Assembly (NCBI RefSeq): GCF_021028975.2
Contig: NC_059427.1
Location: 8,246,001-8,310,000 of the forward strand
Reading direction: 5' to 3'
Origin: Sphaerodactylus townsendi
Lineage: Eukaryota
Length of the DNA: 64,000 bases
Part shown: positions 1-64,000 of the stretch, one piece after another
Layout of the letters: each line of letters begins with the position of its first letter
How positions within the stretch are numbered: the stretch's first letter is position 1
Notes under the pieces: generated by a model
Told to the model about the DNA's origin: nothing
What the model saw: the letters and a program-made list of their open reading frames with translations, nothing else
Database searches by the model: none
Made by a program: the position numbers and the translations under genes

Positions 1-42
1 CAAATCCTGCGCCTACCCCCAGACGCCCTTTAGCACGGTTTC

Positions 43-92
43 GATCTGTAGGGATCTGTAAAGATCTGTAGGGATCTGTAGGGATCCGCAGG
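43..92. repeat. 10-bp tandem repeat (GATCTGTAGG), ~5 units
   Basis: gatctgtagg gatctgtaaa gatctgtagg gatctgtagg gatccgcagg read directly. Confidence 0.85.
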
Positions 93-567
93 GGGAACTG
101 TGCTCGGACTGGAGGGAAACCCAAACCCGCTCCTGATCCTTGCTGGAAATCCAGTTCCAGGGGCCGGATCCAGAGCTGGAAAACCTCCCAGGGAGGGACC
201 AGAGAAGGGACCAGCCTGACCTCCTTCCCGGCCCTGCTCGGGGAATCCCCGCGCAGCCCTGCCCGCTCTCTCCCCCTCCCCCCCCCCCCGCTCTTTACCC
301 TTCCAGGAATCCCCCTGGTTCGATCCAGTCTGAGCCCTCCAGCTCTCCCGAAGCAAATCCGGATTCCAAAAGGAGGAAGCTGGAGGACCTGAGTGTTTCT
401 CCCCTCCCTGTACATCCAGGCCAGGAAACACCGCTCTGTTGCTTTAACCCTTTCCATTGCTCGCAGGAAGAAAAACAACAACAATAACCCTCGTTTTAAC
501 GAATAAGGCTCTTATTTATAAGCGAGCCATCCCGCTCGCCAAAACCCAAACAGACTGTCATTGCATG

Positions 568-1135
568 TGTAACCTCAGCTTGTGGGTTCTGTGGGGCAGT
601 ACTTGGAATGAGTTGCAACAACAATTTTTAAACAACAAAATGGTTTACTTTTCTTTACAATTAACACTTTTAAAACATCAACATTTAACGTTACAATTCA
701 AGGTCCTGTTCAGGTTGCATTTCAAGTCCTTCTATTTACAGTCTACTGATATTAAGCCAAGTCCAAATCTTCTTCGCCAAGTTGGCTGCAGCTCCTGAAG
801 ACTCCAAGGGCTTGATGAACAGGATTTGCAACATGAGTGAAGGTCTTCCAGGAGAACTCTCTACCCATTACAAACTACAAAAGAAACTCCTGAAGGCTCA
901 ATAAACTCCAACATTTACAACACAGCAAAACAACAACTACCTTCCCAGTAGTTCCCAACAATATTGAAATTTCATTCTAACAAGGGTGTTGGGGCTTTAT
1001 AGAAATCAAGGTCCGAGTCTGGTAGCCTTGCTTCTTCTGCAAAAGAGCTCTTGCAGCCTCTCTGCTGCTCCGAGTCTCCACCCCTTACTGGGTCAACCCA
1101 TTCTGGGCCAACCCATTCTGGGCATGGGGGTTACA
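568..1135. mobile_element. Solo LTR (Gypsy/ERV-type), 568 bp
   Basis: Termini TGTAACC...GGTTACA (7-bp inverted repeat, TG..CA); 4-bp TSD CATG at 564-567 and 1136-1139. Confidence 0.8.
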
Positions 1136-1234
1136 CATGCGCTTGAGTGATGTGCTCCATTTACTTCTCGCCTTTCTCCTCGGTGCGGAACCGAAGTCCC
1201 AGCATTCTTCTCACTATCCTAACCTTCTGTTTAC

Positions 1235-1765
1235 CCTCACAACAGCCCTGTGAGGTAGATGAGTGATGGGATTTGGCAAGTGCCAGTCACACAATCCAGT
1301 AATGACGGAGTTAATTGTTGCATGCTAATTAGTTAGTGAGGTCAGAAGTCAGTGACCAGGTAATTGATACCTATTTGGTTGGGTGGGCTACATGCAGGTC
1401 TGCAGGTAGGCTTTAGATGTATCTGCTTTGTGTTGCACTCTGCACATGGTCAGTTCAGTCAGTCCATAGCTTAGTAGCCATGTAATAGTCTAAGCAAGCT
1501 GGCTGTTGGTGCTAGCTAGTGAGAAAGATGTTTATTGTTTTTCTTCCAAGTTCCCCTTCCCTGTAGTAAGTAAAGTTTATTGCAGTAAAGCAACTGGTTT
1601 CTGCCTCATTATTGCATTAACTCTGCTAATTAAGTATTTGTCCACACGGCAATGAGGCAGAGTGTGTGACTGGCCCAAGGTCACGAAGTAAATTTCCATG
1701 GCAGAATACGGATTTAAACCTGGGTCTGTCAGATCTTGGTCGGGAACTCTAACCACTACACCACA
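1235..1765 (-). mobile_element. tRNA-derived squamate SINE (Squam3/MIR-like), split by the LTR
   Basis: Antisense SINE body ending ...ctctaaccactacaccacac (reverse complement of an A-box-like head). Confidence 0.6.
1264..1651. mobile_element. Solo LTR, 388 bp, inserted into a SINE
   Basis: TG...CA ends; 5-bp TSD ATGAG (1259-1263, 1652-1656); removing it rejoins the SINE halves cctcacaacagccctgtgaggtag / gcagagtgtgtgactggcccaaggtcac. Confidence 0.7.
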
Positions 1766-2612
1766 CAGGGGACGTTCCTAAAATCTAGCGCACACACCCC
1801 TGCTGTCTTATCTGCTTTTTTCTCAGCTTTTCATGTTTCCACTGCAAATACTGAAACTCATCTGACCCAGGACGTTCAGATTCTGTTTGTTTTTGTCCCC
1901 GCAAATCTCACCATCGTCATGAAACTGGTGGCCAGTTCTAAGACACACTTTATTTAATGATCAGTCCTGAATGCGACAAAATGACAGTCTTGTCTTCCAA
2001 TACAAATATCACGGGCTTTGGACACTGAATGCCATGTTTTAATTTTCTTCTGGCACTGCAACTCCCACTCTACTTTTGATGCCAGGAGCCAGTTTTGAGG
2101 CTCAGCTGTATTTGCGTATGAATTAATCCTGCTGCAGTCAATTGTGGAAATGGGTTGAGGGGATAGGAGATAACCTGTCCAAGGATGCTCCTGTTCCCTA
2201 CATTTGGGACACAGCAACTCCCATTATGATCCTGCTGGTGGCCAGTTTTGAGATTTCTACCTTTATTTTTGGATGAGTTCTATCTGCTACAGGTGGGTGG
2301 ATAGGCAGATCTTTTCATTATTATAGACTGGCAGTGTGTCTCCTCACCTCACTGCTGATATTCAATGGTGGTGTGAATAGTGAATGAGCAGCTCTGCCTG
2401 GAGTTGCCATCCTCCAGGTGGGGCCTGGATATCTCCTAGAATTGCAAGAGATCTCTATACTACACAAATCAGTCCCGTGGGAGAAAATGGTTGTTTTAGA
2501 GGGCGGACTCTATGGTATAATTCCCCACTGAAGTCTCTTTCCTCCCCAGGTCCTATCCTCTGTAGGTTCCACCCTCAACTCTCTTGAGAAATTTCCCAGC
2601 CTGAAGTTGACA

Positions 2613-2923
2613 GAGAGCAGCAGTGGCGTAGGAGGTTAAGAGCTCATGTATCTAATCTGGAGGAACCGGGTTTGATTCCCAGCTCTGCCACAGGCTGTGG
2701 AGGGCTTATCACAGAATTCAGATTAGCCTGTGCACTCCCACACACGCCAGCTGGGTGACCTTGGGCTAGTCACAGCTTCTCGGAGCTCTCTCAGCCCCAC
2801 CTACCTCACAGGGTGTTTGTTGTGAGTGGGGAAGGGAAAGGAGATTGTAAGCCCCTTTGAGTCTCCTGCAGGAGAGAAAGGGCCGGGGGATATAAATCCA
2901 AACTCTTCTTCCTCTTCTTCTTC
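2613..2923 (+). mobile_element. Full-length Squam3-like tRNA SINE (many more copies, e.g. ~4275-4510, 6925-7115, 24680-24915, 36600-36825, 44175-44500)
   Basis: Head gagagcagcagtggcgtaggaggttaagagc with B-box-like ggtttgattccc; body ccttgggctagtcacagc...cctacctcacagggtg; (TTC)n tail. Confidence 0.75.
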
Positions 2924-3165
2924 CTAGTTCTGCATGAACAGTGTTAAAGAACACCCCACACACATTTTTGTCACTGTGGTGATCCAAAGTGGTTATATTG
3001 TTCTTTTCTCCATTTCATCCTCACAACAACCCTGTGAGGGTAGTCTAGGCTGAGGATGTGTGCCTGGGCAAGGTCAGCCACCATCTTTCAAAGGCAAAGT
3101 GGAGATTTGAATCCCAACGTCCCAATGGCAATAGGCTAGAGAACTTTTAAAAGCGGATTAGACAG

Positions 3166-3320
3166 TAGGGTTGCCAACCTCTAGGTGAGGCCTGGAGATC
3201 CCCCAAGATTACAACTGATCTCCAGATGACACAGATCAGTTCCCCTGGAGAAAATAGGTTCTTTGGTGGGTTGACCGTATAAAATTATGCCACGCTCTGG
3301 TCTCATCCCTTCCCAAATCC
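3166..3320 (+). mobile_element. Old abundant non-autonomous DNA transposon with TAGGGTTGCCA end (other copies ~2400-2610, 13264-13470, 29851-30050, 30690-30870, 32670-32860, 62210-62520)
   Basis: Recurrent tagggttgccaacctc...ggagatc...actgatctccag...cccctggagaaaatgg motif; the terminus resembles hAT TIRs. Confidence 0.55.
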
Positions 3321-3775
3321 TACTTAGCTCTGCTCCCTGACAAAAAGAGGTGCAGCAATAATGTATGGAGTAATTGCCTCTGAAAGCATCCTTTCCTATC
3401 AAAATATCAGCCAGGAATCCACAAGCCTTTTAAACCTGTGAGCACCTTTGGAATTCTGACACAAAATGGCTGCTGCAGGAAATGCAGTCAACCACAAAAC
3501 GGCCAGTGGCCACCCCTGGAGTAAAGCCACATGCGCACAGGAAGTCTAATTGCAAGGCAAGAAGAAGGATAATTTTAAAATACATATAATGAGAAAGAGG
3601 AATGAGAGAATAAAACCAGACTGGTGAGGGAGCTGCTGCTGAAAATTTTTAAAATCTGTCCAGCCAGTCAGATCTCCAATGGTCAATCAGAAAGTCTCCT
3701 CTGCAAGAGCCCCACTGGCCAAAAAGTGAAAGCAGGTGCCATGGTTACCACAGGTACCATGTTGGGGACCTCTGC

Positions 3776-4035
3776 TTGATTCTGGATTTCTGGCACAGTC
3801 ATTGTAGAGGGCCAGAATTCAGCATCACTCCCAGGCAGTATGGGATAGAGGCTTTTCCTTGCTCTCTGGATCCTTCTGGTTTCTGCTCTTCCATCTCCTT
3901 CTCATAGTCTCTGACTGTGGAAAGATGTCCTTTGCTATGAAGAGGGAAAAGTTTTAAAAAGTTAGAAACAAACTGAACGAGAACAGAGTTACATCACCAA
4001 CCCTAGTCAAGAAACCCCTATGGATTGCCCTCTTG
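3776..4035 (-). pseudogene. Relic first coding exon of a SCAN-ZNF paralog (MEEQKPEG..., frameshifted)
   Basis: Aligns with 28230-28460 (ctgctcttccatctcct; gactgtg; tacatcaccaaccc; ggattgc); ATG at 3894; further paralogous patches at 4533-4560 and 4962-4992. Confidence 0.55.
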
Positions 4036-4221
4036 CAGTGGTTCTCAACCTTCCTAATGCCACGACCCTTTAATACAGTTCCTCATGTTGTGGTGACCCC
4101 CAACCCTAACATTTATTCATTTTACAGATGGAGAACACTGATGCAGAGACTCTGAGGCGACCCCTGTGGAAGGGTCGTTCGACCCCCAAAGGGGTCGCGA
4201 CCCACAGGTTGAGAACCACTG
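4036..4221 (+). mobile_element. SPIN/URR1-type hAT MITE
   Basis: 16-bp TIR CAGTGGTTCTCAACCT...AGGTTGAGAACCACTG; internal tcctaatgccacgaccctttaatacagttcctcatgttgtggtgacccccaacc typical of SPIN non-autonomous elements; TSD degraded. Confidence 0.85.
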
Positions 4222-7200
4222 CCCTAGCGGATCAGAAGGAGCATCCTTGTAGTTGGTGCATCAGGATTAATGTGCTACAGTGGTCAAGAGCAGTGGACTC
4301 TAATCTGGTGAACTGGGTTTGTTTCCCCGCTTCTACATATGAAGCCTGCTGGGTGACCTTCAGCTAGTCACAGTTCTCTCAGAACTCTCTCAGCCCCACC
4401 TACCACACAAGGTGTCTGTTATGGAGAGAGGAAGGGAAGGAGTTTCTAAGCTGCTTTGAGACTCCTTACAGGAGGGAAAAGTGAGGTATAAATTCAAACT
4501 ATTCTTCTTCTATATTATGTATCAAATTTGTAAAGATATGCCTGCTTGGTCCTTCAGGTAAGCAAAAATAGCTCTGTACAACCAGCCAGTAGTGGGGAAA
4601 GGGAGAAGGGTATCAGACCTCTCTAGGTCAGGGCATTGAGGCCAGTGGGATGAACTGGAGAGTGGAAGGGGAGTGAATCCCAAGGGAACCGTATGTGTGC
4701 GTGTGGGGGGGGGGGGGAAGGTGGAGAGAAGCACCAATCAAAATCCTTGGCATGTGGGCAGCTGATAGGCAAGAATGACTCCTCCCATGTGATCACACCT
4801 TTCTGGACTTTCCTATGACCACCATTGGTGAGAATTTTTATATATAAAGTTCAGAACCCGAAGGTCTGCCAAAGCATCTAACAAATTGAAAGACACATAA
4901 AAATATAACCCTTTAAAACTAGTTAAAACCAACACACGCACGCACCCCCCACACACACATGATAGCAGCACTACCGTCTTCCAAGATCTAAAGTTATCCT
5001 CCAATGACTTACTTGTCAGTAAATATTTCCTGGATCTGGCTGCACATCCCTTATCATTTTAGACTTGCAGACAGTTTTAGGCAGGACTTATTTTGGGTTG
5101 GTCCTCAGGTGTACTGAGTACCAGCACCTTTTGGAGGGTGCTCTACCAAGCCCTGAGGGGAACTGGTAGAAAACACTGCAGCTTTATATATGAGTGTGGA
5201 CACTTGTTCCTTAACAATAAGAAACATGGTCAAAAGGGTCCCCTTTATGCCTGGGGCCCAGTTTTGAGTAGTTTTGGTTGAAGGAAACGCCAACTGTTCA
5301 GGGCCAGGTCAGGATCAAGCAGAGCACTTTTCCATGGACTTATAGTGGGCTGCCAAAGGGGCAGCTTGGAAGACGCTTTTCTGTGTGAATCTAGCTCTCT
5401 CGGCTGTGTGAATCTAGCTCTCTCACCATCTAGTGTGAATTTCTTGCTCTCTCGGCTTTCTGTGGCATCATGCCGTTCAGCCCGAGCCAGGACTGCGTCT
5501 GTACCACTGGGCTTGATTGCCAGTCGACTATTACAATTCCTCCACAGTCAATAATATATTTTCACTCAAGCAATCCAAATGAAGTAGAGATTGGTACTTC
5601 TTTGTTATTCCTATTAAATTCTATGCATTCCACAGTTTTCTCCCATGCTCTTTCAGGCTCAAAAAGCTTCTCTTCATTGTTCAATAGTGTTCATTGTCAA
5701 ATGTTGTAAAAGTGTAAAATTAAAGACAGTTATCAAGACAAACATATCTTCTGCCATTAGATGGCACTGCAGGATTACTTTTTAAAGAAAGCTGCCTAAT
5801 GCGTATTCCATTGGGCAAAAGGGTCCACATCCACACGATTTCCTCCTGGAATTGGCCATCTTCTGTGATTTCTAAATTCAAAATCTTTGGGGAAAGCACA
5901 TTCTTTTCACTTTGTGGACAAGAAGATGCGGTTTTTCAGGTCCTGCCCACGCTGGGGCTGCGTTCCTTGCTGCCCCTCTCTACACTAAAGCTTTTTAAAA
6001 CCAGCAGTCGTTGAAATGGTCTATTACTTTAGAGTTGACTTCATAAAACTGTCCCGGAACTTAAGCTGCTACATCTCACTGTCCACTTCTCTCTCTCCCC
6101 CAGCTCCTTGGAAGAAGGGCAGGGTTTTGAAAAAACTACAGAATAACACAAAAAGATTTTTTAAAAGTTATATTCAAAGCCACAACATTTCCCTTGTGGT
6201 GCTATGGGAAGACAGGGGGCAGGGGCTGTGAGGAGAAACTACTCTCCAATTTACTGCCAGACACTCCTATGAGGAGGATTCACCAGTGGACAGTTCCTTG
6301 AGGCAAATGTCTCATCAAGGACTGTCAGCTTGGGACGTGGCAGTTTTGCCTTCCAAGGAGTTTGCTGAGCAGCAAGCACACACTTTCTCCTCAATTGTAT
6401 TTTGTGGGAAAGTTCCTCTGCCCCAGTTGGTTGCCTCTTGCTTGCAACATCTCTGGCCAGCAGAATCCCTTGAAGAACTGCAGCTCTTCACCTCTCTGCT
6501 TTAAGGTTCCCTTGCGCAAATCCCCCCTTCAAGCCCCAACCAAAAATCCCTTCAAGCTACAGTAAAAAAGGCTTACTTTATAGCACCAGTGAAGTCCTGA
6601 AAGGAAAAACAACAACGCAGAAATCAATGCTGGTGTCAAGTTATCAGCTTAACAGTATTATTCTGAAATGCAATGCAAGGAAAATTACTGAGGGGTTGTT
6701 TAGAGACTACAGTGCATTATGACAGCATATGTAAGAAAGACCTATGACAATGTCAAAAATATTATACACCTTGATCGGAGGTCCCCGTTATTCAGTCTGT
6801 TAAGTCTATAGGTAAATCCAGCACTAGTCCCATCCTTCAATAATGTTGCAATGAATTCCATCTTCCTGAAGGAGGAAGCATGCTCAGGCCTCACAACTTG
6901 TGTGCTTTTGTGGGAAGGGGTGGGAAGAAAAGTTGGTTTTTACACCTAGCTGTTGTCTCCTGAATAGCTTACAATCAGCTTCCCCTCCCCAAAACAGACA
7001 CCTTGTGAGGTAGGTGGGACTGAGAGAGTTCTGAAAGAACTGTGACCAGCCCAAGGTCATCCAGCAGGCTTCATCTGGAGGAACTGGGAAACAAATATAA
7101 TTCACCAGATAAGAGGAGCAGCAAGCCAGCAAAAGACACCAGAAGGTGGGAGGCAGCAGCCTGAGTCTCAACATGCAGTTGGTAAGGGGGACAGGTTGGG

Positions 7201-7841
7201 CAGCCAGCAACACAGGTTGGGCAGTGGCCATCAAAGGCAACAGAGATGAGGAAGACTCAACCAATGAGAACACAGTGCTTGGCCTGTCATTGTCTATGTG
7301 GAAGGGTGGGGAAGGACACAGGCCCATGGAGGTTGAGTTTACAGCCCTTTAGAGAGAGGGGCTGGGAACCTCATCCATCAGCCCAATTGCTAGGGAGCCT
7401 GCCACTCCACTAGTTCCTGTGAAAAGGCAAATGGCAGGCCCAAGGGAGGGACCAGGGTCTTGAGAAACTACCTTCCCTCCCTCCACCCCACTTTTTTTTG
7501 GTTAAGGCTCTTCTAGATCAAGTCTTGCCAGAGGGCACAACAGTCCTGGACTCTGGTCAGACCTTGCTGAAGCCTGATACCCTTGCATAACTTTCTAAAT
7601 TTGCTATGTTCCCCTTAGCCATCTTTTTTTTCTAGGCTGAAATGTCCTACAGTTTCCAGCCTTTCTAATTAGCAAAAGTGCTACAACCCCTTAAACACTT
7701 TGCTTGCATTCTTCTATATCTTTCCCAGCTCAGCAATGATAATTTATTACATGCTTTTTGCATGTGGAGGAAAGCAGTAAACTTTCCAGAGAAGAAGGTA
7801 AAACAACAAAGTGTCTAGTCTAGTGGTATCTCAAACAGGGA

Positions 7842-8301
7842 AGGCGTTTCATACTGACCTGTTTATCGGCATCCTAGAACGGTAAGCCTTCCCAGAGGGC
7901 CATCGCTGGCTGCTGCACAAGCAGCAGCCGATCTGGCGTCGCTCCCCTCCCAGGCGTCAGGCGCCCTGGCAAAGGGTTGTTTTCCCATAACAGCGATGTT
8001 CCGGTAGCAGTTACCAAACAGCACCGCCCGAGAGTGCGCTGACCCTGTCCCCGCTCACCTGCCCGTGTCCCGATGCGATGCGGCCTGCTGGCGATGAAGC
8101 CCATGCGCTGTCCTCCGACCAGGGTGAGGAGGGACAAGCGGCAAACAACAGACCGGCAACAAATGGTGAAACGAAGAAAAAGCGACTCCATCACGAAGCC
8201 GCCTGCCGTCTGCCAGCCTCTCCGGGAGGGCTGCGCGCCTTGCTTAGATGTGACGACCTCCGCCTCCGCGGCAGAATTCTTGCCGCGGTGGTGAAACAGC
8301 C
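7842..8301. mobile_element. Diverged copy of the CpG-rich TIR element at 12257-12822
   Basis: Shared blocks in the same order (aagcagcagc, gcgtcgctcccc, ggttgttttcc, caccgcccg, cgctgtcctcc, ggtgaggaggg, gaattct, gcggtgg); degenerate TIRs aggcgtttc / gaaacagcc. Confidence 0.6.
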
Positions 8302-9746
8302 ATAGGATGGAGCCAACTACATAAGCAGCAATGGGAATAACCCTGGAAGTCCCTTCCAACTCTAGGAATGCTCTAAAGCAGGGATTCCCAGTCTTTTTGT
8401 GTCTGCGGGCACATTTGACTACAGCCAAAAAGACTTACTTTATAGTACCATGAAATATGCGGGGTTCTAGGTGTTTGCTCCTTAACCAGCAAAACAAGCA
8501 GGGAACATTTCTGAGTTAATTATTTTATTTAAAATAAGAAACTGCTCATATTATTAGGCAAGAACCTGAATGGTGTACACAAGTGCTAACTGATCCTATT
8601 TTCACAGGAAAAAGCATGCAATAAAAATTAGCACTAGTGTAAACTTTCAAATGATGTGATGGTCTCTATATCACTGTCCTTTGCATACTTGGGGAAATGC
8701 AGGACTTTACCTGTTAGACTCCCCTCCCTCCAGCTGAGGCAGTTGATTTTAACCTTAGCAAGCTCCAGCGAGTAATAGGATATTACATTCTTTTTCCTCT
8801 CTCACAACTGGCAGGTAAAAATGTGTTCTTCATGCTCTTTCCCCTTTCCTTTCACTTTCCCTCCTCTCTCCCCAACTGAGATGCAGGTGTGCATCCTAGA
8901 ATTGAACCACTATTGAATCACAGAGTGCTATAGCAGCAACCAGATTTGAATCTCTCTGTAGCAACTATGAAGTCTTCACCTAATTTATCATCCAACATTT
9001 CACAATCCCTAAATTAAACTAATTAAAAAGTAAAATAAATAGCATTGCACCAGACTAACTCCATATCTTGCACAGGGATGGGGGCCAGAGGGGATGGAGA
9101 GAGGCAGGGAGCCTTGGTCTGGGCTCAGATGCTGTGGCTGGTGTGATCCCTGATGGATCTGGGGACATGGAGCAACTGCTGGGCCCCAGGGCATAGTACC
9201 TGCACCCAGCACATTCCCATCCTGCTCTCTCATTCATGTGGGCAGCCATTGAGAGGGAGCAGGTGGAGACTCAGCAAAAGTGAATGTACATAGTATTCTA
9301 GGATCACCAGTGTTGGAGGAGCCCTCAGTTGCTACTAGCTATCTGGAGTGGTTGGTGGCTGTCACCATGGGTGGGCCAGGTCACACTGAGCAGCTTCTTG
9401 TGGACCTGTTAGTGGGAATACATGACCTCATACCAGGTCTCACCCCTGTTGCCCTCCTCCTGCTCCAACAGCAGTTGTGGATGGGGTCACCAGAGAATCC
9501 CCATGCCTATTCCTGAACTGCGGCTCTGGTTATGGGAGGCACCCCACAGTTAACTGCTAAGCACCTGTGATCAACCCTATGTCCCTTTTGATCTGAGCCA
9601 TTTCCATAATATTTTCTATTTGTTTGGTTTGATGCAATTTTTCTACATAACAAACATTTCAATCATTACTTTCCTGTATGTTCCTTGTTAGTAAATAACG
9701 TATGAACTTGGAAGTTTTCCCCACTATCTAGGTATTCCTATGGTTT

Positions 9747-11449
9747 CTACCCTGGGTGAATTCTTTGATGGGCAGTAAGGCTCCCTTTATAAGTGAAACT
9801 TTTTCCACACTCTAGGCATATATATGGTTTTTCCCCAGTGTGAATTATTTGATGCGAAGTAAGGGTTCCACTCTGACTGAAACTTTTCCCACACTCCAGA
9901 CATTTATAAGGTTTCTCCCCTGTGTGAATTCTCTGATGGCAAGTAAGGGTTCCACTATGAGTGAACCTTTTCCCACACTCTAGGCATTTATATCTTTTCT
10001 CCTTTGTGTGAATTCTTTGATGGCGAGTAAGGTGCCCTCTCTCACTAAAGCTTGTTCCACACTCCAGGCATTTATATGGTTTCTCCCCTGTGTGAATTCT
10101 TTGATGGCAAGTAAGGTGTCCTCTCCGACAGAAGCTTTTTCCACACTCCAGGCATTCATATGGTTTCTCCCCTGTGTGAGTTCTTTGATGGCATGTAAGG
10201 CTTCCGCTATGAGTGAATGTTTTCCCACAATCTAAGCAGTTATATCTTTTCTCCCTTGTGTGAATTCTTTGATGACGAGTAAGGTACCCTCTCTCACTAA
10301 AGCTTGCTCCACACTCCAGGCATTTATATGGTTTCTCCCCTGTGTGAATTCTTTGATGGCTAGTAAGGTGCCCACTCCGACGGAACCTTTTCCCACACTC
10401 CAGGCATTCGTATGGTTTCTCCACTGTGTGTGTTCTTTGATGGGAAGTAAGGTTTCCACTCCACCGGAAGCTTTTTCCACAGTCTAGGCATTTATATTTT
10501 TTCTCACCTGTGTGAATTTTTTGATGGATAGTAAGTTTTTCAGTTTCACTGAAGCAGGTTCCACACTCCAGACATTTATATGGTGTCTTCCCTGTGTGGA
10601 TACTCTGATGGGAAGCAAGCCTTCCACTAACTCTGAAGCTTTTGCCACACTCCAGGCATTTATATGGTTTCTCACCTGTATGAATTCTTTGATGGGAAGT
10701 AAGATATCCACTCCAACGGAAGCTTTTTCCACACTCCAGGCAGTCATATGGTTTCTCCCCTGTGTGAATTCTTAGATGGGAAATAAGGTATCCATTCTGA
10801 CTGAAGTTTTTTCCACATTCCAGGCATTTATATGGTTTCTCACCTGTGTGAGTTCTTTGATGGGAAGTAAGGTGCCCACTCCACCGGAAGCTTTTTCCAC
10901 ACTCCAGGCAGTCATATGGTTTCTCCCCTGTGTGGATTTTGTGATGGGAATAAAGACTTCCCTTCCGACTAAAGCTTTTTCCACACTCCAGGCATTTATA
11001 TGGCTTTTCACCTGTGTGAATTCTTTGATGGCAGGAAAGGTGTGCACTCTGACTGAAACTTTTCCCACATTCCAGGCATTTATATGGTTTCTCCTCTGTA
11101 TGAATTCTTTGATGGGAAGTAAGGTTATTTGTTTGCTCAAAAGTCTTCTCACGGTCTATCGTCTTTTTGTTACAGGTGTTCCAATGAATATTAATGTCTG
11201 ATTTTTCAGGGAATTTCTCCTCAGTTTTAATTTCATTTCTATTGGTTCCTTTGCATATTCGCTGAAGTATTGGAACATCATGAGAGACATCATCTTGTAA
11301 ACGACTGGAATTATTCCTTGGTGGGTCATTTCCCCCTGCCTTTCCCAGTGACTTACAATATTCAACATTCTCTTTTGCATCTGGATATGCATCTTCCTGT
11401 TTGGTCACTGGGTGCTCAGAAGTTTCATCTGCTGACTCCCACATACCTC
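9747..11449 (-). CDS. C2H2 zinc-finger gene 1, terminal exon with 16 intact Kruppel-type fingers
   Basis: 565-aa ORF with repeated CLECGKSF...[11 protein letters not shown]; acceptor ttctttcaacag| before 11449 (phase 1); in-frame ATG at 11444. Confidence 0.92.
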
Positions 11450-11697
11450 CTGTTGAAAGAAAGGGAAATCAGGCATGAACACAGTAGAGAACAACCCAGC
11501 ATAAAAACTATGGAATGAGCTAATTTAGGGAATGCTAGAATTCCAAGGTTTTCTTGCCTCCTCAGTGGACAGCCTAGACATCTTCAGCACCAGAACGAAA
11601 AGCAAGCAGTCCAATCTTCACAGTCTTGGAACAGAGAAGGAATCTTTCCTGCCTTCTGCTGCACATTTTCCCAGTGAACACTCCTCCCCCTCCATAC

Positions 11698-11788
11698 TTG
11701 AGCTGGGTGCATGATGATCTTTTCCCTTCACCACACAGAGAAGATGGCAGAAAAGGCATCAAGGATGGTTTTCTGCTGCTGCCACTGT
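11698..11788 (-). other. Probable linker-type exon of ZNF gene 1 (DSGSSRKPSLMPFLPSSLCGEGKRSSCTQL), frame-incompatible with the ZNF exon
   Basis: Pyrimidine tract plus cccag| acceptor and |gtatgg donor; resembles the pre-KRAB linker exon of gene 2 (LCGE); 91 bp, ending in phase 2. Confidence 0.4.
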
Positions 11789-12256
11789 CTGGGAGGGCAA
11801 GAAAGAAAGAGAATGGCAAGAAAGAGAAATCCTCCTCTGCTAACAGACAAATTTTATCTACCAGTCCCTTGAGAAAACCTCTCCCTGGATTGGGTTTGGG
11901 TCAGAACATGATCTAGGAAGGCTCGAGAGCATTTGGCCCCACATCTTTCCTCTCACCAAGCCATTCAGTCTAGGGGCAATCCCCTCCCCTTTGGGCCATG
12001 TTTCCTCTCAACCTCTGCAAATCCATTCCAGGGTGGTGAATCCTTGACCCTGCCTGAAGCCACCCCACTCCCTCATCCTTTCTAAGAGAAGTCAAGTTCT
12101 TTCAGCTGCTCCAGACAATGAGGAGAAAGTGCTGGGAACAAGGTGGCCAAGATCTGGAGGGATGGGATGGACTTGAGGTGGCAGTGGGAGACATCAGCTC
12201 TGAATGTCCCAATTGCGAAGTCAGCACTGCAGAGAACATTTCTATCCTCTGTCTCT

Positions 12257-12822
12257 GGCCGTTTCCGCACGGCCTATTAATGGCGCCCTGGGAACAGGTG
12301 CTTGCCGTTCCCAGGGGAACCAATGCCTACAGCCCGGCCGCTTCTGCTAAGCAGCAGCATGTTCCGCGTCGCTCCCCCTCTCCCCAGAGGCGGTGTCGTC
12401 AGCCGCGCCCTGAAAATGTGCTTTAAAGGTTGTTTTCCGGCTGCGAAATGTCCCGGCGGTCTGAACAACACCGCCCGGGAACCGCCTGTCTCCTTTTTCG
12501 ATGTTAAACTCTGTCCCGTGGAAGTGACCTGCTGGCCGTCCAGAAGCCTTCGCTTCACGCTGTCCTCCAGGCCCCACCTGGAGGTGAGGAGGGGCAGCGT
12601 GAAGCGGGCAGCGACCTGCAGCAGGCTGACAACGAGGACTGCAGTGAGTCGAGAGAGCGAGAGAAAGGGAAGAAGCGGCTCGTTCGCGGAGTCAGCATCG
12701 CCGCCTACGTCGATCCTCTGGAGGCCAGTCCACATGCTTCCATCTGAAGTTTCCTCCCGCCTCCATCGCCCGGCAAAGAATTCTGCGGTGGGGCACTCTC
12801 CATGGGCCGTGCGGAAACGGCC
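12257..12822. mobile_element. CpG-rich non-autonomous DNA transposon, PIF/Harbinger-like
   Basis: Perfect 18-19 bp TIR GGCCGTTTCCGCACGGCC / GGCCGTGCGGAAACGGCC, similar to the TIR of the Harbinger-like MITE at 36445; TSD not preserved. Confidence 0.7.
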
Positions 12823-14424
12823 ATTGATTATGATGCTGTTTTCCTGAGGCAGGGACTTTTTAAACCAGGAAAATACTCCATAAATTCCTCCCTCACCTGC
12901 GGTCTGAAGTGAATCTGTCTTGAGCCCACATTTAGGGAAAGGAGGCATAAAGAACACAGCAATTAAAGTGAGCCAGCCCAATCCTCCATTAGGTTTTAAT
13001 GGGATTTCATCCCCATTTGTTAGCCGCCCTGAGACTATAGTATAGGGCGGGGTGTAAGTTGAACGAACGAACGAACGAACGAATGAATGCTCCATATTGC
13101 CACCTCCTGCTCTTACATGTGCAAACCAGGCCTGAGATTGTGATTTATAGATGTGCTGATCAGGGAGGGCATCTCTTATCTTGTGCCCACAATAGCAGAC
13201 CTTGAAGAAGTCCTGCAACTCTGGTTATGAAACTCTGGAAGCCAAGAGGAGACACTCCCCTTCTAGGGTTGCCAGCCTCAAGGTGGTGCCTGAATGTCTC
13301 CTGGAATCACCACTGATCTCCAGACTACAGAAATCAGCCCTCCTAGAGAAAATGGCTGCTTCGGATGGTGGGCCCAGCTGAGGTCCCCCCCAAACCAAAC
13401 CCTCCTCTCCCCAACCTCCACCCCCAAATCTCCAGGAAGTTTCCAGCTTGGAGATGCCAACGCTACCCCTTCCTACATGCCCAGTGGAGTAAAAGAGCAG
13501 TTCACAACTCAGAAGAGAGGGACAAAGATGTCCAAACAAAAAATGAACACTTGGGGAGGGGGCCTTCCTCCAACACACACACCCACACCCATCAAGGGGC
13601 AAATTTGATGTCCCTGGGAAGTCTGACATGAAAGGAGCTGAAGGGGAAGGAAGAGACGACCTCCTGGGGCTAGGCTGAAAAGCAGGGGTAGGGGCAGGAG
13701 TTTTGGGGGAGGGCTTTCCTTTGCTCCCTCCCCCAAATCCTCTGCTCCTTCTGCCCCCCAGCCTTGGCCCGTCGCCCCCTCCCCAGTCTAAAGAAGTAAA
13801 CAAGTCCTTTACTCTCCAGGTCTTCCGCGGATCTTTATTCGCCAGCTATTTTTTTAAGGAATTTGCTTGGCTTTGCTGATGCAGGGCAAGGAACACGTGG
13901 TGGGAGGCGGCTCCTGAGGGGGGGGGGCTCTCTCCCCCACACCCCCTCTTCCCTCTCTGCTCTCTTGCATTTGAGCCTTCCCCGCACTTCATTTTATTTT
14001 TAACATTATTTTCCCCCCAGCCCCTCTGAGCTCACCAGATCCTCAGCCATTCAAGCCGCAGCTAGAGAGAGAGCAGGAACGGCCGCCGCGCCCCCCTCCC
14101 AGTGCCTTTCTAGGACTTCGGACTCTCCCACTTTAATCTTTAGAGGCGGTCTCACCCATGCAATGAAGCTGCTACGAAAACAACCCCGCCGCCTCCGAGG
14201 TTGCCATCTCCAGGGCAGGACGTTCCTGGGGATTTGAGAATGAAGCCTGGGGAGGGCAAACTAGGGGACGAGAGAGAGAGCTCAGTAGGGAAGGGATGTG
14301 GTGTCTCAAGAGTCCACCCTCCAAAGCGTTCATTTTCTCCATCTCTGTAGTTATATAGGATTCCTGGGGTCAAGAGCTGCCTGGTTTCCTTCCAAGAGAC
14401 TTTATAAGCAATCGCAGCCACAAC

Positions 14425-14561
14425 AAATTAAGTGCTGTACCTTATGATTCTTGACAAATGTATTTTTCTTTTATGTACACTGAGAGCATATGCACCGGAG
14501 ACAAATTCCTTGTGTGTCCAATCACACTTGGCCAATAAAGATTCTATTCTATTCTATTCTA
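14425..14561 (+). mobile_element. 3' end of a LINE (Rex1/Babar-like)
   Basis: gacaaattccttgtgtgtccaatcacacttggccaataaag followed by an (ATTCT)n tail. Confidence 0.55.
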
Positions 14562-15899
14562 GTGTTGGGAATCTCATGTCATGCTACAGACAGAACTTTG
14601 GAAAGAAGGGTTTATTGGACTTAACTATAAAGGAGAGTCTAGTGTTACCCAGAAGAGATCAGTACAAACAATATTGGGAAACTGACTTGGTCTTTCTTCA
14701 GTTCTGTGACTTGGGTTGATTCAGAGAAGCTTCATATTTCATTTATCATTATTGGTTGATTTCACAGCTGCCAGTTCTTTAGCTGGTTGTTGGCCTTCAT
14801 TGCATAGTTAGGATGGTTGTCACTCTTCTGGCTTTCTGCAAACTATGCATAACAGGAATTATTCAGGTGGGTTCTTTTACAGATAATAAGGCCAATTCCA
14901 GAACAAAATGGTTCAGAAAGTTATCTGGACAATAGGTGAGGACTGTGGCCTGTTACAGTGCATAGTTCATACTACCTGTTGCTGTAAGTATACTACTATG
15001 TAATTTTTGCTTTACAATAAATCACGTTAAAACTTATGCATTGCTCCATTTCTAATTTCAATTTTTCTGACAGGTTCCAGATTACTGTAAAGTATATCCT
15101 GTAGCATTGTTCTACTGAATGTCCCATCCTGATGTCTGTATTGACTTACTGTGTGTAATCTGTCTTGAGTCCAAGTGAGGAAGGTGCACAATAAATAAAA
15201 TAAAAAATCATGGCTAAAGCTCTTTCCACAACTAGAGTATATATACCACTTCCTCCTTTTTTAAATTTAGGTTTTTATTAATATTTAAAAACCCAGAACT
15301 TACAAACGACAAGCTTTCAAACTACAGATTTCAAATCTGATTACAACACAGTGTAAATTAATATTATTTCCATAGATTTTCTCTAAATACTTCATAACAA
15401 AATGGACCTCAATTATTCATTCCAGCCGTTCTGAAGGGATGCAAGCCTAATAATTAAATAAATGCCTCTGCTTTATAACCCATTCATTAATTTCCAGGAT
15501 CTCTTTTCATTTCTAATATCTCACAAATACAAACCTTGTTGCCGTGATCAAATTCAATGGAATGGTTTCCAATTTTTCTGGAAACATGGTAACTTAATAG
15601 CATAATTTCAGGAGCATGTTTCTCTATCCAAACCAAAACTTTACAAAAGTACTATTCTATTCCCATACATAATTGCCCTTTGGCAAAGCTACCACACGTG
15701 AATAAAAATCTACTTGTACAGAATGTCAATATTAGCTGATACCTGAGAAGGAATTCTATATTTTAGCTATCAGTTTCAGAGTCATATAAAACTGATGAAT
15801 CATTTTGTGTAATTTTTCTTTGAAATCCAAACAGATGGAAAATGATCCGAAAGACAGTGAATATTCCTGACATTTCCTGCTACTTAATAACCTAAAACA

Positions 15900-16055
15900 T
15901 GGATGGCCCAGGACAGCCAATCTTGTCAGATCTCGGAAGTTAAGCAGCATTGGCCCTAGTTTGTACTTAAATAGGAGACCTCCAAGGAATACCAGGGTTA
16001 TTACACAGGGGCAGACAATAGCAAACTACTGAATGACTCTTGGTTTGAAAACCCT
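15900..16055 (+). mobile_element. 5S rRNA-derived SINE head with a non-5S tail
   Basis: ccaatcttgtcagatctcggaagttaagcag...gtacttaaataggagacctccaaggaatacc is a degenerate match to the 5S internal control region. Confidence 0.65.
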
Positions 16056-16059
16056 ACTG

Positions 16060-16235
16060 GTAAAGGAAAAGGTAGTTTCTTGTGCAAACACTGAGTGATC
16101 ACTGACCCATTGGGTGAAGTCACATCATGACATTTACTAGGCAGACTATATTTATGGAGTGGTTTGCCATTGCCTTCCCCAGTTGTCTGCACTTTACCCC
16201 CACTAAGCTAGGTATACGTTTTAACAGCCTAAGAA
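16060..16235 (-). mobile_element. Sauria SINE (Squam1-like) fragment
   Basis: ggtaaaggaaaaggtag...gtggtttgccattgccttcccc motif typical of Sauria SINE/BovB-related tails. Confidence 0.6.
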
Positions 16236-19125
16236 GCCTAATGGCCAGTATATGCAACAATTTGCACAGAGAGTCTGGAGAAAACATACCTTTGAGGCTG
16301 TATCTGTAAATTTTTATTGTTAATTACAAAAGGAACATTCATTAGCACGTAAGTAACTTTTTGGTATTATCATCATTTTAATGGCATTAATGTGGCCTAG
16401 AGTAAAACAACAATTTTTCCATAAGGAAAGTTTCTAATGTTACGTATTGCTGGTTTTAAGTTATCTTCTAAATTCCTACTGAATTTCTAAAGTATTTGAG
16501 TTGTCATGACTACTCTCTATACCTAGGTGTGTGTGGAAACTGCCATAAAGTCGCTTTCAACTCATGGCAACCCTATGAATCAATGTCCTCCAAAATGTTC
16601 TATCATTAACAGCCTTGCTCCAGTCTTGCAAACCTAGAGCAATGGCTTTCTCTATAGAGTCAATCAATCTCTTACAATCTCTAGATAAATCTCTAGGTAA
16701 GTATTTTTCCAATAACTGACTTACCTAGCGAACCTTACATAAGGTTTCCCAAGCAACATGACATATTTGGAGGGTGGGCTCTTTGCCACTTTGGCTCCAC
16801 CTGCCTCTACCATTTTGGACAAAGAGAGTTTGAGGAGAACATCGTAACTTCGGTCCAAAAGTCACCCAGTGCTATGACTTCATATGGAGGAGTGGGAATT
16901 GAACCCAGTTCTCCAGATTAGAGTCTGCCACTCTCAACAACTGTACCACACTAGTTCACAACGATATATATATATATATGAATATATTTAAATACAAAAT
17001 TAAAAGCATATAGTTAACACTGTAGAACCTAGTCTAAACTAATACACTATATACAAAGGGCATCTTAAACTACACTGTTACTCCGTGGGGAGAGAGAATT
17101 CCTACAAGGTGAGTATGGGCCAATGAAGAGACAATGAAGAGGCCAAATGAATGACAATGAAGAGGCCAATAGCCAGCAGAGGTTTCATTATTTCAGCAGC
17201 AGTCTCATTACAGAGTGTCAAAAGGAAAAGAAAAAGGGAGAGGAAGGGGAAAAGGAAGGGGAAACTATCTTTTTAATCCAGTTTGAACTATCGAAACTTG
17301 AGAAAGCATCATTGAAAGGTGTGGCTACAGTTCTTTCTAGAATCCGATACAAGTGAAAAGGAATCAAGGATAAAATGCAGCTGAGCTCTAGATTCACCAT
17401 ATCAGTTAAGAAGATGACAATGTCGTCTGCATAAGCATCAATTTAATGTGTACATTATCTAGTTTTAGACCCAATACCGAGTCAGGATTTCATACTGCTA
17501 ATAGGTTTTATCAATAAATTAAATAATGAGACTGAACTCGATTTATGAGAATTTGGTTTGGTAAGACATCACAGATAGATAAATGTGCTCTGAAAGTTGC
17601 ATAAACAAATGCTGCCTTAACCTGTTCCCAGAACCCAAAAGCTGGCAGGCACTTCAAAACTGCTTTGATCCACTTTTATTTTTCTGCATTTATTTTTAAC
17701 CAGTTCAGCAAGACAGTGGTAAGGAAGTGCTCACACTAGTAGGATCTTCACTAGGCTATGGTATAACTACTGGACTCTGACCAAGACGTTGGTAATATAT
17801 AAAGTATAAATCTAGTTTATTGCAGCAAGGAATTGATTTGCAACTATTTCCATGAACTGCTGGTAAAACTCTGGTGTAATATCATCAAGCCTCAAAGATT
17901 TGTGCTTTAAATATATTTAATTGCTTCCTGAATTTCCTGTATACTGATGAGATAATCTTTCTTTTCTCTTATTCTAACAATGTAAGGATGTTCCTTTTTG
18001 TAACAAATTCATTAATTTGGCTCAAATTAAGATTCTGGAAGGAGTACAAATTAGCACAAAACCCACCAAACTCTGCTAAAATTTGTTAAGTACTTTCTCA
18101 TCTTTTATGGCAATAATTGTACTCACTTCCCTACTTTTACTCAGTTCACAGGCCACACACTTAATTGCCTGATTCAAAGAACTGCTGACAAGCAAATACT
18201 GAAGTTTATTTTCTTAATTTCCAACTCTCTTAAGGCTTTCTTTACATCCTTTATTCATATATCTAATTCGCAGCTGTGCTTCCTATCTTCAGATACTTAA
18301 ATCTGCAGATAGAGGGCACACTTACCCCAAATACAATTTCTTCAAACTTGGGGTACTCCCAAACTTTGCTGAAAACTTTTTTAAAAATCTGTGGGTAAAC
18401 CCCCCCTCCCAATAAAAAAGCTGTGCTCATGCAGAGAATGCTCCTATCTCAGGCTTCTGACTAATTCTGGGAGCTGCACTGCGACCAACAGCAGCCTCAG
18501 AGAACCTACCTGGAGCAGTCCTTGTGAGCTGCTAACACAGGGAGAGAGAGTGAGCAGGAAGCCTTGGCAAGCCTGCCTGGAGCAGTCCAGTCAAGTTGCA
18601 GAGGGTGGGTGGGAAGGAAGCTAAAGTGCATCTGTCTGGAGCAATCCAGGCAAGCTGTTGTGGGGTGGGGACCCTCAGCATGCCTGCCTGGACTGCTCTG
18701 AGTGAGCCACTGATAGCAGGGCTGTAGGAAGGGAAGGCTTGGCATGCTTCTCTGGACTGCTTTGGACAAGCTCTCAAGAGCAGGGCAGGGAGGGAAGCCT
18801 GCAAAGAAAGTTGATGGAAGTGAGGAGAGGAAGAAAGGAGGGCAAAAAAATGGAGTGGCTGATTCTGCAAATTTCTTGTGGGTCCCCAGGTCTGAGAACT
18901 TTGATATTTTTTGTGTTTAGGCTCAAATTCTTTGAATTGTTCTAAATAACTTTGTCTTTCTTCTTTGCCCTATTCAGATCTACAGCCGCACTAATGGCTT
19001 ATTTTCCCCCTATTTCTATGGTTGGGGTCAGATTTCTATTAACATAAAGAGTTAATAACGTTTCAACCCTCAGTGGACTTTTTGAGTCTTTGTGAAATAT
19101 GAGAAAAGCTCTTGTCACAGTCAGG

Positions 19126-20702
19126 TTACATGGTTTCTCTTATGGATTCACTGATGTTGCTGAAAGCAGAATCTGCGAGTGAAATTCTTTCTACACTCTG
19201 AACAGTTAAAAGGTTTCTCTCTGTGTGGGTTCGTAGATGCCGTTGAAGATTGCAACTCCTATTGAATTTCTTTCCACAATCTGAGCATTCAAAAGGCTTC
19301 TCCCCTGTGTGTGTTCTTTGATGCCGTTGAAGATAGCCACTCCAGTTGAAACTCATTCCACATTCTGAGCATTCAAAAGGTTTTTCCCCTGTGTGGTTTC
19401 TTATATGTTGTTGAAGATGGAAACTCCTACTGAATCTCTTTCCACACTCAGAGCATTCAAAAGGTTTCTCCCCTCTGTGGGTTTTTAGATGCTGTTGAAG
19501 GTTGCCACTCTGGCTGAATTTCTTTCCACATTCTGAGCATTCGAAAGGTTTCTCCCCTGTGTGGGTTCTTAGATGCTGTTGAAGATGGAAACTCCTACTA
19601 CATTTCTTTCCACACACTGGGCATTCAAAAGGTTTTTCCCCTCTGTGGGTTCTGTAATGATTTATAAGATTGCCATTCTGACTGAATTTCTTGCCACACT
19701 CTGAGCATTCAAAAGGTTTCTCCCCTGTGTGAGTTCTTAGATGTTGTTGAAGATGGAAACTCCTAGTGCATTTCTTTCCACACTCTAAGCATTCAAAGGG
19801 TTTCTCCCCTGTGTGGGTTCTCTGATGATGCTGAAGATGGCAACTTCTAAGGAATTTCTTTCCACATTCTGTGCATTCAAAAGTTTTTTCTCCTGTGTGG
19901 ATTCTTTCATGCCGTTGAAGACTGATACTGTGACTGAATCTCTTTCCACACTCTGCGCATTCAAATGGTTTCTCCCCTGTGTGGATTCTCTGATGCTGTT
20001 GAAGAGTGACACACTGACCAAATCTCTTTCCACACTCTGAGCATTCAAAAGGTTTCTCCCCTGTGTGGGTTCTCTGATGCTGTTGAAGACAGAAATTCCT
20101 ACTGAATTTCTTTCCACACTCTGAGCATTCAAAAGGTTTTTCCCCTGTGTGGGTTCTTCGGTGCAAAAGAAGTGCTGATCTGTACTTGAAGTATTTTCCA
20201 CACAGAAAGCACTTATGTGCAAAGAAACTCTTTCCACTCTCTGAGCAGATAAATAGTTGCCCTTCTGAATGAACTTTTTGGTGCTGAATAAGGCTTGTTT
20301 TCTCTGGGAACTTCCTGCCACAGTCTGAGCAGCTATACACTTTCTCTGATATATGGATTCTTTGGTGTCTAATGAGCTCTTCTCCACAATGGAAGCTCTT
20401 TCCACACTGCAGGCATTTATGGACCTGGTTTCCAGGGTGCTCCCCCAAATGTATATTATACTGAGTTCGATCTGAAAAGTTCAGTCCACACTCCAACCAT
20501 TTGCTTGTTTCCTCCGTCTTTGGAATTACTTCATGGAAATAATCGACTTGGCAAGGAATGGGTTCAATCTTTATCTTCTCTACATGGTTTCCCTCCAGCC
20601 TCTCTGAACCATCTTGATCACTGAAGTGACATTCGGATTCCTGTTTCACATCTTTCTCCAGTGTGAATGTCTGGAATTCCCCAACTGTCTCCTCGACATC
20701 TC
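19126..20702 (-). CDS. SCAN-KRAB-ZNF gene 2, terminal exon with 14 intact C2H2 fingers plus degenerate ones
   Basis: Repeated [10 protein letters not shown]...[10 protein letters not shown]; acceptor ctttgctcctgcag| at 20703, phase 1; the last finger is lost to a frameshift. Confidence 0.92.
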
Positions 20703-21382
20703 CTGCAGGAGCAAAGAAAGAGGTCCAATCACCACCTACACAAGAAACCAAACCCCCCAATCAGGCACTCCTGATCAAACGTTGGGCATCTCCTGACTGT
20801 TAGAATTTTGGAGAGAAAAAGATCTCCTCAGGGTACAAGGCAGTGGGAAAGCTTAAGGGCACCAATGTCCCAACCACCCTCTCATCATATGAGGCTTTAA
20901 GAAATACGTCCATACAAGAAATCTTGCAGCAATACACATTTGCCTCCATTGCACAGCAGATGTCTTGTATGTCATTGGCCAATATGTACTTTAAGGGGGG
21001 GAAAGTGGCAAGGAGCCATTCCCCACCCTTCACATGTGATTTGCTGTGAAGGTCATTTGATGATTCAATACATAAAGTTATCATAATTTTTACTCCTGCA
21101 ATCATACATAAAGTTTCCTTCCAGGTGTGATGAGAGTGAAGAGGCCTCCCAAAATACATGTTTGCCTGGACCTCCACAAGTCAACACTACACTTTGAAGT
21201 GAACTCCCATGGTTTTTAGAAGTGATGATAGTTGCTGCAGAGAGGGGAGGCCTGGAAGCATGTAGTGACCACTGGAGGAAAGGGCTGACAGGCCTTTGAC
21301 TCATCCAGCAAAGGTATTCTTAAATAAATTCCCCACTTTTCCCTGGAATGTCCAGTATTTAAGGATACTGCAGCCCCTAAAG

Positions 21383-21853
21383 CAGTGATGGCGAACCTAT
21401 GGCACAGGTGCCAGAGGTGGCACTCGCAGCCCTCTCTGTGGGCACACTCACACAGAGTTCGTCATGTGGGGGACAGAAAATCACCCCCCCACACACACAC
21501 ACATCTAGGTTGGCCTGGGCCACTGAGCATGATGTGCGCACACCGCGGTGAGCAGGGAGGACTCAGCTGGCGGGCCTGGTGACTGTGCTCTGGGTGGTTG
21601 CTGCCTGAAGGGGGGGGGAAAGGAAGCAGAGATGCTAGAGAAGCACAGAGCGGTGCGCATGGGACATTCTGGAGGCTAGAGCAGGCTGGCCCCTGGTCGA
21701 GCAGGTGGGGCAGAGGAAGAGGGAGCCAACCGGTTTTTTCTAAACTAAAACATCAGCATTCAGGTTAACTTGCCGGGTTGGCACTTTGCGATAAATAAGT
21801 GGGGTTTGGGTTGCAATTTGGGCACTCAGTCTCAAAAAGGTTCGCCATCACTG
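21383..21853 (+). mobile_element. hAT MITE, TIR CAGTGATGGCGAACCT
   Basis: Perfect 16-bp TIRs; 8-bp TSD CCCTAAAG on both sides. Confidence 0.92.
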
Positions 21854-22054
21854 CCCTAAAGGAACTAAATGGATCACAACTGAGCTCATCCTCAGAGGGA
21901 GCTTCCAAGTCTCCAGATCCCAAGTCACAAAAAGCCTCTTTCCCTCCTTGACCAGCAGGCTTTATAATTCTACCAAAACAGAGTTGCTAAGAAGTCCAGC
22001 AGAAAACCTCTATGGCTGTTCCTTGCTCTTAACATACCCATGAAGGATACTCAC

Positions 22055-22177
22055 TCTCAGCCAGCTCACTTGGGAAGGAAGTACTCTCTTGAGATCCTCT
22101 TGAGAAACTCTCCAGCCCTTCTTCAGAAGCAAGGCCTTTATCTGCCTCCAATATAGTTTCTCTTACATTCCTGGATG
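22055..22177 (-). CDS. Gene 2 internal exon (123 bp, phase 1-1; ASRNVRETILEADKGLASEEGLESFSRGSQESTSFPSELAE)
   Basis: ctctgtctcccaaag| acceptor, |gtgagt donor, open frame compatible with the neighbouring exons. Confidence 0.55.
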
Positions 22178-22269
22178 CTTTGGGAGACAGAGATGGAGAG
22201 AGTGTGGGAAGGAGACATATACAAATAATTTATTTGTCTCCCTCTAAGGCCACGACACCCATCCTGGCT

Positions 22270-23915
22270 CTCATTTATTTATTTTATTAGGTTTACTACC
22301 CTGTCCTTTCCCAACCAAAGCCCAGGCTCACGGCGGCAAACACACATTATTAAATGAACAACAAACCAATATCAAATTCAAACAATTGTCAATAATACTA
22401 AGCAATAAAACACTAAACAATAATCTCCTCAATGTTGGCAACTAATAAATTTAGATCACCAGTAGGGTACCAATAAGGGCCCCCACATAGCTTTAAAATT
22501 CTTTCATCCCCCACCCCATAATTAAATTTATGGCGGGGGGGACGGATAAAGAGGCCAATAAGGTGGAAAGGACCATGGCTGTCTCAACTGATGGCCTGAC
22601 GGAACATCTCTGTCTTACAGGCCCTGTGTAGCTAAGATCCCAGAGAACCCTGGTCTCAGATGATAGGGAGGTTCCACCAGACCAGGGCCAGAGCAGAAAA
22701 GGCCCTGGCTGATGCTAGACAGACATCCTTGGGGCCAGGAACCACCAGGAGGTTACTATTGGTAGAGCATAGTACCCTCCAGGGGAAATATGAGGAGAAG
22801 CGGTCCTGAAGATACGAAGATTCCAGATCACTCAAAACCTTGAAGGTTAACACCAAAATCTTCACCGTGACCTGGAATTCAACTGGTAGTCAGTACAGTT
22901 GGCAGAGCACAGGTCAAATGTCCATTCTTACCAGAATCTCAGTAAGAACCCTCACTGCTGCTTTCTGGACTAACTGTAATTTCTGGAGCAGTCTCAAGGG
23001 CAGGCCAGTGTAGAGTGAGTTACAGTAATCCAGCCAGGAGGTGACCATTGCATGAATTATTGTGGCAAGGTCTGAATGGGACAGGTAGGGGGCCAACTGT
23101 CTGGCCTGGCAGAGATGGCCATGTGAGACCTGGGCCTCCACAGAAAGGGAGGGCTCCAGGCTTTTAATGGAGGAGGCAGGTATTAAAGCTACTCCACCAA
23201 ATTCTGGAAATTGGAACCCTGCCCCCACTCCCACCACAGGCTCTCCATGTTTGATGGACTAAGTTTCAACTTGCTCTTTCTCAACCACACTGCCATGGCG
23301 TCCAGACACTTAGCCAAACTATCATGGGCGGTGGCCAGTTGGACCTCCATTAGCAGAAAAGGCCGGGTGTCATCAGCATGGCAACCCAGCCCAAAGCTCT
23401 GCACCAGCTGAGCCAGGGGGTCGCATATAGGCGTTAAATAACATTGGAGAGGGGACTGGCCCTTGTTGCAGTCTGCGAAGCAAAGGGCACCACTCGGCCA
23501 TCCTCTCCCCAAGTGCTACCCACTGTCCCCGATCCTGGAGAAATGAGGCCAACCTCTCTAAGGTTGTGCCCCAAATCCCAGAAATGGTGAAGCAGAGGGT
23601 CAAAAGATCGTACTCGACCATGTCAAATGCTGCTGTGCGGTCTAAAAGCAACAGCAGTACTGGCCTGCCTCGACCCATCTGGAGATGGAGCTCATCCATG
23701 ATGGTGACCAGCAAAGTCTGTGTGCCATGGCCAGGCTGAAAGCCAGACTGGTATGAGTGCAGAGCCACAGTAACATCCAAAAACACCTGCAGTTGTTCTG
23801 CCAACACCCCCTCAACTACCTTGCCCAGAGACGATAAATTCAAGCTGGCCACAACACTGGCCACATTTGCCCCGGCTCTGGCCACATGGTCACTCCACAT
23901 GGCTTCCACTGCCAC
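22270..23915 (-). mobile_element. Degraded L2-clade LINE (RT and 3' end)
   Basis: YQSGFQPGHGTQT, LLLLDRTAAFDMV, HADDT and SWLDYCNSLYTGLP motifs across frameshifted ORFs. Confidence 0.8.
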
Positions 23916-24037
23916 CCCAACTCCTGGGTGAGCACAGAAGCAAACCTCCCAATGATGTACTGCAGTTTAATATTTTGATTCAAGCATCATCCCAATGGCA
24001 GCGATTTGTAAATTTGGCACCTATGAAAGATGCTTAC

Positions 24038-24164
24038 CCACAAAGGCCACACTCTCATAGTTGTCCAGCATGACTTCAGCATAGAGAACTTTTTGGTCCC
24101 GATCCAGCAGGGCCCACTCAGCATCGGTGAAATACACTGTAACATCCTCAAAGGAAAATGGACA
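24038..24164 (-). CDS. Gene 2 KRAB-A exon (CPFSFEDVTVYFTDAEWALLDRDQKVLYAEVMLDNYESVAFV)
   Basis: Canonical KRAB-A motif; canonical 127-bp length; tttcag| acceptor and |gtaagc donor. Confidence 0.92.
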
Positions 24165-24343
24165 CTGAAAGAAAAAGCAGATTCCCTCTTCAGAGCTCGT
24201 ACCAGGCAGAGACTGCACACTGGAAGGGGGTATTCTGGAAGGATGTAGTGTTCACAGCCTCTCTCACTGTGCAGCAACAGCAGGAATGAAAGCCCCCTGA
24301 GAAAGATGGAGGATTCAGGCTTTCCCCCACTCATCTCCCCTAC

Positions 24344-24414
24344 CTGGGCCACAGGTACAGCTGCCATTTCCACTTCTCCGCAAAGACGGTAGCTCGACAA
24401 TGTCTCTCTACTAC
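24344..24414 (-). CDS. Gene 2 linker exon (GSRETLSSYRLCGEVEMAAVPVAQ)
   Basis: cccccttgcag| acceptor, |gtagg donor; phases 1 and 0 fit the flanking exons. Confidence 0.7.
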
Positions 24415-25740
24415 CTGCAAGGGGGACAAAGGAAGAAGGAAGGGTGTTAGCCTCGATTCATATTTGATTTGCTTGTTTGAATCCTGCTTCACGCACCCCC
24501 CTTTCCAGGGCTTTCAGCCTTTCCCTATGTATATTCAACACAATTGGGAGGATTTTTACTAAGCTGTGAGAAATGCGGAAGAGAAGCACCAGATTCCCAT
24601 GAGCTGCTGACACATTTCAGACTTCTCTGAGAGTTGACATGTGCCCTCTGGACTCCAGAGCTCAAAAATCTGAGAGTAATAGAGAGCCAGCAAGATCTAG
24701 TGGTTAAGAGCAGTGGACTCTAATCTGGTGAACTAGGTTTGTTACCACACTTTTACACATGAAGGCTGCTGGACGACCTTGAGCTGGTCACAGTTCTTGG
24801 AGAGCTGTCTCAGCCCCATCTAGCTCACAAGATGTCTGTTGGAGGAGAGGAAAGGAAGGAGTTGTAAGCCTTTTTGAGAAAAGCAGGATACAAATCCCAA
24901 CACTTCTCTTCTTCTAGATCAGACTCAAGCCCAAACAGGCCTTTTCCCCACTGGCTGAACCTTGTCACTTGCCCCCGCATCCAGGCCTCTGTGAGGAGGG
25001 GGCACAGAAATGACTTTACATGACATGTGACCATCACATCTGCCCAAAAACCCAGACCTGACCTTAGAGCATCTGAAAAATGCAGGGTAGTATCTATGAG
25101 TTTCCAGAGTGTCTTCTGATATGCTGACTTCCATGTTCAGCTTCTCAACCAGATGTCAACATCATGCCAATGCAATTTTGGACTGTATCAACAGAAGTAT
25201 AGTGTCCAGATCTCGCAAAGTGTTGGTATCACTTTACTCTGCTCAGACCTTACCTGGACTGCTGTGTTCAGTTTTGGGCACCACAGTTAAAGAAGTTGTC
25301 AATGGCAGTACATCTGAATGGAGAGAGGTATTCATTGGGGTGTTGCAGGGCTTAGATTTGGACCTGGTACATTTCAATGTTTTTTATAAATGATCTGCAT
25401 GAGATGGCGGAGGGAGAATCCATTAAATTTGCAGATGACACCAAATTAGGAGGAGAAGCAAACACATCAGAAGACAGAGATACAAATCAATAAGATCTGA
25501 ACATACTGGAAAGGTAGATGGCCGTGAGCAAAAATTAGGACACTGGATGGGTGATACACTTCTGCATAGCAGTGTATGTGAACAAAATCTAGGGGTATGG
25601 GTGGGGACTGTAAGCTAAATATGAGCAGCAAGTGTGATGCAGCAGCAAAAAAGGCTAATGAGAACTTGGGGTATATTAACAAAGGCATAACACCTACATT
25701 GTAAGCAACTAAACAAACTCTTAGCAAGGATGCGCTAGGC

Positions 25741-25871
25741 CAGGGGTCTGCAACCTGCGGTTCTCCAGATGTTCATGGACTACAAATCCCATCAGCCCCT
25801 GCCAGCATGGCATGGGCTGATGGGGTTTGTAGTCCATGAACATCTGGAGAGCCACAGGTTGCACACCCCTG
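25741..25871. mobile_element. Palindromic hAT MITE
   Basis: CAGGGGTCTGCAACCTG...CAGGTTGCACACCCCTG; near-perfect hairpin; TSD cgctaggc/cactaggc. Confidence 0.85.
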
Positions 25872-26116
25872 CACTAGGCTGATCCTGTACTAAGTTAGGA
25901 ATTGGACTAAATGGCCTGAATGGTCCCTTTCAACACTATCATTCTAAGGATGCAGACGAGCGGGAATGTGTCCAGAGGAACAAGTTGGTGAGGAATCTGG
26001 AGAACAAGTTCTATGAGGAAATGTTGACAGAGCTGAGTATATTTGGCCTGGAGAAGAGAAGACTGAGAGGCAATACGAAAACCATCTTCAAGTATCTGAA
26101 GGGGTGTCATATAGAG

Positions 26117-26314
26117 CAGTGGTTCTCAACCTTCCTAATGCCGCGAACCTTTAAAACAGTTCCTCATGTTGTGGCGACTCCCAGCCATAAAGTTATTTGT
26201 GTCCCGGTTCCTAAGACCATCAGAAATATGTGTTTTCCAATGGCCTTAGGCGACCCCTGTGAAAGGGTTGTTCGACTCCCAAAGGGATCACCATCCACAG
26301 GTTGAGAACCGCTG
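26117..26314 (+). mobile_element. SPIN/URR1-type hAT MITE inserted in CR1
   Basis: TIR CAGTGGTTCTCAACCT / AGGTTGAGAACCGCTG; perfect TSD ATATAGAG. Confidence 0.9.
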
Positions 26315-27152
26315 ATATAGAGGATGGTGTAGAGTTGTTTTGGGTTGACCTGAATCAGATTAGAACCAGTGGGTTGAAATCAAATCGAAAGTGTTTGGCT
26401 AAACATCACGAAGAACTTCCTGACAGCTAGAGCAGTTTCTCAGTGTAACAGTCTTCCTAGAGACAGTGGGCTCTCTTTCTTTGAAGGTTTTGAAGCCGAG
26501 GCGAGATACCCATCTTACAGCAATGCTGATTCTGTGAACTTAGGGAGACCACGAAAAGGAGGGCAGAAAGGGTTGCACCAGTGCTGTGTTCTCATGTCCC
26601 CATTTTACATTCTGGGGTCAGGAAGCAATTTTCCTCTAGGCCAGATTGGTCCAGGAATCCTGGAGGATTTTTTTTGCCATCTTTTGGGTATGAAACAGAG
26701 GTCACTGGGGGATGTGAGGGGGAGGTGGTTGTGAATTTCTTTAATTATGCAGAAAGTTGGAGCAGATGCCCTTTGGGAGTATCTTCCAGCTCTATGTTTC
26801 TATGATTTTTATGATCAACATGAAATCACACACAGATGCGTGTGATTTGGACCCATCTTGGACCCACCCTCAATGTTCCAAGAGGTGCCAGGTGTTTTTT
26901 TCCAAGTCATCTGGAGTCACTCTTACACGAGGAAGGTGAGATATGTATATTTTAATTAATATGAAGAAGAACACACTTGCTCTCCCTGAATCTGTCTAGT
27001 TCCCCTTTAAAGTGAGAGGCCATCAATACACCTATGGGCAAAGAGTGTCAAAAGTCCACTCTGTGCTGTGTGCAGAAGGATTTTTTTTCCTTCTTTTTGC
27101 TCATCAACTTCCCTGGATGCCCCAATCCCATCGTGGCATGAGAAGCCCTTAC

Positions 27153-27258
27153 CACGTAAGAGGGCATCTTGGGCAGGCTCCACCCTCTGCCGTTCTTCCG
27201 ATGGCGCTCCTCCTACCTCACAGAACTTAGTTTCTCTCTCCATGGATGGTCCACACAT
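27153..27258 (-). CDS. Gene 2 exon (MCGPSMERETKFCEVGGAPSEERQRVEPAQDALLR)
   Basis: cctttcag|ATG acceptor, |gtaag donor, 106 bp, phase 0-1. Confidence 0.7.
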
Positions 27259-27879
27259 CTGAAAGGGCAGCAAGGGAGACAGGTAAGAGAAGGAATGGAA
27301 CAGGCCAAGGAGACGGATCCTGCCCCAGTCTCCCCCTGCATCAAGCAGCAGAATCACTTCAACCACAGGCAGGTTTTCTTCTCAGCCTAGTAAATTTTCC
27401 TTTAAAAAAAATAAAATTATTTTTTCACAAAACATTATAACAAAAAAAATGTTCCATTGGTGTGGATACAGGGGAAAAGAGATAATAGAAGGTATAAAAG
27501 GGAAAAAAGAAGACTTAAAAGACAGGGAAAGTGAAACTGAGAAGGGGGTAGGGAAAAAATGGAGAGGCGGATTCTGAAGCCGAAGGCAGCTCACACTTAC
27601 TAATCCTGGATGTTTTCAGAACTAGTGGGTCTAAAATAAGCCCTATAGTCCACCTGTTGAATCTGAAGGTCTCCAGAACTTCTGGAGAGGCTAGAATCAG
27701 ACCCAATCTGCTCTGACTCCAGACTCTTTCAATAAAGTGCAGCAGGGAGCTTCTGCACACTCAAACCAGTCGAATAATCATCTTCCCTGGAAGTCCAGTC
27801 TAGTATATTTTCTAGAGGTAGAAACACTTTGTCTTAGGAGAAGGCTGCTGTTTGAATTGAATGAACGAAACCTTCTCAC

Positions 27880-28302
27880 CAGCTCTGCCTGCCTTTTCTC
27901 CTTTGCCTGACTCAGGAGGAAACCTTCAGCTAGGGCCACTGCCTGGGAACTGGTCACCGGTCGGCATCCCCTGATCCAGCTCTACATCTCTGGGGGCAGG
28001 ATAGCTAGGAACTGTTCCAGGACCACCAGGTCCAGGATCTGCTTCTTGGAGTGCCTCTCTGGCTTCAGCCAGTGATTGCAGAGTCTATGGAGCTGGCTAC
28101 AAACCTCTCTGGGACCATCAGCCTCTTGGTAGCGGAACTGCCGGAAGAGCTGGCGATGTTCCTTGGAGATCATAGAGTCCTGATGCAGGATCCCTGGCAC
28201 AGCCCTTTCCCAGAGCTCAACACCACTCCCAGCCTGAATGGGACGGAGGCCTTTCCACGCTGTCTTGCCAGTTCCCACTCCTTCTTGGCTCTGCTCTTCC
28301 AT
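27880..28302 (-). CDS. Gene 2 SCAN exon with a premature TAG at 27982-27984
   Basis: [78 protein letters not shown]; |gtgag donor at 27879. Confidence 0.85.
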
Positions 28303-30079
28303 CTCCTCTGCCTTCTATTGGGTCCTCTCCGACTGTGAAATTGTGCCACTCTTCATACACCTATTAAGAGGCGGAGGAAAGGATATCAAAATGGCCGAAA
28401 CAACACAAAAGAGAACTGAGCTACATCACCAACCCATTAAGGCACACCCAGGATTGCTCTGCTGCATCAAAATGGCTGTCTTTGTTGTGGTTTGTGGATC
28501 AGGATTAAAGCAATTGTGCCATATTACATAATAAGCTTTCAAAGATATGCTTGATTGGTCCCTGAGAAAATTCCATTGTCCCTACTTGGCTCATTTAAAA
28601 TCAGTTGCAAAGGCCACAGATTTTGCCTCTGCTGAAGGGGAATCAGCAGTGTTCAAGGGGCTACGTCCCAAGGTCAACTGACCCCAAGACAAAATGACTG
28701 ACCTTCAGTCTTGAAGGCATCTCCTCAATAGCCCTGAAGCATCAGGCAGTAGCTCTGCCCAAGCAACAGCAGGCGGGAACAGGAAGAGTCGTGTCAAGCC
28801 TCTTCTGGTGAGGAACAAGGACTGCTGGGATGAACAGGGGCAGGTGAAAGCAATGAACCCCCAAGGGAAGCTACCCATGAGAGGGAAGGGGGGGGGGGAT
28901 GCAGGCCAGCCAATCGGCATGAATGGTTCATCTCACGTTTGGGACTTCTGCCTGGGTCTCCTGGCTTGAAAAGAAGCTTTGTGTTCTCACTGGCATCCCC
29001 ACAGCAGAACCTGAACCTACACCTTCTGTGTGCCATTGAAGTCCAGTGCATAGCTGGGGGGGGTGGGGGTGTGTGTTAAAAGAGAGACCATCTAAAGGAA
29101 CTCGCCTGTTGAAGGCTTTTTCCCCTCAGGTGCTTTGCCACCTTTCCCTAATTAACTGGTATGTTTCAGGCGTGAATCTGGAATGAAAGGGGAAAGATGG
29201 CTCCTGTCCTGCAAGGCTCCATCAACACCTGCCCCACAAGTGGTTAACCTGGTCAGATGGTGATGGTCAGCTTTTCCCATACAGGTAGCTAGAGATAAGA
29301 ATCCCTCCTCCCTTTATTATCCCCCCCCCCCGGCCCCCGCGCAGTCCCCCTCACTTGAAGAGGATGCTTGTGCAAGGCTCTGGAAACTGCCTTCAGACCA
29401 ACCAGCACTGTGGGAGACTCCAATCAGCAGGACAGCTTTGTCATTCAGTTGATGGCACCCTACTGCCACTGAACTCCATGCCTGTTTTTAACACTTTCTA
29501 AACTTCTTCAATAAAGCTTTAATATGCTTTATTGTATGTGATACTGGAAGGATTATTGGCACCAAACTTGGGTGGGCTCTGCTGCATTACTCTACCAAGG
29601 TGAGTATGCCTTGACAGGTGGTGGCAGGTGCACGTTCCAGTTAGCTGCCCCATCCCAGACTGGCAACGCATCAGGGTCTTAGGAGGGGGCTGCTTCTGAT
29701 TCCCATCCAAGCAGGAGTCCCCCACCTCGTGCCTTTTTTTTAACTTATGGGTCAAAAATGCAGAATTAAAAACAAACAAGCAAGCCACGGAGCCCCAGTT
29801 TCCTAGTACTTAAAGACACTGATTATCCCCTCCTCAATCCAATGCCCACTAGGATTCCCAACCTCCAGGTGAGGCCTGGAGATCTGCCGAAATCATAGCT
29901 GATCTCCGGAATACAGCAATCAGATCCCCTGGAGGGAAATGTCCGCTTTGGAAAGGGGGGGGGGGTGTCACTATGGCATTACATCCCACTGATCTCCTTC
30001 CCCATGTCCCCCCGCCCCCCGGCAGGAATTTGACACCCGAGAGCTGCAAACGCAATGATTGAGACGCTTTGTGTGTGTG

Positions 30080-30590
30080 TGTGCAGAAGTAAAAGAACCC
30101 GCAATTGAGTGCCAGTCTTCTTACGGTGGATTTTCCTTCCACTTCAATGCACGGATCATCCCCGCCCCCGTCCCTTTGCACAGTGGAGCAAAACCGGCGC
30201 TGACGGCGGCATTTCTCCCTTCCGAGATCGAAGCGCTTCTGATTCAAGGACTTACTCGCAAGTAAACCTACCCCGGATCCGGCTACAACTCGGCAGGCCT
30301 TCCTCCCCGTCGCAATTCAAAGGCCGGCCCCTCCCCCACCGCGCTGGAAGGGAGCCTTTCTTCTATGACGCCCCACCTTGCTCGGCCTCTCTAGCCAGCA
30401 GCTCGGTAGACTTAACCGGTTCAGTGCTGCAGTAAAATGAAAGAAAAAAATGCTTCCCGTCCTTTTAACGAGGATCTCCGCCAGCGACGCCTTATGCAGC
30501 TCAGTGGGGCTGCCCTGGAGTAATTCTGCACGAGGATCTCCCGTGCTGTTCAGCTGTCTCGAAATCATCATCACGGGGGGCGGTGGGAAA
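30080..30590 (-). promoter_or_regulatory. CpG island, probable promoter and first exon of gene 2
   Basis: Locally high CpG with GC boxes (ccccgccccc, ggggcgg), ~2 kb upstream of the SCAN exon on the minus strand. Confidence 0.55.
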
Positions 30591-30913
30591 GGAAGGCAAA
30601 CTGAAGCAAGGTCACCCTGAGTTAATCAGAAGCTAGTCTGCTGCCCTTCATCCTCCCATTCAGTGGGTTTACACCCAGGAACAGAGCTGCCTACCTCCAG
30701 GAGAGACTTAGGAACCTCCCAGAATGTAACAATATCAGTTCTCCTACAGATATCAGTTCTCCTGGAGAAAATCCTTATTTTGGAAAGTAAACATTAGCCC
30801 CTGCCGAGGCCCCCCTCAGGCCCTGCTCTGCCCCCCAAATGTCCAGGAGTTTACCACCCAGGAACTGACAGTCCATAATTCTTAGCAGCACTCCCCTCTT
30901 CCAAGATCTAAAC

Positions 30914-31446
30914 CAGTGATGGCGAACCTATGGCACGGGTGCCAGAGGTGGCACTCAGAGCCATCTCTGTGGGCACACACAAACAGAGTTCATCATGTGG
31001 GGGGGGGGGGAATTGCCCCCCCCCCCACACACATCTAGACTGGCCTGGGCCGCTGGGCTCACCACAGCATTAAAACCTAAGACCTAGTTTTGGGAAGCAG
31101 CGTAGGTAACCCTGTTAAGCGCTGTTAAACCCCACTGATTTTCATGCAAAAAACTAAAGTGTGATCCCCTTACTCAGCGCACCGGTTGCTGGGAATGTGG
31201 TTTGGTTCTGAGTAAACCCTCCTAGGGTCGTGATTCACCCGCTGGAAGAGTTGCACGTTGCTTCCAAAGCAAAAGCCACCGACTACCACCAAGCTTACTC
31301 CTGAGTAACACACTGGAGCCAACCGCTTTTTCTAAAACTAAAACCTCTAGTGTTCAGGTTAAATTGCCGTTGGAATTTCAAGCATAAATAAGTGGGTTTT
31401 GGGTTGCAGTTTGGGCACTCGGTCTCAAAAAGGTTCGCCATCACTG
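30914..31446 (+). mobile_element. hAT MITE, TIR CAGTGATGGCGAACCT (different interior from the 21383 copy)
   Basis: Perfect TIRs; TSD ATCTAAAC; empty-site-like paralogous sequence at 4962-4992. Confidence 0.92.
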
Positions 31447-33146
31447 ATCTAAACGCTTATTCTCTTTTCCATCAGCTCCACAATGCAGGTTCAGCTCCAT
31501 ATGTTGACTAGGTGCACATATAAAGCACAAGCAAGGGTTCATGATATAGCACTTTAGTATATCAGGAGCAAAGATTCAAACTCCAATAAGAGACTTTAGA
31601 GGTGAGATGTATAAAATAATTTTTAAAGGATTTATTAGGCTATAGCAGAATAAAAAGGTCCTCTGACCCAAAGGCAGAATCAAGGAAATACATCATGACA
31701 CAGTATTTAATAGTAGTGTACAAATTGATCAAAAGGCATGATTAATACATCAGTAATTACATCATTCTGCACACCGGATGCATGATCAATAAGCAGTTGG
31801 CTTTTCACATGTCTGAGATGAGATCCTAATATTTAAATGAGCTCCCTGGGTTGACCATGCGGTTGACCTATCACCCCAAAAGAGTTATTGGCCATGTATT
31901 GGAAGCCAGGTTGGTGCCATAAAATAATAAACAATTCACACTGTTGCCTTCTTATCAGAGAGACCTGGCAGATGTTGCCAAAACACTAAGGATGTAGGTC
32001 CATCATCTCCAAAATATCCTTGAAGATGGGTACAGTCACAGTGAGACATATTACTGCATTTCAACCCCTCCTTCAGGCTCTCTGTAGCTGTATTTGACTC
32101 AACAGGCCCCATTCTTTGATATGCCATAAAATAATTTCTTCCTGAGCATGGGAGAAAAGGAAAGGAGTAAGGAGTCTTCACAGGAAAGGATAACTTTATT
32201 TGTTTGTTTGTTAATTAATTAATTAATTAGTCTTGATAGACCGCCCAATCCCCGGAGGGCTCTGGGCGGTGTACAATGCACAAACCTAACTGAGGTGGTT
32301 ATTTCTAGTAACAGTTTTCTTCCAAATAAATATTCCTAAAGGCTACAATTCTACATCTGCATCAAAGCTATTGCTCTTTACAATTCAAAGGTTTAGTTTT
32401 TACAGGTTGGGAGCCTGCTTCCTCTTGGCACAGATCTACAGACAGTGTTTTAAAATCCCACCAATCTGCTCCCTATATTAATCCATTAATTCTCTATTTC
32501 TATAAGAAAATATAAATGCATTGTCTATATAATGCTATATCATTCACTGTAACTTGCGAACAGGGCTAGGGGATTGGCTGACAATATACTTTCAGTGCCA
32601 TTATCCTTTTATTTTGGCTTATTAACTAGGGTTTTCTGGTCTGCCCTGGTCACCAGTAGAGGATAGGGGGTAGGGTTGCCAGATCCAGGTTAGGTTAACT
32701 CCTGGAGATTTGGGGAAGGACTCTGGGGAAGACCGGGACCTCAGTGGTGTACCATAGAGTCCACCCTCCAGAGCATCCATTTTCTCCAGGGGAACCGATA
32801 TTTGTAGTCTGACTGGAGATGAGTTGTAATTCCAGGGGACCCCCCCCTCCCACCTGGAGGCCAGGATCTCTGCTAAATAACACCTTAAAATGACACTGTG
32901 GGTGTGGTTCTTTCATTGATGCACCTGCTTGCTTTTGGACTATGACTGTTGTTTTTCACCACCAGGCACATAAAACACTCCCCTGAGAGCACAACTCCAA
33001 TTGCAGGGAAGATTGGACTGCCCTCCCAATCCAGAGCCATGACCAGGCTTCAAAGCAGACACAGCTCTGTTCTAATTTCTCTAACAAGGCAACTCTACTT
33101 CCTAAAATGAAGCAGAAAGTCAGAGAACAAAAACCCAGTCTGGTAG

Positions 33147-33342
33147 TGTCGAAGGCTTTCATGGTTGGACTCAACTGGTTGTTGTGGGCTTTCTGTGCTG
33201 TGTGGCCGTGGTCTGGTAGATCTTGTTCCCAACGTTTTGCCTGCATCTGTGACTGACATCTTCAGAGTATCACAGAAAGAAGTACACACTTCTCTCTGTG
33301 ATACACCTCTGAAGGTGCCAGCCACAGATGCAGGCGAAACAT
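33147..33342. mobile_element. Penelope-like pseudo-LTR fragment with an inverted hairpin, in the probable 3'UTR of gene 3
   Basis: tgtcgaaggctttcatgg...; inverted arms cttcagag..tatcacagaaagaagt / acttctctctgtgatacacctctgaag; two mutated hammerhead cores. Confidence 0.7.
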
Positions 33343-33404
33343 TTTGGGCACTGTCACTTCCACACTGATTCTGAGCTGCTGGCCAATTTTTGAAAACAGA
33401 GCAG

Positions 33405-34507
33405 CTATGTGGTTTGCGACATATGGATTCTTTGATGTTGCCGAAGGTCTGATGTCTGAATATACCTCTTTCCACATTCTGAACACTGATACGGTTTCTC
33501 CCCTGTATGGATCCTTTGATGGCGTAGAAGGTCAGAACGTAAACCAAATTTCTTTCCACATTCTGAGCACTCGTATGGTTTCTCACCTGTGTGGATCTTC
33601 TGATGCCGCTGAAGGTGCGATTGGCAACTGTATCTCTTTTCACACTCTGAGCACTCATAGGGTTTCTCACCTGTGTGGGTTCTTTGATGTTGCTGTAAGG
33701 ATGATGTCTGACTAAATGTCTTTCCACACTCTGAGCATTTGTAAGGTCTTTCCCCTGTGTGTGTTCTTTGATGCACAGTGAGACTTATGCGGTGACGGAA
33801 GGCCTTCCCACACTCTGAGCATCGATAGGGTTTCTCCTCTGTGTGGACTATGTGATGTTGCCGAAGGTGTGATGCCCATCGAAATCTCTTTCCACACTCT
33901 GGGCATTTATACCTTTTCTCTTCAGTGCATATTCTTCGTTGCACAGTAAGACCTACACTGTTGCTGAAAGTCTTTTCAGCCTCTGCACATGGGTTCTGCT
34001 TCTTCCCTGTGTGAATGATCTGATACTGTTGCTGGTGTGATCTTCCACTGGAGCTGTTTTCATATTCTTGGACTTTTGGGGGCTCTTCACTTGTGTGAAT
34101 CCTTTGATGTGATGTAAGAACTGTTCTCCGACTGAAGCTCTCTCTGCACACTGAACAATTATACAGTTTCTCTCCTGGGTTAATCTGTTGATGTGAAATA
34201 AAGTTCATGCTCTGACTGAACCTCTTCTCAAACTGCAAACTATCTTTTGTTTTTTCCCTGGTGTGAATTCTCAGCTGAGAGCTGAGGTTCTGCCTCTTTT
34301 GTGGTTGCTTTTCTTGCTGGATTGGGAATTCCTGATAGTGCCCTCCTTGGCAAGGAATGGGATTACCCTTCCTCTCCAAGAAGTGGCTTCCTTCCGGTCT
34401 CTTTCGTCCATTTAGATTCCCGAAGTTTCCTTTTAGATTTCCATTCCTGCATTTTCCTGAGAATGACACCTGGCGTCTCCCATCATTTTCATTCTCCTGC
34501 ATATCTC
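33405..34507 (-). CDS. SCAN-ZNF gene 3, terminal exon with 7 intact C2H2 fingers plus degenerate ones
   Basis: ORF with [10 protein letters not shown]...[11 protein letters not shown] repeats; ctttgttcaagcag| acceptor at 34508, phase 1. Confidence 0.9.
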
Positions 34508-34641
34508 CTGCTTGAACAAAGAGAGAGACAGAGGTCCAGTTACCAATGTGGCAAGAAGCCAAGTCTCAGACTGGTCCCTCCTATGAAACTTCTGTGTATT
34601 TTGTGTCCTCTGTCAGATCTGCTTTCCTGTCTCAAGCAAAC

Positions 34642-34816
34642 NNNNNNNNNNNNNNNNNNNNNNNNNNNNNNNNNNNNNNNNNNNNNNNNNNNNNNNNNNN
34701 NNNNNNNNNNNNNNNNNNNNNNNNNNNNNNNNNNNNNNNNNNNNNNNNNNNNNNNNNNNNNNNNNNNNNNNNNNNNNNNNNNNNNNNNNNNNNNNNNNNN
34801 NNNNNNNNNNNNNNNN
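34642..34816. other. Assembly gap (175 N) inside a gene 3 intron
   Basis: Run of N. Confidence 1.
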
Positions 34817-35144
34817 TCTTCCCTAAATAGGACTGCATCCATATTAAATTAAAAGAGAAGCAGGAGGTAGTATTCCTTCACCTACCCTCACACAGGACAT
34901 ACTATGCTTGTTTTTTCTTGTGTTTTTGTGGCTGAACATTATCATAAATTGCAGCCTTGTCAGGATCTGCAGTTGCACATATAATTTCTTCAAAATTCAA
35001 AGCGCTGAACAGTCTGGGACCACTCTATCTATGCGACCACCACTCTTGACATTCCTCCCTATGAACATTACAGTCAGCTGGTAACAACATACTGATGGTC
35101 CTTTGCCCAAAAAGTGTCCAGCTGTCTTTGACCAGGGTCAGAGC

Positions 35145-35537
35145 CAGTGGTGGGATCCAAAAATTTTAGTAACAGGTTCCCATGGAGGTGGGATTCAAAC
35201 TGTGGCGTAGCGCCAATGGGGCTGGGCGGGGCACAACGGGGGTGTGGCCAGGAATTCCGGGGGGTGGGGCATTCCTGGGCGGGGCTGTGGCAAGGACGCA
35301 GCCGCCGCGCCGGTCCTTGGGCAGGAAACGAATGCACGCAGGCGCAGGCTGCCACGCATGCCGGTGCACCTCCTGCTAGACTGCTTCAAGTTCTGCGCGC
35401 TACTGCTGAGAGGAGGGGCGTAACTAAGGCAAAAATCACGTGGCAAAATCACCAATTAGTAACCCCCTCTCGGCACACACAAATAATTAGTAACCTACTC
35501 TTGGGAACCTGTGAGAACCTGCTGGATCCCACCTCTG
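35145..35537. mobile_element. Young CpG-rich hAT MITE
   Basis: TIR CAGTGGTGGGATCC / GGATCCCACCTCTG; perfect TSD GTCAGAGC. Confidence 0.9.
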
Positions 35538-36444
35538 GTCAGAGCCTTTTCAGCTCTGGCTCTGAGCTGGTGGCACTCTCTTATCAAATGAGACCCGAGC
35601 CCTGTGGTACCTGGTCCAGTTCCACAGGGTCTGTAACCTTGAGGTGTTCCACCAGACCTACAGTGGAGGACAGCAACAGTTCCATTCCAGCTGGCCTCCT
35701 TCCTCCTGTCCCTTCCCTCCTTTTCCCTCTTTCTTTCTTACCATTGTTTTTTCCTTCCTCTTTTCCCTTTCCCTCCCTTTTCATTCCTTCTCTGATTGCT
35801 CTTTCCAGCATCCTCAGGAGGGTGCTGCAGTCCCACCTACCTCACAAGATGGTTAGGATTTTAAATGTTAACCTCAATTCTGTGTAGGGTATTCATTTTA
35901 ATTGTATGTTTTAAATGCTGTTAGTTGCCTGGACCTGGACTCCATTTCAAAAAGTGTGGGATAAAAATCAAATAAATTTTGACTCAAATCACATGTAGCT
36001 TCCCCACCCCCATCAGCGGACATTCCACAATTCACCCGGCACATCAGGTATGGTTGTGTTCTTTGGTATTTATTTCACTTTACCCCACTTTTCTCCCCAG
36101 TGGGGGCCCAAAACTGCCTACACAACCCTTTGGGATGGGTTACACTGACAGAGAGTATGACTGGCCCAATGTCACTCTGTGTGCCACCACAGCACAAGTA
36201 GGAGTTCAAACCTTGGACTTCCAGATGCTAGTTCAATATTCATAACCTCTACACCCCATTAGCTCTCATGATTCAATATGAAACATTGTTTTCAACTGCA
36301 GCCGCCTCAAGGCCTGCGATTGTGCATAACTGAACAAATCATAACTGTATGGAAGGGGAGGAGGCAGAGGAAGGCATCCAGAACCTCATCAAGGAAATCC
36401 ACCATTCGAATAGGCAACCACACTTTTGTGCTTTTATTCACTGA

Positions 36445-36595
36445 GGCCCCTTCCGCACATGCAGAATAATGCACTTTCAATCCACTTTCAATATATTTTG
36501 CAGCTGGATTTTACTGTGCGGAATAGTAAAATCCATTTGCAAACAGTTGTGAAAGTGCACTGAAAGTGGATTATTCTGCATGTGCGGAAGGGGCC
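36445..36595. mobile_element. PIF/Harbinger-type MITE
   Basis: 26-bp TIR GGCCCCTTCCGCACATGCAGAATAAT; 3-bp TSD TGA. Confidence 0.85.
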
Positions 36596-37066
36596 TGAGA
36601 TGAAGAACAGTTGGACTCTAATCTGGAGAACCAGGTTCAATTTCCCACTCCTCCAGTTGAAGCTGCTGGGTGATCTTGGGCCAGTCACAGTTCTCTCAGA
36701 ATTCTTTAAGTCCCACCTACCTCACAAGGTGTCTGTTGTAGGGAGAGGAGGGGAAGGCACTTGTAAGTCGCTTTGAGACTCCTTACAGCTGAGAAAAGTG
36801 GGGTATAAAAACCAACTCTCTTCTTCAATTGGATGCAGGACTGGATAGGCCTTAGACCTCATCCAGCAGGCTCTTCTGAACATCTTAATTTTGGGAATGT
36901 CCTTGCAGTGATCCTTCCATTCCAGGTCTTTTCTCCAGAACACGAAATAGTCTGAATGATCTAAGGACACAGTTTTCTCAGTAGGAGAATAAGGAGCCAC
37001 AACCAGCGTGGTGTAGTGGTTAAGAGCGGTGGACTCTTATCTGATGAACCGGGTTTGTTTTCCCTG

Positions 37067-39194
37067 ATCCCTGGTTAACAAGGGAGGTTGAGGAAATTAT
37101 TAGGAAAAAAAAGATGTCTTTTAGAAAATGGAAGTCCAACTTAACTGATGAAGAATTCCAGGGAGAACACAAATGGTGGCAAAAGAGAAGCAAGTTAGCT
37201 GTAAGGGAGGCAAAAAAGGATTATGAGGAACGCATGGCTGCGAACATCAAGACTAGCAACAAACAGTTCTTCAAGTACATCAAAAGCAGGAAGCCAGCTA
37301 GGGAAGCGGTAGGCCCGTTAGATGATGAAGGAACAAAAGGTGTGCTAAAAGATGACAGGGAGATTGCAGAGAAGCTGAATGAATTCTTTGCATCTGTCTT
37401 CACCCAAGAGGAGGTGAGGAAAATTCCTGCACCTGAACCAAGCTTCTTAGGAGGTGAATCTGAGGAACTAGTGAAGATAGTGGTAGACAAGGAAGAAGTT
37501 CTGGCAGCCATTGATAAACTAAATGCTACCAAATCCCCTGGCCCAGATTGCATTCATCCAAGAGTTCTTAAAGAGCTCAAGCATGAAATTGCTGATGTTC
37601 TCACATTAATATGCAACTTATCCCTGAAATCAGGCTCCATCCCTGAAGACTGGAAGATGGCCAATGTCACACCAATCTTTAAGAAAGGGTCTAGGGGGGA
37701 CCCAGGAAATTACAGGCCAGTCAGTTTGACATCTGTTCCTGGTAAATTAGTAGAATCTATCATTAAAGATAAAATTATTAAACATGTAGAAAAGCAAGAC
37801 CTGCTGAGGAAGAGTCAGCATGGCTTTTGCAGAGGCAAGTCCTGTCTTACAAACTTACTAGAGTTTTTTGAGGGTGTAAACAGGCATGTGGATAAGGGGG
37901 AACCAGTGGACATTGTCTACTTGGATTTCCAAAAGGCTTTTGACAAAGTTCCTCACCAGAGACTATTGAGAAAACTCAGCAATGAAGGAATAAAAGGGGA
38001 AGTCCTCCTACGGATTAAAACTGGTTGAGGAACAGGAAACAAAGGGTGGGTATAAATGGAAAGTTCTCACAATGGAGAGATGTAGGGAGTGGTGTCCCCC
38101 AGGGATCCGTTTTGGGACCAGTGCTCTTTAACTTATTCATAAATGACCTGGAAGTAGGGGTGGGTAGTATGGTGGCCAAGTTTGCAGATGATACCAAATT
38201 ATGTAGGGTGGTAAGAACCACAAAGGATTGCGAAGAGCTCCAAGTGGACCTTGATAAATTAGGTGAGTGGGCTAAGAAATGGCAAATGCAGTTCAATGTA
38301 GCTAAATGTAAAGTGATGCACATAGGGGCAAAAAATCCAAACTTCACATACACGCTACAGGGGTCAGTGCTATCAGTCACAGACCAGGAAAGGGATTTGG
38401 GCATCTTAGTTGATAGTTCCATGGGAATGTCAACTCAATGCATGGCAGCTGTGAAAAAGGCAAACTCTATGCTGGGGATAATTAGGAAAGGAATTGAGAA
38501 TAAAACTGCAAGGATTGTCATGCCCTTATATAAAGCAGTGGTGCGACCGCACTTGGAGTACTGTGTTCAGTTCTGGTCGCCACATCTCAAAAAGGATATC
38601 GAAGAGATAGAAAAAGTGCAGAGAAGGGCAATGAGGATGATTGAAGGATTGGAGCACCTTCCTTATGAGGAGAGGCTGCAGCGTTTGGGACTCTTTAGTT
38701 TGGAGAGGAGACGTCTGAGGGGGGATATGATTGAAGTCTATAAAATTATGCATGGGGTAGAAAATGTTGACAGAGAGAATTTTTTCTCTCTTTCTCACAA
38801 TACTAGAACCAGGGGGCATCCATTGAAAATGCTGGGGGGAAGAATTAGGACTAATAAAAGGAAACACTTCTTCACGCTACGTGTGATTGGTGTTTGGAAT
38901 ATGCTGCCACAGGAGGTGGTGATGGCCACTAACCTGGATAGCTTTAAAAAGGGCTTGGACAGATTTATGGAGGAGAAGTCAATCTATGGCTACCAATCTT
39001 TATCCTCCTTGATCTCAGATTGCAAATGCCTTAGCAGACCAGGTGCTCAGGAGCAGCAGCAGCAGCAGAAGGCCATTGCTTTCACACCCTGCATGTGAGC
39101 TCCCAAAGGCACCTGGTGGGCCACTGCGAGTAGCAGAATGCTGGACTAGATGGACTCTGGTCTGATCCAGCAGGCTAGTTCTTATGTTCTTATG
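37067..39194 (+). mobile_element. Young 5'-truncated CR1 LINE (RT half of ORF2 plus 3'UTR), one frameshift near 38020, nested in a SINE
   Basis: KSPGPDCIHPRVLKEL, NYRPVSLTS, YLDFQKAFDKVPH, GVPQGSVLGP, FADDTK; (TTCTTATG)2 tail; host SINE halves at ~36998-37066 and 39195-39370. Confidence 0.95.
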
Positions 39195-39420
39195 ATCCTT
39201 CAGCCTACTGGCTGATGTTGCACTAGTCACAGTTCTCTAAAGACTCTCTCAGCCCCAACTACCTCACAAGGTGACTATTATGGGGAGAGGAAGGGAAGGA
39301 GTTTGTAAGCCCCTTTGAGACTCCTTACAGTTGAGAAAAGTGTGGTATAAATCCAAACTCTTCTTCTTTTTCAACTGTGATCAGCCCTGGAGGCCAGAAA
39401 GCTGACCACTCCCTTCTTAC

Positions 39421-39541
39421 CCTGCAGGCTGGCCTCTGGTTCCTCCTCTTCTTTGATGTTGATAGAAAGCTGCCTTGGCTCACCCTCATACAGAGCTTGG
39501 CTTGCCCTGGAGACATTCCTAGCCACCTCCTCCAAGGGCAC
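39421..39541 (-). CDS. Gene 3 internal exon (VPLEEVARNVSRASQALYEGEPRQLSINIKEEEEPEASLQ)
   Basis: ggtacag| acceptor, |gtaag donor, 121 bp, phase 0-1, linking the SCAN exon to the ZNF exon in frame. Confidence 0.75.
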
Positions 39542-40105
39542 CTGTACCAACAGAGAGGAACAGACCCTTTCAGGGCACAGTGATGGAACTGGTTGGGGGG
39601 AAGGAAAGGGGAGGGTTTTGTCCCCCATGGTGATTTTAGTAGCGAGAAGAACAGAGTTGTCTTAATGAATAAAACAGTTAAAGGAATACTTTTGGGGCCC
39701 AGAAGTATAAAACAAACAGAGGAAAAGAAAATTGGAAGCAGCCTGATCCACAAGCTGAGAAGGAACACTCTGGCAGACCAGCTCACAGATGCTATCTGTT
39801 TGGTTTCTAATTTTTTTAAATAACTGCAGTGCAAACAAGCAGAGGGCCTGCCAATTGAGAGGGAGAGTCCAATGCAGATGAAGCACACTTGTAGGAATGT
39901 CCAGGATGGGAAGATACTGAACCCTCTCCAAATCTTAATTGAGTAGGAGGCAACATACCAGCAGGACACCCCAACCTTTTTGACCCCGTGGATACCCTGG
40001 AATTCTGGCACAGGGCACTGGGAAAATCACAACATGGCTGGAAAAGAAGGAAGAGCTAACCACAAAATGTGAGGGAGTTGTATGTAACTCTAAAGCAGCA
40101 ATGTA

Positions 40106-40318
40106 TTGTCGAAGGCTTTCATGGCCAGATTCAACTGGTTGTGGTGGGTTTTCCGGGCTGTGTGGCCGTGGTCTGGTAGATCTTGTTCCTAACGTTTCGC
40201 CTGCATCTGTGGCTGGCATCTTCAGAGGTATAACCCAGAGGGAAGTCTGTTACACACTGTGTCCAGTGGTCACAGATCTACCAGACCACGGCCACACAGC
40301 CCGGAAAACCCACAACAA
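40106..40318. mobile_element. Penelope-like pseudo-LTR fragment with a partial inverted arm
   Basis: Same family as the 33147 and 52115 copies; gatctaccagaccacggccacacagcccggaaaacccac is an inverted copy of part of the left arm. Confidence 0.75.
40188..40228 (-). ncRNA. Minimal type-I hammerhead ribozyme motif (PLE-type)
   Basis: Minus strand cct-CTGAAGA-t-gcc(agccacagatgca)ggc-GAAA-cg-tt-agg: intact core, helix I CCU/AGG, palindromic helix III AACGUU. Confidence 0.65.
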
Positions 40319-40583
40319 TCTAAAGCAACACTTCATCCTTGCAGGCAGAAGTTCTGTGTAACAAGATGCCTTTTAATCTGCACAGACAATTAGAAGTCCT
40401 TGTGGCCAAAAGCCCCACCCACAAAAATGGTATTGGTGGACTCAATGATGTTCATGGGCACCACGCTGGAGAGACCTAGACCAGCCCGTTTCTGCATGGC
40501 CTTTCCTTTTACTTTCCTGATATTGACAGAGATTTTGGTCCCAGTTGCGCTCCAGGCCCTCCCACCCAGCAGAAGGGCCTCAC

Positions 40584-41291
40584 CTGTTTCTCCTGCCTCA
40601 CAAGGAACTCCTCAGCCAGGGCAACGGCTTGGGAGCAGCAAAGGGGGTTGCTCTCCCTCACTCGGCTCTGGATCTCGGCAGGCAGGATGCTCAGCAGTTG
40701 CTCCATGATCAAGAGCTCCAGGATCTGCTCCTTGCTGTGATACTCCACTCTCAGCCACCCACGGCACATTTCCCGCAGTTGGCTGTAGGCCCCTCTTGGC
40801 CCCTCAGTCTCCTGGTAACAGAAACGCCTAAACTGCTGACGCTGCTTCTCTCGGCTTATGACTTCCCCTAATAAGATGGCTGCCTTCACTTTCCCATAAT
40901 CCTCTCTGTCTGGGACATCCAGCCTGCTGAAGGCCTCCTCAGCTTCTCCACTGAGAGCTGGCAGGAGTCGGATTACCCAGTCTTCCTTGGGCCAATGACA
41001 GGCTTTAGCCACTTGCTCAAAGGAAGCCAGAAAGGCCTTAGCATCTTCCCAGGGTGAAGGTTTCTCTGGCAAATGTGAGATTCCCCAGGGAGAGTGGGGT
41101 TTTTCCAAAGTCCTGAGGAACTCCTGCCATTGGGCTTCCCAGTGTGCAAGGGAAAGAGATCCCTTCCTTGCTTGTTGATCCATTAGATCTCCTTGTTTCT
41201 TTTGCAGGAATTCCTCAATACTACCAGCCTGGAGGACATGAGGGGATTTTGCTATTCCTTCTGATGCAATGCTTTGCCCTTCTGTTTTCAT
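40584..41291 (-). CDS. Gene 3 first coding exon: extended SCAN (Gypsy capsid NTD-like region plus SCAN)
   Basis: AFLASFEQVAKACHWPKEDWVIRLLPALSGEAEEAFSRLDVPDREDYGKVKAAIL followed by RQQFRRFCYQETEGPRGAYSQLREMCRGWL...EQILELLIMEQLLSILP; |gtgag donor; 236 codons, phase 0. Confidence 0.9.
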
Positions 41292-41517
41292 GCTGGTTGA
41301 TTGCTCAATTAAACGGTTCTATTAAAATCTGAAAAGAAATTACAGTGCTGTAGTCTGGGCTTCACCCTAGAGAAAAAAAGAAACAGTACAAAGTGAGAAT
41401 GGATAAAAGCAGTAAGGTCATATATATAAAACTTCCTATTAACTACATACATTTAGATTCTTATTTAGATGTTTAGAATTCCATTTAAAGGTTGGAATCA
41501 GGGCTATTGATCTATTC

Positions 41518-41980
41518 CAGCGATGGCGAACCTTTTTGAGACCAAGTGCCCAAATTGCAACCCAAACCCCATTTATTTATCGTAAAGTGCCAACCCGGCA
41601 ACTTAACCTGAATGCTGAGGTTTTAGTTTAGAAAAAACTGGTTGGCTCCCTCTTCCTCCGGCCCACCTGTCGAGCAGGGGCCAGCCTGCTCTAGCCTCCA
41701 GCAAGTCCTGCACGCACCGCTCTGTGCCTCTCTAGAATCTCTGCCTCCTCTGTGCCCCCCCCCCTCGGGCAGCAGCCACCCGGAGCACAGGCACCAGGCC
41801 CGCCAGCCGAGTCCTCCCTGCTCACCGCAGTGCGCGCATGTTGTGCTCAGTGGCCCAGGCCAGCCTAGGTGTGTGTGGGGGGGTGATTTTCCACCCCATG
41901 ACGAACTCTGTGTGCACGTGCCCACAGAGAGGGCTCCGAGTGCCACCTCTGGCACCCGTGCCATAGGTTCGCCATCACTG
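41518..41980 (-). mobile_element. hAT MITE, reverse-oriented close relative of 21383-21853
   Basis: TIR CAGCGATGGCGAACCT / AGGTTCGCCATCACTG; perfect TSD ATCTATTC. Confidence 0.92.
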
Positions 41981-44900
41981 ATCTATTCTGTATGCACCAA
42001 ATACATCATATCAGCAAACATACTCATTCCCTTCAGCCCACGAAGAAAAGGTAGCATACAAAACAAACAAATAAATAAAAATAAAGACTTGGGTGAAACT
42101 GCCTTATACTAAATCAGACCTTCAGGATATCAGCTCCATCCTGTTTGTGCCAACTGCCAGTGGCTTGCCAGAGCCTTTCCTACCATGTTATTTGGGCTGG
42201 CTGAGGATGGAGCTGTCTGAACTGGGGATTTTCTGCATGCACGGTATGGGCTTTACCACAGAATTATGGTCCAGTCTCACTTCCACCCTGCAGAAATCCT
42301 CGTGTTCCAATTCAAGTGCAACCAACAGAGACCAGGACTGAAGAAAATCTACATAGCCCCTGAAGTTCCTTGACCATTCTAGAATGAAGATCTCTACTTA
42401 CATCTCTACACAAACAGACTGCAAGCAGGCAGGAACCCCTCCAACACGTAGTGATGACAGAACAGGAGAAAGCCTGCTCTGCTTGATACTGCTTGCCTGG
42501 ATGGTGAGATGATGTTTGACAAGTGTCCTTGCCCCAATTTTTGATCATTCCAACGCTTAATCTGCATTGCATAAAAGTGTAAACCTTCTCTTTCTTGCAT
42601 CACCACTTGTGAAAACACATGGGGCAGGGGATGGGGGAAAGAAAACTTAAAACCCTTTCCTCACTTGGAGGTTAAAGGGCCTATAGGGTCTACAGCCACC
42701 AAATGTTGTCAATTGGAAGTCAGAAAGAATTGAGGAAGTGGGTGAGAGTGTCTTTCTTTTCAACAGCTTGAGCTTAGCCCTTGAGCATTTGCAGAGTGTA
42801 AACCCCACATTCACAAAATCAGAGTAAAAAAATACAGAGACTTGGGAGAAAGGTACACGTTGACTCTCAGACCCATTTTCCCTCCACTCCAGATTTAAGA
42901 AACCAGAAAAGGCAAGGTTTACACAAGCAGCTGGTAAGTATGAGACTTTCGAGAATCCTGCCCGCATCCTCAGACTGAACAAGAATCTCATACAACTGGT
43001 CAAGCTGGGACTCTGGCACCATGTAATCCACATTTGTTCAGGTGTGGGATATTTTATCCACAAAGTGTCAGGCAAACTGGTTGGGGTGGACCATAAGAAG
43101 TCTGTCTCCTCCCATCTTAATTTATTTTATTATTTATTATTTATTTTATTAAACTTATAGGCCGCCTATCCCCGAAGGGCTTAAGGCTCCTGACCACCTG
43201 GAAGCATTGTGCAGGCCTATATTGTATAGACACAATGGTAGCAGAAAAGTACAATTTCTTCCTCCCCACGGAATAGGATTTGAAATGAGATCTAGCCACC
43301 CAGAACTCCTCAGTTTGACTGCATTTTTGCTATGGTATTCCTTTCCTTACATACCATTTCTTAACATGCCATAGTTAAGGCTTATTATGCTTTGTTAGGA
43401 CCACAGCTCCATTTCAAACTTCTGAAGTTCCTAGCCCTATGCCATTGCTTATTAAATGTCTGCTCCTACTATTTGCATTGATTTACACCTTGAACACCAG
43501 TGAGAAAGGCAAACTGTAAGTGACATAGATCAAACAAAACAAATAAATGTAATCCCCACACAATGGGGTGGGCAGTACAACAACAAAATCCCAGTCCTAT
43601 CTCACAATCCCAAAACTTGCATGTATCAGTGATTTGGGGAGGGGGGTTTGGGGAGCTGTTAACCCCTCACCTAATAGGGCATGGTGATACATACACGGAT
43701 ACATGGTCTGAGAAATCCCTATAACACCCCTGTACAGTAGGACAGGATGATAATACCCATCTTGGAGGTGAAGCGGGGAGTGAGCCTGAGAGAAGTTGTA
43801 GCTTGCTACAGTTATCCTGAATATGTGGCTGTGAGGAAAATTCAGTCAAGGCCTTCCCAGTTTGCTGTATGAACCAATGAATTACACGCATGTAAGGAAA
43901 TATCCTCCAGCCATGGATTGCCCCCATTCCTTCTGTGGATCATCACAACAATCTCTCTGTTCCACATTATAGCTGCCTTTTGTGCGAGGGGTAGCCAACG
44001 GGAAGGATTTTCAATGTTTTTGAATTCTGCATTTGACATTTTTCTGCTCCTAAAATGCAGCCCACTTGAGGGAAGTTTAGCTATGACAGAGAGAACAAGA
44101 AAAGGATTGTGAAAAAGGTTCCTAGGCAATCCTATCGGATGCATCAAGGCTCCAAGCAGGACTTTCCAAGTACAAGAAGAAGAAGAGTTTGGATTTATAC
44201 CCTGCCTTTCTCTCCTGTAAGGACTCTCAAAGCAGCTTACAAACTCCTTCCCTTCTCTACACAACAGACACCTAGTGAGATAGGTGAAGCTGAAAGAGTT
44301 CTGACAGAACTATGACTAGCCCAAGGTCACCAAGCAGGAATGTAGGAGCAGGGAATCAAATCTGGTTCACCAGATAAGGCTCATGCACAGGAGCAGGGAA
44401 TCAAAGCTGCCCTGAGTCCTCCTAGAATTGGTGGGGTGTAAGTACAATAAGTAAACCTGGTCCTCCAGATTAGAGTCCACCTGCTCTTAACCACTACACC
44501 TCTCTGGCAGTGGCTCCTGTTTTCCATTCTCGGGGATTGTCACCTTCTCATTCACCAGACCAGGCAAAAGGAGGAGAGCAAAAGGTGAAAATCTCCATAG
44601 CCCCACATGGCATTCAGCTGAGACCAGTGCAAGAACTCAAGGCAGACAGCCAAAAGGCTCAAGAGTCCACCTCTTTCAGACTGGGTGTGTGTGTGTGTGT
44701 GTCTCCATGGAACCAACTGCATTCCTCCCCCACAACCGCAACACCCTCTCCAACCTTTCCAAATCCTACAGTGATGCCAACATGCCTAATTAAGGTTGCA
44801 AACCAATCGCATGTGCCCGGCACTATATCTGTCGCATGAGTTTAGATCTACAGGGATTGGGGATGATCTCTTGTTGGTCTGGAGGAAAAACTGCCCCTTG

Positions 44901-45249
44901 CTGCTCCTTGGTGTGGGTCCATCTCCAGTTCAGAGGGTCGGGTGCAGAGATAGCAATCCTTTTGGGAAGCTGAGGAGGGGCCAGCCTGACCTTCTCTTTA
45001 GACCCTGCTCTGCACGTAGGACCTAGACAGATCCCTTTGCGGGCTGCCCACCTTCTCCCCCATTCTCCGCCCCACAACTGTTTACCCTTCTAGACATTCC
45101 CCGGTTCCGGCTCCAGCCACGGTCCTCCAACTCTCCAGCAAACAAAGCCGGATCGACACAGGAGGACGTGTGAGGGATTGAGTGTTTTTGGCCCTCCTGA
45201 AGCATCCTAGGAAACGCGGCTCGTTCACTTTAACTCTTTATGGTCCTCG

Positions 45250-46140
45250 TAGAAACAGGGCTGCTTGGTCCCTCGGGGGTTGGGAGACTGCTGCAGATTG
45301 GGAGACCCGCAGCCTGGAGGGAGGGAGGGCGCGCGTTTTGGCCGGGCTGCGGGAGGCGCTGGTTCCGAAAGCCTGAAAAGAGTCCAGAATGGCCTTGACG
45401 TCAGCAGCGTGAGGTCAGACTCGTCGCTCCCCGAACCCGGCTGGTGGCCGCTGTAGCCGCCGCCGCCGCCTCCTCCTCCTTTTCCCGCGCTGCCCATCGG
45501 CGCCTCCTCCGCGCCTCCACTTTCAGCTCTGCCTCCCGGCAAGTCTCCCTGGGCTGGCCGCCGCACCGCAGCCCCTGCGGCGTCCCCGGCACCCTGCGCG
45601 GCTCGGCTCGGCGCTCCTAGAGAGGACATTTCCACCCAAGTAGGTGAAGAGCCAGCGCCGCTTTCTCGCTCCAGCCACGTCCCTAGTGGGGGAGTCGATG
45701 ATCAGCCCTTCCTCTGAGAGAGACGGGGGCGCATCTGCCAGAGGGAGAGGGGAAGGGGGGGTCACGTGTCCCCGGGCGCCCACATGTGATCACGTGGGGG
45801 GGGGCGTCCGGGTACAAAATCCCCCCCCCCCAAGCCCTGTCTGCTGCTGGCCCTGCCAGGCTGCCTGGGACCGCTAGCCCGGCTGAGGGCGCCCGGAGGT
45901 GGGCTCCCAACTCTGGCGCCCAGGGCCCAGCCTGCTCCTGTGCCCCCCCCCCCATCACCCCTCGGGGTCCCAGGCAGCCTGGCTGTGGTAAGTGCGGGGA
46001 GGGGCGCTGGAGCAGGCCGGGCGCCATTTTCTCCCGGTACACCTTCACACATCCCCAAGTTTGAGACCTTCCACCGTTGCTGACGTGGATGCCCCCCCTA
46101 CAAATGCAAAAACCAAGGTCAAGCTGCTTGTGGTGAGCTT
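45250..46140. promoter_or_regulatory. CpG island, probable bidirectional promoter (gene 3 on minus, transposase gene on plus)
   Basis: Very high CpG; CRE TGACGTCA 45396; E-boxes GTCACGTG 45761 and TCACGTG 45790; YY1-like GCGCCATTTT 46021; plus-strand donors gtaagt 45988 and gtgagc 46133. Confidence 0.7.
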
Positions 46141-46211
46141 TTGGATTTGGACATTTGCAGGGCAACATGTGAGCTGTTCTTTTCTTTTTAACCATTGGTG
46201 TTGCCATTCTC

Positions 46212-46510
46212 CAGAGGCGTAGCTGGTCCATACTGCGCCCAGTGTGCACTCTGTGTTTTCTGCTCCCCCGTGCCGCCCTTCCATATGCCGTTCACCTCCC
46301 TTACCTTAGTTTAGCTTGGAAAAAGCAGCCTGTTCCCTTGGGGCTTGCAAGTTCTCCTGGGAAATGTAGTTTCCACCAGGCTGTTTTCAGCCTGAAGGGA
46401 ACAGGCCGCTCCTCCAGTCTGCTCTGTTTCACCAATGTAAGCAGGGGGGTGGGGAGAGAAGAGGGGTGATTTTCTGCCCCAGGCGTGTGCCCGATGCAAC
46501 GCGCATCCCT
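46212..46510. mobile_element. hAT MITE (TIR CAGAGGCGTAGCT), right end deleted in this copy
   Basis: The corresponding element in copy B (57587-57896) retains both TIRs and the TSD. Confidence 0.7.
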
Positions 46511-47394
46511 TATATTTAAGGAAATGTTGAAGGACCTGATAGCTAGAAATGCAACTGGTGTGTGCTGAATTGTAGACTTCAGGGGTATCTAATGGCTAGG
46601 ATTAATGTAGATAAATAAGTGGGTGTCTAATGGCTAGTATTAATGTAGATAAATAAACAGTAGATTGTTAGCTCAGCCCAGTGGGGCACTGTTGAGTTCT
46701 GGGCCAAAAAGACTTACTGAGTCTGTCTCCTGGGGTTTCAGTGAGGATAACTTCTTGTAGGCTATGTCCTCTAGGTTGTGGTTGAGCAGCATAGCAACCT
46801 AGATAAGATGAGAAATTAGAAAGTGGGTTTGGAAAAGTTTTTAAATGGGATGGTCTAGAGAAATGTTCTGCAAATGTACCAGAGCCCTTTGGGGGTGGGC
46901 GGTCTATTAAATCTAAAATATAAATACATAAATTACTCACTGCTTTTTATAAAAGGTCTGATCCCCACAGTCAGAATAATAACATTATGCCTTCTTAAAA
47001 GACTTTCTTCCTGTTGCATGTACATCTGAATGCTTATTAGTCTGTCACTGTGTTGCCAACTGGCCTGCAGATATAAATCCTGGGTCTGTTGCAGCCAATT
47101 GCTCTGATCTGTGTTTCAGTAAGATTCTGTTTTAAGGAGGCTTACGTGGTGAACTAGATTAGCTTGTGCACTGCCACACATGCCAACTTGCCTGCATTGC
47201 AACACTGTCTTCCTGTTGCACGTGCCTCTAAAGCATGTAATTTGTTAGGGATAACACTACAGCCTCTCTACCATGTATGCTCTGCCTGCCTCTCTACAGT
47301 TCACAGCTTTCTCCTGCATTGGCACGTTTGTTGGAGATGTAAAATGTCCTTCATTATCACAGGTGAAAAGCAGTTGGTGTGTGCAGCTACCACA

Positions 47395-50016
47395 ATGGAG
47401 CACAGACAACGAAAGAAAAAGGAGAGTGGAGCACAAGCACGGAAGAGACGAAAGTTGGCAGCGGAGGAGGCAAAGAAATCAAGCCAAGTCCTCTTGACTT
47501 TCTGTAAGAATCCTCAATCAGTTTCTTCAATCCAGTCTGAGGAGTCAACGGGTCCTTCCACAAGTTTCCCAGTAGCAGAGGTTGGATCTAGTGCAGCATT
47601 CTCAGGAGCAGAGGAGGATGTGGGGATGGCTACATCAGAGGGTGTTGAGATGGAGGAAGATGAAGAGATTTTACCTGGGAAGTCAGAACCTGTTGACACA
47701 CCTGAACCTGGTGAGCCGGAGGGTGTCGAGGAGTGTTTGACTGCCATGCAAAAAGTCATCCTAAAGCATGATGTGGGGCTTCTGCCGTTCGATGAGCAAA
47801 CCCAAAGACCACAGATCTCTGATGCACTGAGAACACAAATGGTGCAGATGGGATTCAGGTATTTTCAGAATAGCGAGGGGCCTTTCAAACCCATACCACC
47901 CCGAAATCGTCGAATGACCGAAAGGTGGTTCAAGATGAGATCAGGAGATGGTCAGGGTAAGGAGGTGACTCGATCATGGCTCATGTATTCACCCTCCAAA
48001 GGGACAGCATTCTGTTTCTGTTGCCTTCTGTTTTCAAGATCAGACGTTCAGTCTGCGTGGGAGAGGGAATCTGGGTTTGACCAGTGGAAAAGAAATAACA
48101 TGGTTATTCTTCATGAAAACGGGAGCAATCATCGGGAGTGCTTTACCCAGTGGAAATTAATGGAGAGAAATTTGGCCAAGAGCAGAGGAATGATTGACAC
48201 TGACCTACAGACAGAGGTTGAGAAGGAGAGGCAGAAGTGGCGTGACATTTTCAGCAGAGTCCTAGACTGTGTAAAAACCCTTGCGATCCAGAACTTGCCT
48301 AATCGAGGCCACAGGGAGTCATTTCAACTGGATTATGAATCCAATGTGGGAGATTTCCTGGAGTTAGTTAAGTTGCTGACTCGCCGTGACCCTGTCATGA
48401 AACAGCATCTTGCTAACATCCAAAGTGATCTAGGCGCAGTTTCTTACCTTTCACCAGGTATCCAAAATGAATTCATCCACCTCATGGCTTCTGCGGTTCG
48501 TCAGAATATACTGAGAAAGATTCGTTCTGCCAAGTACTATGGCATCATGTTTGACTCAACTCCTGATCTGGCACACAGTGACCAGATGTCAGAAGTTGTT
48601 AGGTATGTGGAAATTGATGCTGAGAGCAGAAAAGTCCGTGTTAGAGAGTCCTTTCTTGGTTTCATCTGGATCCACAAGAAAGATGCAGAGAGTTTGACTG
48701 GGGAAATCTTGAGACAGCTGGAGAAGGACAAACTGGATCTGGAGGATTGTCGGTCACAATGCTACGACAATGCTGCTGTAATGGCTGGACTCAGAAGTGG
48801 TGTACATCAAAGAATAACTGAAAAAAACCACCTGGCTTTGTCCATAAATTGTGACTATCACTCACTCAACTTGGTGGGTGTTCATGCAGCCTCACAAGAA
48901 CCAAAGATGGGCACATTTTTTGCAGACTTAGATGCTCTGTATGCGTTTTTTGCGAATTCAGACAAGCGCTGGGCAGAACTCAAAGGGGCTGTGCCTTTGA
49001 GTCTCAAGTCACAGTCTGAAACCAGGTGGAGCGCAAAGGCAAAAGCAATGAAACCAGTCCAGAGGTATCTTAAGAATATAATCAAACTTCTCCAGAACAT
49101 GGTAGATGATAGAGAAGAGACCGATGAATCAAGGCGTGAAGCGAAGGTACTGGTCAGATGCCTGTTGAGTTATGACTTTCTGACTTATGTAGGGTTTTGG
49201 GACAAGGTACTTGGTCGCATTGACCTTGTTCAAAAGAAGCTGCAGAATCCCAGCATAAACTTTCACGATGCTGCCCAAGATCTAAGATCTCTCCGAGATC
49301 ATTTTGATGCTAACAGAGACATTTTGGTCAGTGAGTCAATTGGTGAAGGGCTTCGTCTGTGCCAGAAATTCAATGTTGAATTTGAATGTTGTAGAAGATA
49401 TAGGAAAGCAATGCCTGGTGAGACAGCAAGAGACTCAGGGTTAACAGCAAAGGAGGAAATGGAAGGCAGTATGAAGGCAGCACTAGATCATCTTCACAGA
49501 GAGATGAACGAAAGGTTCACTCGTTTGCACAGCATCGATACCAACTTTGGATTCCTCCTTGATGTCGAGAAACTGTGTTATGGCACTGACATACAAGACC
49601 TACAGGAGAAGTGTGTGAATTTAGGCAATTTCTACAGCAGTGAAGTGGATGGGCAGAAGCTGTATCAAGATATTTTGGACTGCAGAATGCTACTGACAGG
49701 GCGGGATGGGCTGCGGATATCTAGTCCTGAACAGCTTCTTGAATTCATTGTTCAGTTTGGAGATGAGTTCACCTTCTTCAATCTTATTGTTGCTACCAAA
49801 ATACTGCTAACCATTGCAGTTTCCATTGCCAGCTGTGAGCGAACTTTCAGTAAGTTGAAACTGATACTTTCATATCTGAGAAGCTCAATGGGTCAGCAAA
49901 GACTCTGTGATCTTGCTCTGCTGAGTGTGGAAAGAGAAGAGACAGAGAAGACGAACTTTGATGACATCATCGACAGATTTGCATCAGCAGAGGCTGGGAA
50001 GGTGCCTCTAATGTAG
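47395..50016 (+). CDS. Intact hAT-family transposase-derived protein, 873 aa (ZMYM1-like: TTF zinc finger, DUF4371-like region, DDE core, hAT C-terminal dimerisation domain); probably domesticated
   Basis: Uninterrupted ORF; basic NLS-like RKKKESGAQARKRRK; WLMYSPSKGTAFCFCC...GFDQWK...HENGSNH; D in GIMFDSTPD (48553), D in QCYDNAAVM (48766), CDYH, ETRWS, E in ASCERTFSKLKLI (49837); Kozak ACAATGG after the tcacag| acceptor at 47362; AATAAA 50418. Confidence 0.92.
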   Translation: MEHRQRKKKESGAQARKRRKLAAEEAKKSSQVLLTFCKNPQSVSSIQSEESTGPSTSFPVAEVGSSAAFSGAEEDVGMATSEGVEMEEDEEILPGKSEPVDTPEPGEPEGVEECLTAMQKVILKHDVGLLPFDEQTQRPQISDALRTQMVQMGFRYFQNSEGPFKPIPPRNRRMTERWFKMRSGDGQGKEVTRSWLMYSPSKGTAFCFCCLLFSRSDVQSAWERESGFDQWKRNNMVILHENGSNHRECFTQWKLMERNLAKSRGMIDTDLQTEVEKERQKWRDIFSRVLDCVKTLAIQNLPNRGHRESFQLDYESNVGDFLELVKLLTRRDPVMKQHLANIQSDLGAVSYLSPGIQNEFIHLMASAVRQNILRKIRSAKYYGIMFDSTPDLAHSDQMSEVVRYVEIDAESRKVRVRESFLGFIWIHKKDAESLTGEILRQLEKDKLDLEDCRSQCYDNAAVMAGLRSGVHQRITEKNHLALSINCDYHSLNLVGVHAASQEPKMGTFFADLDALYAFFANSDKRWAELKGAVPLSLKSQSETRWSAKAKAMKPVQRYLKNIIKLLQNMVDDREETDESRREAKVLVRCLLSYDFLTYVGFWDKVLGRIDLVQKKLQNPSINFHDAAQDLRSLRDHFDANRDILVSESIGEGLRLCQKFNVEFECCRRYRKAMPGETARDSGLTAKEEMEGSMKAALDHLHREMNERFTRLHSIDTNFGFLLDVEKLCYGTDIQDLQEKCVNLGNFYSSEVDGQKLYQDILDCRMLLTGRDGLRISSPEQLLEFIVQFGDEFTFFNLIVATKILLTIAVSIASCERTFSKLKLILSYLRSSMGQQRLCDLALLSVEREETEKTNFDDIIDRFASAEAGKVPLM

Positions 50017-50979
50017 GGCCTTCATCTGTGCTTTGGAGCAAATATTGTCATGGAGTTCTCCAAAAGCTCATTCGGTGAGCTGACTCTTACAATTCTCCTT
50101 TTTTTTTTCACAGTTTGGAGGGAAAGGCAGATCCTGTGATCTCAGTTTGCTGAGTGTGGAGAGAGGACCTTGAAAGATGGATTCTAGAGTGTAATATCTA
50201 TATTGTGCAGTAAATACAGAAATGTTGTGAGAATACCCTTAAGATATCATCCCTTGTTGTTTTTATTGAAATGTCTATTAATTGAAGAATACTTTTCACA
50301 ATATAAAGGTTTGTGACTGCAACAAATCCATACCATGGAAGACTTTCCAATTTATCTTACAGAAATCTTTGTACTTTATTCTGAGTATTACAAGAGAAGT
50401 TATTTTGTAAAGACTGTAATAAAACATTCTGAAAGCATTTTAAGTCATATGACACTTAAAACACTTTAAAGCATTATAACAGTTGTAAAGCATTTTGAAA
50501 ATGTTGTCAAAAGTTTTTTATTTCCAATGTGTGGCTTGGGCCATTGCTGTGTTCAGATTTGTCCATTGGGGCATGTTCTATAATGTGATGATGACTTTGA
50601 GATGACCTATGCAAAAAAAAGTTGTTTGGTTGTGATGGAGGAGGGTGGAAAACTCAGATTTTGCACCGGGCTACAAGGCAAAGGTAAGCAAGAGAGGCCA
50701 GAAGAACTCTTTATAGAGTAAGTCAAAGCTAAGGACAGATTTCTTGAATCTTTGGGAGATCAGTTTTGGATCAGACAGAGAACAAAGCACAGCCGCAAAA
50801 GATATGGCTGGGTGTCCATCCCTCTGGTTCTTTCTAACAAAGAGAACCAAGGATAGTCTTACTATACAGAGTTGAATGTTGCTGGACAGAGGCTATGGAT
50901 GGTAGAACATGGGACCCAGAGAGATTCCCTCACAGGCTGCCCAGTCTAGGGACCTTCTCCCTCGCCTCACAGATCTTTA

Positions 50980-51860
50980 TCCTTCCAGGTATTCCCCCTA
51001 TTCCCAACTGTTGAGAATAAAAAGGAACTCTATTGAAAGAACTGATTTTGTTACCGAGAGTCAACGACTATGTTCTGTTTTCAAACAATGAGGTTACCCA
51101 ATCTCCATCTTACATGGAGCACGGAATAGATTAGAAGGTCGCATTGATCTTCTCAACACCAAATCAAGACAGCAGAGAACTGAAAGACTAACAGTAGCCT
51201 TTGATTACACTCCTGGTATAAATGCCACTATAAATGTGATATATAAGCATTGGCACTTATTGAATGGAATCCCGGGTTGTTCTGAATCTCCTAAAATAGG
51301 TTACAGAAAAAAATACGAACCTAAAGCAGATGCTGGTGAGCTCAGACTTGTTTAAAGAGAATCAGCCTACTCTTATCATGCAGGGCCACTGTAGGTGTGG
51401 ACACTGTGCAGCTTATCCCAATTCATTTGATATAAAACCTTTTTCACCCTTTTATGAACAAGATATGGCATCTGAAGCAGCTGAGTACATGCAATACTTG
51501 CTGCTGTGCGTATGTGATTATATGCCCTTGCCCTCTTCTATATGTGTAGGCATGACGACCAGATCTGTTAGACATTTTTTGGAACATACCTCCATGGTGC
51601 GCAACTGCAAACAAGACTCTCCATTGTCAGTACACTGTAATCAACTTGGACACTCTTTTAGGGATCTTTCCTTTTTTGTTATCTCAGTTTTTAACAAAAA
51701 GAGGTTTGCATATGCAGATATTAATAAATCCCTTTTACAAATGGAAATTAGATGGATCCATTTATTACATAGTCAAACTGAATGGGGTTTTTATTGTGGA
51801 TTTAGATTTTTCCTGCTTTCTGTAAAATGTGTAAGAATTACTTCTAGGGTAGAGTGAATA
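50980..51860 (+). mobile_element. Degraded Penelope-like element (RT thumb plus GIY-YIG endonuclease)
   Basis: PYSQLLRIKRN...GYP thumb motif; CRCGHC, VGMTTRSVR..EH, SPLSVH and LLQMEIRWIHLL GIY-YIG motifs. Confidence 0.75.
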
Positions 51861-52114
51861 TCTTTAAGGGGTTAATCCCAAGGACTTGATCATTCAACAC
51901 ACCTGTTTCTAGTTAAATAGGTTGTCTTTGCATTTGGGCAGATTATATTCCATAATTAAGTCAGAAGGAGATACTTTTGGATTAACTTCCTAAAAAGCAA
52001 GTCTGGTTAAACTCTTATTTTTGGTTAAATCCTCATTTTTGGAGGAGAATAATAGCAAACTAGAGCTATTGACATTAGATATGCTGTAAGAGAGGCATCA
52101 ACTATATGAGATTA

Positions 52115-52353
52115 TTGAAGGCTTTCATGGCCGGATTCAACTGGTTGTGGTGGGTTTTCCGGGCTGTGTGGCCATGGTCTGGTAGATCTTGTTCCTAACA
52201 TTTCGCCTGCATCTGTGGCTGGAATCTTCAGAGGTGTATCACAGAGAGAAGTCACAGTGTGTAACTAGACACAGTGTGTACAGACTTCTCTCTGTGATAC
52301 ACCTCTGAAGATGCCAGGCCTGAAACTAAAGCTTCAATAGGAACAAGATCTAC
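52115..52353. mobile_element. Penelope-like pseudo-LTR hairpin fragment
   Basis: Same family as the 40106 copy; inverted arms cttcagaggtgtatcacagagagaagtc / gacttctctctgtgatacacctctgaag. Confidence 0.7.
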
Positions 52354-53700
52354 TATTCATGACCAACCAAACTTGAGAGTTTGTAGGTATGAATGTAGTG
52401 TGAATGAATTATTCCGGGGGTGAGTGGTATAACAGTCGAATAAATAAATAAATACATTTTCGTGTAATATTTTTCATGTTTTCACATTATTAAACATTTG
52501 CACTTTGGTATGTCAAGATTTGCTGAGTGAGACAAGAGAAGGAGGTAGGGGTTTTTCAATATTTCTCCCCTCTCTTTGTATCCTTTCTAGGAAGTGCAGC
52601 TCTATCACAAAACTTTATCATGTTCACCTTATAGTAGGAGGCATCTTTCTGCCTCCACCATTTCCATCTCCTTAGAGGTAGGTTATGCTGAGATTGTGTA
52701 ACTGGTCAATGATCGGCCATGGCAGAGCAGGAATTTGAACCCAGGTCTCCTAGATCCTAGCTCAACACTCTAAACACTACACCACACTAGCTTGGTTCTG
52801 GCCAGGAAAGTCAGCTTTCTAATCCCACAAGTCGAAGGCTGGTGGTGGTTTCTCAATGGGATGGTCACTCTGTTCATGCTCAGAGGCACTGTCAGTGGAA
52901 ATCCAAAATGGGGTAAACGGGACCTTTCACAGACTGATAAGGAATATAAAACTGCCCTTACAAAGACAATGGGATACTAATTGCAATCATTATAAAGGTA
53001 TTTATTACATTTATGCTTCACCCCACCCACCAAAGGCATTTTACAAAATGTAACAATTTAAATTGCAGTAATAAATACAGCTTATGCTGGTTTTGTTCTA
53101 AAGTATCTATCTGGTTTTCCTTGCCTTTCCTCCAAAGTGCTCAGAGCTGCATTCTCTCCTCCTCCTCCCTCTTGCCATAGCAATAACCCTGCAAAGTAAG
53201 CTGGGCTGAGAGATGCATGGTTCTCTGCGGTATCATTACAATAACCCTGCAAAATAAGTCAGGCCCAAAAAGTATAACTGGCTAAAGGCCAGTCCAAATG
53301 CATGAGCATTTGAACCTGGGTCTTGCCAGTCATAGTCTTGCACACTAATCCCTACAAAATACTTCCTTGTGTGAACTGCTTTACTCTGGACAAACTTGAC
53401 ATGAATTAGTACTTTCCTTGGAGGAAACCTGAGAATGAAAATGTGATCCACAGAACTTGATCCATTGTGCCTTTTAGTGTCCTTCAACATGGAGATATGT
53501 TCCTTGCAGATATTTCCAAGATCTTAGGGACAGAACAACATATGCCACTTTGGGTTCCACTGGACAGAAAGGCAGGGTATAAATGCAGTAAACAAGTAAA
53601 TAAGTTTTTGCCCTTTTGTGGCATTTCAGACATTACACAGAATGGGATCAACTTTTCCCGCATTCTGAGCATTTATAAAATTTCTGTTGGGTGGATATCT

Positions 53701-54070
53701 TTAAAGATGTTTCTTCTGGCTGAATTTCTTTCCACACTCTAAGCACATATAAGGCTTCACCCCTGTGTGACTTCTATGATGTACATTAAGTTTATCACGT
53801 GTCCTGAACAACTTTGCACACTCTGAGCACTTGTATGGTTTCTCTCCAGAATGAATTCTTTGGTGTATAACAAGGTACGATTTAGTAGAGAAGCTCTTCC
53901 CACACTCTGTGCAGTTATAAGGTTTCTCCCCTGTGTGTATCCTTTGATGCCGTAGGAGATGGGCTCTGTATAGAAAGCTCTTCCCACACTCTGAACATCT
54001 GTGGGGCTTCTTTTCGTGGTGCATCCTGAGATGTTTAGTAAATTGGGTTTGAGTTGAAAAGTTCAGTCCA
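53701..54070 (-). pseudogene. 5'-truncated C2H2 ZNF terminal exon (3 intact fingers, the next one ending at a stop)
   Basis: [33 protein letters not shown]...; the upstream sequence is replaced by duplication copy B at ~54071. Confidence 0.75.
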
Positions 54071-54380
54071 CACCATACCAGGCAAAAGATTCTCTTGAGG
54101 AGGGCAAAAGTTGAAAATCTCCATAGCCCCACATGGCATTCAGCTGTGACCAGTGCAAGACCTCCACAGCCAAAAGGCTCAAGAGTCCACCTCTTTCAGA
54201 TGGGGGGTGGGGGTGTCCATGGAACCAACTGCATTCCTCCCCCACAACCGCAACAACCTCTCCAACCTTTCCATGCCTAACTAAGGTTGCAAACCAATCC
54301 CGTGTGCCTCGGCCCTATATCTGTCGCATGAGTTTAGATCTACAGGGATGGGGGGGGGGGATCCTCTTGTTGGTCTGGAG

Positions 54381-54528
54381 CAGGGGTAGGGAACCTGCGG
54401 CTCTCCAGATGTTCAGGAACTACAATTCCCATCAGCCCCTACCAGCATGGCCAATTGGCCATGCTGACAGAGGCTGATGGGAATTGTAGTTCCTGAACAT
54501 CTGGAAAGCCGCAGGTTCCCTACCCCTG
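54381..54528. mobile_element. Palindromic hAT MITE, copy-B-specific
   Basis: TIR CAGGGGTAGGGAACCTGCGG; TSD gtctggag/g-ctggag; empty site in copy A at ~44877. Confidence 0.9.
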
Positions 54529-54686
54529 GCTGGAGGGAAAACTGGCCCCTTGCTGCTGCTTGGTGTGGGTCCATCTCCAGTTCAGAGGGACGGGTGCAGA
54601 GATGGCAATCCTTTTGGGAAGCTGAGGAGGGGCCAGCCTGACCTCCTCCTTAGGCCCTGCTCTGCACGTAGGGCCTAGCCCTAGAC

Positions 54687-54834
54687 CAGGGGTAGGGAAC
54701 CTGCGGCTCTCCAGATGTTCAGGAACTTCAATTCCCATCAGCCTCTGTCAGCATGGCCAATTGGCTATGCTGGTAGGGGCTGATGGGAATTGTAGTTCCT
54801 GAACATCTGGAGAGCCGCAGGTTCCCTACCCCTG
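54687..54834. mobile_element. Palindromic hAT MITE, copy-B-specific (same family)
   Basis: TIR CAGGGGTAGGGAACCTGCGG; perfect TSD CCCTAGAC; empty site in copy A at ~45022. Confidence 0.92.
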
Positions 54835-55019
54835 CCCTAGACAGATCCCTTTGCAGGCTGCCCACCGTCTCCCCCGTTCTCCGCCCCACAACCTTCCAGG
54901 CATCCCCCGGTTCCGGCTCCAGCCACGGTCCTCCAACTCTCCAGCAAACAAAGCCGGATCGACAAAGGAGGACGTTTGAGGAATTGAGTGTTTTTGGACC
55001 TCCTTAAGCATCCTAGGAA

Positions 55020-55940
55020 ACGCGGCTCGTTCACTTTAACTCTTTATAGTCCACGTAGAAATAGGGCTGCTTGGTCCCTCGGGGGTTGGGACCCGCAGCT
55101 TGGAGGGAGGGCGCGCGTTGTGTGTGGGCCGGGCCGGGGGCGGCGCTTGCACCTAAAGTCCTGAATGGCCTTGACGTCAGCAGCCGTGAGGCCAGACTCG
55201 TCGCTGCCTGCACCTGAGCGGCGCCAGCGGGAGCAGCCGCCTTTCCCGCCCAGCAAGAGGAGCCGCCGCCGCCGCCTCCTCCTCTTCTTCCTGCGCTGCC
55301 CATCAGCACCTCCTCCGCGCGCCCTCCGCGCCTCAACTTTCAGCTCTGCCTCCCGGCGGCAAGTCTCCGGCGTCGCGCGGCGCGGCTCGGCGCTCCTAGA
55401 GAGGAGATTTCCACGCAAGTAGGTGAAGAGCCAGCGCCGTTTTCTCGCTCCAGCCACGTCCCTAGTGGGGGAGTCGATGATCAGCCCTTCCTCTGAGAGA
55501 GACGGGGGCGCATCTGCCAGAGGGACACGGGAAGGGGGGGGGTCACGTGTCCCCGGGCGCACACATGTGATCACGTGGGGGGGGCGTCCGGGTACAAAAT
55601 CCCCCCCCCAAGCCCTGTCTGCTGCGGGCCCTGCCAGGCTGCCCGAGACCGCTAGCCCGGCTGAGGGGCGCCCGGAGGTGGGCCCCCCGACAGGTTCCCA
55701 ACCCTTCTGTGAGAAAATGGCGCCCAGGGCCCAGCCTGCTCCAATGCTCCCTCCCCCCCCCCACCCCTCGTGGACCCAGGCAGCCTGGCTGTGGTAAGTG
55801 GGGGGCGGGGGCCGCTGGAGCAGGCCGGGCGCCATTTTCTCCCGGTACCCACATCCCAAGTTTGAGACCTTCCACCGTTGCTGACGTGGATGCCCCCCTA
55901 CAGATGCAAAAACCAAGGTCAAGCTGCTTGTGGTGAGCTC
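55020..55940. promoter_or_regulatory. CpG island, duplicate of 45250-46140
   Basis: CRE, E-boxes, YY1-like site and both splice donors are retained; CpGs are not depleted. Confidence 0.65.
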
Positions 55941-55980
55941 TTGGATTTGGAAATTTGCAGGACTAAATGTGAGCTGTTCT

Positions 55981-57554
55981 TAAGAACATAAGAACAAGCC
56001 AGCTGGATCAGACCAGAGTCCAGCTAGTCCAGCTCTCTGCTACTCACAGTGGCCCACCAGGTGCCTTTGGGAGCTCACGTGCAGGAGGTGAAAGCAATGG
56101 CCTGCTGCTGCTGCTGCTCCCGAGCACCTGGTCTGCTAAGGCATTTGCAATCTCAGATCAAAGAGGATCAAGATTGGTAGCCATACATCGACTTCTCCTC
56201 CATAAATCTGTCCAAGCCCCTTTTAAAGCTATCCAGGTTAGTGGCCATCACCATCATCATCCTGTGGCAGCATATTCCAAACACCAATCAGACGTTGCGT
56301 GAAGAAGTGTTTCCTTTTATTAGTCCTAATTCTTTTCCCCAGCATTTTCAATGGATGCCCCCTAGTTCTAGTATTGTGAGAAAGAGAGAAAAATTTCTCT
56401 CTGTCAACATTTTCTACCCCATGCATAATTTTATAGACTTCAATCATATCCCCCCTCAGACGTCTCCTCTCCAAACTAAAGAGTCCCAAACGCTGCATTA
56501 CTCTCCTCATAAGGAAGGTGCTCCAGTCCCTCAATCATCCCTCGTTGCCCTTCTCTGCACTTTTCCTATCTCCTCAATATCCTTTTTTTGAAGGATCACG
56601 GCGACCAGGGCGGATTTTGTTACTCAGTGCTGAGTCATGCCACTGCCACTTTAAATAAGGGCATGACAATCTTTGCAGTTTTATTCTCAATTCCTTTCCT
56701 AATTATCCCCAGCATAGAGTTTGCCTTTTTCACAGCTGCGATGCATTGAGTTGACATTCCCATGGAACTATCAACTAAGGCGCTAAATCCTTTCCTGGTC
56801 TGTGACTGATAGCACTGACCCCTGTAGCGTGTATGTGAAGTTTGGATTTTTTGCCCCTATGTGCATCACTTTACATTGTGCTACATTGAACTGCATTTGC
56901 CATTTCTGAGCCCACTCACCTAATTTATCAAGGTCCGCTTGGAGCTCTTCGCAATCCTTTGTGGTTCTCACCACCCTACATAATTTGGTATCATCTGCAA
57001 ACTTGGCCACCACGCTACCCACCCCCTACTTCCAGGTCATTTATGAATAAGTTAAAGGCACTGGTCCCAAAACGGATCCCTGGGGGACACCACTCCCTAC
57101 ATCTCTCCATTGTGAGAATTTCCCATTTACACCCACTCTTTGCTTCCTGTTTCTTAACCACTTTTTAATCCATAGGAGGACTTCCCCTCTTATTCCTTGA
57201 TTGCTGAGTTTTCTCAATAGTCTCTGGTGAGGAACTTTGTCAAAAGCCTTTTGGAAATCCAAGTAGACAATGTCCACTGGTTCCCCCTTATCCACATGCC
57301 TGTTTACACCCTCAAAGAACTCTAGTAAGTTTGTAAGACAGGATTTGCCTCTGCAAAAGCCATGCTAACTCTTTCTCAGCACGTCTTGCTTTTCTACATG
57401 TTTAATAATTTTATCTTTAATGATAGATTCTACTAATTTACCAGGATCAGATGTCAAACTGACTGGCCTGTAATTTCCCGGGTCCCCCCTAGATCCTTTC
57501 TTAAAGATTGGTGTGACATTGGCCATCTTCCAGTCTTCAGGGATAGAGCCTGAT
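55981..57554 (-). mobile_element. 5'-truncated CR1 LINE, same family as 37067-39194, in the 5'UTR intron of copy B
   Basis: taagaacataagaac tail; RT motifs YLDFQKAFDKVPH and FADDTK; absent from copy A (gagctgttct|tttcttttta). Confidence 0.92.
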
Positions 57555-57586
57555 CTTTCTTTTTAACCATTGGTGCTGCCATTCTC

Positions 57587-57896
57587 CAGAGGCATAGCTG
57601 GTCCATACTGCGCCCAGTGTGCACTTTGTGTTTTCCGCCCCCCGCACAGCCCTTCCATGCCCTTACCTTAGTTTAGCCTGAAAAAGCAGCCTGTTCCCTT
57701 CAGGCTGAAAACAGCCTGTTGGGAACTACACTTCCCATGAGACCTTGGGGCTTGCAGGAACAGGCCGCTCCTCCAGTCTGCTGTGTTTCTCCAATGTAAG
57801 CATTTGCCCGGGGGGGGGGGGGGGGGGGGAGGGAGCGATTTTCTGCCCCAGGCATGCGCCTGGTGCAATGCACATCCCCCAGTAGCTCCGCCTCTG
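57587..57896. mobile_element. hAT MITE predating the duplication
   Basis: CAGAGGCATAGCT...AGCTCCGCCTCTG; TSD ccattctc/ctattctc. Confidence 0.8.
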
Positions 57897-58773
57897 CTAT
57901 TCTCCCTCTCTTTTTCTCTTATTTTTAAACAAATGTTAAAGAACCTGATAACTAGAAATGAAATGCAACTGGTGTGAGCTGAATTGTAGACTTCTTCATG
58001 GGTGTCTAATGGCTAGGATTAATGTAGATAAATAAACAGTAGATTGTTAGCTCAGCCCAGTGGGGCACTGTTGAATTCTGGGCCAAAAAGACTTACTGAG
58101 TCTGTCTCCTGGGGTTTCAGTGAGGATAACTTCTTGTAGGTTATGTCCTCTAGGTTGTGGTTGATCAGCCTAGCAACCCAGATAAGATGAGAAATTAGAA
58201 AGTGGGTTTGGAAAAGTTTTAAAATGGGATGGACTAAAGAAATGTTCTGCACATGTACCAGAGCCCTTCGGGGGTGGGCGGTCTATTAAATTTAAAATAT
58301 AAATACGTAAATTATTCACTGCTTTGTATAAAAGGTCTGGCCCCACAGAGAGAAGAATAATATTATGCCTTCTTCTTAAAAGACTTTCTCCCTGTTGCAT
58401 GTGCATATGAATGCTTATTCATATTTCACTGTGTTGCCAACTGGCCTGCAGATATAAATCCTGGGTCTGTTGCAGCCAATTGCTCTGGTCTGTGTTTCAG
58501 TAAGATTCTGTTTTAAGGAGGCTTACATGGTGAATTAGATTAACTTGTGCACTGCCACACATGCCAACTGGCCTGCATTTCAGCACTGTCTTCCTGTTGC
58601 ACGTGCCTCTAAAGCATGTAATTTGTTAGGGATAACACTACAGCCTCTACTATGTTTGCTCTGCCTGCCTCTCTACAGTTCACAGCTTTCTCCTGCATTG
58701 GCAAGTTTGTTGGAGATGTAAAATGTCCTTCATTATCACAGGTGAAAAGCAGTTGGTGTGTGCGGCTACCACT

Positions 58774-61452
58774 ATGGAGCACAGACAACGAAAGAAAAAG
58801 GAGAGTGGAGCACAAGCACGGAAGAGACGAAAGTTGGCAGCGGAGGAGGCAAAGAAATCAAGCCAAGTCCTCTTGACTTTCTGTAAGAATCCTCAATCAG
58901 TTTCTTCAAATCAGATCTGAGGAGTCTTGGGATCCCTTCCACCAAGTTTCCCAGTAGCAGAGGTTGGATCTGAGTGCAGCACTTCTCCCAGAAGCGAGGA
59001 GGGATGTGAGGATGGCTACATCAGAGGGTATTGAGATGGAGGAAGATGAAGAGAGATTTTTACCTGGGAGGTGGGAACCTGGTGACACACACCTGAACCT
59101 GAGGTAGGCGGGAGGGTGTCGAAGGAGTGTTTGGCTACGCCATGCAAAAAGTCATCCTAAAACATGATGTGGGGCTTCTGCGTTGATGAGCAAACCCAAA
59201 GAACCTACGGTCTCTGATGCACTTTCGAGAACACTGGGAAATGGTGCAGATGGGATTCAGGTATTTTCAGAATAGCGAGGGGCCTTTCAAACCCATACCA
59301 CCCGAAATCAGTGTGAGATGACCCGAAGATTGGTTCAAGATAGAGATAGGAAATGGTCCAGGAGTAAGTGACTTCAGCTCATGGCTCTCATAATCCTATT
59401 CACCCTCCAAAGGGACAGCATTCTGTTTCTGTTGCCTTCTGTTTTCAAGATCAGACATTCAGACTGCATTGGAGAGGGAATCTGGGTTTGGCCAGTGGAA
59501 AAAATATGGCAGGATTACTGATCATGAAAATGGGAACAATCATCGGGAGTGCTTTACCCAGTGGAAATTAATGGAGAGAAATTTGGCCAAGAGCAGAGGA
59601 ATGATTGACGCTGACCTACAGACAGAGGTTGAGAAGGAGAGGCAGAAGTGGCGTGACATTTTCAGCAGAGTCCTAGACTGTGTAAAAACCCTTGCGATCC
59701 AGAACTTGCCTTATCGAGGCCACAGAGAGTCATTTCAACTGGATTATAAGATCCAATGTGGGAGATTTCCTGGAGTTAGTTAAGTTGCTGACTTCGCCGT
59801 GAGCCTAATGTCAAACGAAACAGCATCACTGGCAATCATCAAAGTGATCTGGCGCGGTTTGCTACGCTTTCCATAGACATCCAAAATGAATTCATCCACC
59901 TCTAAATGGCTTCTTGATTGCATTAGAATATGCTGAGAAAGATTTGATTTCTGCCAAGGAGTACTATGGCATCATGTTTGAAGCTCAACTCCTGATCTAG
60001 CACCACGGTGACCAGATGTCAGAAGTTATTAGGTAATGTGGAGAGTGATGCTGAGAGCAAGAAAAGTCCGTGTTAAGAGAGTCCTTTCTTGGTTTCATCT
60101 GGATCTACAAGAAAGATGCAGAGAGCTTGACTGGGGAAATCTTGAGACAGCTGGAGAAGGACAGAAAACTGGATCACAGAGATTGTCGGTCACAGTGCTA
60201 CGACAATGCTGCTGTGGCATATTTCTGGACTCTCCAAGTGGGGTGTACATCAAAGAATAACTAGAAAAAACCACCTGGCTTTGTCCATAGAATTGTGATA
60301 ATCACTCACTCCAACTTGGTGGGTGTTCATGCAACCTCACAAGAACCAAGATGGGCACATTTTTTGGGCACAGATGCTGTATGCGTTTTTTTTGGAATTC
60401 GAGGATGGCTGGGCAGAACTCAAGGGGCTGTGCCTTTGAGTCTCAAGTCACAGTCTGGGAAACCAGGTGGGCGAGGGCTAAAAGCAATTGAAACCAGTCC
60501 AGAGGTATCTTGGAATAATCAAGCTTCTCCAGAACATGGAAGATGATAGAAGAGACCGATGAATCAAGAAGTGATGAGCGGGAATTGCTGGTCAAGAATA
60601 CTGCTGTTAGAGTTGATTATGGCTTTCCACGACATGTGGAGTTTTAGGACAGGTAGCAGTGCATTGACCTTGTTCAAAAGAAGCTGCAGAATCCCAGCAT
60701 AAACTTTTCCGCGATGCTGCCCAAGATCCTAGAATCTCAAGAGATGTTTGATGCTAACAGAACATTTTGGTCAGTAATTAATTGGTGAACCCGTCTGTGC
60801 CAGAAATTCAATGTGGTGAATGTTGTAGAAGATATGAAAGCAATGCCTGGTGAGACAGCAAGAGAGACTCAGGGGTTAACAGCGAAAAGGAGGAAATGGG
60901 AGGCGAAATTGTGAGGCTGGCACTAGATCAATGCTATTTTTTGAGAGATGAGCGAAAGAGTTCACTCGTTTGCTGCCTCGATACAACTTTGGATTCTCCT
61001 TGATGTAGAAACTGTGTTATGGCACTGACATACAAGACCTACAGGAAGTGTGTGAATTTAGGAAATTTCTACAGCAGTGATGTGGATGGAGCGGCTGTAT
61101 AAAGATAGGCTTTTGGACTACAGAATGCTACTTTGACGGAAGTAGGGATGGGCTGCGGATATCTAGTCCTGAACAGCTGTGATTCATTGTTCGGTTGGAG
61201 ATGGTTCCTACCTTCTTCAATCTTATTGTTGCTACCAAAATACTGCTAACCATTGCGGTTTCCATTTGCTGGCTGTGGCCGAACATTCCAGTAAGTTGAA
61301 ACTGATACTTTCATATCTAGGAAATAAATGGGTCAACCAAAGACTCACCAGTCTTGCTCTGCTGGTATGGAAAGAGACAGAAGGCAGGCTTTTGATGACA
61401 TCATCGACAGATTTGCATCAGCAGAAACTGGGAAGGAGTGCCTCTAATGTAG
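58774..61452 (+). pseudogene. Second hAT transposase copy with many frameshifts as assembled (pseudogene or mis-polished intact paralog)
   Basis: Colinear with 47395-50016 from ATG to ATGTAG; clean patches (58774-58908, 59400-59747) alternate with dense 1-3 bp indels. Confidence 0.75.
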
Positions 61453-62579
61453 TGATGGGGCCTTCATCTGTGCTTTAAGACAAATATTGTCATGGGGTTC
61501 TCCAAAGAAACTCATTCGGTGAGCTGACACCTAATTCTCGCACACAGTTTTGGAGGAAAGGCAGATCCTGCGGTCTCCAGTTTGCTGAGTGTGGAGAGGA
61601 CCGAAGATGGATTCTAGAGTGTAATATCTATATTTTTTGGTAAATGCAAATGTTGTGCCAGAATACAGCAAGATATAATGTTGTTTTTTTATTGAAATGT
61701 CTATTATTCAGAATACTTTTCACAATATAAAAAAGGTCTGTGACTACTATGATCATACCATGGAAGACTTTCCAATTTATCTACCAAGAGAATGTGCACT
61801 TTATTCTAGATGTTACAAAGTTGTTTATTAGACTGTGGCTGTTAAACTGTTTGATAAGCATGACACTTAAAACACTTTAAAGCAGTATAGGTTAGCTTGT
61901 TTAAGTATCAAAATTATTTCTGCTGTGTGGCATGGACCATTGCTATGTTCAGGTTTGTATGTTGGGGTATGTTCTATAATGTGATGATGACTTTGTAGAA
62001 GCGTGGTGCAAAAAAAAAGGATTTAAGTTTGAGTAAATTGGTGGGGAGGGTGTCATCACATATGGGGGGGGTGGGGATGGGGAAGCCGGACAACAGATTT
62101 TTGGGCTGCCTTTCCCTAGATACGCCTCTAAGATGGGAAACAATGCCATCGTTCACCAAAGCAGCCATTTTCTTTAGGAGAACTGGTCTCTGTCAGCTGG
62201 ACAGCAGGGCTAGGGTTGCCAAACACCAGATTGGGGTGGGTGGGTAATGATCTCCTGGAGTTACAACTGATCTCTAGAATACACAAATTGCTTATTTGTC
62301 TAGTATTTATTTAGTTAGTTACTTGATTTCTACCCTACACCTTTACTTGCAAAGCCAACCCAGCACAGGTTCCAACAGTCAATAAATAAAACAAAAACCC
62401 TACACACGTTTAAAACATTATTAACTTCCCTTGGAGGAAGGGGTATACCCTAGTGGTCCTCTAGCTCTAAATCCCACTCCTCTACAGGTTCCATCCCTCC
62501 GTCTCCAAGTGTTTCCCAAATTCTCCTGGGGAGCCCAGGACAGGGCTTGCAGGAAGAGGCTGTTTCTTCCTGAGTCTGT

Positions 62580-63120
62580 GGAAACAAACTGAACATGGGT
62601 CAGCAGTATGATTATATAGCCAGCTTAATTGCGGATTGCATAATAAGAGTACAGTGTCTAAATGGAGGGAAGTAATTGTACCACTCTACTCTGCATTGAT
62701 CAGACCTCCACCTAGGTATTGGCTAGTTCATTTTTTTAATTTAAGAAGGATATTGACAAGCTGGAATGTGTGTCCAGGGAGGACAACAAAATGGTAAAGT
62801 TCTGATTCCTTGAGAGACCCTAAGGAGCTGGGGATGTTTAGTCTGGAGAGTAAAAAAGTGAAGGGATCAAGGTGTAATGTTTGAAGGGATGCCATGTTGG
62901 TGAGGGAGCAAGCTTGTCTTCTGCTGCCTCAGAGACTAGGACACAGGATAATGGATTCAAGGTGCAGGAAAAGAGATTCCATGTAAACATTAGGAAGAAC
63001 TTTCTGACTCTCAGGGCTTTTTGTCAATGGAATTTACTGCCGCAGAGAGTGGTGGAATCTACTTTGGAGGTTTTTTTAACACGGGCTGGATGAACATATG
63101 TTGGGAGTGCTTTGATTATG
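62580..63120 (+). mobile_element. Old CR1 3' fragment
   Basis: ctgaacatgggtcagcagtatga, aaggatattgacaagctggaa and NIRKNFLTLR motifs. Confidence 0.65.
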
Positions 63121-63759
63121 TTGGAAATGTACAGAAAATAATACACATAGAACTTTAACTCAAAATTTTATACTCTGTAAATCAAATTGGTCTCCAAGGT
63201 GCTACTGGATCCAAATCTTGTTCTTCTGTTGCTGACCAGCAGTTACCTACCTGAAGTTAGCATTCTGGTTAGTTGTAACCACCCTGAGTCCTGCCTTTGC
63301 ACGGGGAGTGTGGGATATAAATATATTATTATAACCTGGACAGTTGTGACAGTGGAGCAGTTGGCCTGTTTGGAAACTGGAACATATTGAAATGAAAGAA
63401 GTGTTTGTTTTTATATCCTGCTTTCCTCTGCCTTGGGCTAGGTACTGTTCTCTCAATCCCACCTACCTTGCAAGGTATTTATTGTGGGGAGAGAAAAAGA
63501 AGGTGATTGTGAGATGCTTTGAGCCCAAGGTCACCCAGCAGGCTTTATGTGTAGGAGCAGGGAAACAAATCCACTAGATTAGAGTTTGCTGCTCATGACA
63601 AGGGAGGGGGAAAATCAAGCCCAAGCTCAAACACAATTCTGTAAAATTAGGAACTCCTTATTCATTAAAGGAAGGGGGTGCTAAAATAAAGATTTTCTAC
63701 AAACCAAATTTTAATGGTTAAATTTAAATTCTTAGGTATATGTCTATTTCTTGAACTAG

Positions 63760-63935
63760 ATTTGAGTCCAGTAGCACTTTAAAAACTAACAATATTTTCA
63801 GAGTACAAGCTTTCAAGAGTCAAAGCTCCCTTCATCAGACAAAGTGAGGAGAAACCCTGTTCACAAATGACCTTTGACTCTCAAAAGCTTATATCCTGAA
63901 AATCTTGCTGTTTTCTAAGGTGCTTCTGGACTAAT
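63760..63935. mobile_element. Palindromic Penelope-like remnant with a hammerhead-like core
   Basis: Inverted arms agtccagtagcac...aagctttcaagagtcaaag / ctttgactctcaaaagctt...gtgcttctggact; minus strand CTGATGA...GAAAGCTT. Confidence 0.55.
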
Positions 63936-64000
63936 CTTGGGTCAATTACGCACAAGGCATCTGCTGCGCAATGAGGGCAAATGTGTTGAGAAAACTATTG

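Follow-up and report, generated by a model that had tools for sequence, protein, structure and literature searches.

In the present study, the whole 64,000-nt stretch of Sphaerodactylus townsendi contig NC_059427.1 from 8,246,001 to 8,310,000 (the window) was analysed around an uninterrupted hAT transposase ORF, here called copy A. Copy A is probably an immobilised copy of a recently active, dispersed hAT family, and the tests run gave no clear sign that its transposase has been adopted by the host. A first-pass annotation had described this locus as an apparently captured host gene; the immobility of copy A, its intact motifs and its position near a CpG island and a SCAN-ZNF gene were supported, and NCBI annotates it as a gene, but domestication was not established. 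The family belongs to the DUF4371 / FAM200-ZBED5-like hAT DNA transposons, an assignment that does not fix Ac, Buster or Tip because DUF4371 occurs in Tip-family elements too (PMC3942097).

The ORF of copy A occupies window positions 47395-50013 on the plus strand and encodes 873 aa with zero internal stops; the open frame around it extends from 47164 to 50016, with the ATG at 47395. It corresponds to LOC125428571, which NCBI models as a gene with two isoforms, and two such isoforms usually require transcript support. The coding features are the following:
47395..50016, plus strand: transposase ORF and stop codon (LOC125428571), with a TTF-type zinc finger, DUF4371, the catalytic core and the hAT dimerisation domain.
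47488..47535, plus strand: GT..AG stretch of 48 nt, left out of NCBI isoform X2 (857 aa), from protein comparison and sequence.

Pfam recognised DUF4371 in the copy A protein with an E-value of 1.3e-16 and the dimerisation domain, Dimer_Tnp_hAT (PF05699), at residues 794-847 with 2.1e-07 (31.1 bits against a cut-off of 21.4). Moreover, D387, C486, R544, W545 and E815 were invariant in a family alignment of 25 proteins, and D458 and H489 were conserved in at least 90%. Direct comparison of the protein with the PDB by phmmer gave zero matches, and Hermes transposase (4d1q, 2bw3) was reached by the family profile only, to which its C-x2-H, RW and SCER-FS blocks aligned weakly (E = 0.008); the catalytic aspartates, D387 and D458, were placed by family conservation and not via this alignment. 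Both marks of the hAT superfamily, an RNase-H-like DDE core with C-x2-H and RW blocks and a C-terminal dimerisation domain, are present. The previously claimed unbroken ORF with D-D-E, CxxH, RW and dimerisation motifs was therefore real by translation, by Pfam and by the 25-protein alignment.

Copy A has one neighbouring duplicate, copy B, and several dispersed relatives. The elements within the window are as follows:
46778..50675, plus strand: copy A of the hAT element (5' UTR region, ORF and 3' UTR), truncated at both ends and lacking the terminal ~30 nt and the TIR.
54070..62130, plus strand: copy B, a duplicate of block 44552-50675 (CpG island, MITE and hAT) by homology to copy A, error-like from 58900.
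62115..62130, minus strand: 3' TIR of copy B, TAGAGGCGTATCTAGG on that strand; L001 and L003 share this terminus.

Three further loci match copy A over 46778-50650 at 84-89% identity, L001 and L003 on chromosome CM037614.2 and L002 on CM037616.2, 4.6 Mb away; these dispersed copies, with homology that stops at the termini, thus lie on two chromosomes. The subterminal sequence is common to copy B, L001 and L003, as is the 3' terminus, and beyond the 3' TIR the flanks of the three differ. The fact that copies reach a common 3' TIR shows transposition of the family. L002 also has this 16-nt terminus, but with other subterminal sequence beside it, and the match may be the end of a separate MITE. 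Many near-identical copies with full TIRs and TSDs had been named beforehand as evidence against a host gene; copies on two chromosomes do reach the 3' TIR. An 8-bp TSD was not demonstrated for any copy: matching 8-mers were absent beside A, B and L001, and the 5' ends of all copies were truncated or interrupted. Two candidate 5' TIRs of the family, CAGGGGGACATATGGG in L002 and CAGATATAAATCCTGGG at 47059, were considered, and neither was confirmed.

Copy A itself stops at ...CAGATTTTGCACCGGGCT (50675), whereas its relatives run about 30 nt further to the TIR ...CCCTAGATACRCCTCTG. B, L001 and L003 retain the family 3' TIR, CCTAGATACRCCTCTG, which copy A lacks, and on the 5' side of copy A at least 350 nt of element sequence common to L001, L002 and L003 are missing. 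The reported lack of a TIR pair at copy A was accordingly borne out, and with both transposon ends lost copy A is, as read from its sequence, immobile. Furthermore, WGS contigs at least 95% alike cover the ORF several times more deeply than its flanks, and the 3' subterminal region at ~1000x, which suggests further young copies and MITEs in the genome, although these figures are contigs summed over four WGS data sets and are not copy numbers. L001 still has an open 869-aa frame after 225 private substitutions and no more than two deletions, both in frame; selection for open frames therefore acts somewhere in the hAT family, a point against the immobilised-copy reading.

Quartet counts made A and B sisters (71 sites against 17 and 14). 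Copy B later received palindromic MITE copies (~54373-54529 and ~54681-54842) and the 3' part of a LINE (55981-57546, minus strand). Macro-transposition of the duplicated block was ruled out, since its left end is not TIR-like and a TSD is lacking. Copy B, with 67 indels and 7 stops, was also tried as a decayed pseudogene and neutral control. However, its excess changes begin abruptly at 58900, and in the ORF it carries 227 singletons and A 18, whereas the adjoining 770 nt hold 10 in B and 14 in A. The ratio of indels to substitutions is 0.29 in B, whose indels are all small, and 0.14 in L002, and gaps in this assembly were filled with ~3x nanopore reads. The transition/transversion spectrum did not separate the changes of B from those of A. 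The decay looks like assembly error from unpolished nanopore gap fill, and copy B was therefore dropped as a neutral yardstick.

Several gene-like signals surround the transposase, as follows:
40509..41291, minus strand: SCAN-domain coding exon of a SCAN-ZNF gene (Pfam SCAN 3.2e-34; 644-aa NCBI model; C2H2 exon at 33405-34562).
45001..45900, no strand: CpG island (GC 0.66, CpG o/e 0.70), duplicated with copy B (54836-55800).
45988..46134, plus strand: two candidate splice donors, G/GTAAGT after 45988 and G/GTGAGC after 46133, both conserved in copy B.
46212..46520, plus strand: MITE of a very abundant family with a hAT-type terminus (CAGAGGCGTAGCTGG...), from a TIR-like match and an internal inverted repeat, in copies A and B.
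47356..47362, plus strand: splice-acceptor-like site ...ATCACAG/ just 5' of the ATG, conserved in all five copies aligned.
50418..50423, plus strand: AATAAA poly(A) signal, conserved in L001 and L003.

The CpG island separates the SCAN-ZNF gene, on the minus strand, from the transposase ORF, on the plus strand; it lies 3.7 kb upstream of the SCAN-ZNF coding start (41291) and may belong to, or be co-used by, that gene; the transposase lies ~1 kb downstream of the island, inside the SCAN-ZNF cluster. The SCAN exon and the C2H2 arrays corroborated the SCAN and ZNF parts of the described neighbourhood, and the island, donors, acceptor, Kozak ATG (ACCACAATGG) and AATAAA are all in the sequence. The proposed splice structure held in part, in that its motifs exist, but the donors and the acceptor are short splice-like motifs whose use is putative. 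Moreover, the acceptor, the ATG context, the AATAAA and positions 46778-47394 of the putative intron are common to dispersed copies on two chromosomes, which means that these signals and most of the supposedly aged intron arrived with the transposon. As the alignment of the copies reads, the acceptor, the Kozak ATG and the poly(A) signal are family features and not host acquisitions. The MITE in the putative intron had been called old and decayed; it is not evidently old, since contigs at least 95% alike cover 46258-46451 at ~1000x the single-copy depth of the flanks (again a depth sum). A separate depth peak at 47034-47227 is accounted for by 45 nt that resemble a SINE.

The same signals admit a second reading, nascent domestication by promoter capture, which we consider unlikely but the most serious alternative. 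Transcripts from the CpG island, perhaps bidirectional with the SCAN-ZNF gene, would splice from 45988 or 46133 to 47362, the host would express the transposase under weak to moderate selection, and the unit would then have been duplicated. Conservation of both donors in A and B agrees with this, as do the NCBI model with its two isoforms and the loss of both transposon ends while the ORF was retained; in addition, capture usually proceeds through an acceptor directly upstream of the transposase ORF (bioRxiv 10.1101/2020.05.07.082677). However, a protein search of partial N-terminal proteins from transcript assemblies gave none near-identical to copy A. A host coding exon fused in frame to the transposase is absent from the NCBI products, in which the CDS is one 2622-nt exon from the transposon's own ATG. 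In its fuller form, which is somewhat less likely again, copy A would be a gecko-lineage-specific transposase gene caught in the middle of capture through a bidirectional SCAN-ZNF promoter and its own acceptor, duplicated together with the promoter and kept under weak selection with a full catalytic core. Both copies may then be intact, if the decay of copy B is assembly error.

Selection on the ORF bears directly on this alternative. Since the A/B split, the A lineage has accumulated ~26 substitutions in the ORF with an N:S of 20:6 (omega ~0.9), or 10:3 under a strict rule, where the neutral expectation is 3.66:1. An omega of 0.2 or less was rejected (p = 0.0004; p = 0.007 with a 21-nt cluster counted as one event), as was 0.39 or less (p = 0.04), and 0.5 was not (p = 0.13). 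The N:S of the A lineage thus fits neutrality and contradicts the strong constraint typical of domesticated transposases, which weighs against promoter capture, although moderate constraint would be compatible with it. Furthermore, of 170 conserved columns copy A departs from the family in 15, one of these departures being N488Y in the C-x2-H block, compared with 1-6 departures in active-looking relatives. The earlier claim of purifying selection was not sustained, given the neutral-like ratio, the altered conserved positions and the transposon-borne intron and signals.

The open frame itself speaks more for promoter capture, because the neutral chance of an open ORF after 26 substitutions and matching indels is P ~0.04-0.07, or 0.003-0.007 at the 5' flank rate (~2%), and because the ORF of the A lineage evolved 2-4 times slower than its flanks (Fisher p = 0.007). 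However, synonymous sites are as slow as non-synonymous ones, which points to gene conversion or chance and not to protein-level selection. Copy A was also noticed for being intact in a family of several copies, so an open frame is subject to ascertainment. For an immobilised family member, the preferred reading, the ORF would still be open because little time has elapsed (~1% change on its own branch).

Relatives in other species were then considered. In a protein search, none exceeded 65% identity in other annotated squamates, and the syntenic orthologs in other lizards that had been proposed as a check were not found among annotated proteins, which is a further point against promoter capture. 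Outside Sphaerodactylus, the best proteins belong to a cordylid lizard, a sea urchin, ticks and a toad and show 56-65% identity. Distribution across the protein tree is patchy: one star clade unites sequences from sea urchin, tick, cordylid lizard and gecko at 56-59% identity, a pattern resembling that of horizontally moving transposons. A single WGS contig of a second species, a close congener (run X4), spans the A/B-type junction at 46705-46830 and favours promoter capture.

Taken as an immobilised family member, copy A may have had the following history. By cut-and-paste transposition, the family would have dispersed across the Sphaerodactylus genome, and it would have given rise to, or have ends in common with, very abundant MITEs. 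One copy would have inserted ~1 kb downstream of the CpG-island promoter region of the SCAN-ZNF gene and lost its 5' part; the truncated copy and the island would then have been duplicated locally into copies A and B, after which copy A would have lost its 3' TIR. We infer this order of events from the truncations and the duplication. The acceptor, the start context and the poly(A) signal would be the transposon's own expression signals.

It is distinctly improbable that copy A, and perhaps copy B, though itself immobile, is a source of working transposase in trans for abundant MITEs and deletion derivatives carrying the family's ends, with no host function: its D/D/E, C-x2-H and RW motifs and dimerisation domain are intact, the CpG island could drive its expression, and the ~1000x depth of the 3' subterminal sequence and of the MITE with a related terminus implies recent mobilisation of MITEs, but summed depth does not equal copy number, the supplier could be another intact copy such as L001, and N488Y with the 14 other departures may have reduced activity.

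On the plain reading, LOC125428571 is an ordinary transposon-derived gene model whose value is mainly cautionary: the gene-like signals beside a transposase may every one derive from the transposon, and where an assembly has been gap-filled, sequencing error can pass for decay of a paralog. If promoter capture were true, the locus would represent the earliest stage of domestication, seldom caught, with promoter and UTR captured and the catalytic core whole in a ZNF cluster; it would be addressable with existing RNA-seq (PRJNA746057 is on record) and congeneric genomes.

With respect to known systems, host-transposase fusion genes such as KRABINER are born by splicing into the transposon's own acceptor (bioRxiv 10.1101/2020.05.07.082677). 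Unlike these, copy A has no host coding exon, and at most a 5' UTR and a promoter would have been captured. Domesticated hAT genes (ZBED5/8/9, ZMYM1, GTF2IRD2 and FAM200A/B) resemble copy A in their TIR-less ORF, adjacent host promoter, ZNF neighbourhood and annotation as genes. Such genes are single-locus, with synteny kept for tens to hundreds of My and dN/dS well below 1; in contrast, copy A coexists with related mobile copies in the gecko genome, is without an ortholog outside the genus among annotated proteins, and shows a neutral-like N:S after its immobilisation. Autonomous DUF4371 / FAM200-ZBED5-like hATs, annotated as 'ZMYM1-like' or '52 kDa repressor of the inhibitor of the protein kinase-like', differ from copy A in that copy A is without either end and cannot move. 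In other respects they correspond to it, as they carry the same domain set, and autonomous hATs likewise have a single long ORF, a short TIR beginning CAG (here in the sister copies) and a patchy distribution across phyla.

Copy A, the hAT element at 46778-50675 on the plus strand, is probably a truncated copy from a hAT family that was active recently; having lost its ends, it is immobile. It would have landed next to a ZNF promoter and been duplicated together with it, and its open frame would reflect youth and ascertainment. The uninterrupted 873-aa transposase ORF reported in the first-pass annotation was confirmed, the frame being open over 47164-50016 and the 873 aa counted from the ATG at 47395. 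The product had exactly one match in the public collection, on S. townsendi CM037616.2 (GCA_021028975.2), which puts the window at approximately 8,246,001-8,310,000, and the NCBI gene is LOC125428571, labelled 'uncharacterized protein', whose isoform X2 (857 aa) is otherwise identical but lacks 16 residues. The motifs named in the annotation (D-D-E, CxxH, RW and dimerisation motif) were likewise kept. Pfam matches were DUF4371 and the hAT dimerisation domain; in an alignment of copy A with 24 relatives, D387, C486, R544, W545 and E815 were invariant and D458 and H489 at least 90% conserved. The family-alignment profile gave a weak match to the Hermes transposase (E = 0.008), in which the C-x2-H, RW and SCER-FS blocks aligned, and a single-sequence search gave no hit. 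The features within and upstream of the ORF were as follows:

46134-46211 and 46521-46777: the only remaining other sequence of the proposed 1.2-kb intron
46212-46520: MITE with a related terminus, part of that intron
46778-47362: 5' region of the element, part of that intron
47488-47535, plus strand: 48-nt GT..AG stretch matching the 16 residues absent from isoform X2

The protein search recovered three more S. townsendi proteins that were 71-80% identical to the copy A product. Among the dispersed copies of the family, L001 and L003 lie on another chromosome and L002 lies 4.6 Mb off on the same chromosome; DNA homology of copy A to all three runs from 46778 to approximately 50650 at 84-89%. 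Copy B (the duplicate of copy A in the window), L001 and L003 extend about 30 nt past the last homologous base of copy A to a common 3' terminus, ...CCCTAGATACRCCTCTG, beyond which their flanks are unlike, and a common terminus with differing flanks is the signature of transposition. L002 has the same 16-nt terminus, but in another subterminal context, and this may be a separate MITE end. Moreover, whole-genome shotgun contigs of other copies run on into the 3' terminus where copy A diverges, leaving loose ends at 50675. Thus, with regard to the claim that no intact TIR pair or TSD flanks copy A, the missing 3' TIR was established. At the other end, L001, L002 and L003 have common extra 5' element sequence that is absent in A and B, which indicates that copy A is truncated at 46778 as well; a 5' TIR of the family and an 8-bp target duplication were sought and none was established. 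Around L002 (8001-18542; CM037616.2, ~12.95 Mb), the 828-aa NCBI model P0018 joins upstream ZNF-gene-like exons (repeated ...TEVKDEEESW...) to a copy from this hAT family whose catalytic middle is absent from the model; P0018 may reflect a host-transposase fusion transcript or an artefact of gene prediction.

Depth data came from four whole-genome runs of two organisms in one study. Summed contig depth over the ORF was several-fold that of the unique flanks, and at least 95% likeness gave approximately thousand-fold depth over the MITE (46258-46451) and the 3' subterminal region (50526-50700); these sums, which are not copy numbers, are taken only as a hint of young relatives and MITEs. Furthermore, one contig of the second organism, 126 nt long, covers the truncation junction (46705-46830), which implies that the A/B-type insertion is common to a close congener.

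Self-comparison demonstrated that 44552-50620, including the CpG island, both donors, the MITE and the element, is repeated at 54070-62130. The two blocks are 3.4 kb apart with a ZNF-exon fragment in the spacer, and copy B was later hit by two palindromic MITEs and by a CR1-like LINE, of which the 3' part is present. These insertions and their counterparts elsewhere in the window are:

55981-57546, minus strand: 3' part of a CR1-like LINE (RVT_1) in the upstream region of B
37629-39195, plus strand: second copy of this LINE part (RVT_1), inverted relative to the first
54373-54529, 54681-54842 and 25735-25877: near-perfect palindromic MITE copies of ~157 nt, with arms 91-97% complementary

The two LINE parts are 96-97% identical and one of them was inserted in B, so the LINE family is young. 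The palindromic MITEs at 54373-54529 and 54681-54842 entered the CpG-island flank of B after the duplication. No TIR or target duplication was found at the left edge of the block (44552 / 54070). The right edge (50676 / 62131) coincides with the hAT 3' end. The block may have arisen through an aberrant transposase-mediated event or as an ordinary segmental duplication.

Copy B was considered as a neutral control and rejected, since its many apparent frameshifts form a pattern that is not biological. Within the ORF, 71 shared-derived sites (vs 17 and 14) make A and B true sisters, and over the 770 nt directly upstream the lineages are symmetrical, with 10 vs 14 private changes. Their alignment has 3 gaps in the 900 nt before 58900 and then 8-13 gap openings per 150 nt. 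Over 58900-62130 (ORF and 3' UTR of B), 227 substitutions and 65 small indels are private to B, whereas A has 18 and 0 of its own; the indel-to-substitution ratio is 0.29 in B vs 0.14 in the naturally decayed L002. The assembly was built from 10X linked reads; TGS-GapCloser used 6.6 Gb of nanopore data to fill its gaps, and polishing followed (bioRxiv 10.1101/2021.08.13.456260). A second, highly similar copy is just the place at which an assembly of this kind would leave a gap. From 58900 on, copy B is most likely an unpolished nanopore gap fill of raw-read quality, and B may be truly intact; if the small indels in 58900-62130 are error, it is a second near-intact copy.

The CpG island (GC 0.66, o/e 0.70), both donors (45988 and 46133), the acceptor, the Kozak context and the AATAAA (50418-50423) were all found in the sequence, and the ZNF cluster setting was verified as three C2H2 arrays and a SCAN exon on the minus strand. 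In a five-copy alignment, the acceptor at 47362, the ATG surroundings, a small upstream ATG (47345) and the AATAAA were conserved in copies on other chromosomes; these gene-like signals are the transposon's own. Transposons often hold an acceptor directly 5' of the transposase ORF, predisposing them to capture (Cosby et al., bioRxiv 10.1101/2020.05.07.082677); as a family feature, the acceptor permits capture and is no evidence that capture has occurred. Relative to the coding start (41291) of a minus-strand SCAN-ZNF model of 644 aa, the island is 3.7 kb upstream on that gene's own strand, where its 5' UTR exon and promoter would be expected. By this position the island may serve the SCAN-ZNF gene alone or work bidirectionally.

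The argument for purifying selection on copy A from its intact ORF was not supported. Changes in the A lineage were polarised by B and the three dispersed copies, and errors in B are unable to create such changes. The ORF had 26 changes with N:S = 20:6 (13 changes, 10:3, under a stricter rule) against a neutral expectation of 3.66:1, giving omega of about 0.9. Six of the non-synonymous changes fall in a 21-nt cluster in the TTF finger (48091-48111; KKY.RIT. to KRNNMVIL), a segment unlike in every gecko copy, and taking it as a single event gives 15:6. Omega of 0.2 or less was rejected with either count (p = 0.0004 and p = 0.007, respectively), omega of 0.39 only with 20:6 (p = 0.04), and omega of 0.5 was not rejected. 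A random substitution creates a stop with probability 0.042, and given 26 such changes, plus indels at the ratio of the clean A/B stretch, the chance of an open frame is P ~0.04-0.07. The ORF changed more slowly than the flanks (0.5-1.0% vs ~2%, p = 0.007), and did so in both synonymous and non-synonymous sites; gene conversion between tandem copies or chance explains this no less well than constraint on the protein. L001 has kept an open frame despite 225 private substitutions, its only two deletions being in-frame, and A vs L001 gives dN/dS of 0.39 (dS 0.35), so frame-preserving selection acts somewhere in the history of the family; such selection is expected for lineages still mobile and is not assignable to the present loci.

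A nascent promoter capture of copy A under weak constraint is rather unlikely: the intact ORF and the loss of both ends speak for it, whereas the acceptor, start context and poly(A) signal are the family's own, the N:S ratio is neutral-like and no conserved squamate ortholog was seen in the protein search or the maximum-likelihood tree. A stationary, putatively still active transposase source is an improbable reading. Of 170 columns strongly conserved in the family, copy A deviates at 15, one of these being N488Y inside the C-x2-H block (nine of the relatives deviate at only 1-6, and the gecko paralog L001 at 32).

The truncated copy of a mobile family is the reading preferred here. The best proteins outside the genus were 56-65% identical and came from a cordylid lizard, sea urchin, ticks, toad, hagfish and ray. 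One relative at 58% identity, P0007 from Hemicordylus capensis (1047 aa), combines KRAB (PF01352), DUF4371 and the hAT dimerisation domain and is a predicted KRAB-hAT fusion in another lizard. In the maximum-likelihood tree, the gecko copies cluster as a single clade with a long stem, nested among a star-like set of unrelated hosts; this star-like clade holds gecko, cordylid lizard, sea urchin, tick and metagenome proteins at 56-59% identity. Judged from these sequences, the host pattern looks like that typical of horizontally moving hAT elements.

Follow-up and report, generated by a model that had tools for sequence, protein, structure and literature searches.

A run of seven consecutive codons has been rewritten in the zinc finger of one of two neighbouring transposase copies, A and B, on chromosome CM037616.2 of Sphaerodactylus townsendi. 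Both versions of this patch, as found in the 64-kb window (the whole stretch of DNA analysed here), are real sequences, the change falls on the branch leading to A, the substitutions are clustered in a non-random and codon-phased manner, and they lie on what is modelled as a helix. Our reading of the whole, put forward tentatively and with somewhat less than an even chance of being right, is that A and B are paralogues of a dispersed hAT family within a segmental duplication, and that the rewritten helix of A became fixed because selection favoured a changed surface of the protein.

Two neighbouring copies of a dispersed hAT transposase

The preliminary description of this DNA, made from the sequence alone, had recognised a neighbouring pair of TTF-finger hAT transposases, here identified as ZMYM1-like, and this was borne out. 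Each copy lies in one segment of a local duplication (Table 1), and an unmatched spacer of ~3.5 kb separates the two segments. The LINE fragment found only in segment B (57554-55978) is an inverted match (93%) to 37629-39195, and reverse-transcriptase ORFs lie at 37114-39098. The same description had placed the family inside a KZFP cluster. The locus is indeed surrounded by SCAN/C2H2 zinc-finger genes, but the family as a whole is not tied to it, as further copies were found on other chromosomes and thousands of short-read contigs match A at 88-95% likeness. The A/B family is a dispersed, high-copy transposon, a passenger in a local segmental duplication within the SCAN/C2H2 cluster. Homology among copies stops on the right side near 50646-50648, and no matching inverted repeat was located on the left side.

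Table 1. Coordinates (window positions) of the features discussed in the text.
Feature	Position	Strand	Description
Segment A of local duplication	44571..50620	+	Transposon copy and flanks; matches 54097-62017
Segment B of local duplication	54097..62017	+	Extra 1.6-kb LINE fragment at 55978-57554
Copy A	47395..50016	+	Intact single-exon ORF, 873 codons plus stop; ZMYM1-like hAT transposase; LOC125428571
TTF-type zinc finger of A	47863..48267	+	135 residues modelled
Zinc ligand codons of A	Cys 48013-48015, Cys 48022-48024, His 48112-48114, His 48130-48132	+	C51, C54, H84, H90
A-type patch	48091..48111	+	R-N-N-M-V-I-L, between conserved W-K and first Zn-binding His; derived, private to A
B-type patch	59502..59522	+	K-Y-G-R-I-T-D; ancestral-like
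Clean block	A 47986..48336	+	Indel-free; matches B 59397-59747, 94.6% identity
Copy B as assembled	58723..61460	+	Homologous to A ORF; outside two clean blocks, ~68 small indels break the frame; no annotated gene
B indel-rich block 1	58915..59396		Probably poorly polished nanopore gap fill; abrupt onset
B indel-rich block 2	59748..62017		Same character as block 1

The open frame of copy A spans 47164-50016, and an 873-aa product is on record for LOC125428571 at CM037616.2:8293395-8296016; the protein is the same as P0001 except for one 16-residue gap. It carries DUF4371 (PF14291, E 1.6e-16, 61.4 bits against a cut-off of 32.1) and the hAT C-terminal dimerisation domain (PF05699, E 2.3e-07, 30.9 bits against 21.4). 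Of the 127 columns with a conservation of 90% or more, copy A retains 119. It also has all 11 acidic columns whose conservation among 47 full-length homologues reaches 95%, which may include the DDE-type catalytic residues, and the dN/dS at family level is 0.40-0.54. Judged by its open frame, its conserved columns and this family-level ratio, copy A still looks maintained. The branch leading to A shows 14 nonsynonymous and 6 synonymous changes outside the patch, which is indistinguishable from neutrality and therefore does not independently mark A as a host gene under selection.

The condition of copy B has to be read against the way in which the genome was put together, a Supernova 10X assembly whose gaps were filled by TGS-GapCloser with ~3x ONT reads. 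In the alignment that includes the second indel-rich block of B, 204 gap openings stand against 265 mismatches, compared with only 15-45 gaps between A and either of two other genomic copies, L001 and L002. None of the indels of B was present in the short-read contigs, and the best run contained a share of just 0.13 of the B 31-mers. The private branch of B amounts to ~10% against ~2% for A; the indel-rich blocks show an excess of B-only changes and none on A, and the excess on B also appears at synonymous-type sites (69 in B, 6 in A). The transition/transversion ratio was uninformative as a noise test for B. The apparent decay of B looks like mostly assembly noise and, because its frameshifts have the appearance of unpolished nanopore gap fill, B is not shown to be a pseudogene. 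We also considered and rejected an ancient pseudogene whose clean blocks had been homogenised by gene conversion: B is sister to A (12% distant from it and 21-24% from L001 and L002), its private branch is 5 times that of A, and the synonymous-type excess has no equivalent on A. Copy-specific 'pseudogenes' in this assembly can be nanopore gap-fill artefacts and, as such artefacts can mimic pseudogenes, paralogue comparisons are best confined to clean blocks, in which A and B diverge by 3-4%.

Sequence, polarity and structure of the patch

Positions 47988-48336 of A and 59400-59747 of B align without gaps, with 19 mismatches in 349 aligned bases. Nine of these mismatches are concentrated at 48092-48110, within the 21 nt of the patch, and only three (48199, 48301 and 48315) fall in the last ~210 bp. 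Copy A reads WK-RNNMVIL-HENGSNH where copy B reads WK-KYGRITD-HENGNNH, and the two do not differ in the C-x2-C and H-x5-H ligands. The alignment thus upholds what had been seen initially, namely a near-identical indel-free stretch with seven consecutive codons changed, unaltered zinc ligands and few differences after the finger. The earlier hand count of ~16 nonsynonymous and 3 synonymous changes is also the result of the Nei-Gojobori method (16.0 and 3.0; dN/dS 1.3). The patch alone accounts for 9 nonsynonymous and 0 synonymous changes, leaving 7 and 3, with a dN/dS of 0.57, for the stretch without it.

All nine patch differences between A and B affect codon positions 1 or 2, and the seven third positions are all unchanged. 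With 9 of the 14 first and second positions altered, the hypergeometric probability of this distribution is 0.0068, in a test that is post hoc and based on 9 sites. A compensated frameshift within the patch was rejected, given that the in-register alignment is the best one, with all seven third positions matching (shifts were checked by hand); for the same reason the patch is best described as the same backbone with point changes and not as foreign sequence. Such a codon phase speaks for selection at the protein level and against one mutational accident, but does not prove it.

The low quality of much of B might suggest that the patch is a mistake of assembly or consensus calling in one copy. 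The patch, however, is located within a clean block, its B version equals the state of two independent copies, and both versions are reproduced exactly, each of them whole, in short-read contigs of other runs, which refutes such an error and leaves it next to no probability. The nine B-type letters are found together in one contig each of runs X2 (depth 81) and X3 (depth 41), and the A-type letters in contigs of X3 (depth ~60), X5 (30) and X6 (6). No mixed or intermediate version of the patch appeared in these four runs of three organisms. The A- and B-type patches are both real and behave as separate loci.

The same contigs bear on whether A and B might be two haplotypes of one locus, the duplication being false and the patch an allelic polymorphism. 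An assembly of this type, in which B is largely noisy fill, would lend itself to that mistake. Moreover, the runs are distributed as genotypes at one locus would be, with only the B type in X2, only the A type in X5 and X6, and both in X3, although the absences prove little because contigs can drop variants. The depths point to two loci instead: in X3 both types reach at least the depth shown by other single copies of the family (39-49), the B type in X2 is at the full depth of a single locus (62-81 for other copies), and a contig identical to A at 49299-49515 reaches 164 in X2, twice the single-copy value. In addition, the clean-block divergence, the LINE insertion and the unmatched spacer together would be much for alleles, and we consider the two-haplotype explanation improbable.

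The direction of change could be deduced from L001, whose patch is K-Y-R-R-I-A-V, and L002, with K-Y-D-R-I-T-S. In the four-copy alignment, K-Y-x-R-I-x-x is common to B, L001 and L002 and A alone departs from it, its patch differing from the other three at 7-9 positions, all of them codon position 1 or 2. Because L001 and L002 share the patch of B, the B type can be taken as ancestral and the change assigned to the branch of A. This branch has accumulated 27 substitutions in 2,569 usable sites, 7 of which fall at 48092-48109 and 20 in the other 2,548 sites; 7 within 21 nt was never reached in 200,000 random placements, and the Poisson probability for a given interval of that size is 6e-10. With essentially all change on A, the rewrite appears one-sided, affecting one helix in one copy, and does not resemble a two-sided arms race.

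Comparison with the wider family leads in the same direction. The first five positions of the patch are conserved reasonably well among 78 homologues (K/A, P/N, E/P, R/K, I/V/L) and only the last two are free; before the first His, the wider family has W-K-[KA]-P-E-[RK]-I-x-x. The third position is E, P or D in the family and N in A; the fourth is R or K in 75 of the 78 homologues and M in A. Both A and B have the four zinc ligands, which do not vary in an alignment of 70 fingers. These results do not sustain the original picture of a hypervariable recognition helix that both paralogues were diversifying, under two-sided positive selection like that of KRAB zinc-finger genes. The excess of nonsynonymous changes over the whole stretch could be cited for it, as could residues three and seven of the patch, where B differs from L001 and L002, but that excess disappears once the patch is removed, any private changes of B would be restricted to two or three positions that are free across the family, and the helix is not hypervariable among homologues. 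Already contradicted by the polarity, selection on both paralogues is very improbable.

In the AlphaFold2 model of the A finger (mean pLDDT 85.8; 85 for residues 71-80 and 93 for residues 81-90), the patch forms a short helix ending in the first Zn-binding His, in keeping with the helix initially presumed. This predicted helix comprises residues 78-85 (N-N-M-V-I-L-H-E), covering the patch and His84, and is followed by a long helix (88-107) that contains His90. Searches for structural relatives of the finger gave no Foldseek match at E <= 0.001, and the best VIA-align hit (Z 4.4) was an unrelated zinc finger, with no BED-finger match. As the domain has no solved relative, contact of the patch helix with DNA may be proposed by analogy only; a literature search found no relevant paper on DNA binding by TTF fingers.

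Selection or accident in copy A

According to the interpretation that we tentatively prefer, the segmental duplication in the SCAN/C2H2 cluster would have carried two paralogues that are ~96% alike where the assembly is clean. Copy B would have retained the ancestral short helix ending in the first Zn-binding His. In copy A, 7-9 point substitutions would have turned K-Y-(G/D)-R-I-T-(D/V) into R-N-N-M-V-I-L; all seven codons differ at a first or second position, and the Zn ligands and the hydrophobic core are unchanged. The burst would then have been fixed by selection for a changed surface of A. Because a near-universal R/K is lost and the helix turns hydrophobic, the new surface may alter or even abolish the nucleic-acid contact of the finger, and the loss of this basic residue could simply be damage.

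The main competitor, somewhat unlikely in our estimation, is a single complex mutation that changed a 19-nt tract on the lineage of A in one step and was tolerated under little or no constraint. It could have arisen as a multinucleotide mutation by an error-prone polymerase, as a templated patch, or by micro gene conversion from an unsampled donor, for which the very many family copies are potential sources. The nine letters always travel together, and the lack of intermediates in the four runs agrees equally well with one event and with a sweep completed long ago. The substitutions of the A branch outside the patch are compatible with neutrality, the 8 of 127 highly conserved columns at which A departs amount to some decay, and the rewrite removes a residue conserved in 75 of 78 homologues, as damage would. 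No donor was detected, though, on either strand of the window, where the best 27-mer match besides the B site was 17-18/27 and one 12-mer match, at 42182, failed to extend. Nor was an A-type patch found among 101 homologues, in a finger-restricted search or in a short-fragment search, covering 5.8 billion proteins. A donor that was foreign or decayed should have brought in third-position changes as well, and third positions are all kept against 9 changes at the 14 first and second ones (P 0.007); we know of no mutational process that respects codon phase. A specific one-step route, a quasi-palindrome or template switch, was rejected separately: inside the A patch, the 6-bp arms of an inverted repeat enclose a 3-nt loop, but the fold z is -0.29 (63 of 200 shuffles equal it) and both arms differ from the ancestor.

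A more ambitious version of the selective explanation, in which A is a host-retained paralogue and a short burst of positive selection, acting on each of the seven helix residues, gave its single TTF finger a new target while B kept the ancestral specificity, seems doubtful to us. The intact ORF of A and the presence of A-type letters in runs of three organisms would agree with co-option by the host, while the high copy number and dispersal of the family and the near-neutral ratio on the A branch would not. If this version were true, A would be a hAT-derived DNA- or RNA-binding factor gaining a new target inside a SCAN/C2H2 cluster, and the A/B pair would be the first natural pointer to the nucleic-acid-reading surface of the TTF finger.

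Selection on the helix of A, in whichever form, would make of A and B a natural experiment, two ~96% identical proteins that are one seven-residue helix apart. The TTF finger is a type without a solved structure or a mapped DNA-binding surface, and a comparison of binding by A and B would reveal its DNA-reading face. A selected rewrite would also bear on how the specificity of a transposase can shift in one burst, on escape from parasitic non-autonomous elements and on the co-option of transposases as host factors. A single mutational accident, on the other hand, would be a clustered mutation of unusual size and odd codon phase, of limited wider interest.

Relation to known systems

Copy A shares its architecture, consisting of a TTF finger, DUF4371, a FAM200-ZBED5 RNase-like region and the hAT C-terminal dimerisation domain, with the ZMYM1-like or 'DUF4371' hAT transposases (recorded as 'zinc finger MYM-type protein 1-like' or '52 kDa repressor of the inhibitor of the protein kinase-like'), and is 56-58% identical over its full length to lizard, sea-urchin and tick ZMYM1-like members. 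It differs from them in having seven residues off W-K-[KA]-P-E-[RK]-[IVL]-x-x, with Met in place of the near-universal basic residue, and in a patch shared with no other database member found.

Some hAT transposases, such as Hermes, possess an N-terminal CCHH BED finger that is generally held to bind subterminal transposon DNA. The finger of A is likewise an N-terminal CCHH finger in a hAT transposase, but TTF fingers form a sequence family of their own. Clustered multinucleotide mutations and short template switches are known to produce several co-inherited substitutions within ~20 nt in one lineage; compared with these, the 7-9 changes in A are a large number, no template was found for them and all third codon positions were avoided.

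Finally, the rewrite resembles the helix turnover of KRAB and SCAN C2H2 genes in its clustered nonsynonymous change before the first His, with ligands and scaffold intact, and in the location of the gene inside such a cluster. It departs from that system in that the finger of A has a different fold (C-x2-C, ~29 residues, H-x5-H) and stands singly and not in an array, and in that one copy alone has changed; diversification in C2H2 arrays is usually confined to three or four particular positions of the helix, whereas in A it affects seven consecutive residues.

A seven-codon patch in the transposase finger

The two neighbouring ZMYM1-like hAT transposase copies, A (LOC125428571) and B (58723-61460), could be aligned without gaps between 47988-48336 and 59400-59747. 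This stretch contains 19 differences, 9 of them at 48092-48110 and only 3 in the last ~210 bp. Read in the frame of the long ORF, the seven codons between the conserved WK and the first zinc-binding His (48091-48111 in A, 59502-59522 in B) encode, with their flanks, WK-RNNMVIL-HENGSNH in A and WK-KYGRITD-HENGNNH in B, which confirms the divergent patch reported in the preliminary description. Its hand count (~16 nonsynonymous vs 3 synonymous changes) was reproduced by the Nei-Gojobori method, which gave 16 and 3 for the aligned stretch, and 7 and 3 (dN/dS 0.57) after exclusion of the patch.

The finger region of A and B was then compared with two other genomic copies, L001 and L002, taken as outgroups. 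A common patch backbone was found in B (K-Y-G-R-I-T-D), L001 (K-Y-R-R-I-A-V) and L002 (K-Y-D-R-I-T-S), A alone being different. The branch leading to A accumulated 27 substitutions over 2,569 usable ORF sites, and 7 of them fall at 48092-48109, one per patch codon; for 2 further A/B differences in the patch the outgroups give no polarity. At the rate outside the patch (0.78%), 0.16 changes would be expected per 21 nt, and when the 27 changes were distributed at random 200,000 times, no 21-nt window ever received 7. On the sequence evidence of this polarity and this cluster, the event is one-sided, B being ancestral and A rewritten. Diversification of both paralogues, as originally proposed, is contradicted by the agreement of B, L001 and L002, and we regard it as very improbable.

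The helix had also been called hypervariable, which the family does not bear out: in 78 homologues the patch reads K/A, P/N/S, E/P, R/K (75/78) and I/V/L, followed by two freely variable positions. In A the conserved acidic and basic pair has become N and M, and the segment has turned hydrophobic. An AlphaFold2 model of the residues encoded by 47863-48267, with 70 aligned fingers as input (mean pLDDT 85.8), places the patch in a short helix running up to the first zinc-binding His (model residues 78-85), supporting the position first assigned to it; the second zinc-binding His starts a long subsequent helix. Neither Foldseek nor exhaustive VIA-align searches retrieved a solved structural relative of the finger (best Z 4.4), and our literature search found no paper on DNA binding by TTF fingers. 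By analogy with C2H2 and BED fingers, the patch helix may read DNA.

Read support and assembly of copy B

Contigs from four public short-read runs (X2, X3, X5 and X6) were aligned to A; such contigs show presence, not absence. A single X2 contig (depth 81/81) and a single X3 contig (41/101) each carried all nine B-type letters; the A-type letters occurred in the remaining depth of X3 (~60), in X5 (30) and in X6 (6), with no mixed version among the contigs of the four runs. As each version was reproduced whole in separate runs, both patch sequences are real, and an assembly or consensus artefact is extremely improbable. Allelic variation, i.e. a false haplotypic duplication, is a minor rival that is orthogonal to the cause of the change. 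It would agree with the fact that X2 yielded no contig of the A type, and X5 and X6 none of the B type, but the B-type contigs are as deep as those of other single copies of the family (62-81 in X2; 39-49 in X3) and X3 carries both types, which favours two loci over two alleles and makes the allelic reading improbable. Two other A-specific radical replacements lie in or near the finger, Leu to Trp at 48059, a Phe or Leu position in the family, and Tyr to Asn at 48301. At 48059 all aligned contigs of X2, X3 and X6 show the ancestral letter, the reference letter being found in X5 alone (depth 30, in agreement with its A-type contig over the patch).

As assembled, the frame of copy B is interrupted by about 68 small indels and no gene is annotated there. 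These defects start abruptly at 58915, are absent from 59397-59747 and reappear from 59750. Gap openings nearly equal mismatches in the A/B segment alignment (204 vs 265), as against 15-45 gap openings and 250-450 mismatches between A and L001 or L002. Three-taxon distances assign a private branch of about 10% to B and about 2% to A; this excess is equally strong at synonymous-type sites (69 vs 6) and flat over codon positions (86/92/86), so that purifying selection on A cannot explain it. Within the clean blocks the two copies have similar numbers of private changes (A:B 9:9 and 8:6). According to the assembly paper, gaps in the 10X Supernova assembly were filled by TGS-GapCloser from nanopore reads totalling about 6.6 Gb and polished afterwards, a coverage of ~3x if the genome is taken as about 2 Gb. 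Of the 31-mers sampled from B, a share of only 0.13 occurs in the best public run, close to what the clean block alone would supply, and none of B's indels was found among the contigs aligned to A. Taken together, the abrupt edges, gap/mismatch parity, branch excess, nanopore filling and absent 31-mers and indels indicate that the indel-rich blocks of B (58915-59396 and 59748-62017) are most likely poorly polished gap fill. Moreover, one X2 contig that matches A exactly at 49299-49515 is at double the depth of a single copy (164 vs 81), as would be seen if the true B had the same sequence as A in this interval. Copy B is in frame within its clean blocks, and its broken frame as assembled does not demonstrate a pseudogene. 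Further indel-dominated duplicate pairs were seen upstream (44571-44884 vs 54097-54380; 45596-46181 vs 55375-55981), with 1-6-nt indels and abrupt edges (in one example, 13 mismatches vs 20 gap openings); most likely these indels are also unpolished nanopore fill, in one copy or the other of each pair.

Copy A, its family and its locus

Features of the locus
Feature	Position	Strand	Details
Copy A open frame	47164-50016		Pfam DUF4371 and hAT C-terminal dimerisation domains
Copy A product	Met at 47395		873 residues; on record for Sphaerodactylus townsendi at chromosome CM037616.2:8293395-8296016, assembly GCA_021028975.2
LINE	37114-39098	+	two adjoining reverse-transcriptase ORFs
C2H2 zinc-finger arrays (three)	9747-11444, 19126-20760, 33405-34562	-	
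SCAN-domain exon	40509-41291	-	
N run	34642-34816		175-N gap interrupting the third gene region, kept as N in the analysis

The closest relatives of A are hAT transposases named 'zinc finger MYM-type protein 1-like'. Identity to A is 74% for the next S. townsendi protein and 56-58% for lizard, sea-urchin and tick proteins. A retains 119 of the 127 columns conserved in at least 90% of 47 full-length homologues, including every conserved acidic one. By each domain test applied it is an ordinary ZMYM1-like hAT transposase, a known gene class with an unusual private variant. Terminal repeats of the element were looked for and could not be defined. Isoform X2 of LOC125428571 is identical to the A product except for a 16-residue gap (47488-47535), a 48-nt GT..AG segment, which would be unusually small for an intron in a vertebrate. 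Since 48-nt length variants occur close by in DNA contigs of paralogous copies (47478>47527 in run X5), this 'intron' may come from the transcript of a different copy. Just upstream of the start codon, ~50 nt (47136-47185) reach contig depths of 10^5-10^6 in all four runs, with loose ends extending into what looks like a highly abundant short interspersed repeat, which points to a SINE-like fragment in the 5' region of the element.

Both copies lie in a segmental duplication (44571-50620 vs 54097-62017), and the B segment alone carries an extra LINE piece, an inverted, 93% identical copy (55978-57554) of the 3' 1.6 kb of the LINE (37629-39195). The annotated gene upstream of A is a SCAN-zinc-finger gene. 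The family had been described as embedded in a KZFP cluster; L002 is located at 12.95 Mb on the same chromosome, L001 and a third copy, L003, are on another, and 878-2,800 contigs per run, mostly 90-95% alike, aligned to A. The family is thus dispersed and high-copy, and not special to the zinc-finger cluster. At 55-60% identity it is spread patchily over lizards, the sea urchin Diadema setosum, ticks (Rhipicephalus, Ixodes), ants, spiders, snails, frogs and Hydra, a distribution that suggests horizontal transfer of this hAT lineage. One 58% identical relative (Hemicordylus capensis LOC128347425 isoform X2; 1,047 residues) also carries a KRAB domain (PF01352), possibly a KRAB-hAT transposase fusion gene in another lizard.

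Origin of the rewritten helix

All nine A/B differences in the patch occupy first or second codon positions, where only 5 of 14 letters are retained, and the 7 third positions are identical (hypergeometric P 0.0068 for the nine differences and 0.03 for the seven polarised changes, both post hoc). We know of no mutational process that respects codon phase. Fixation of amino-acid-changing mutations in A's helix, with synonymous sites at the background rate, would produce exactly this phase, and we tentatively consider, at somewhat below an even chance, that the rewrite was selected. Against selection, intermediates were not seen, changes elsewhere on A's branch are close to neutral (14 N, 6 S), a conserved residue was destroyed, and the phase test is a post hoc one on nine sites. 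A single complex mutational or conversion event, simply tolerated, seems rather unlikely: a foreign or decayed replacement sequence would differ at third positions too, and conversion finds no donor for the A-type patch in the 64-kb window. The in-register match rules out a compensated frameshift, and the fold of a small inverted repeat within the patch of A is equalled by that of shuffled sequence.

The case of copy A resembles the turnover of recognition helices in KRAB/SCAN zinc-finger genes in outline only: its fold is different, it has one finger, and the change occurred once, in one copy.
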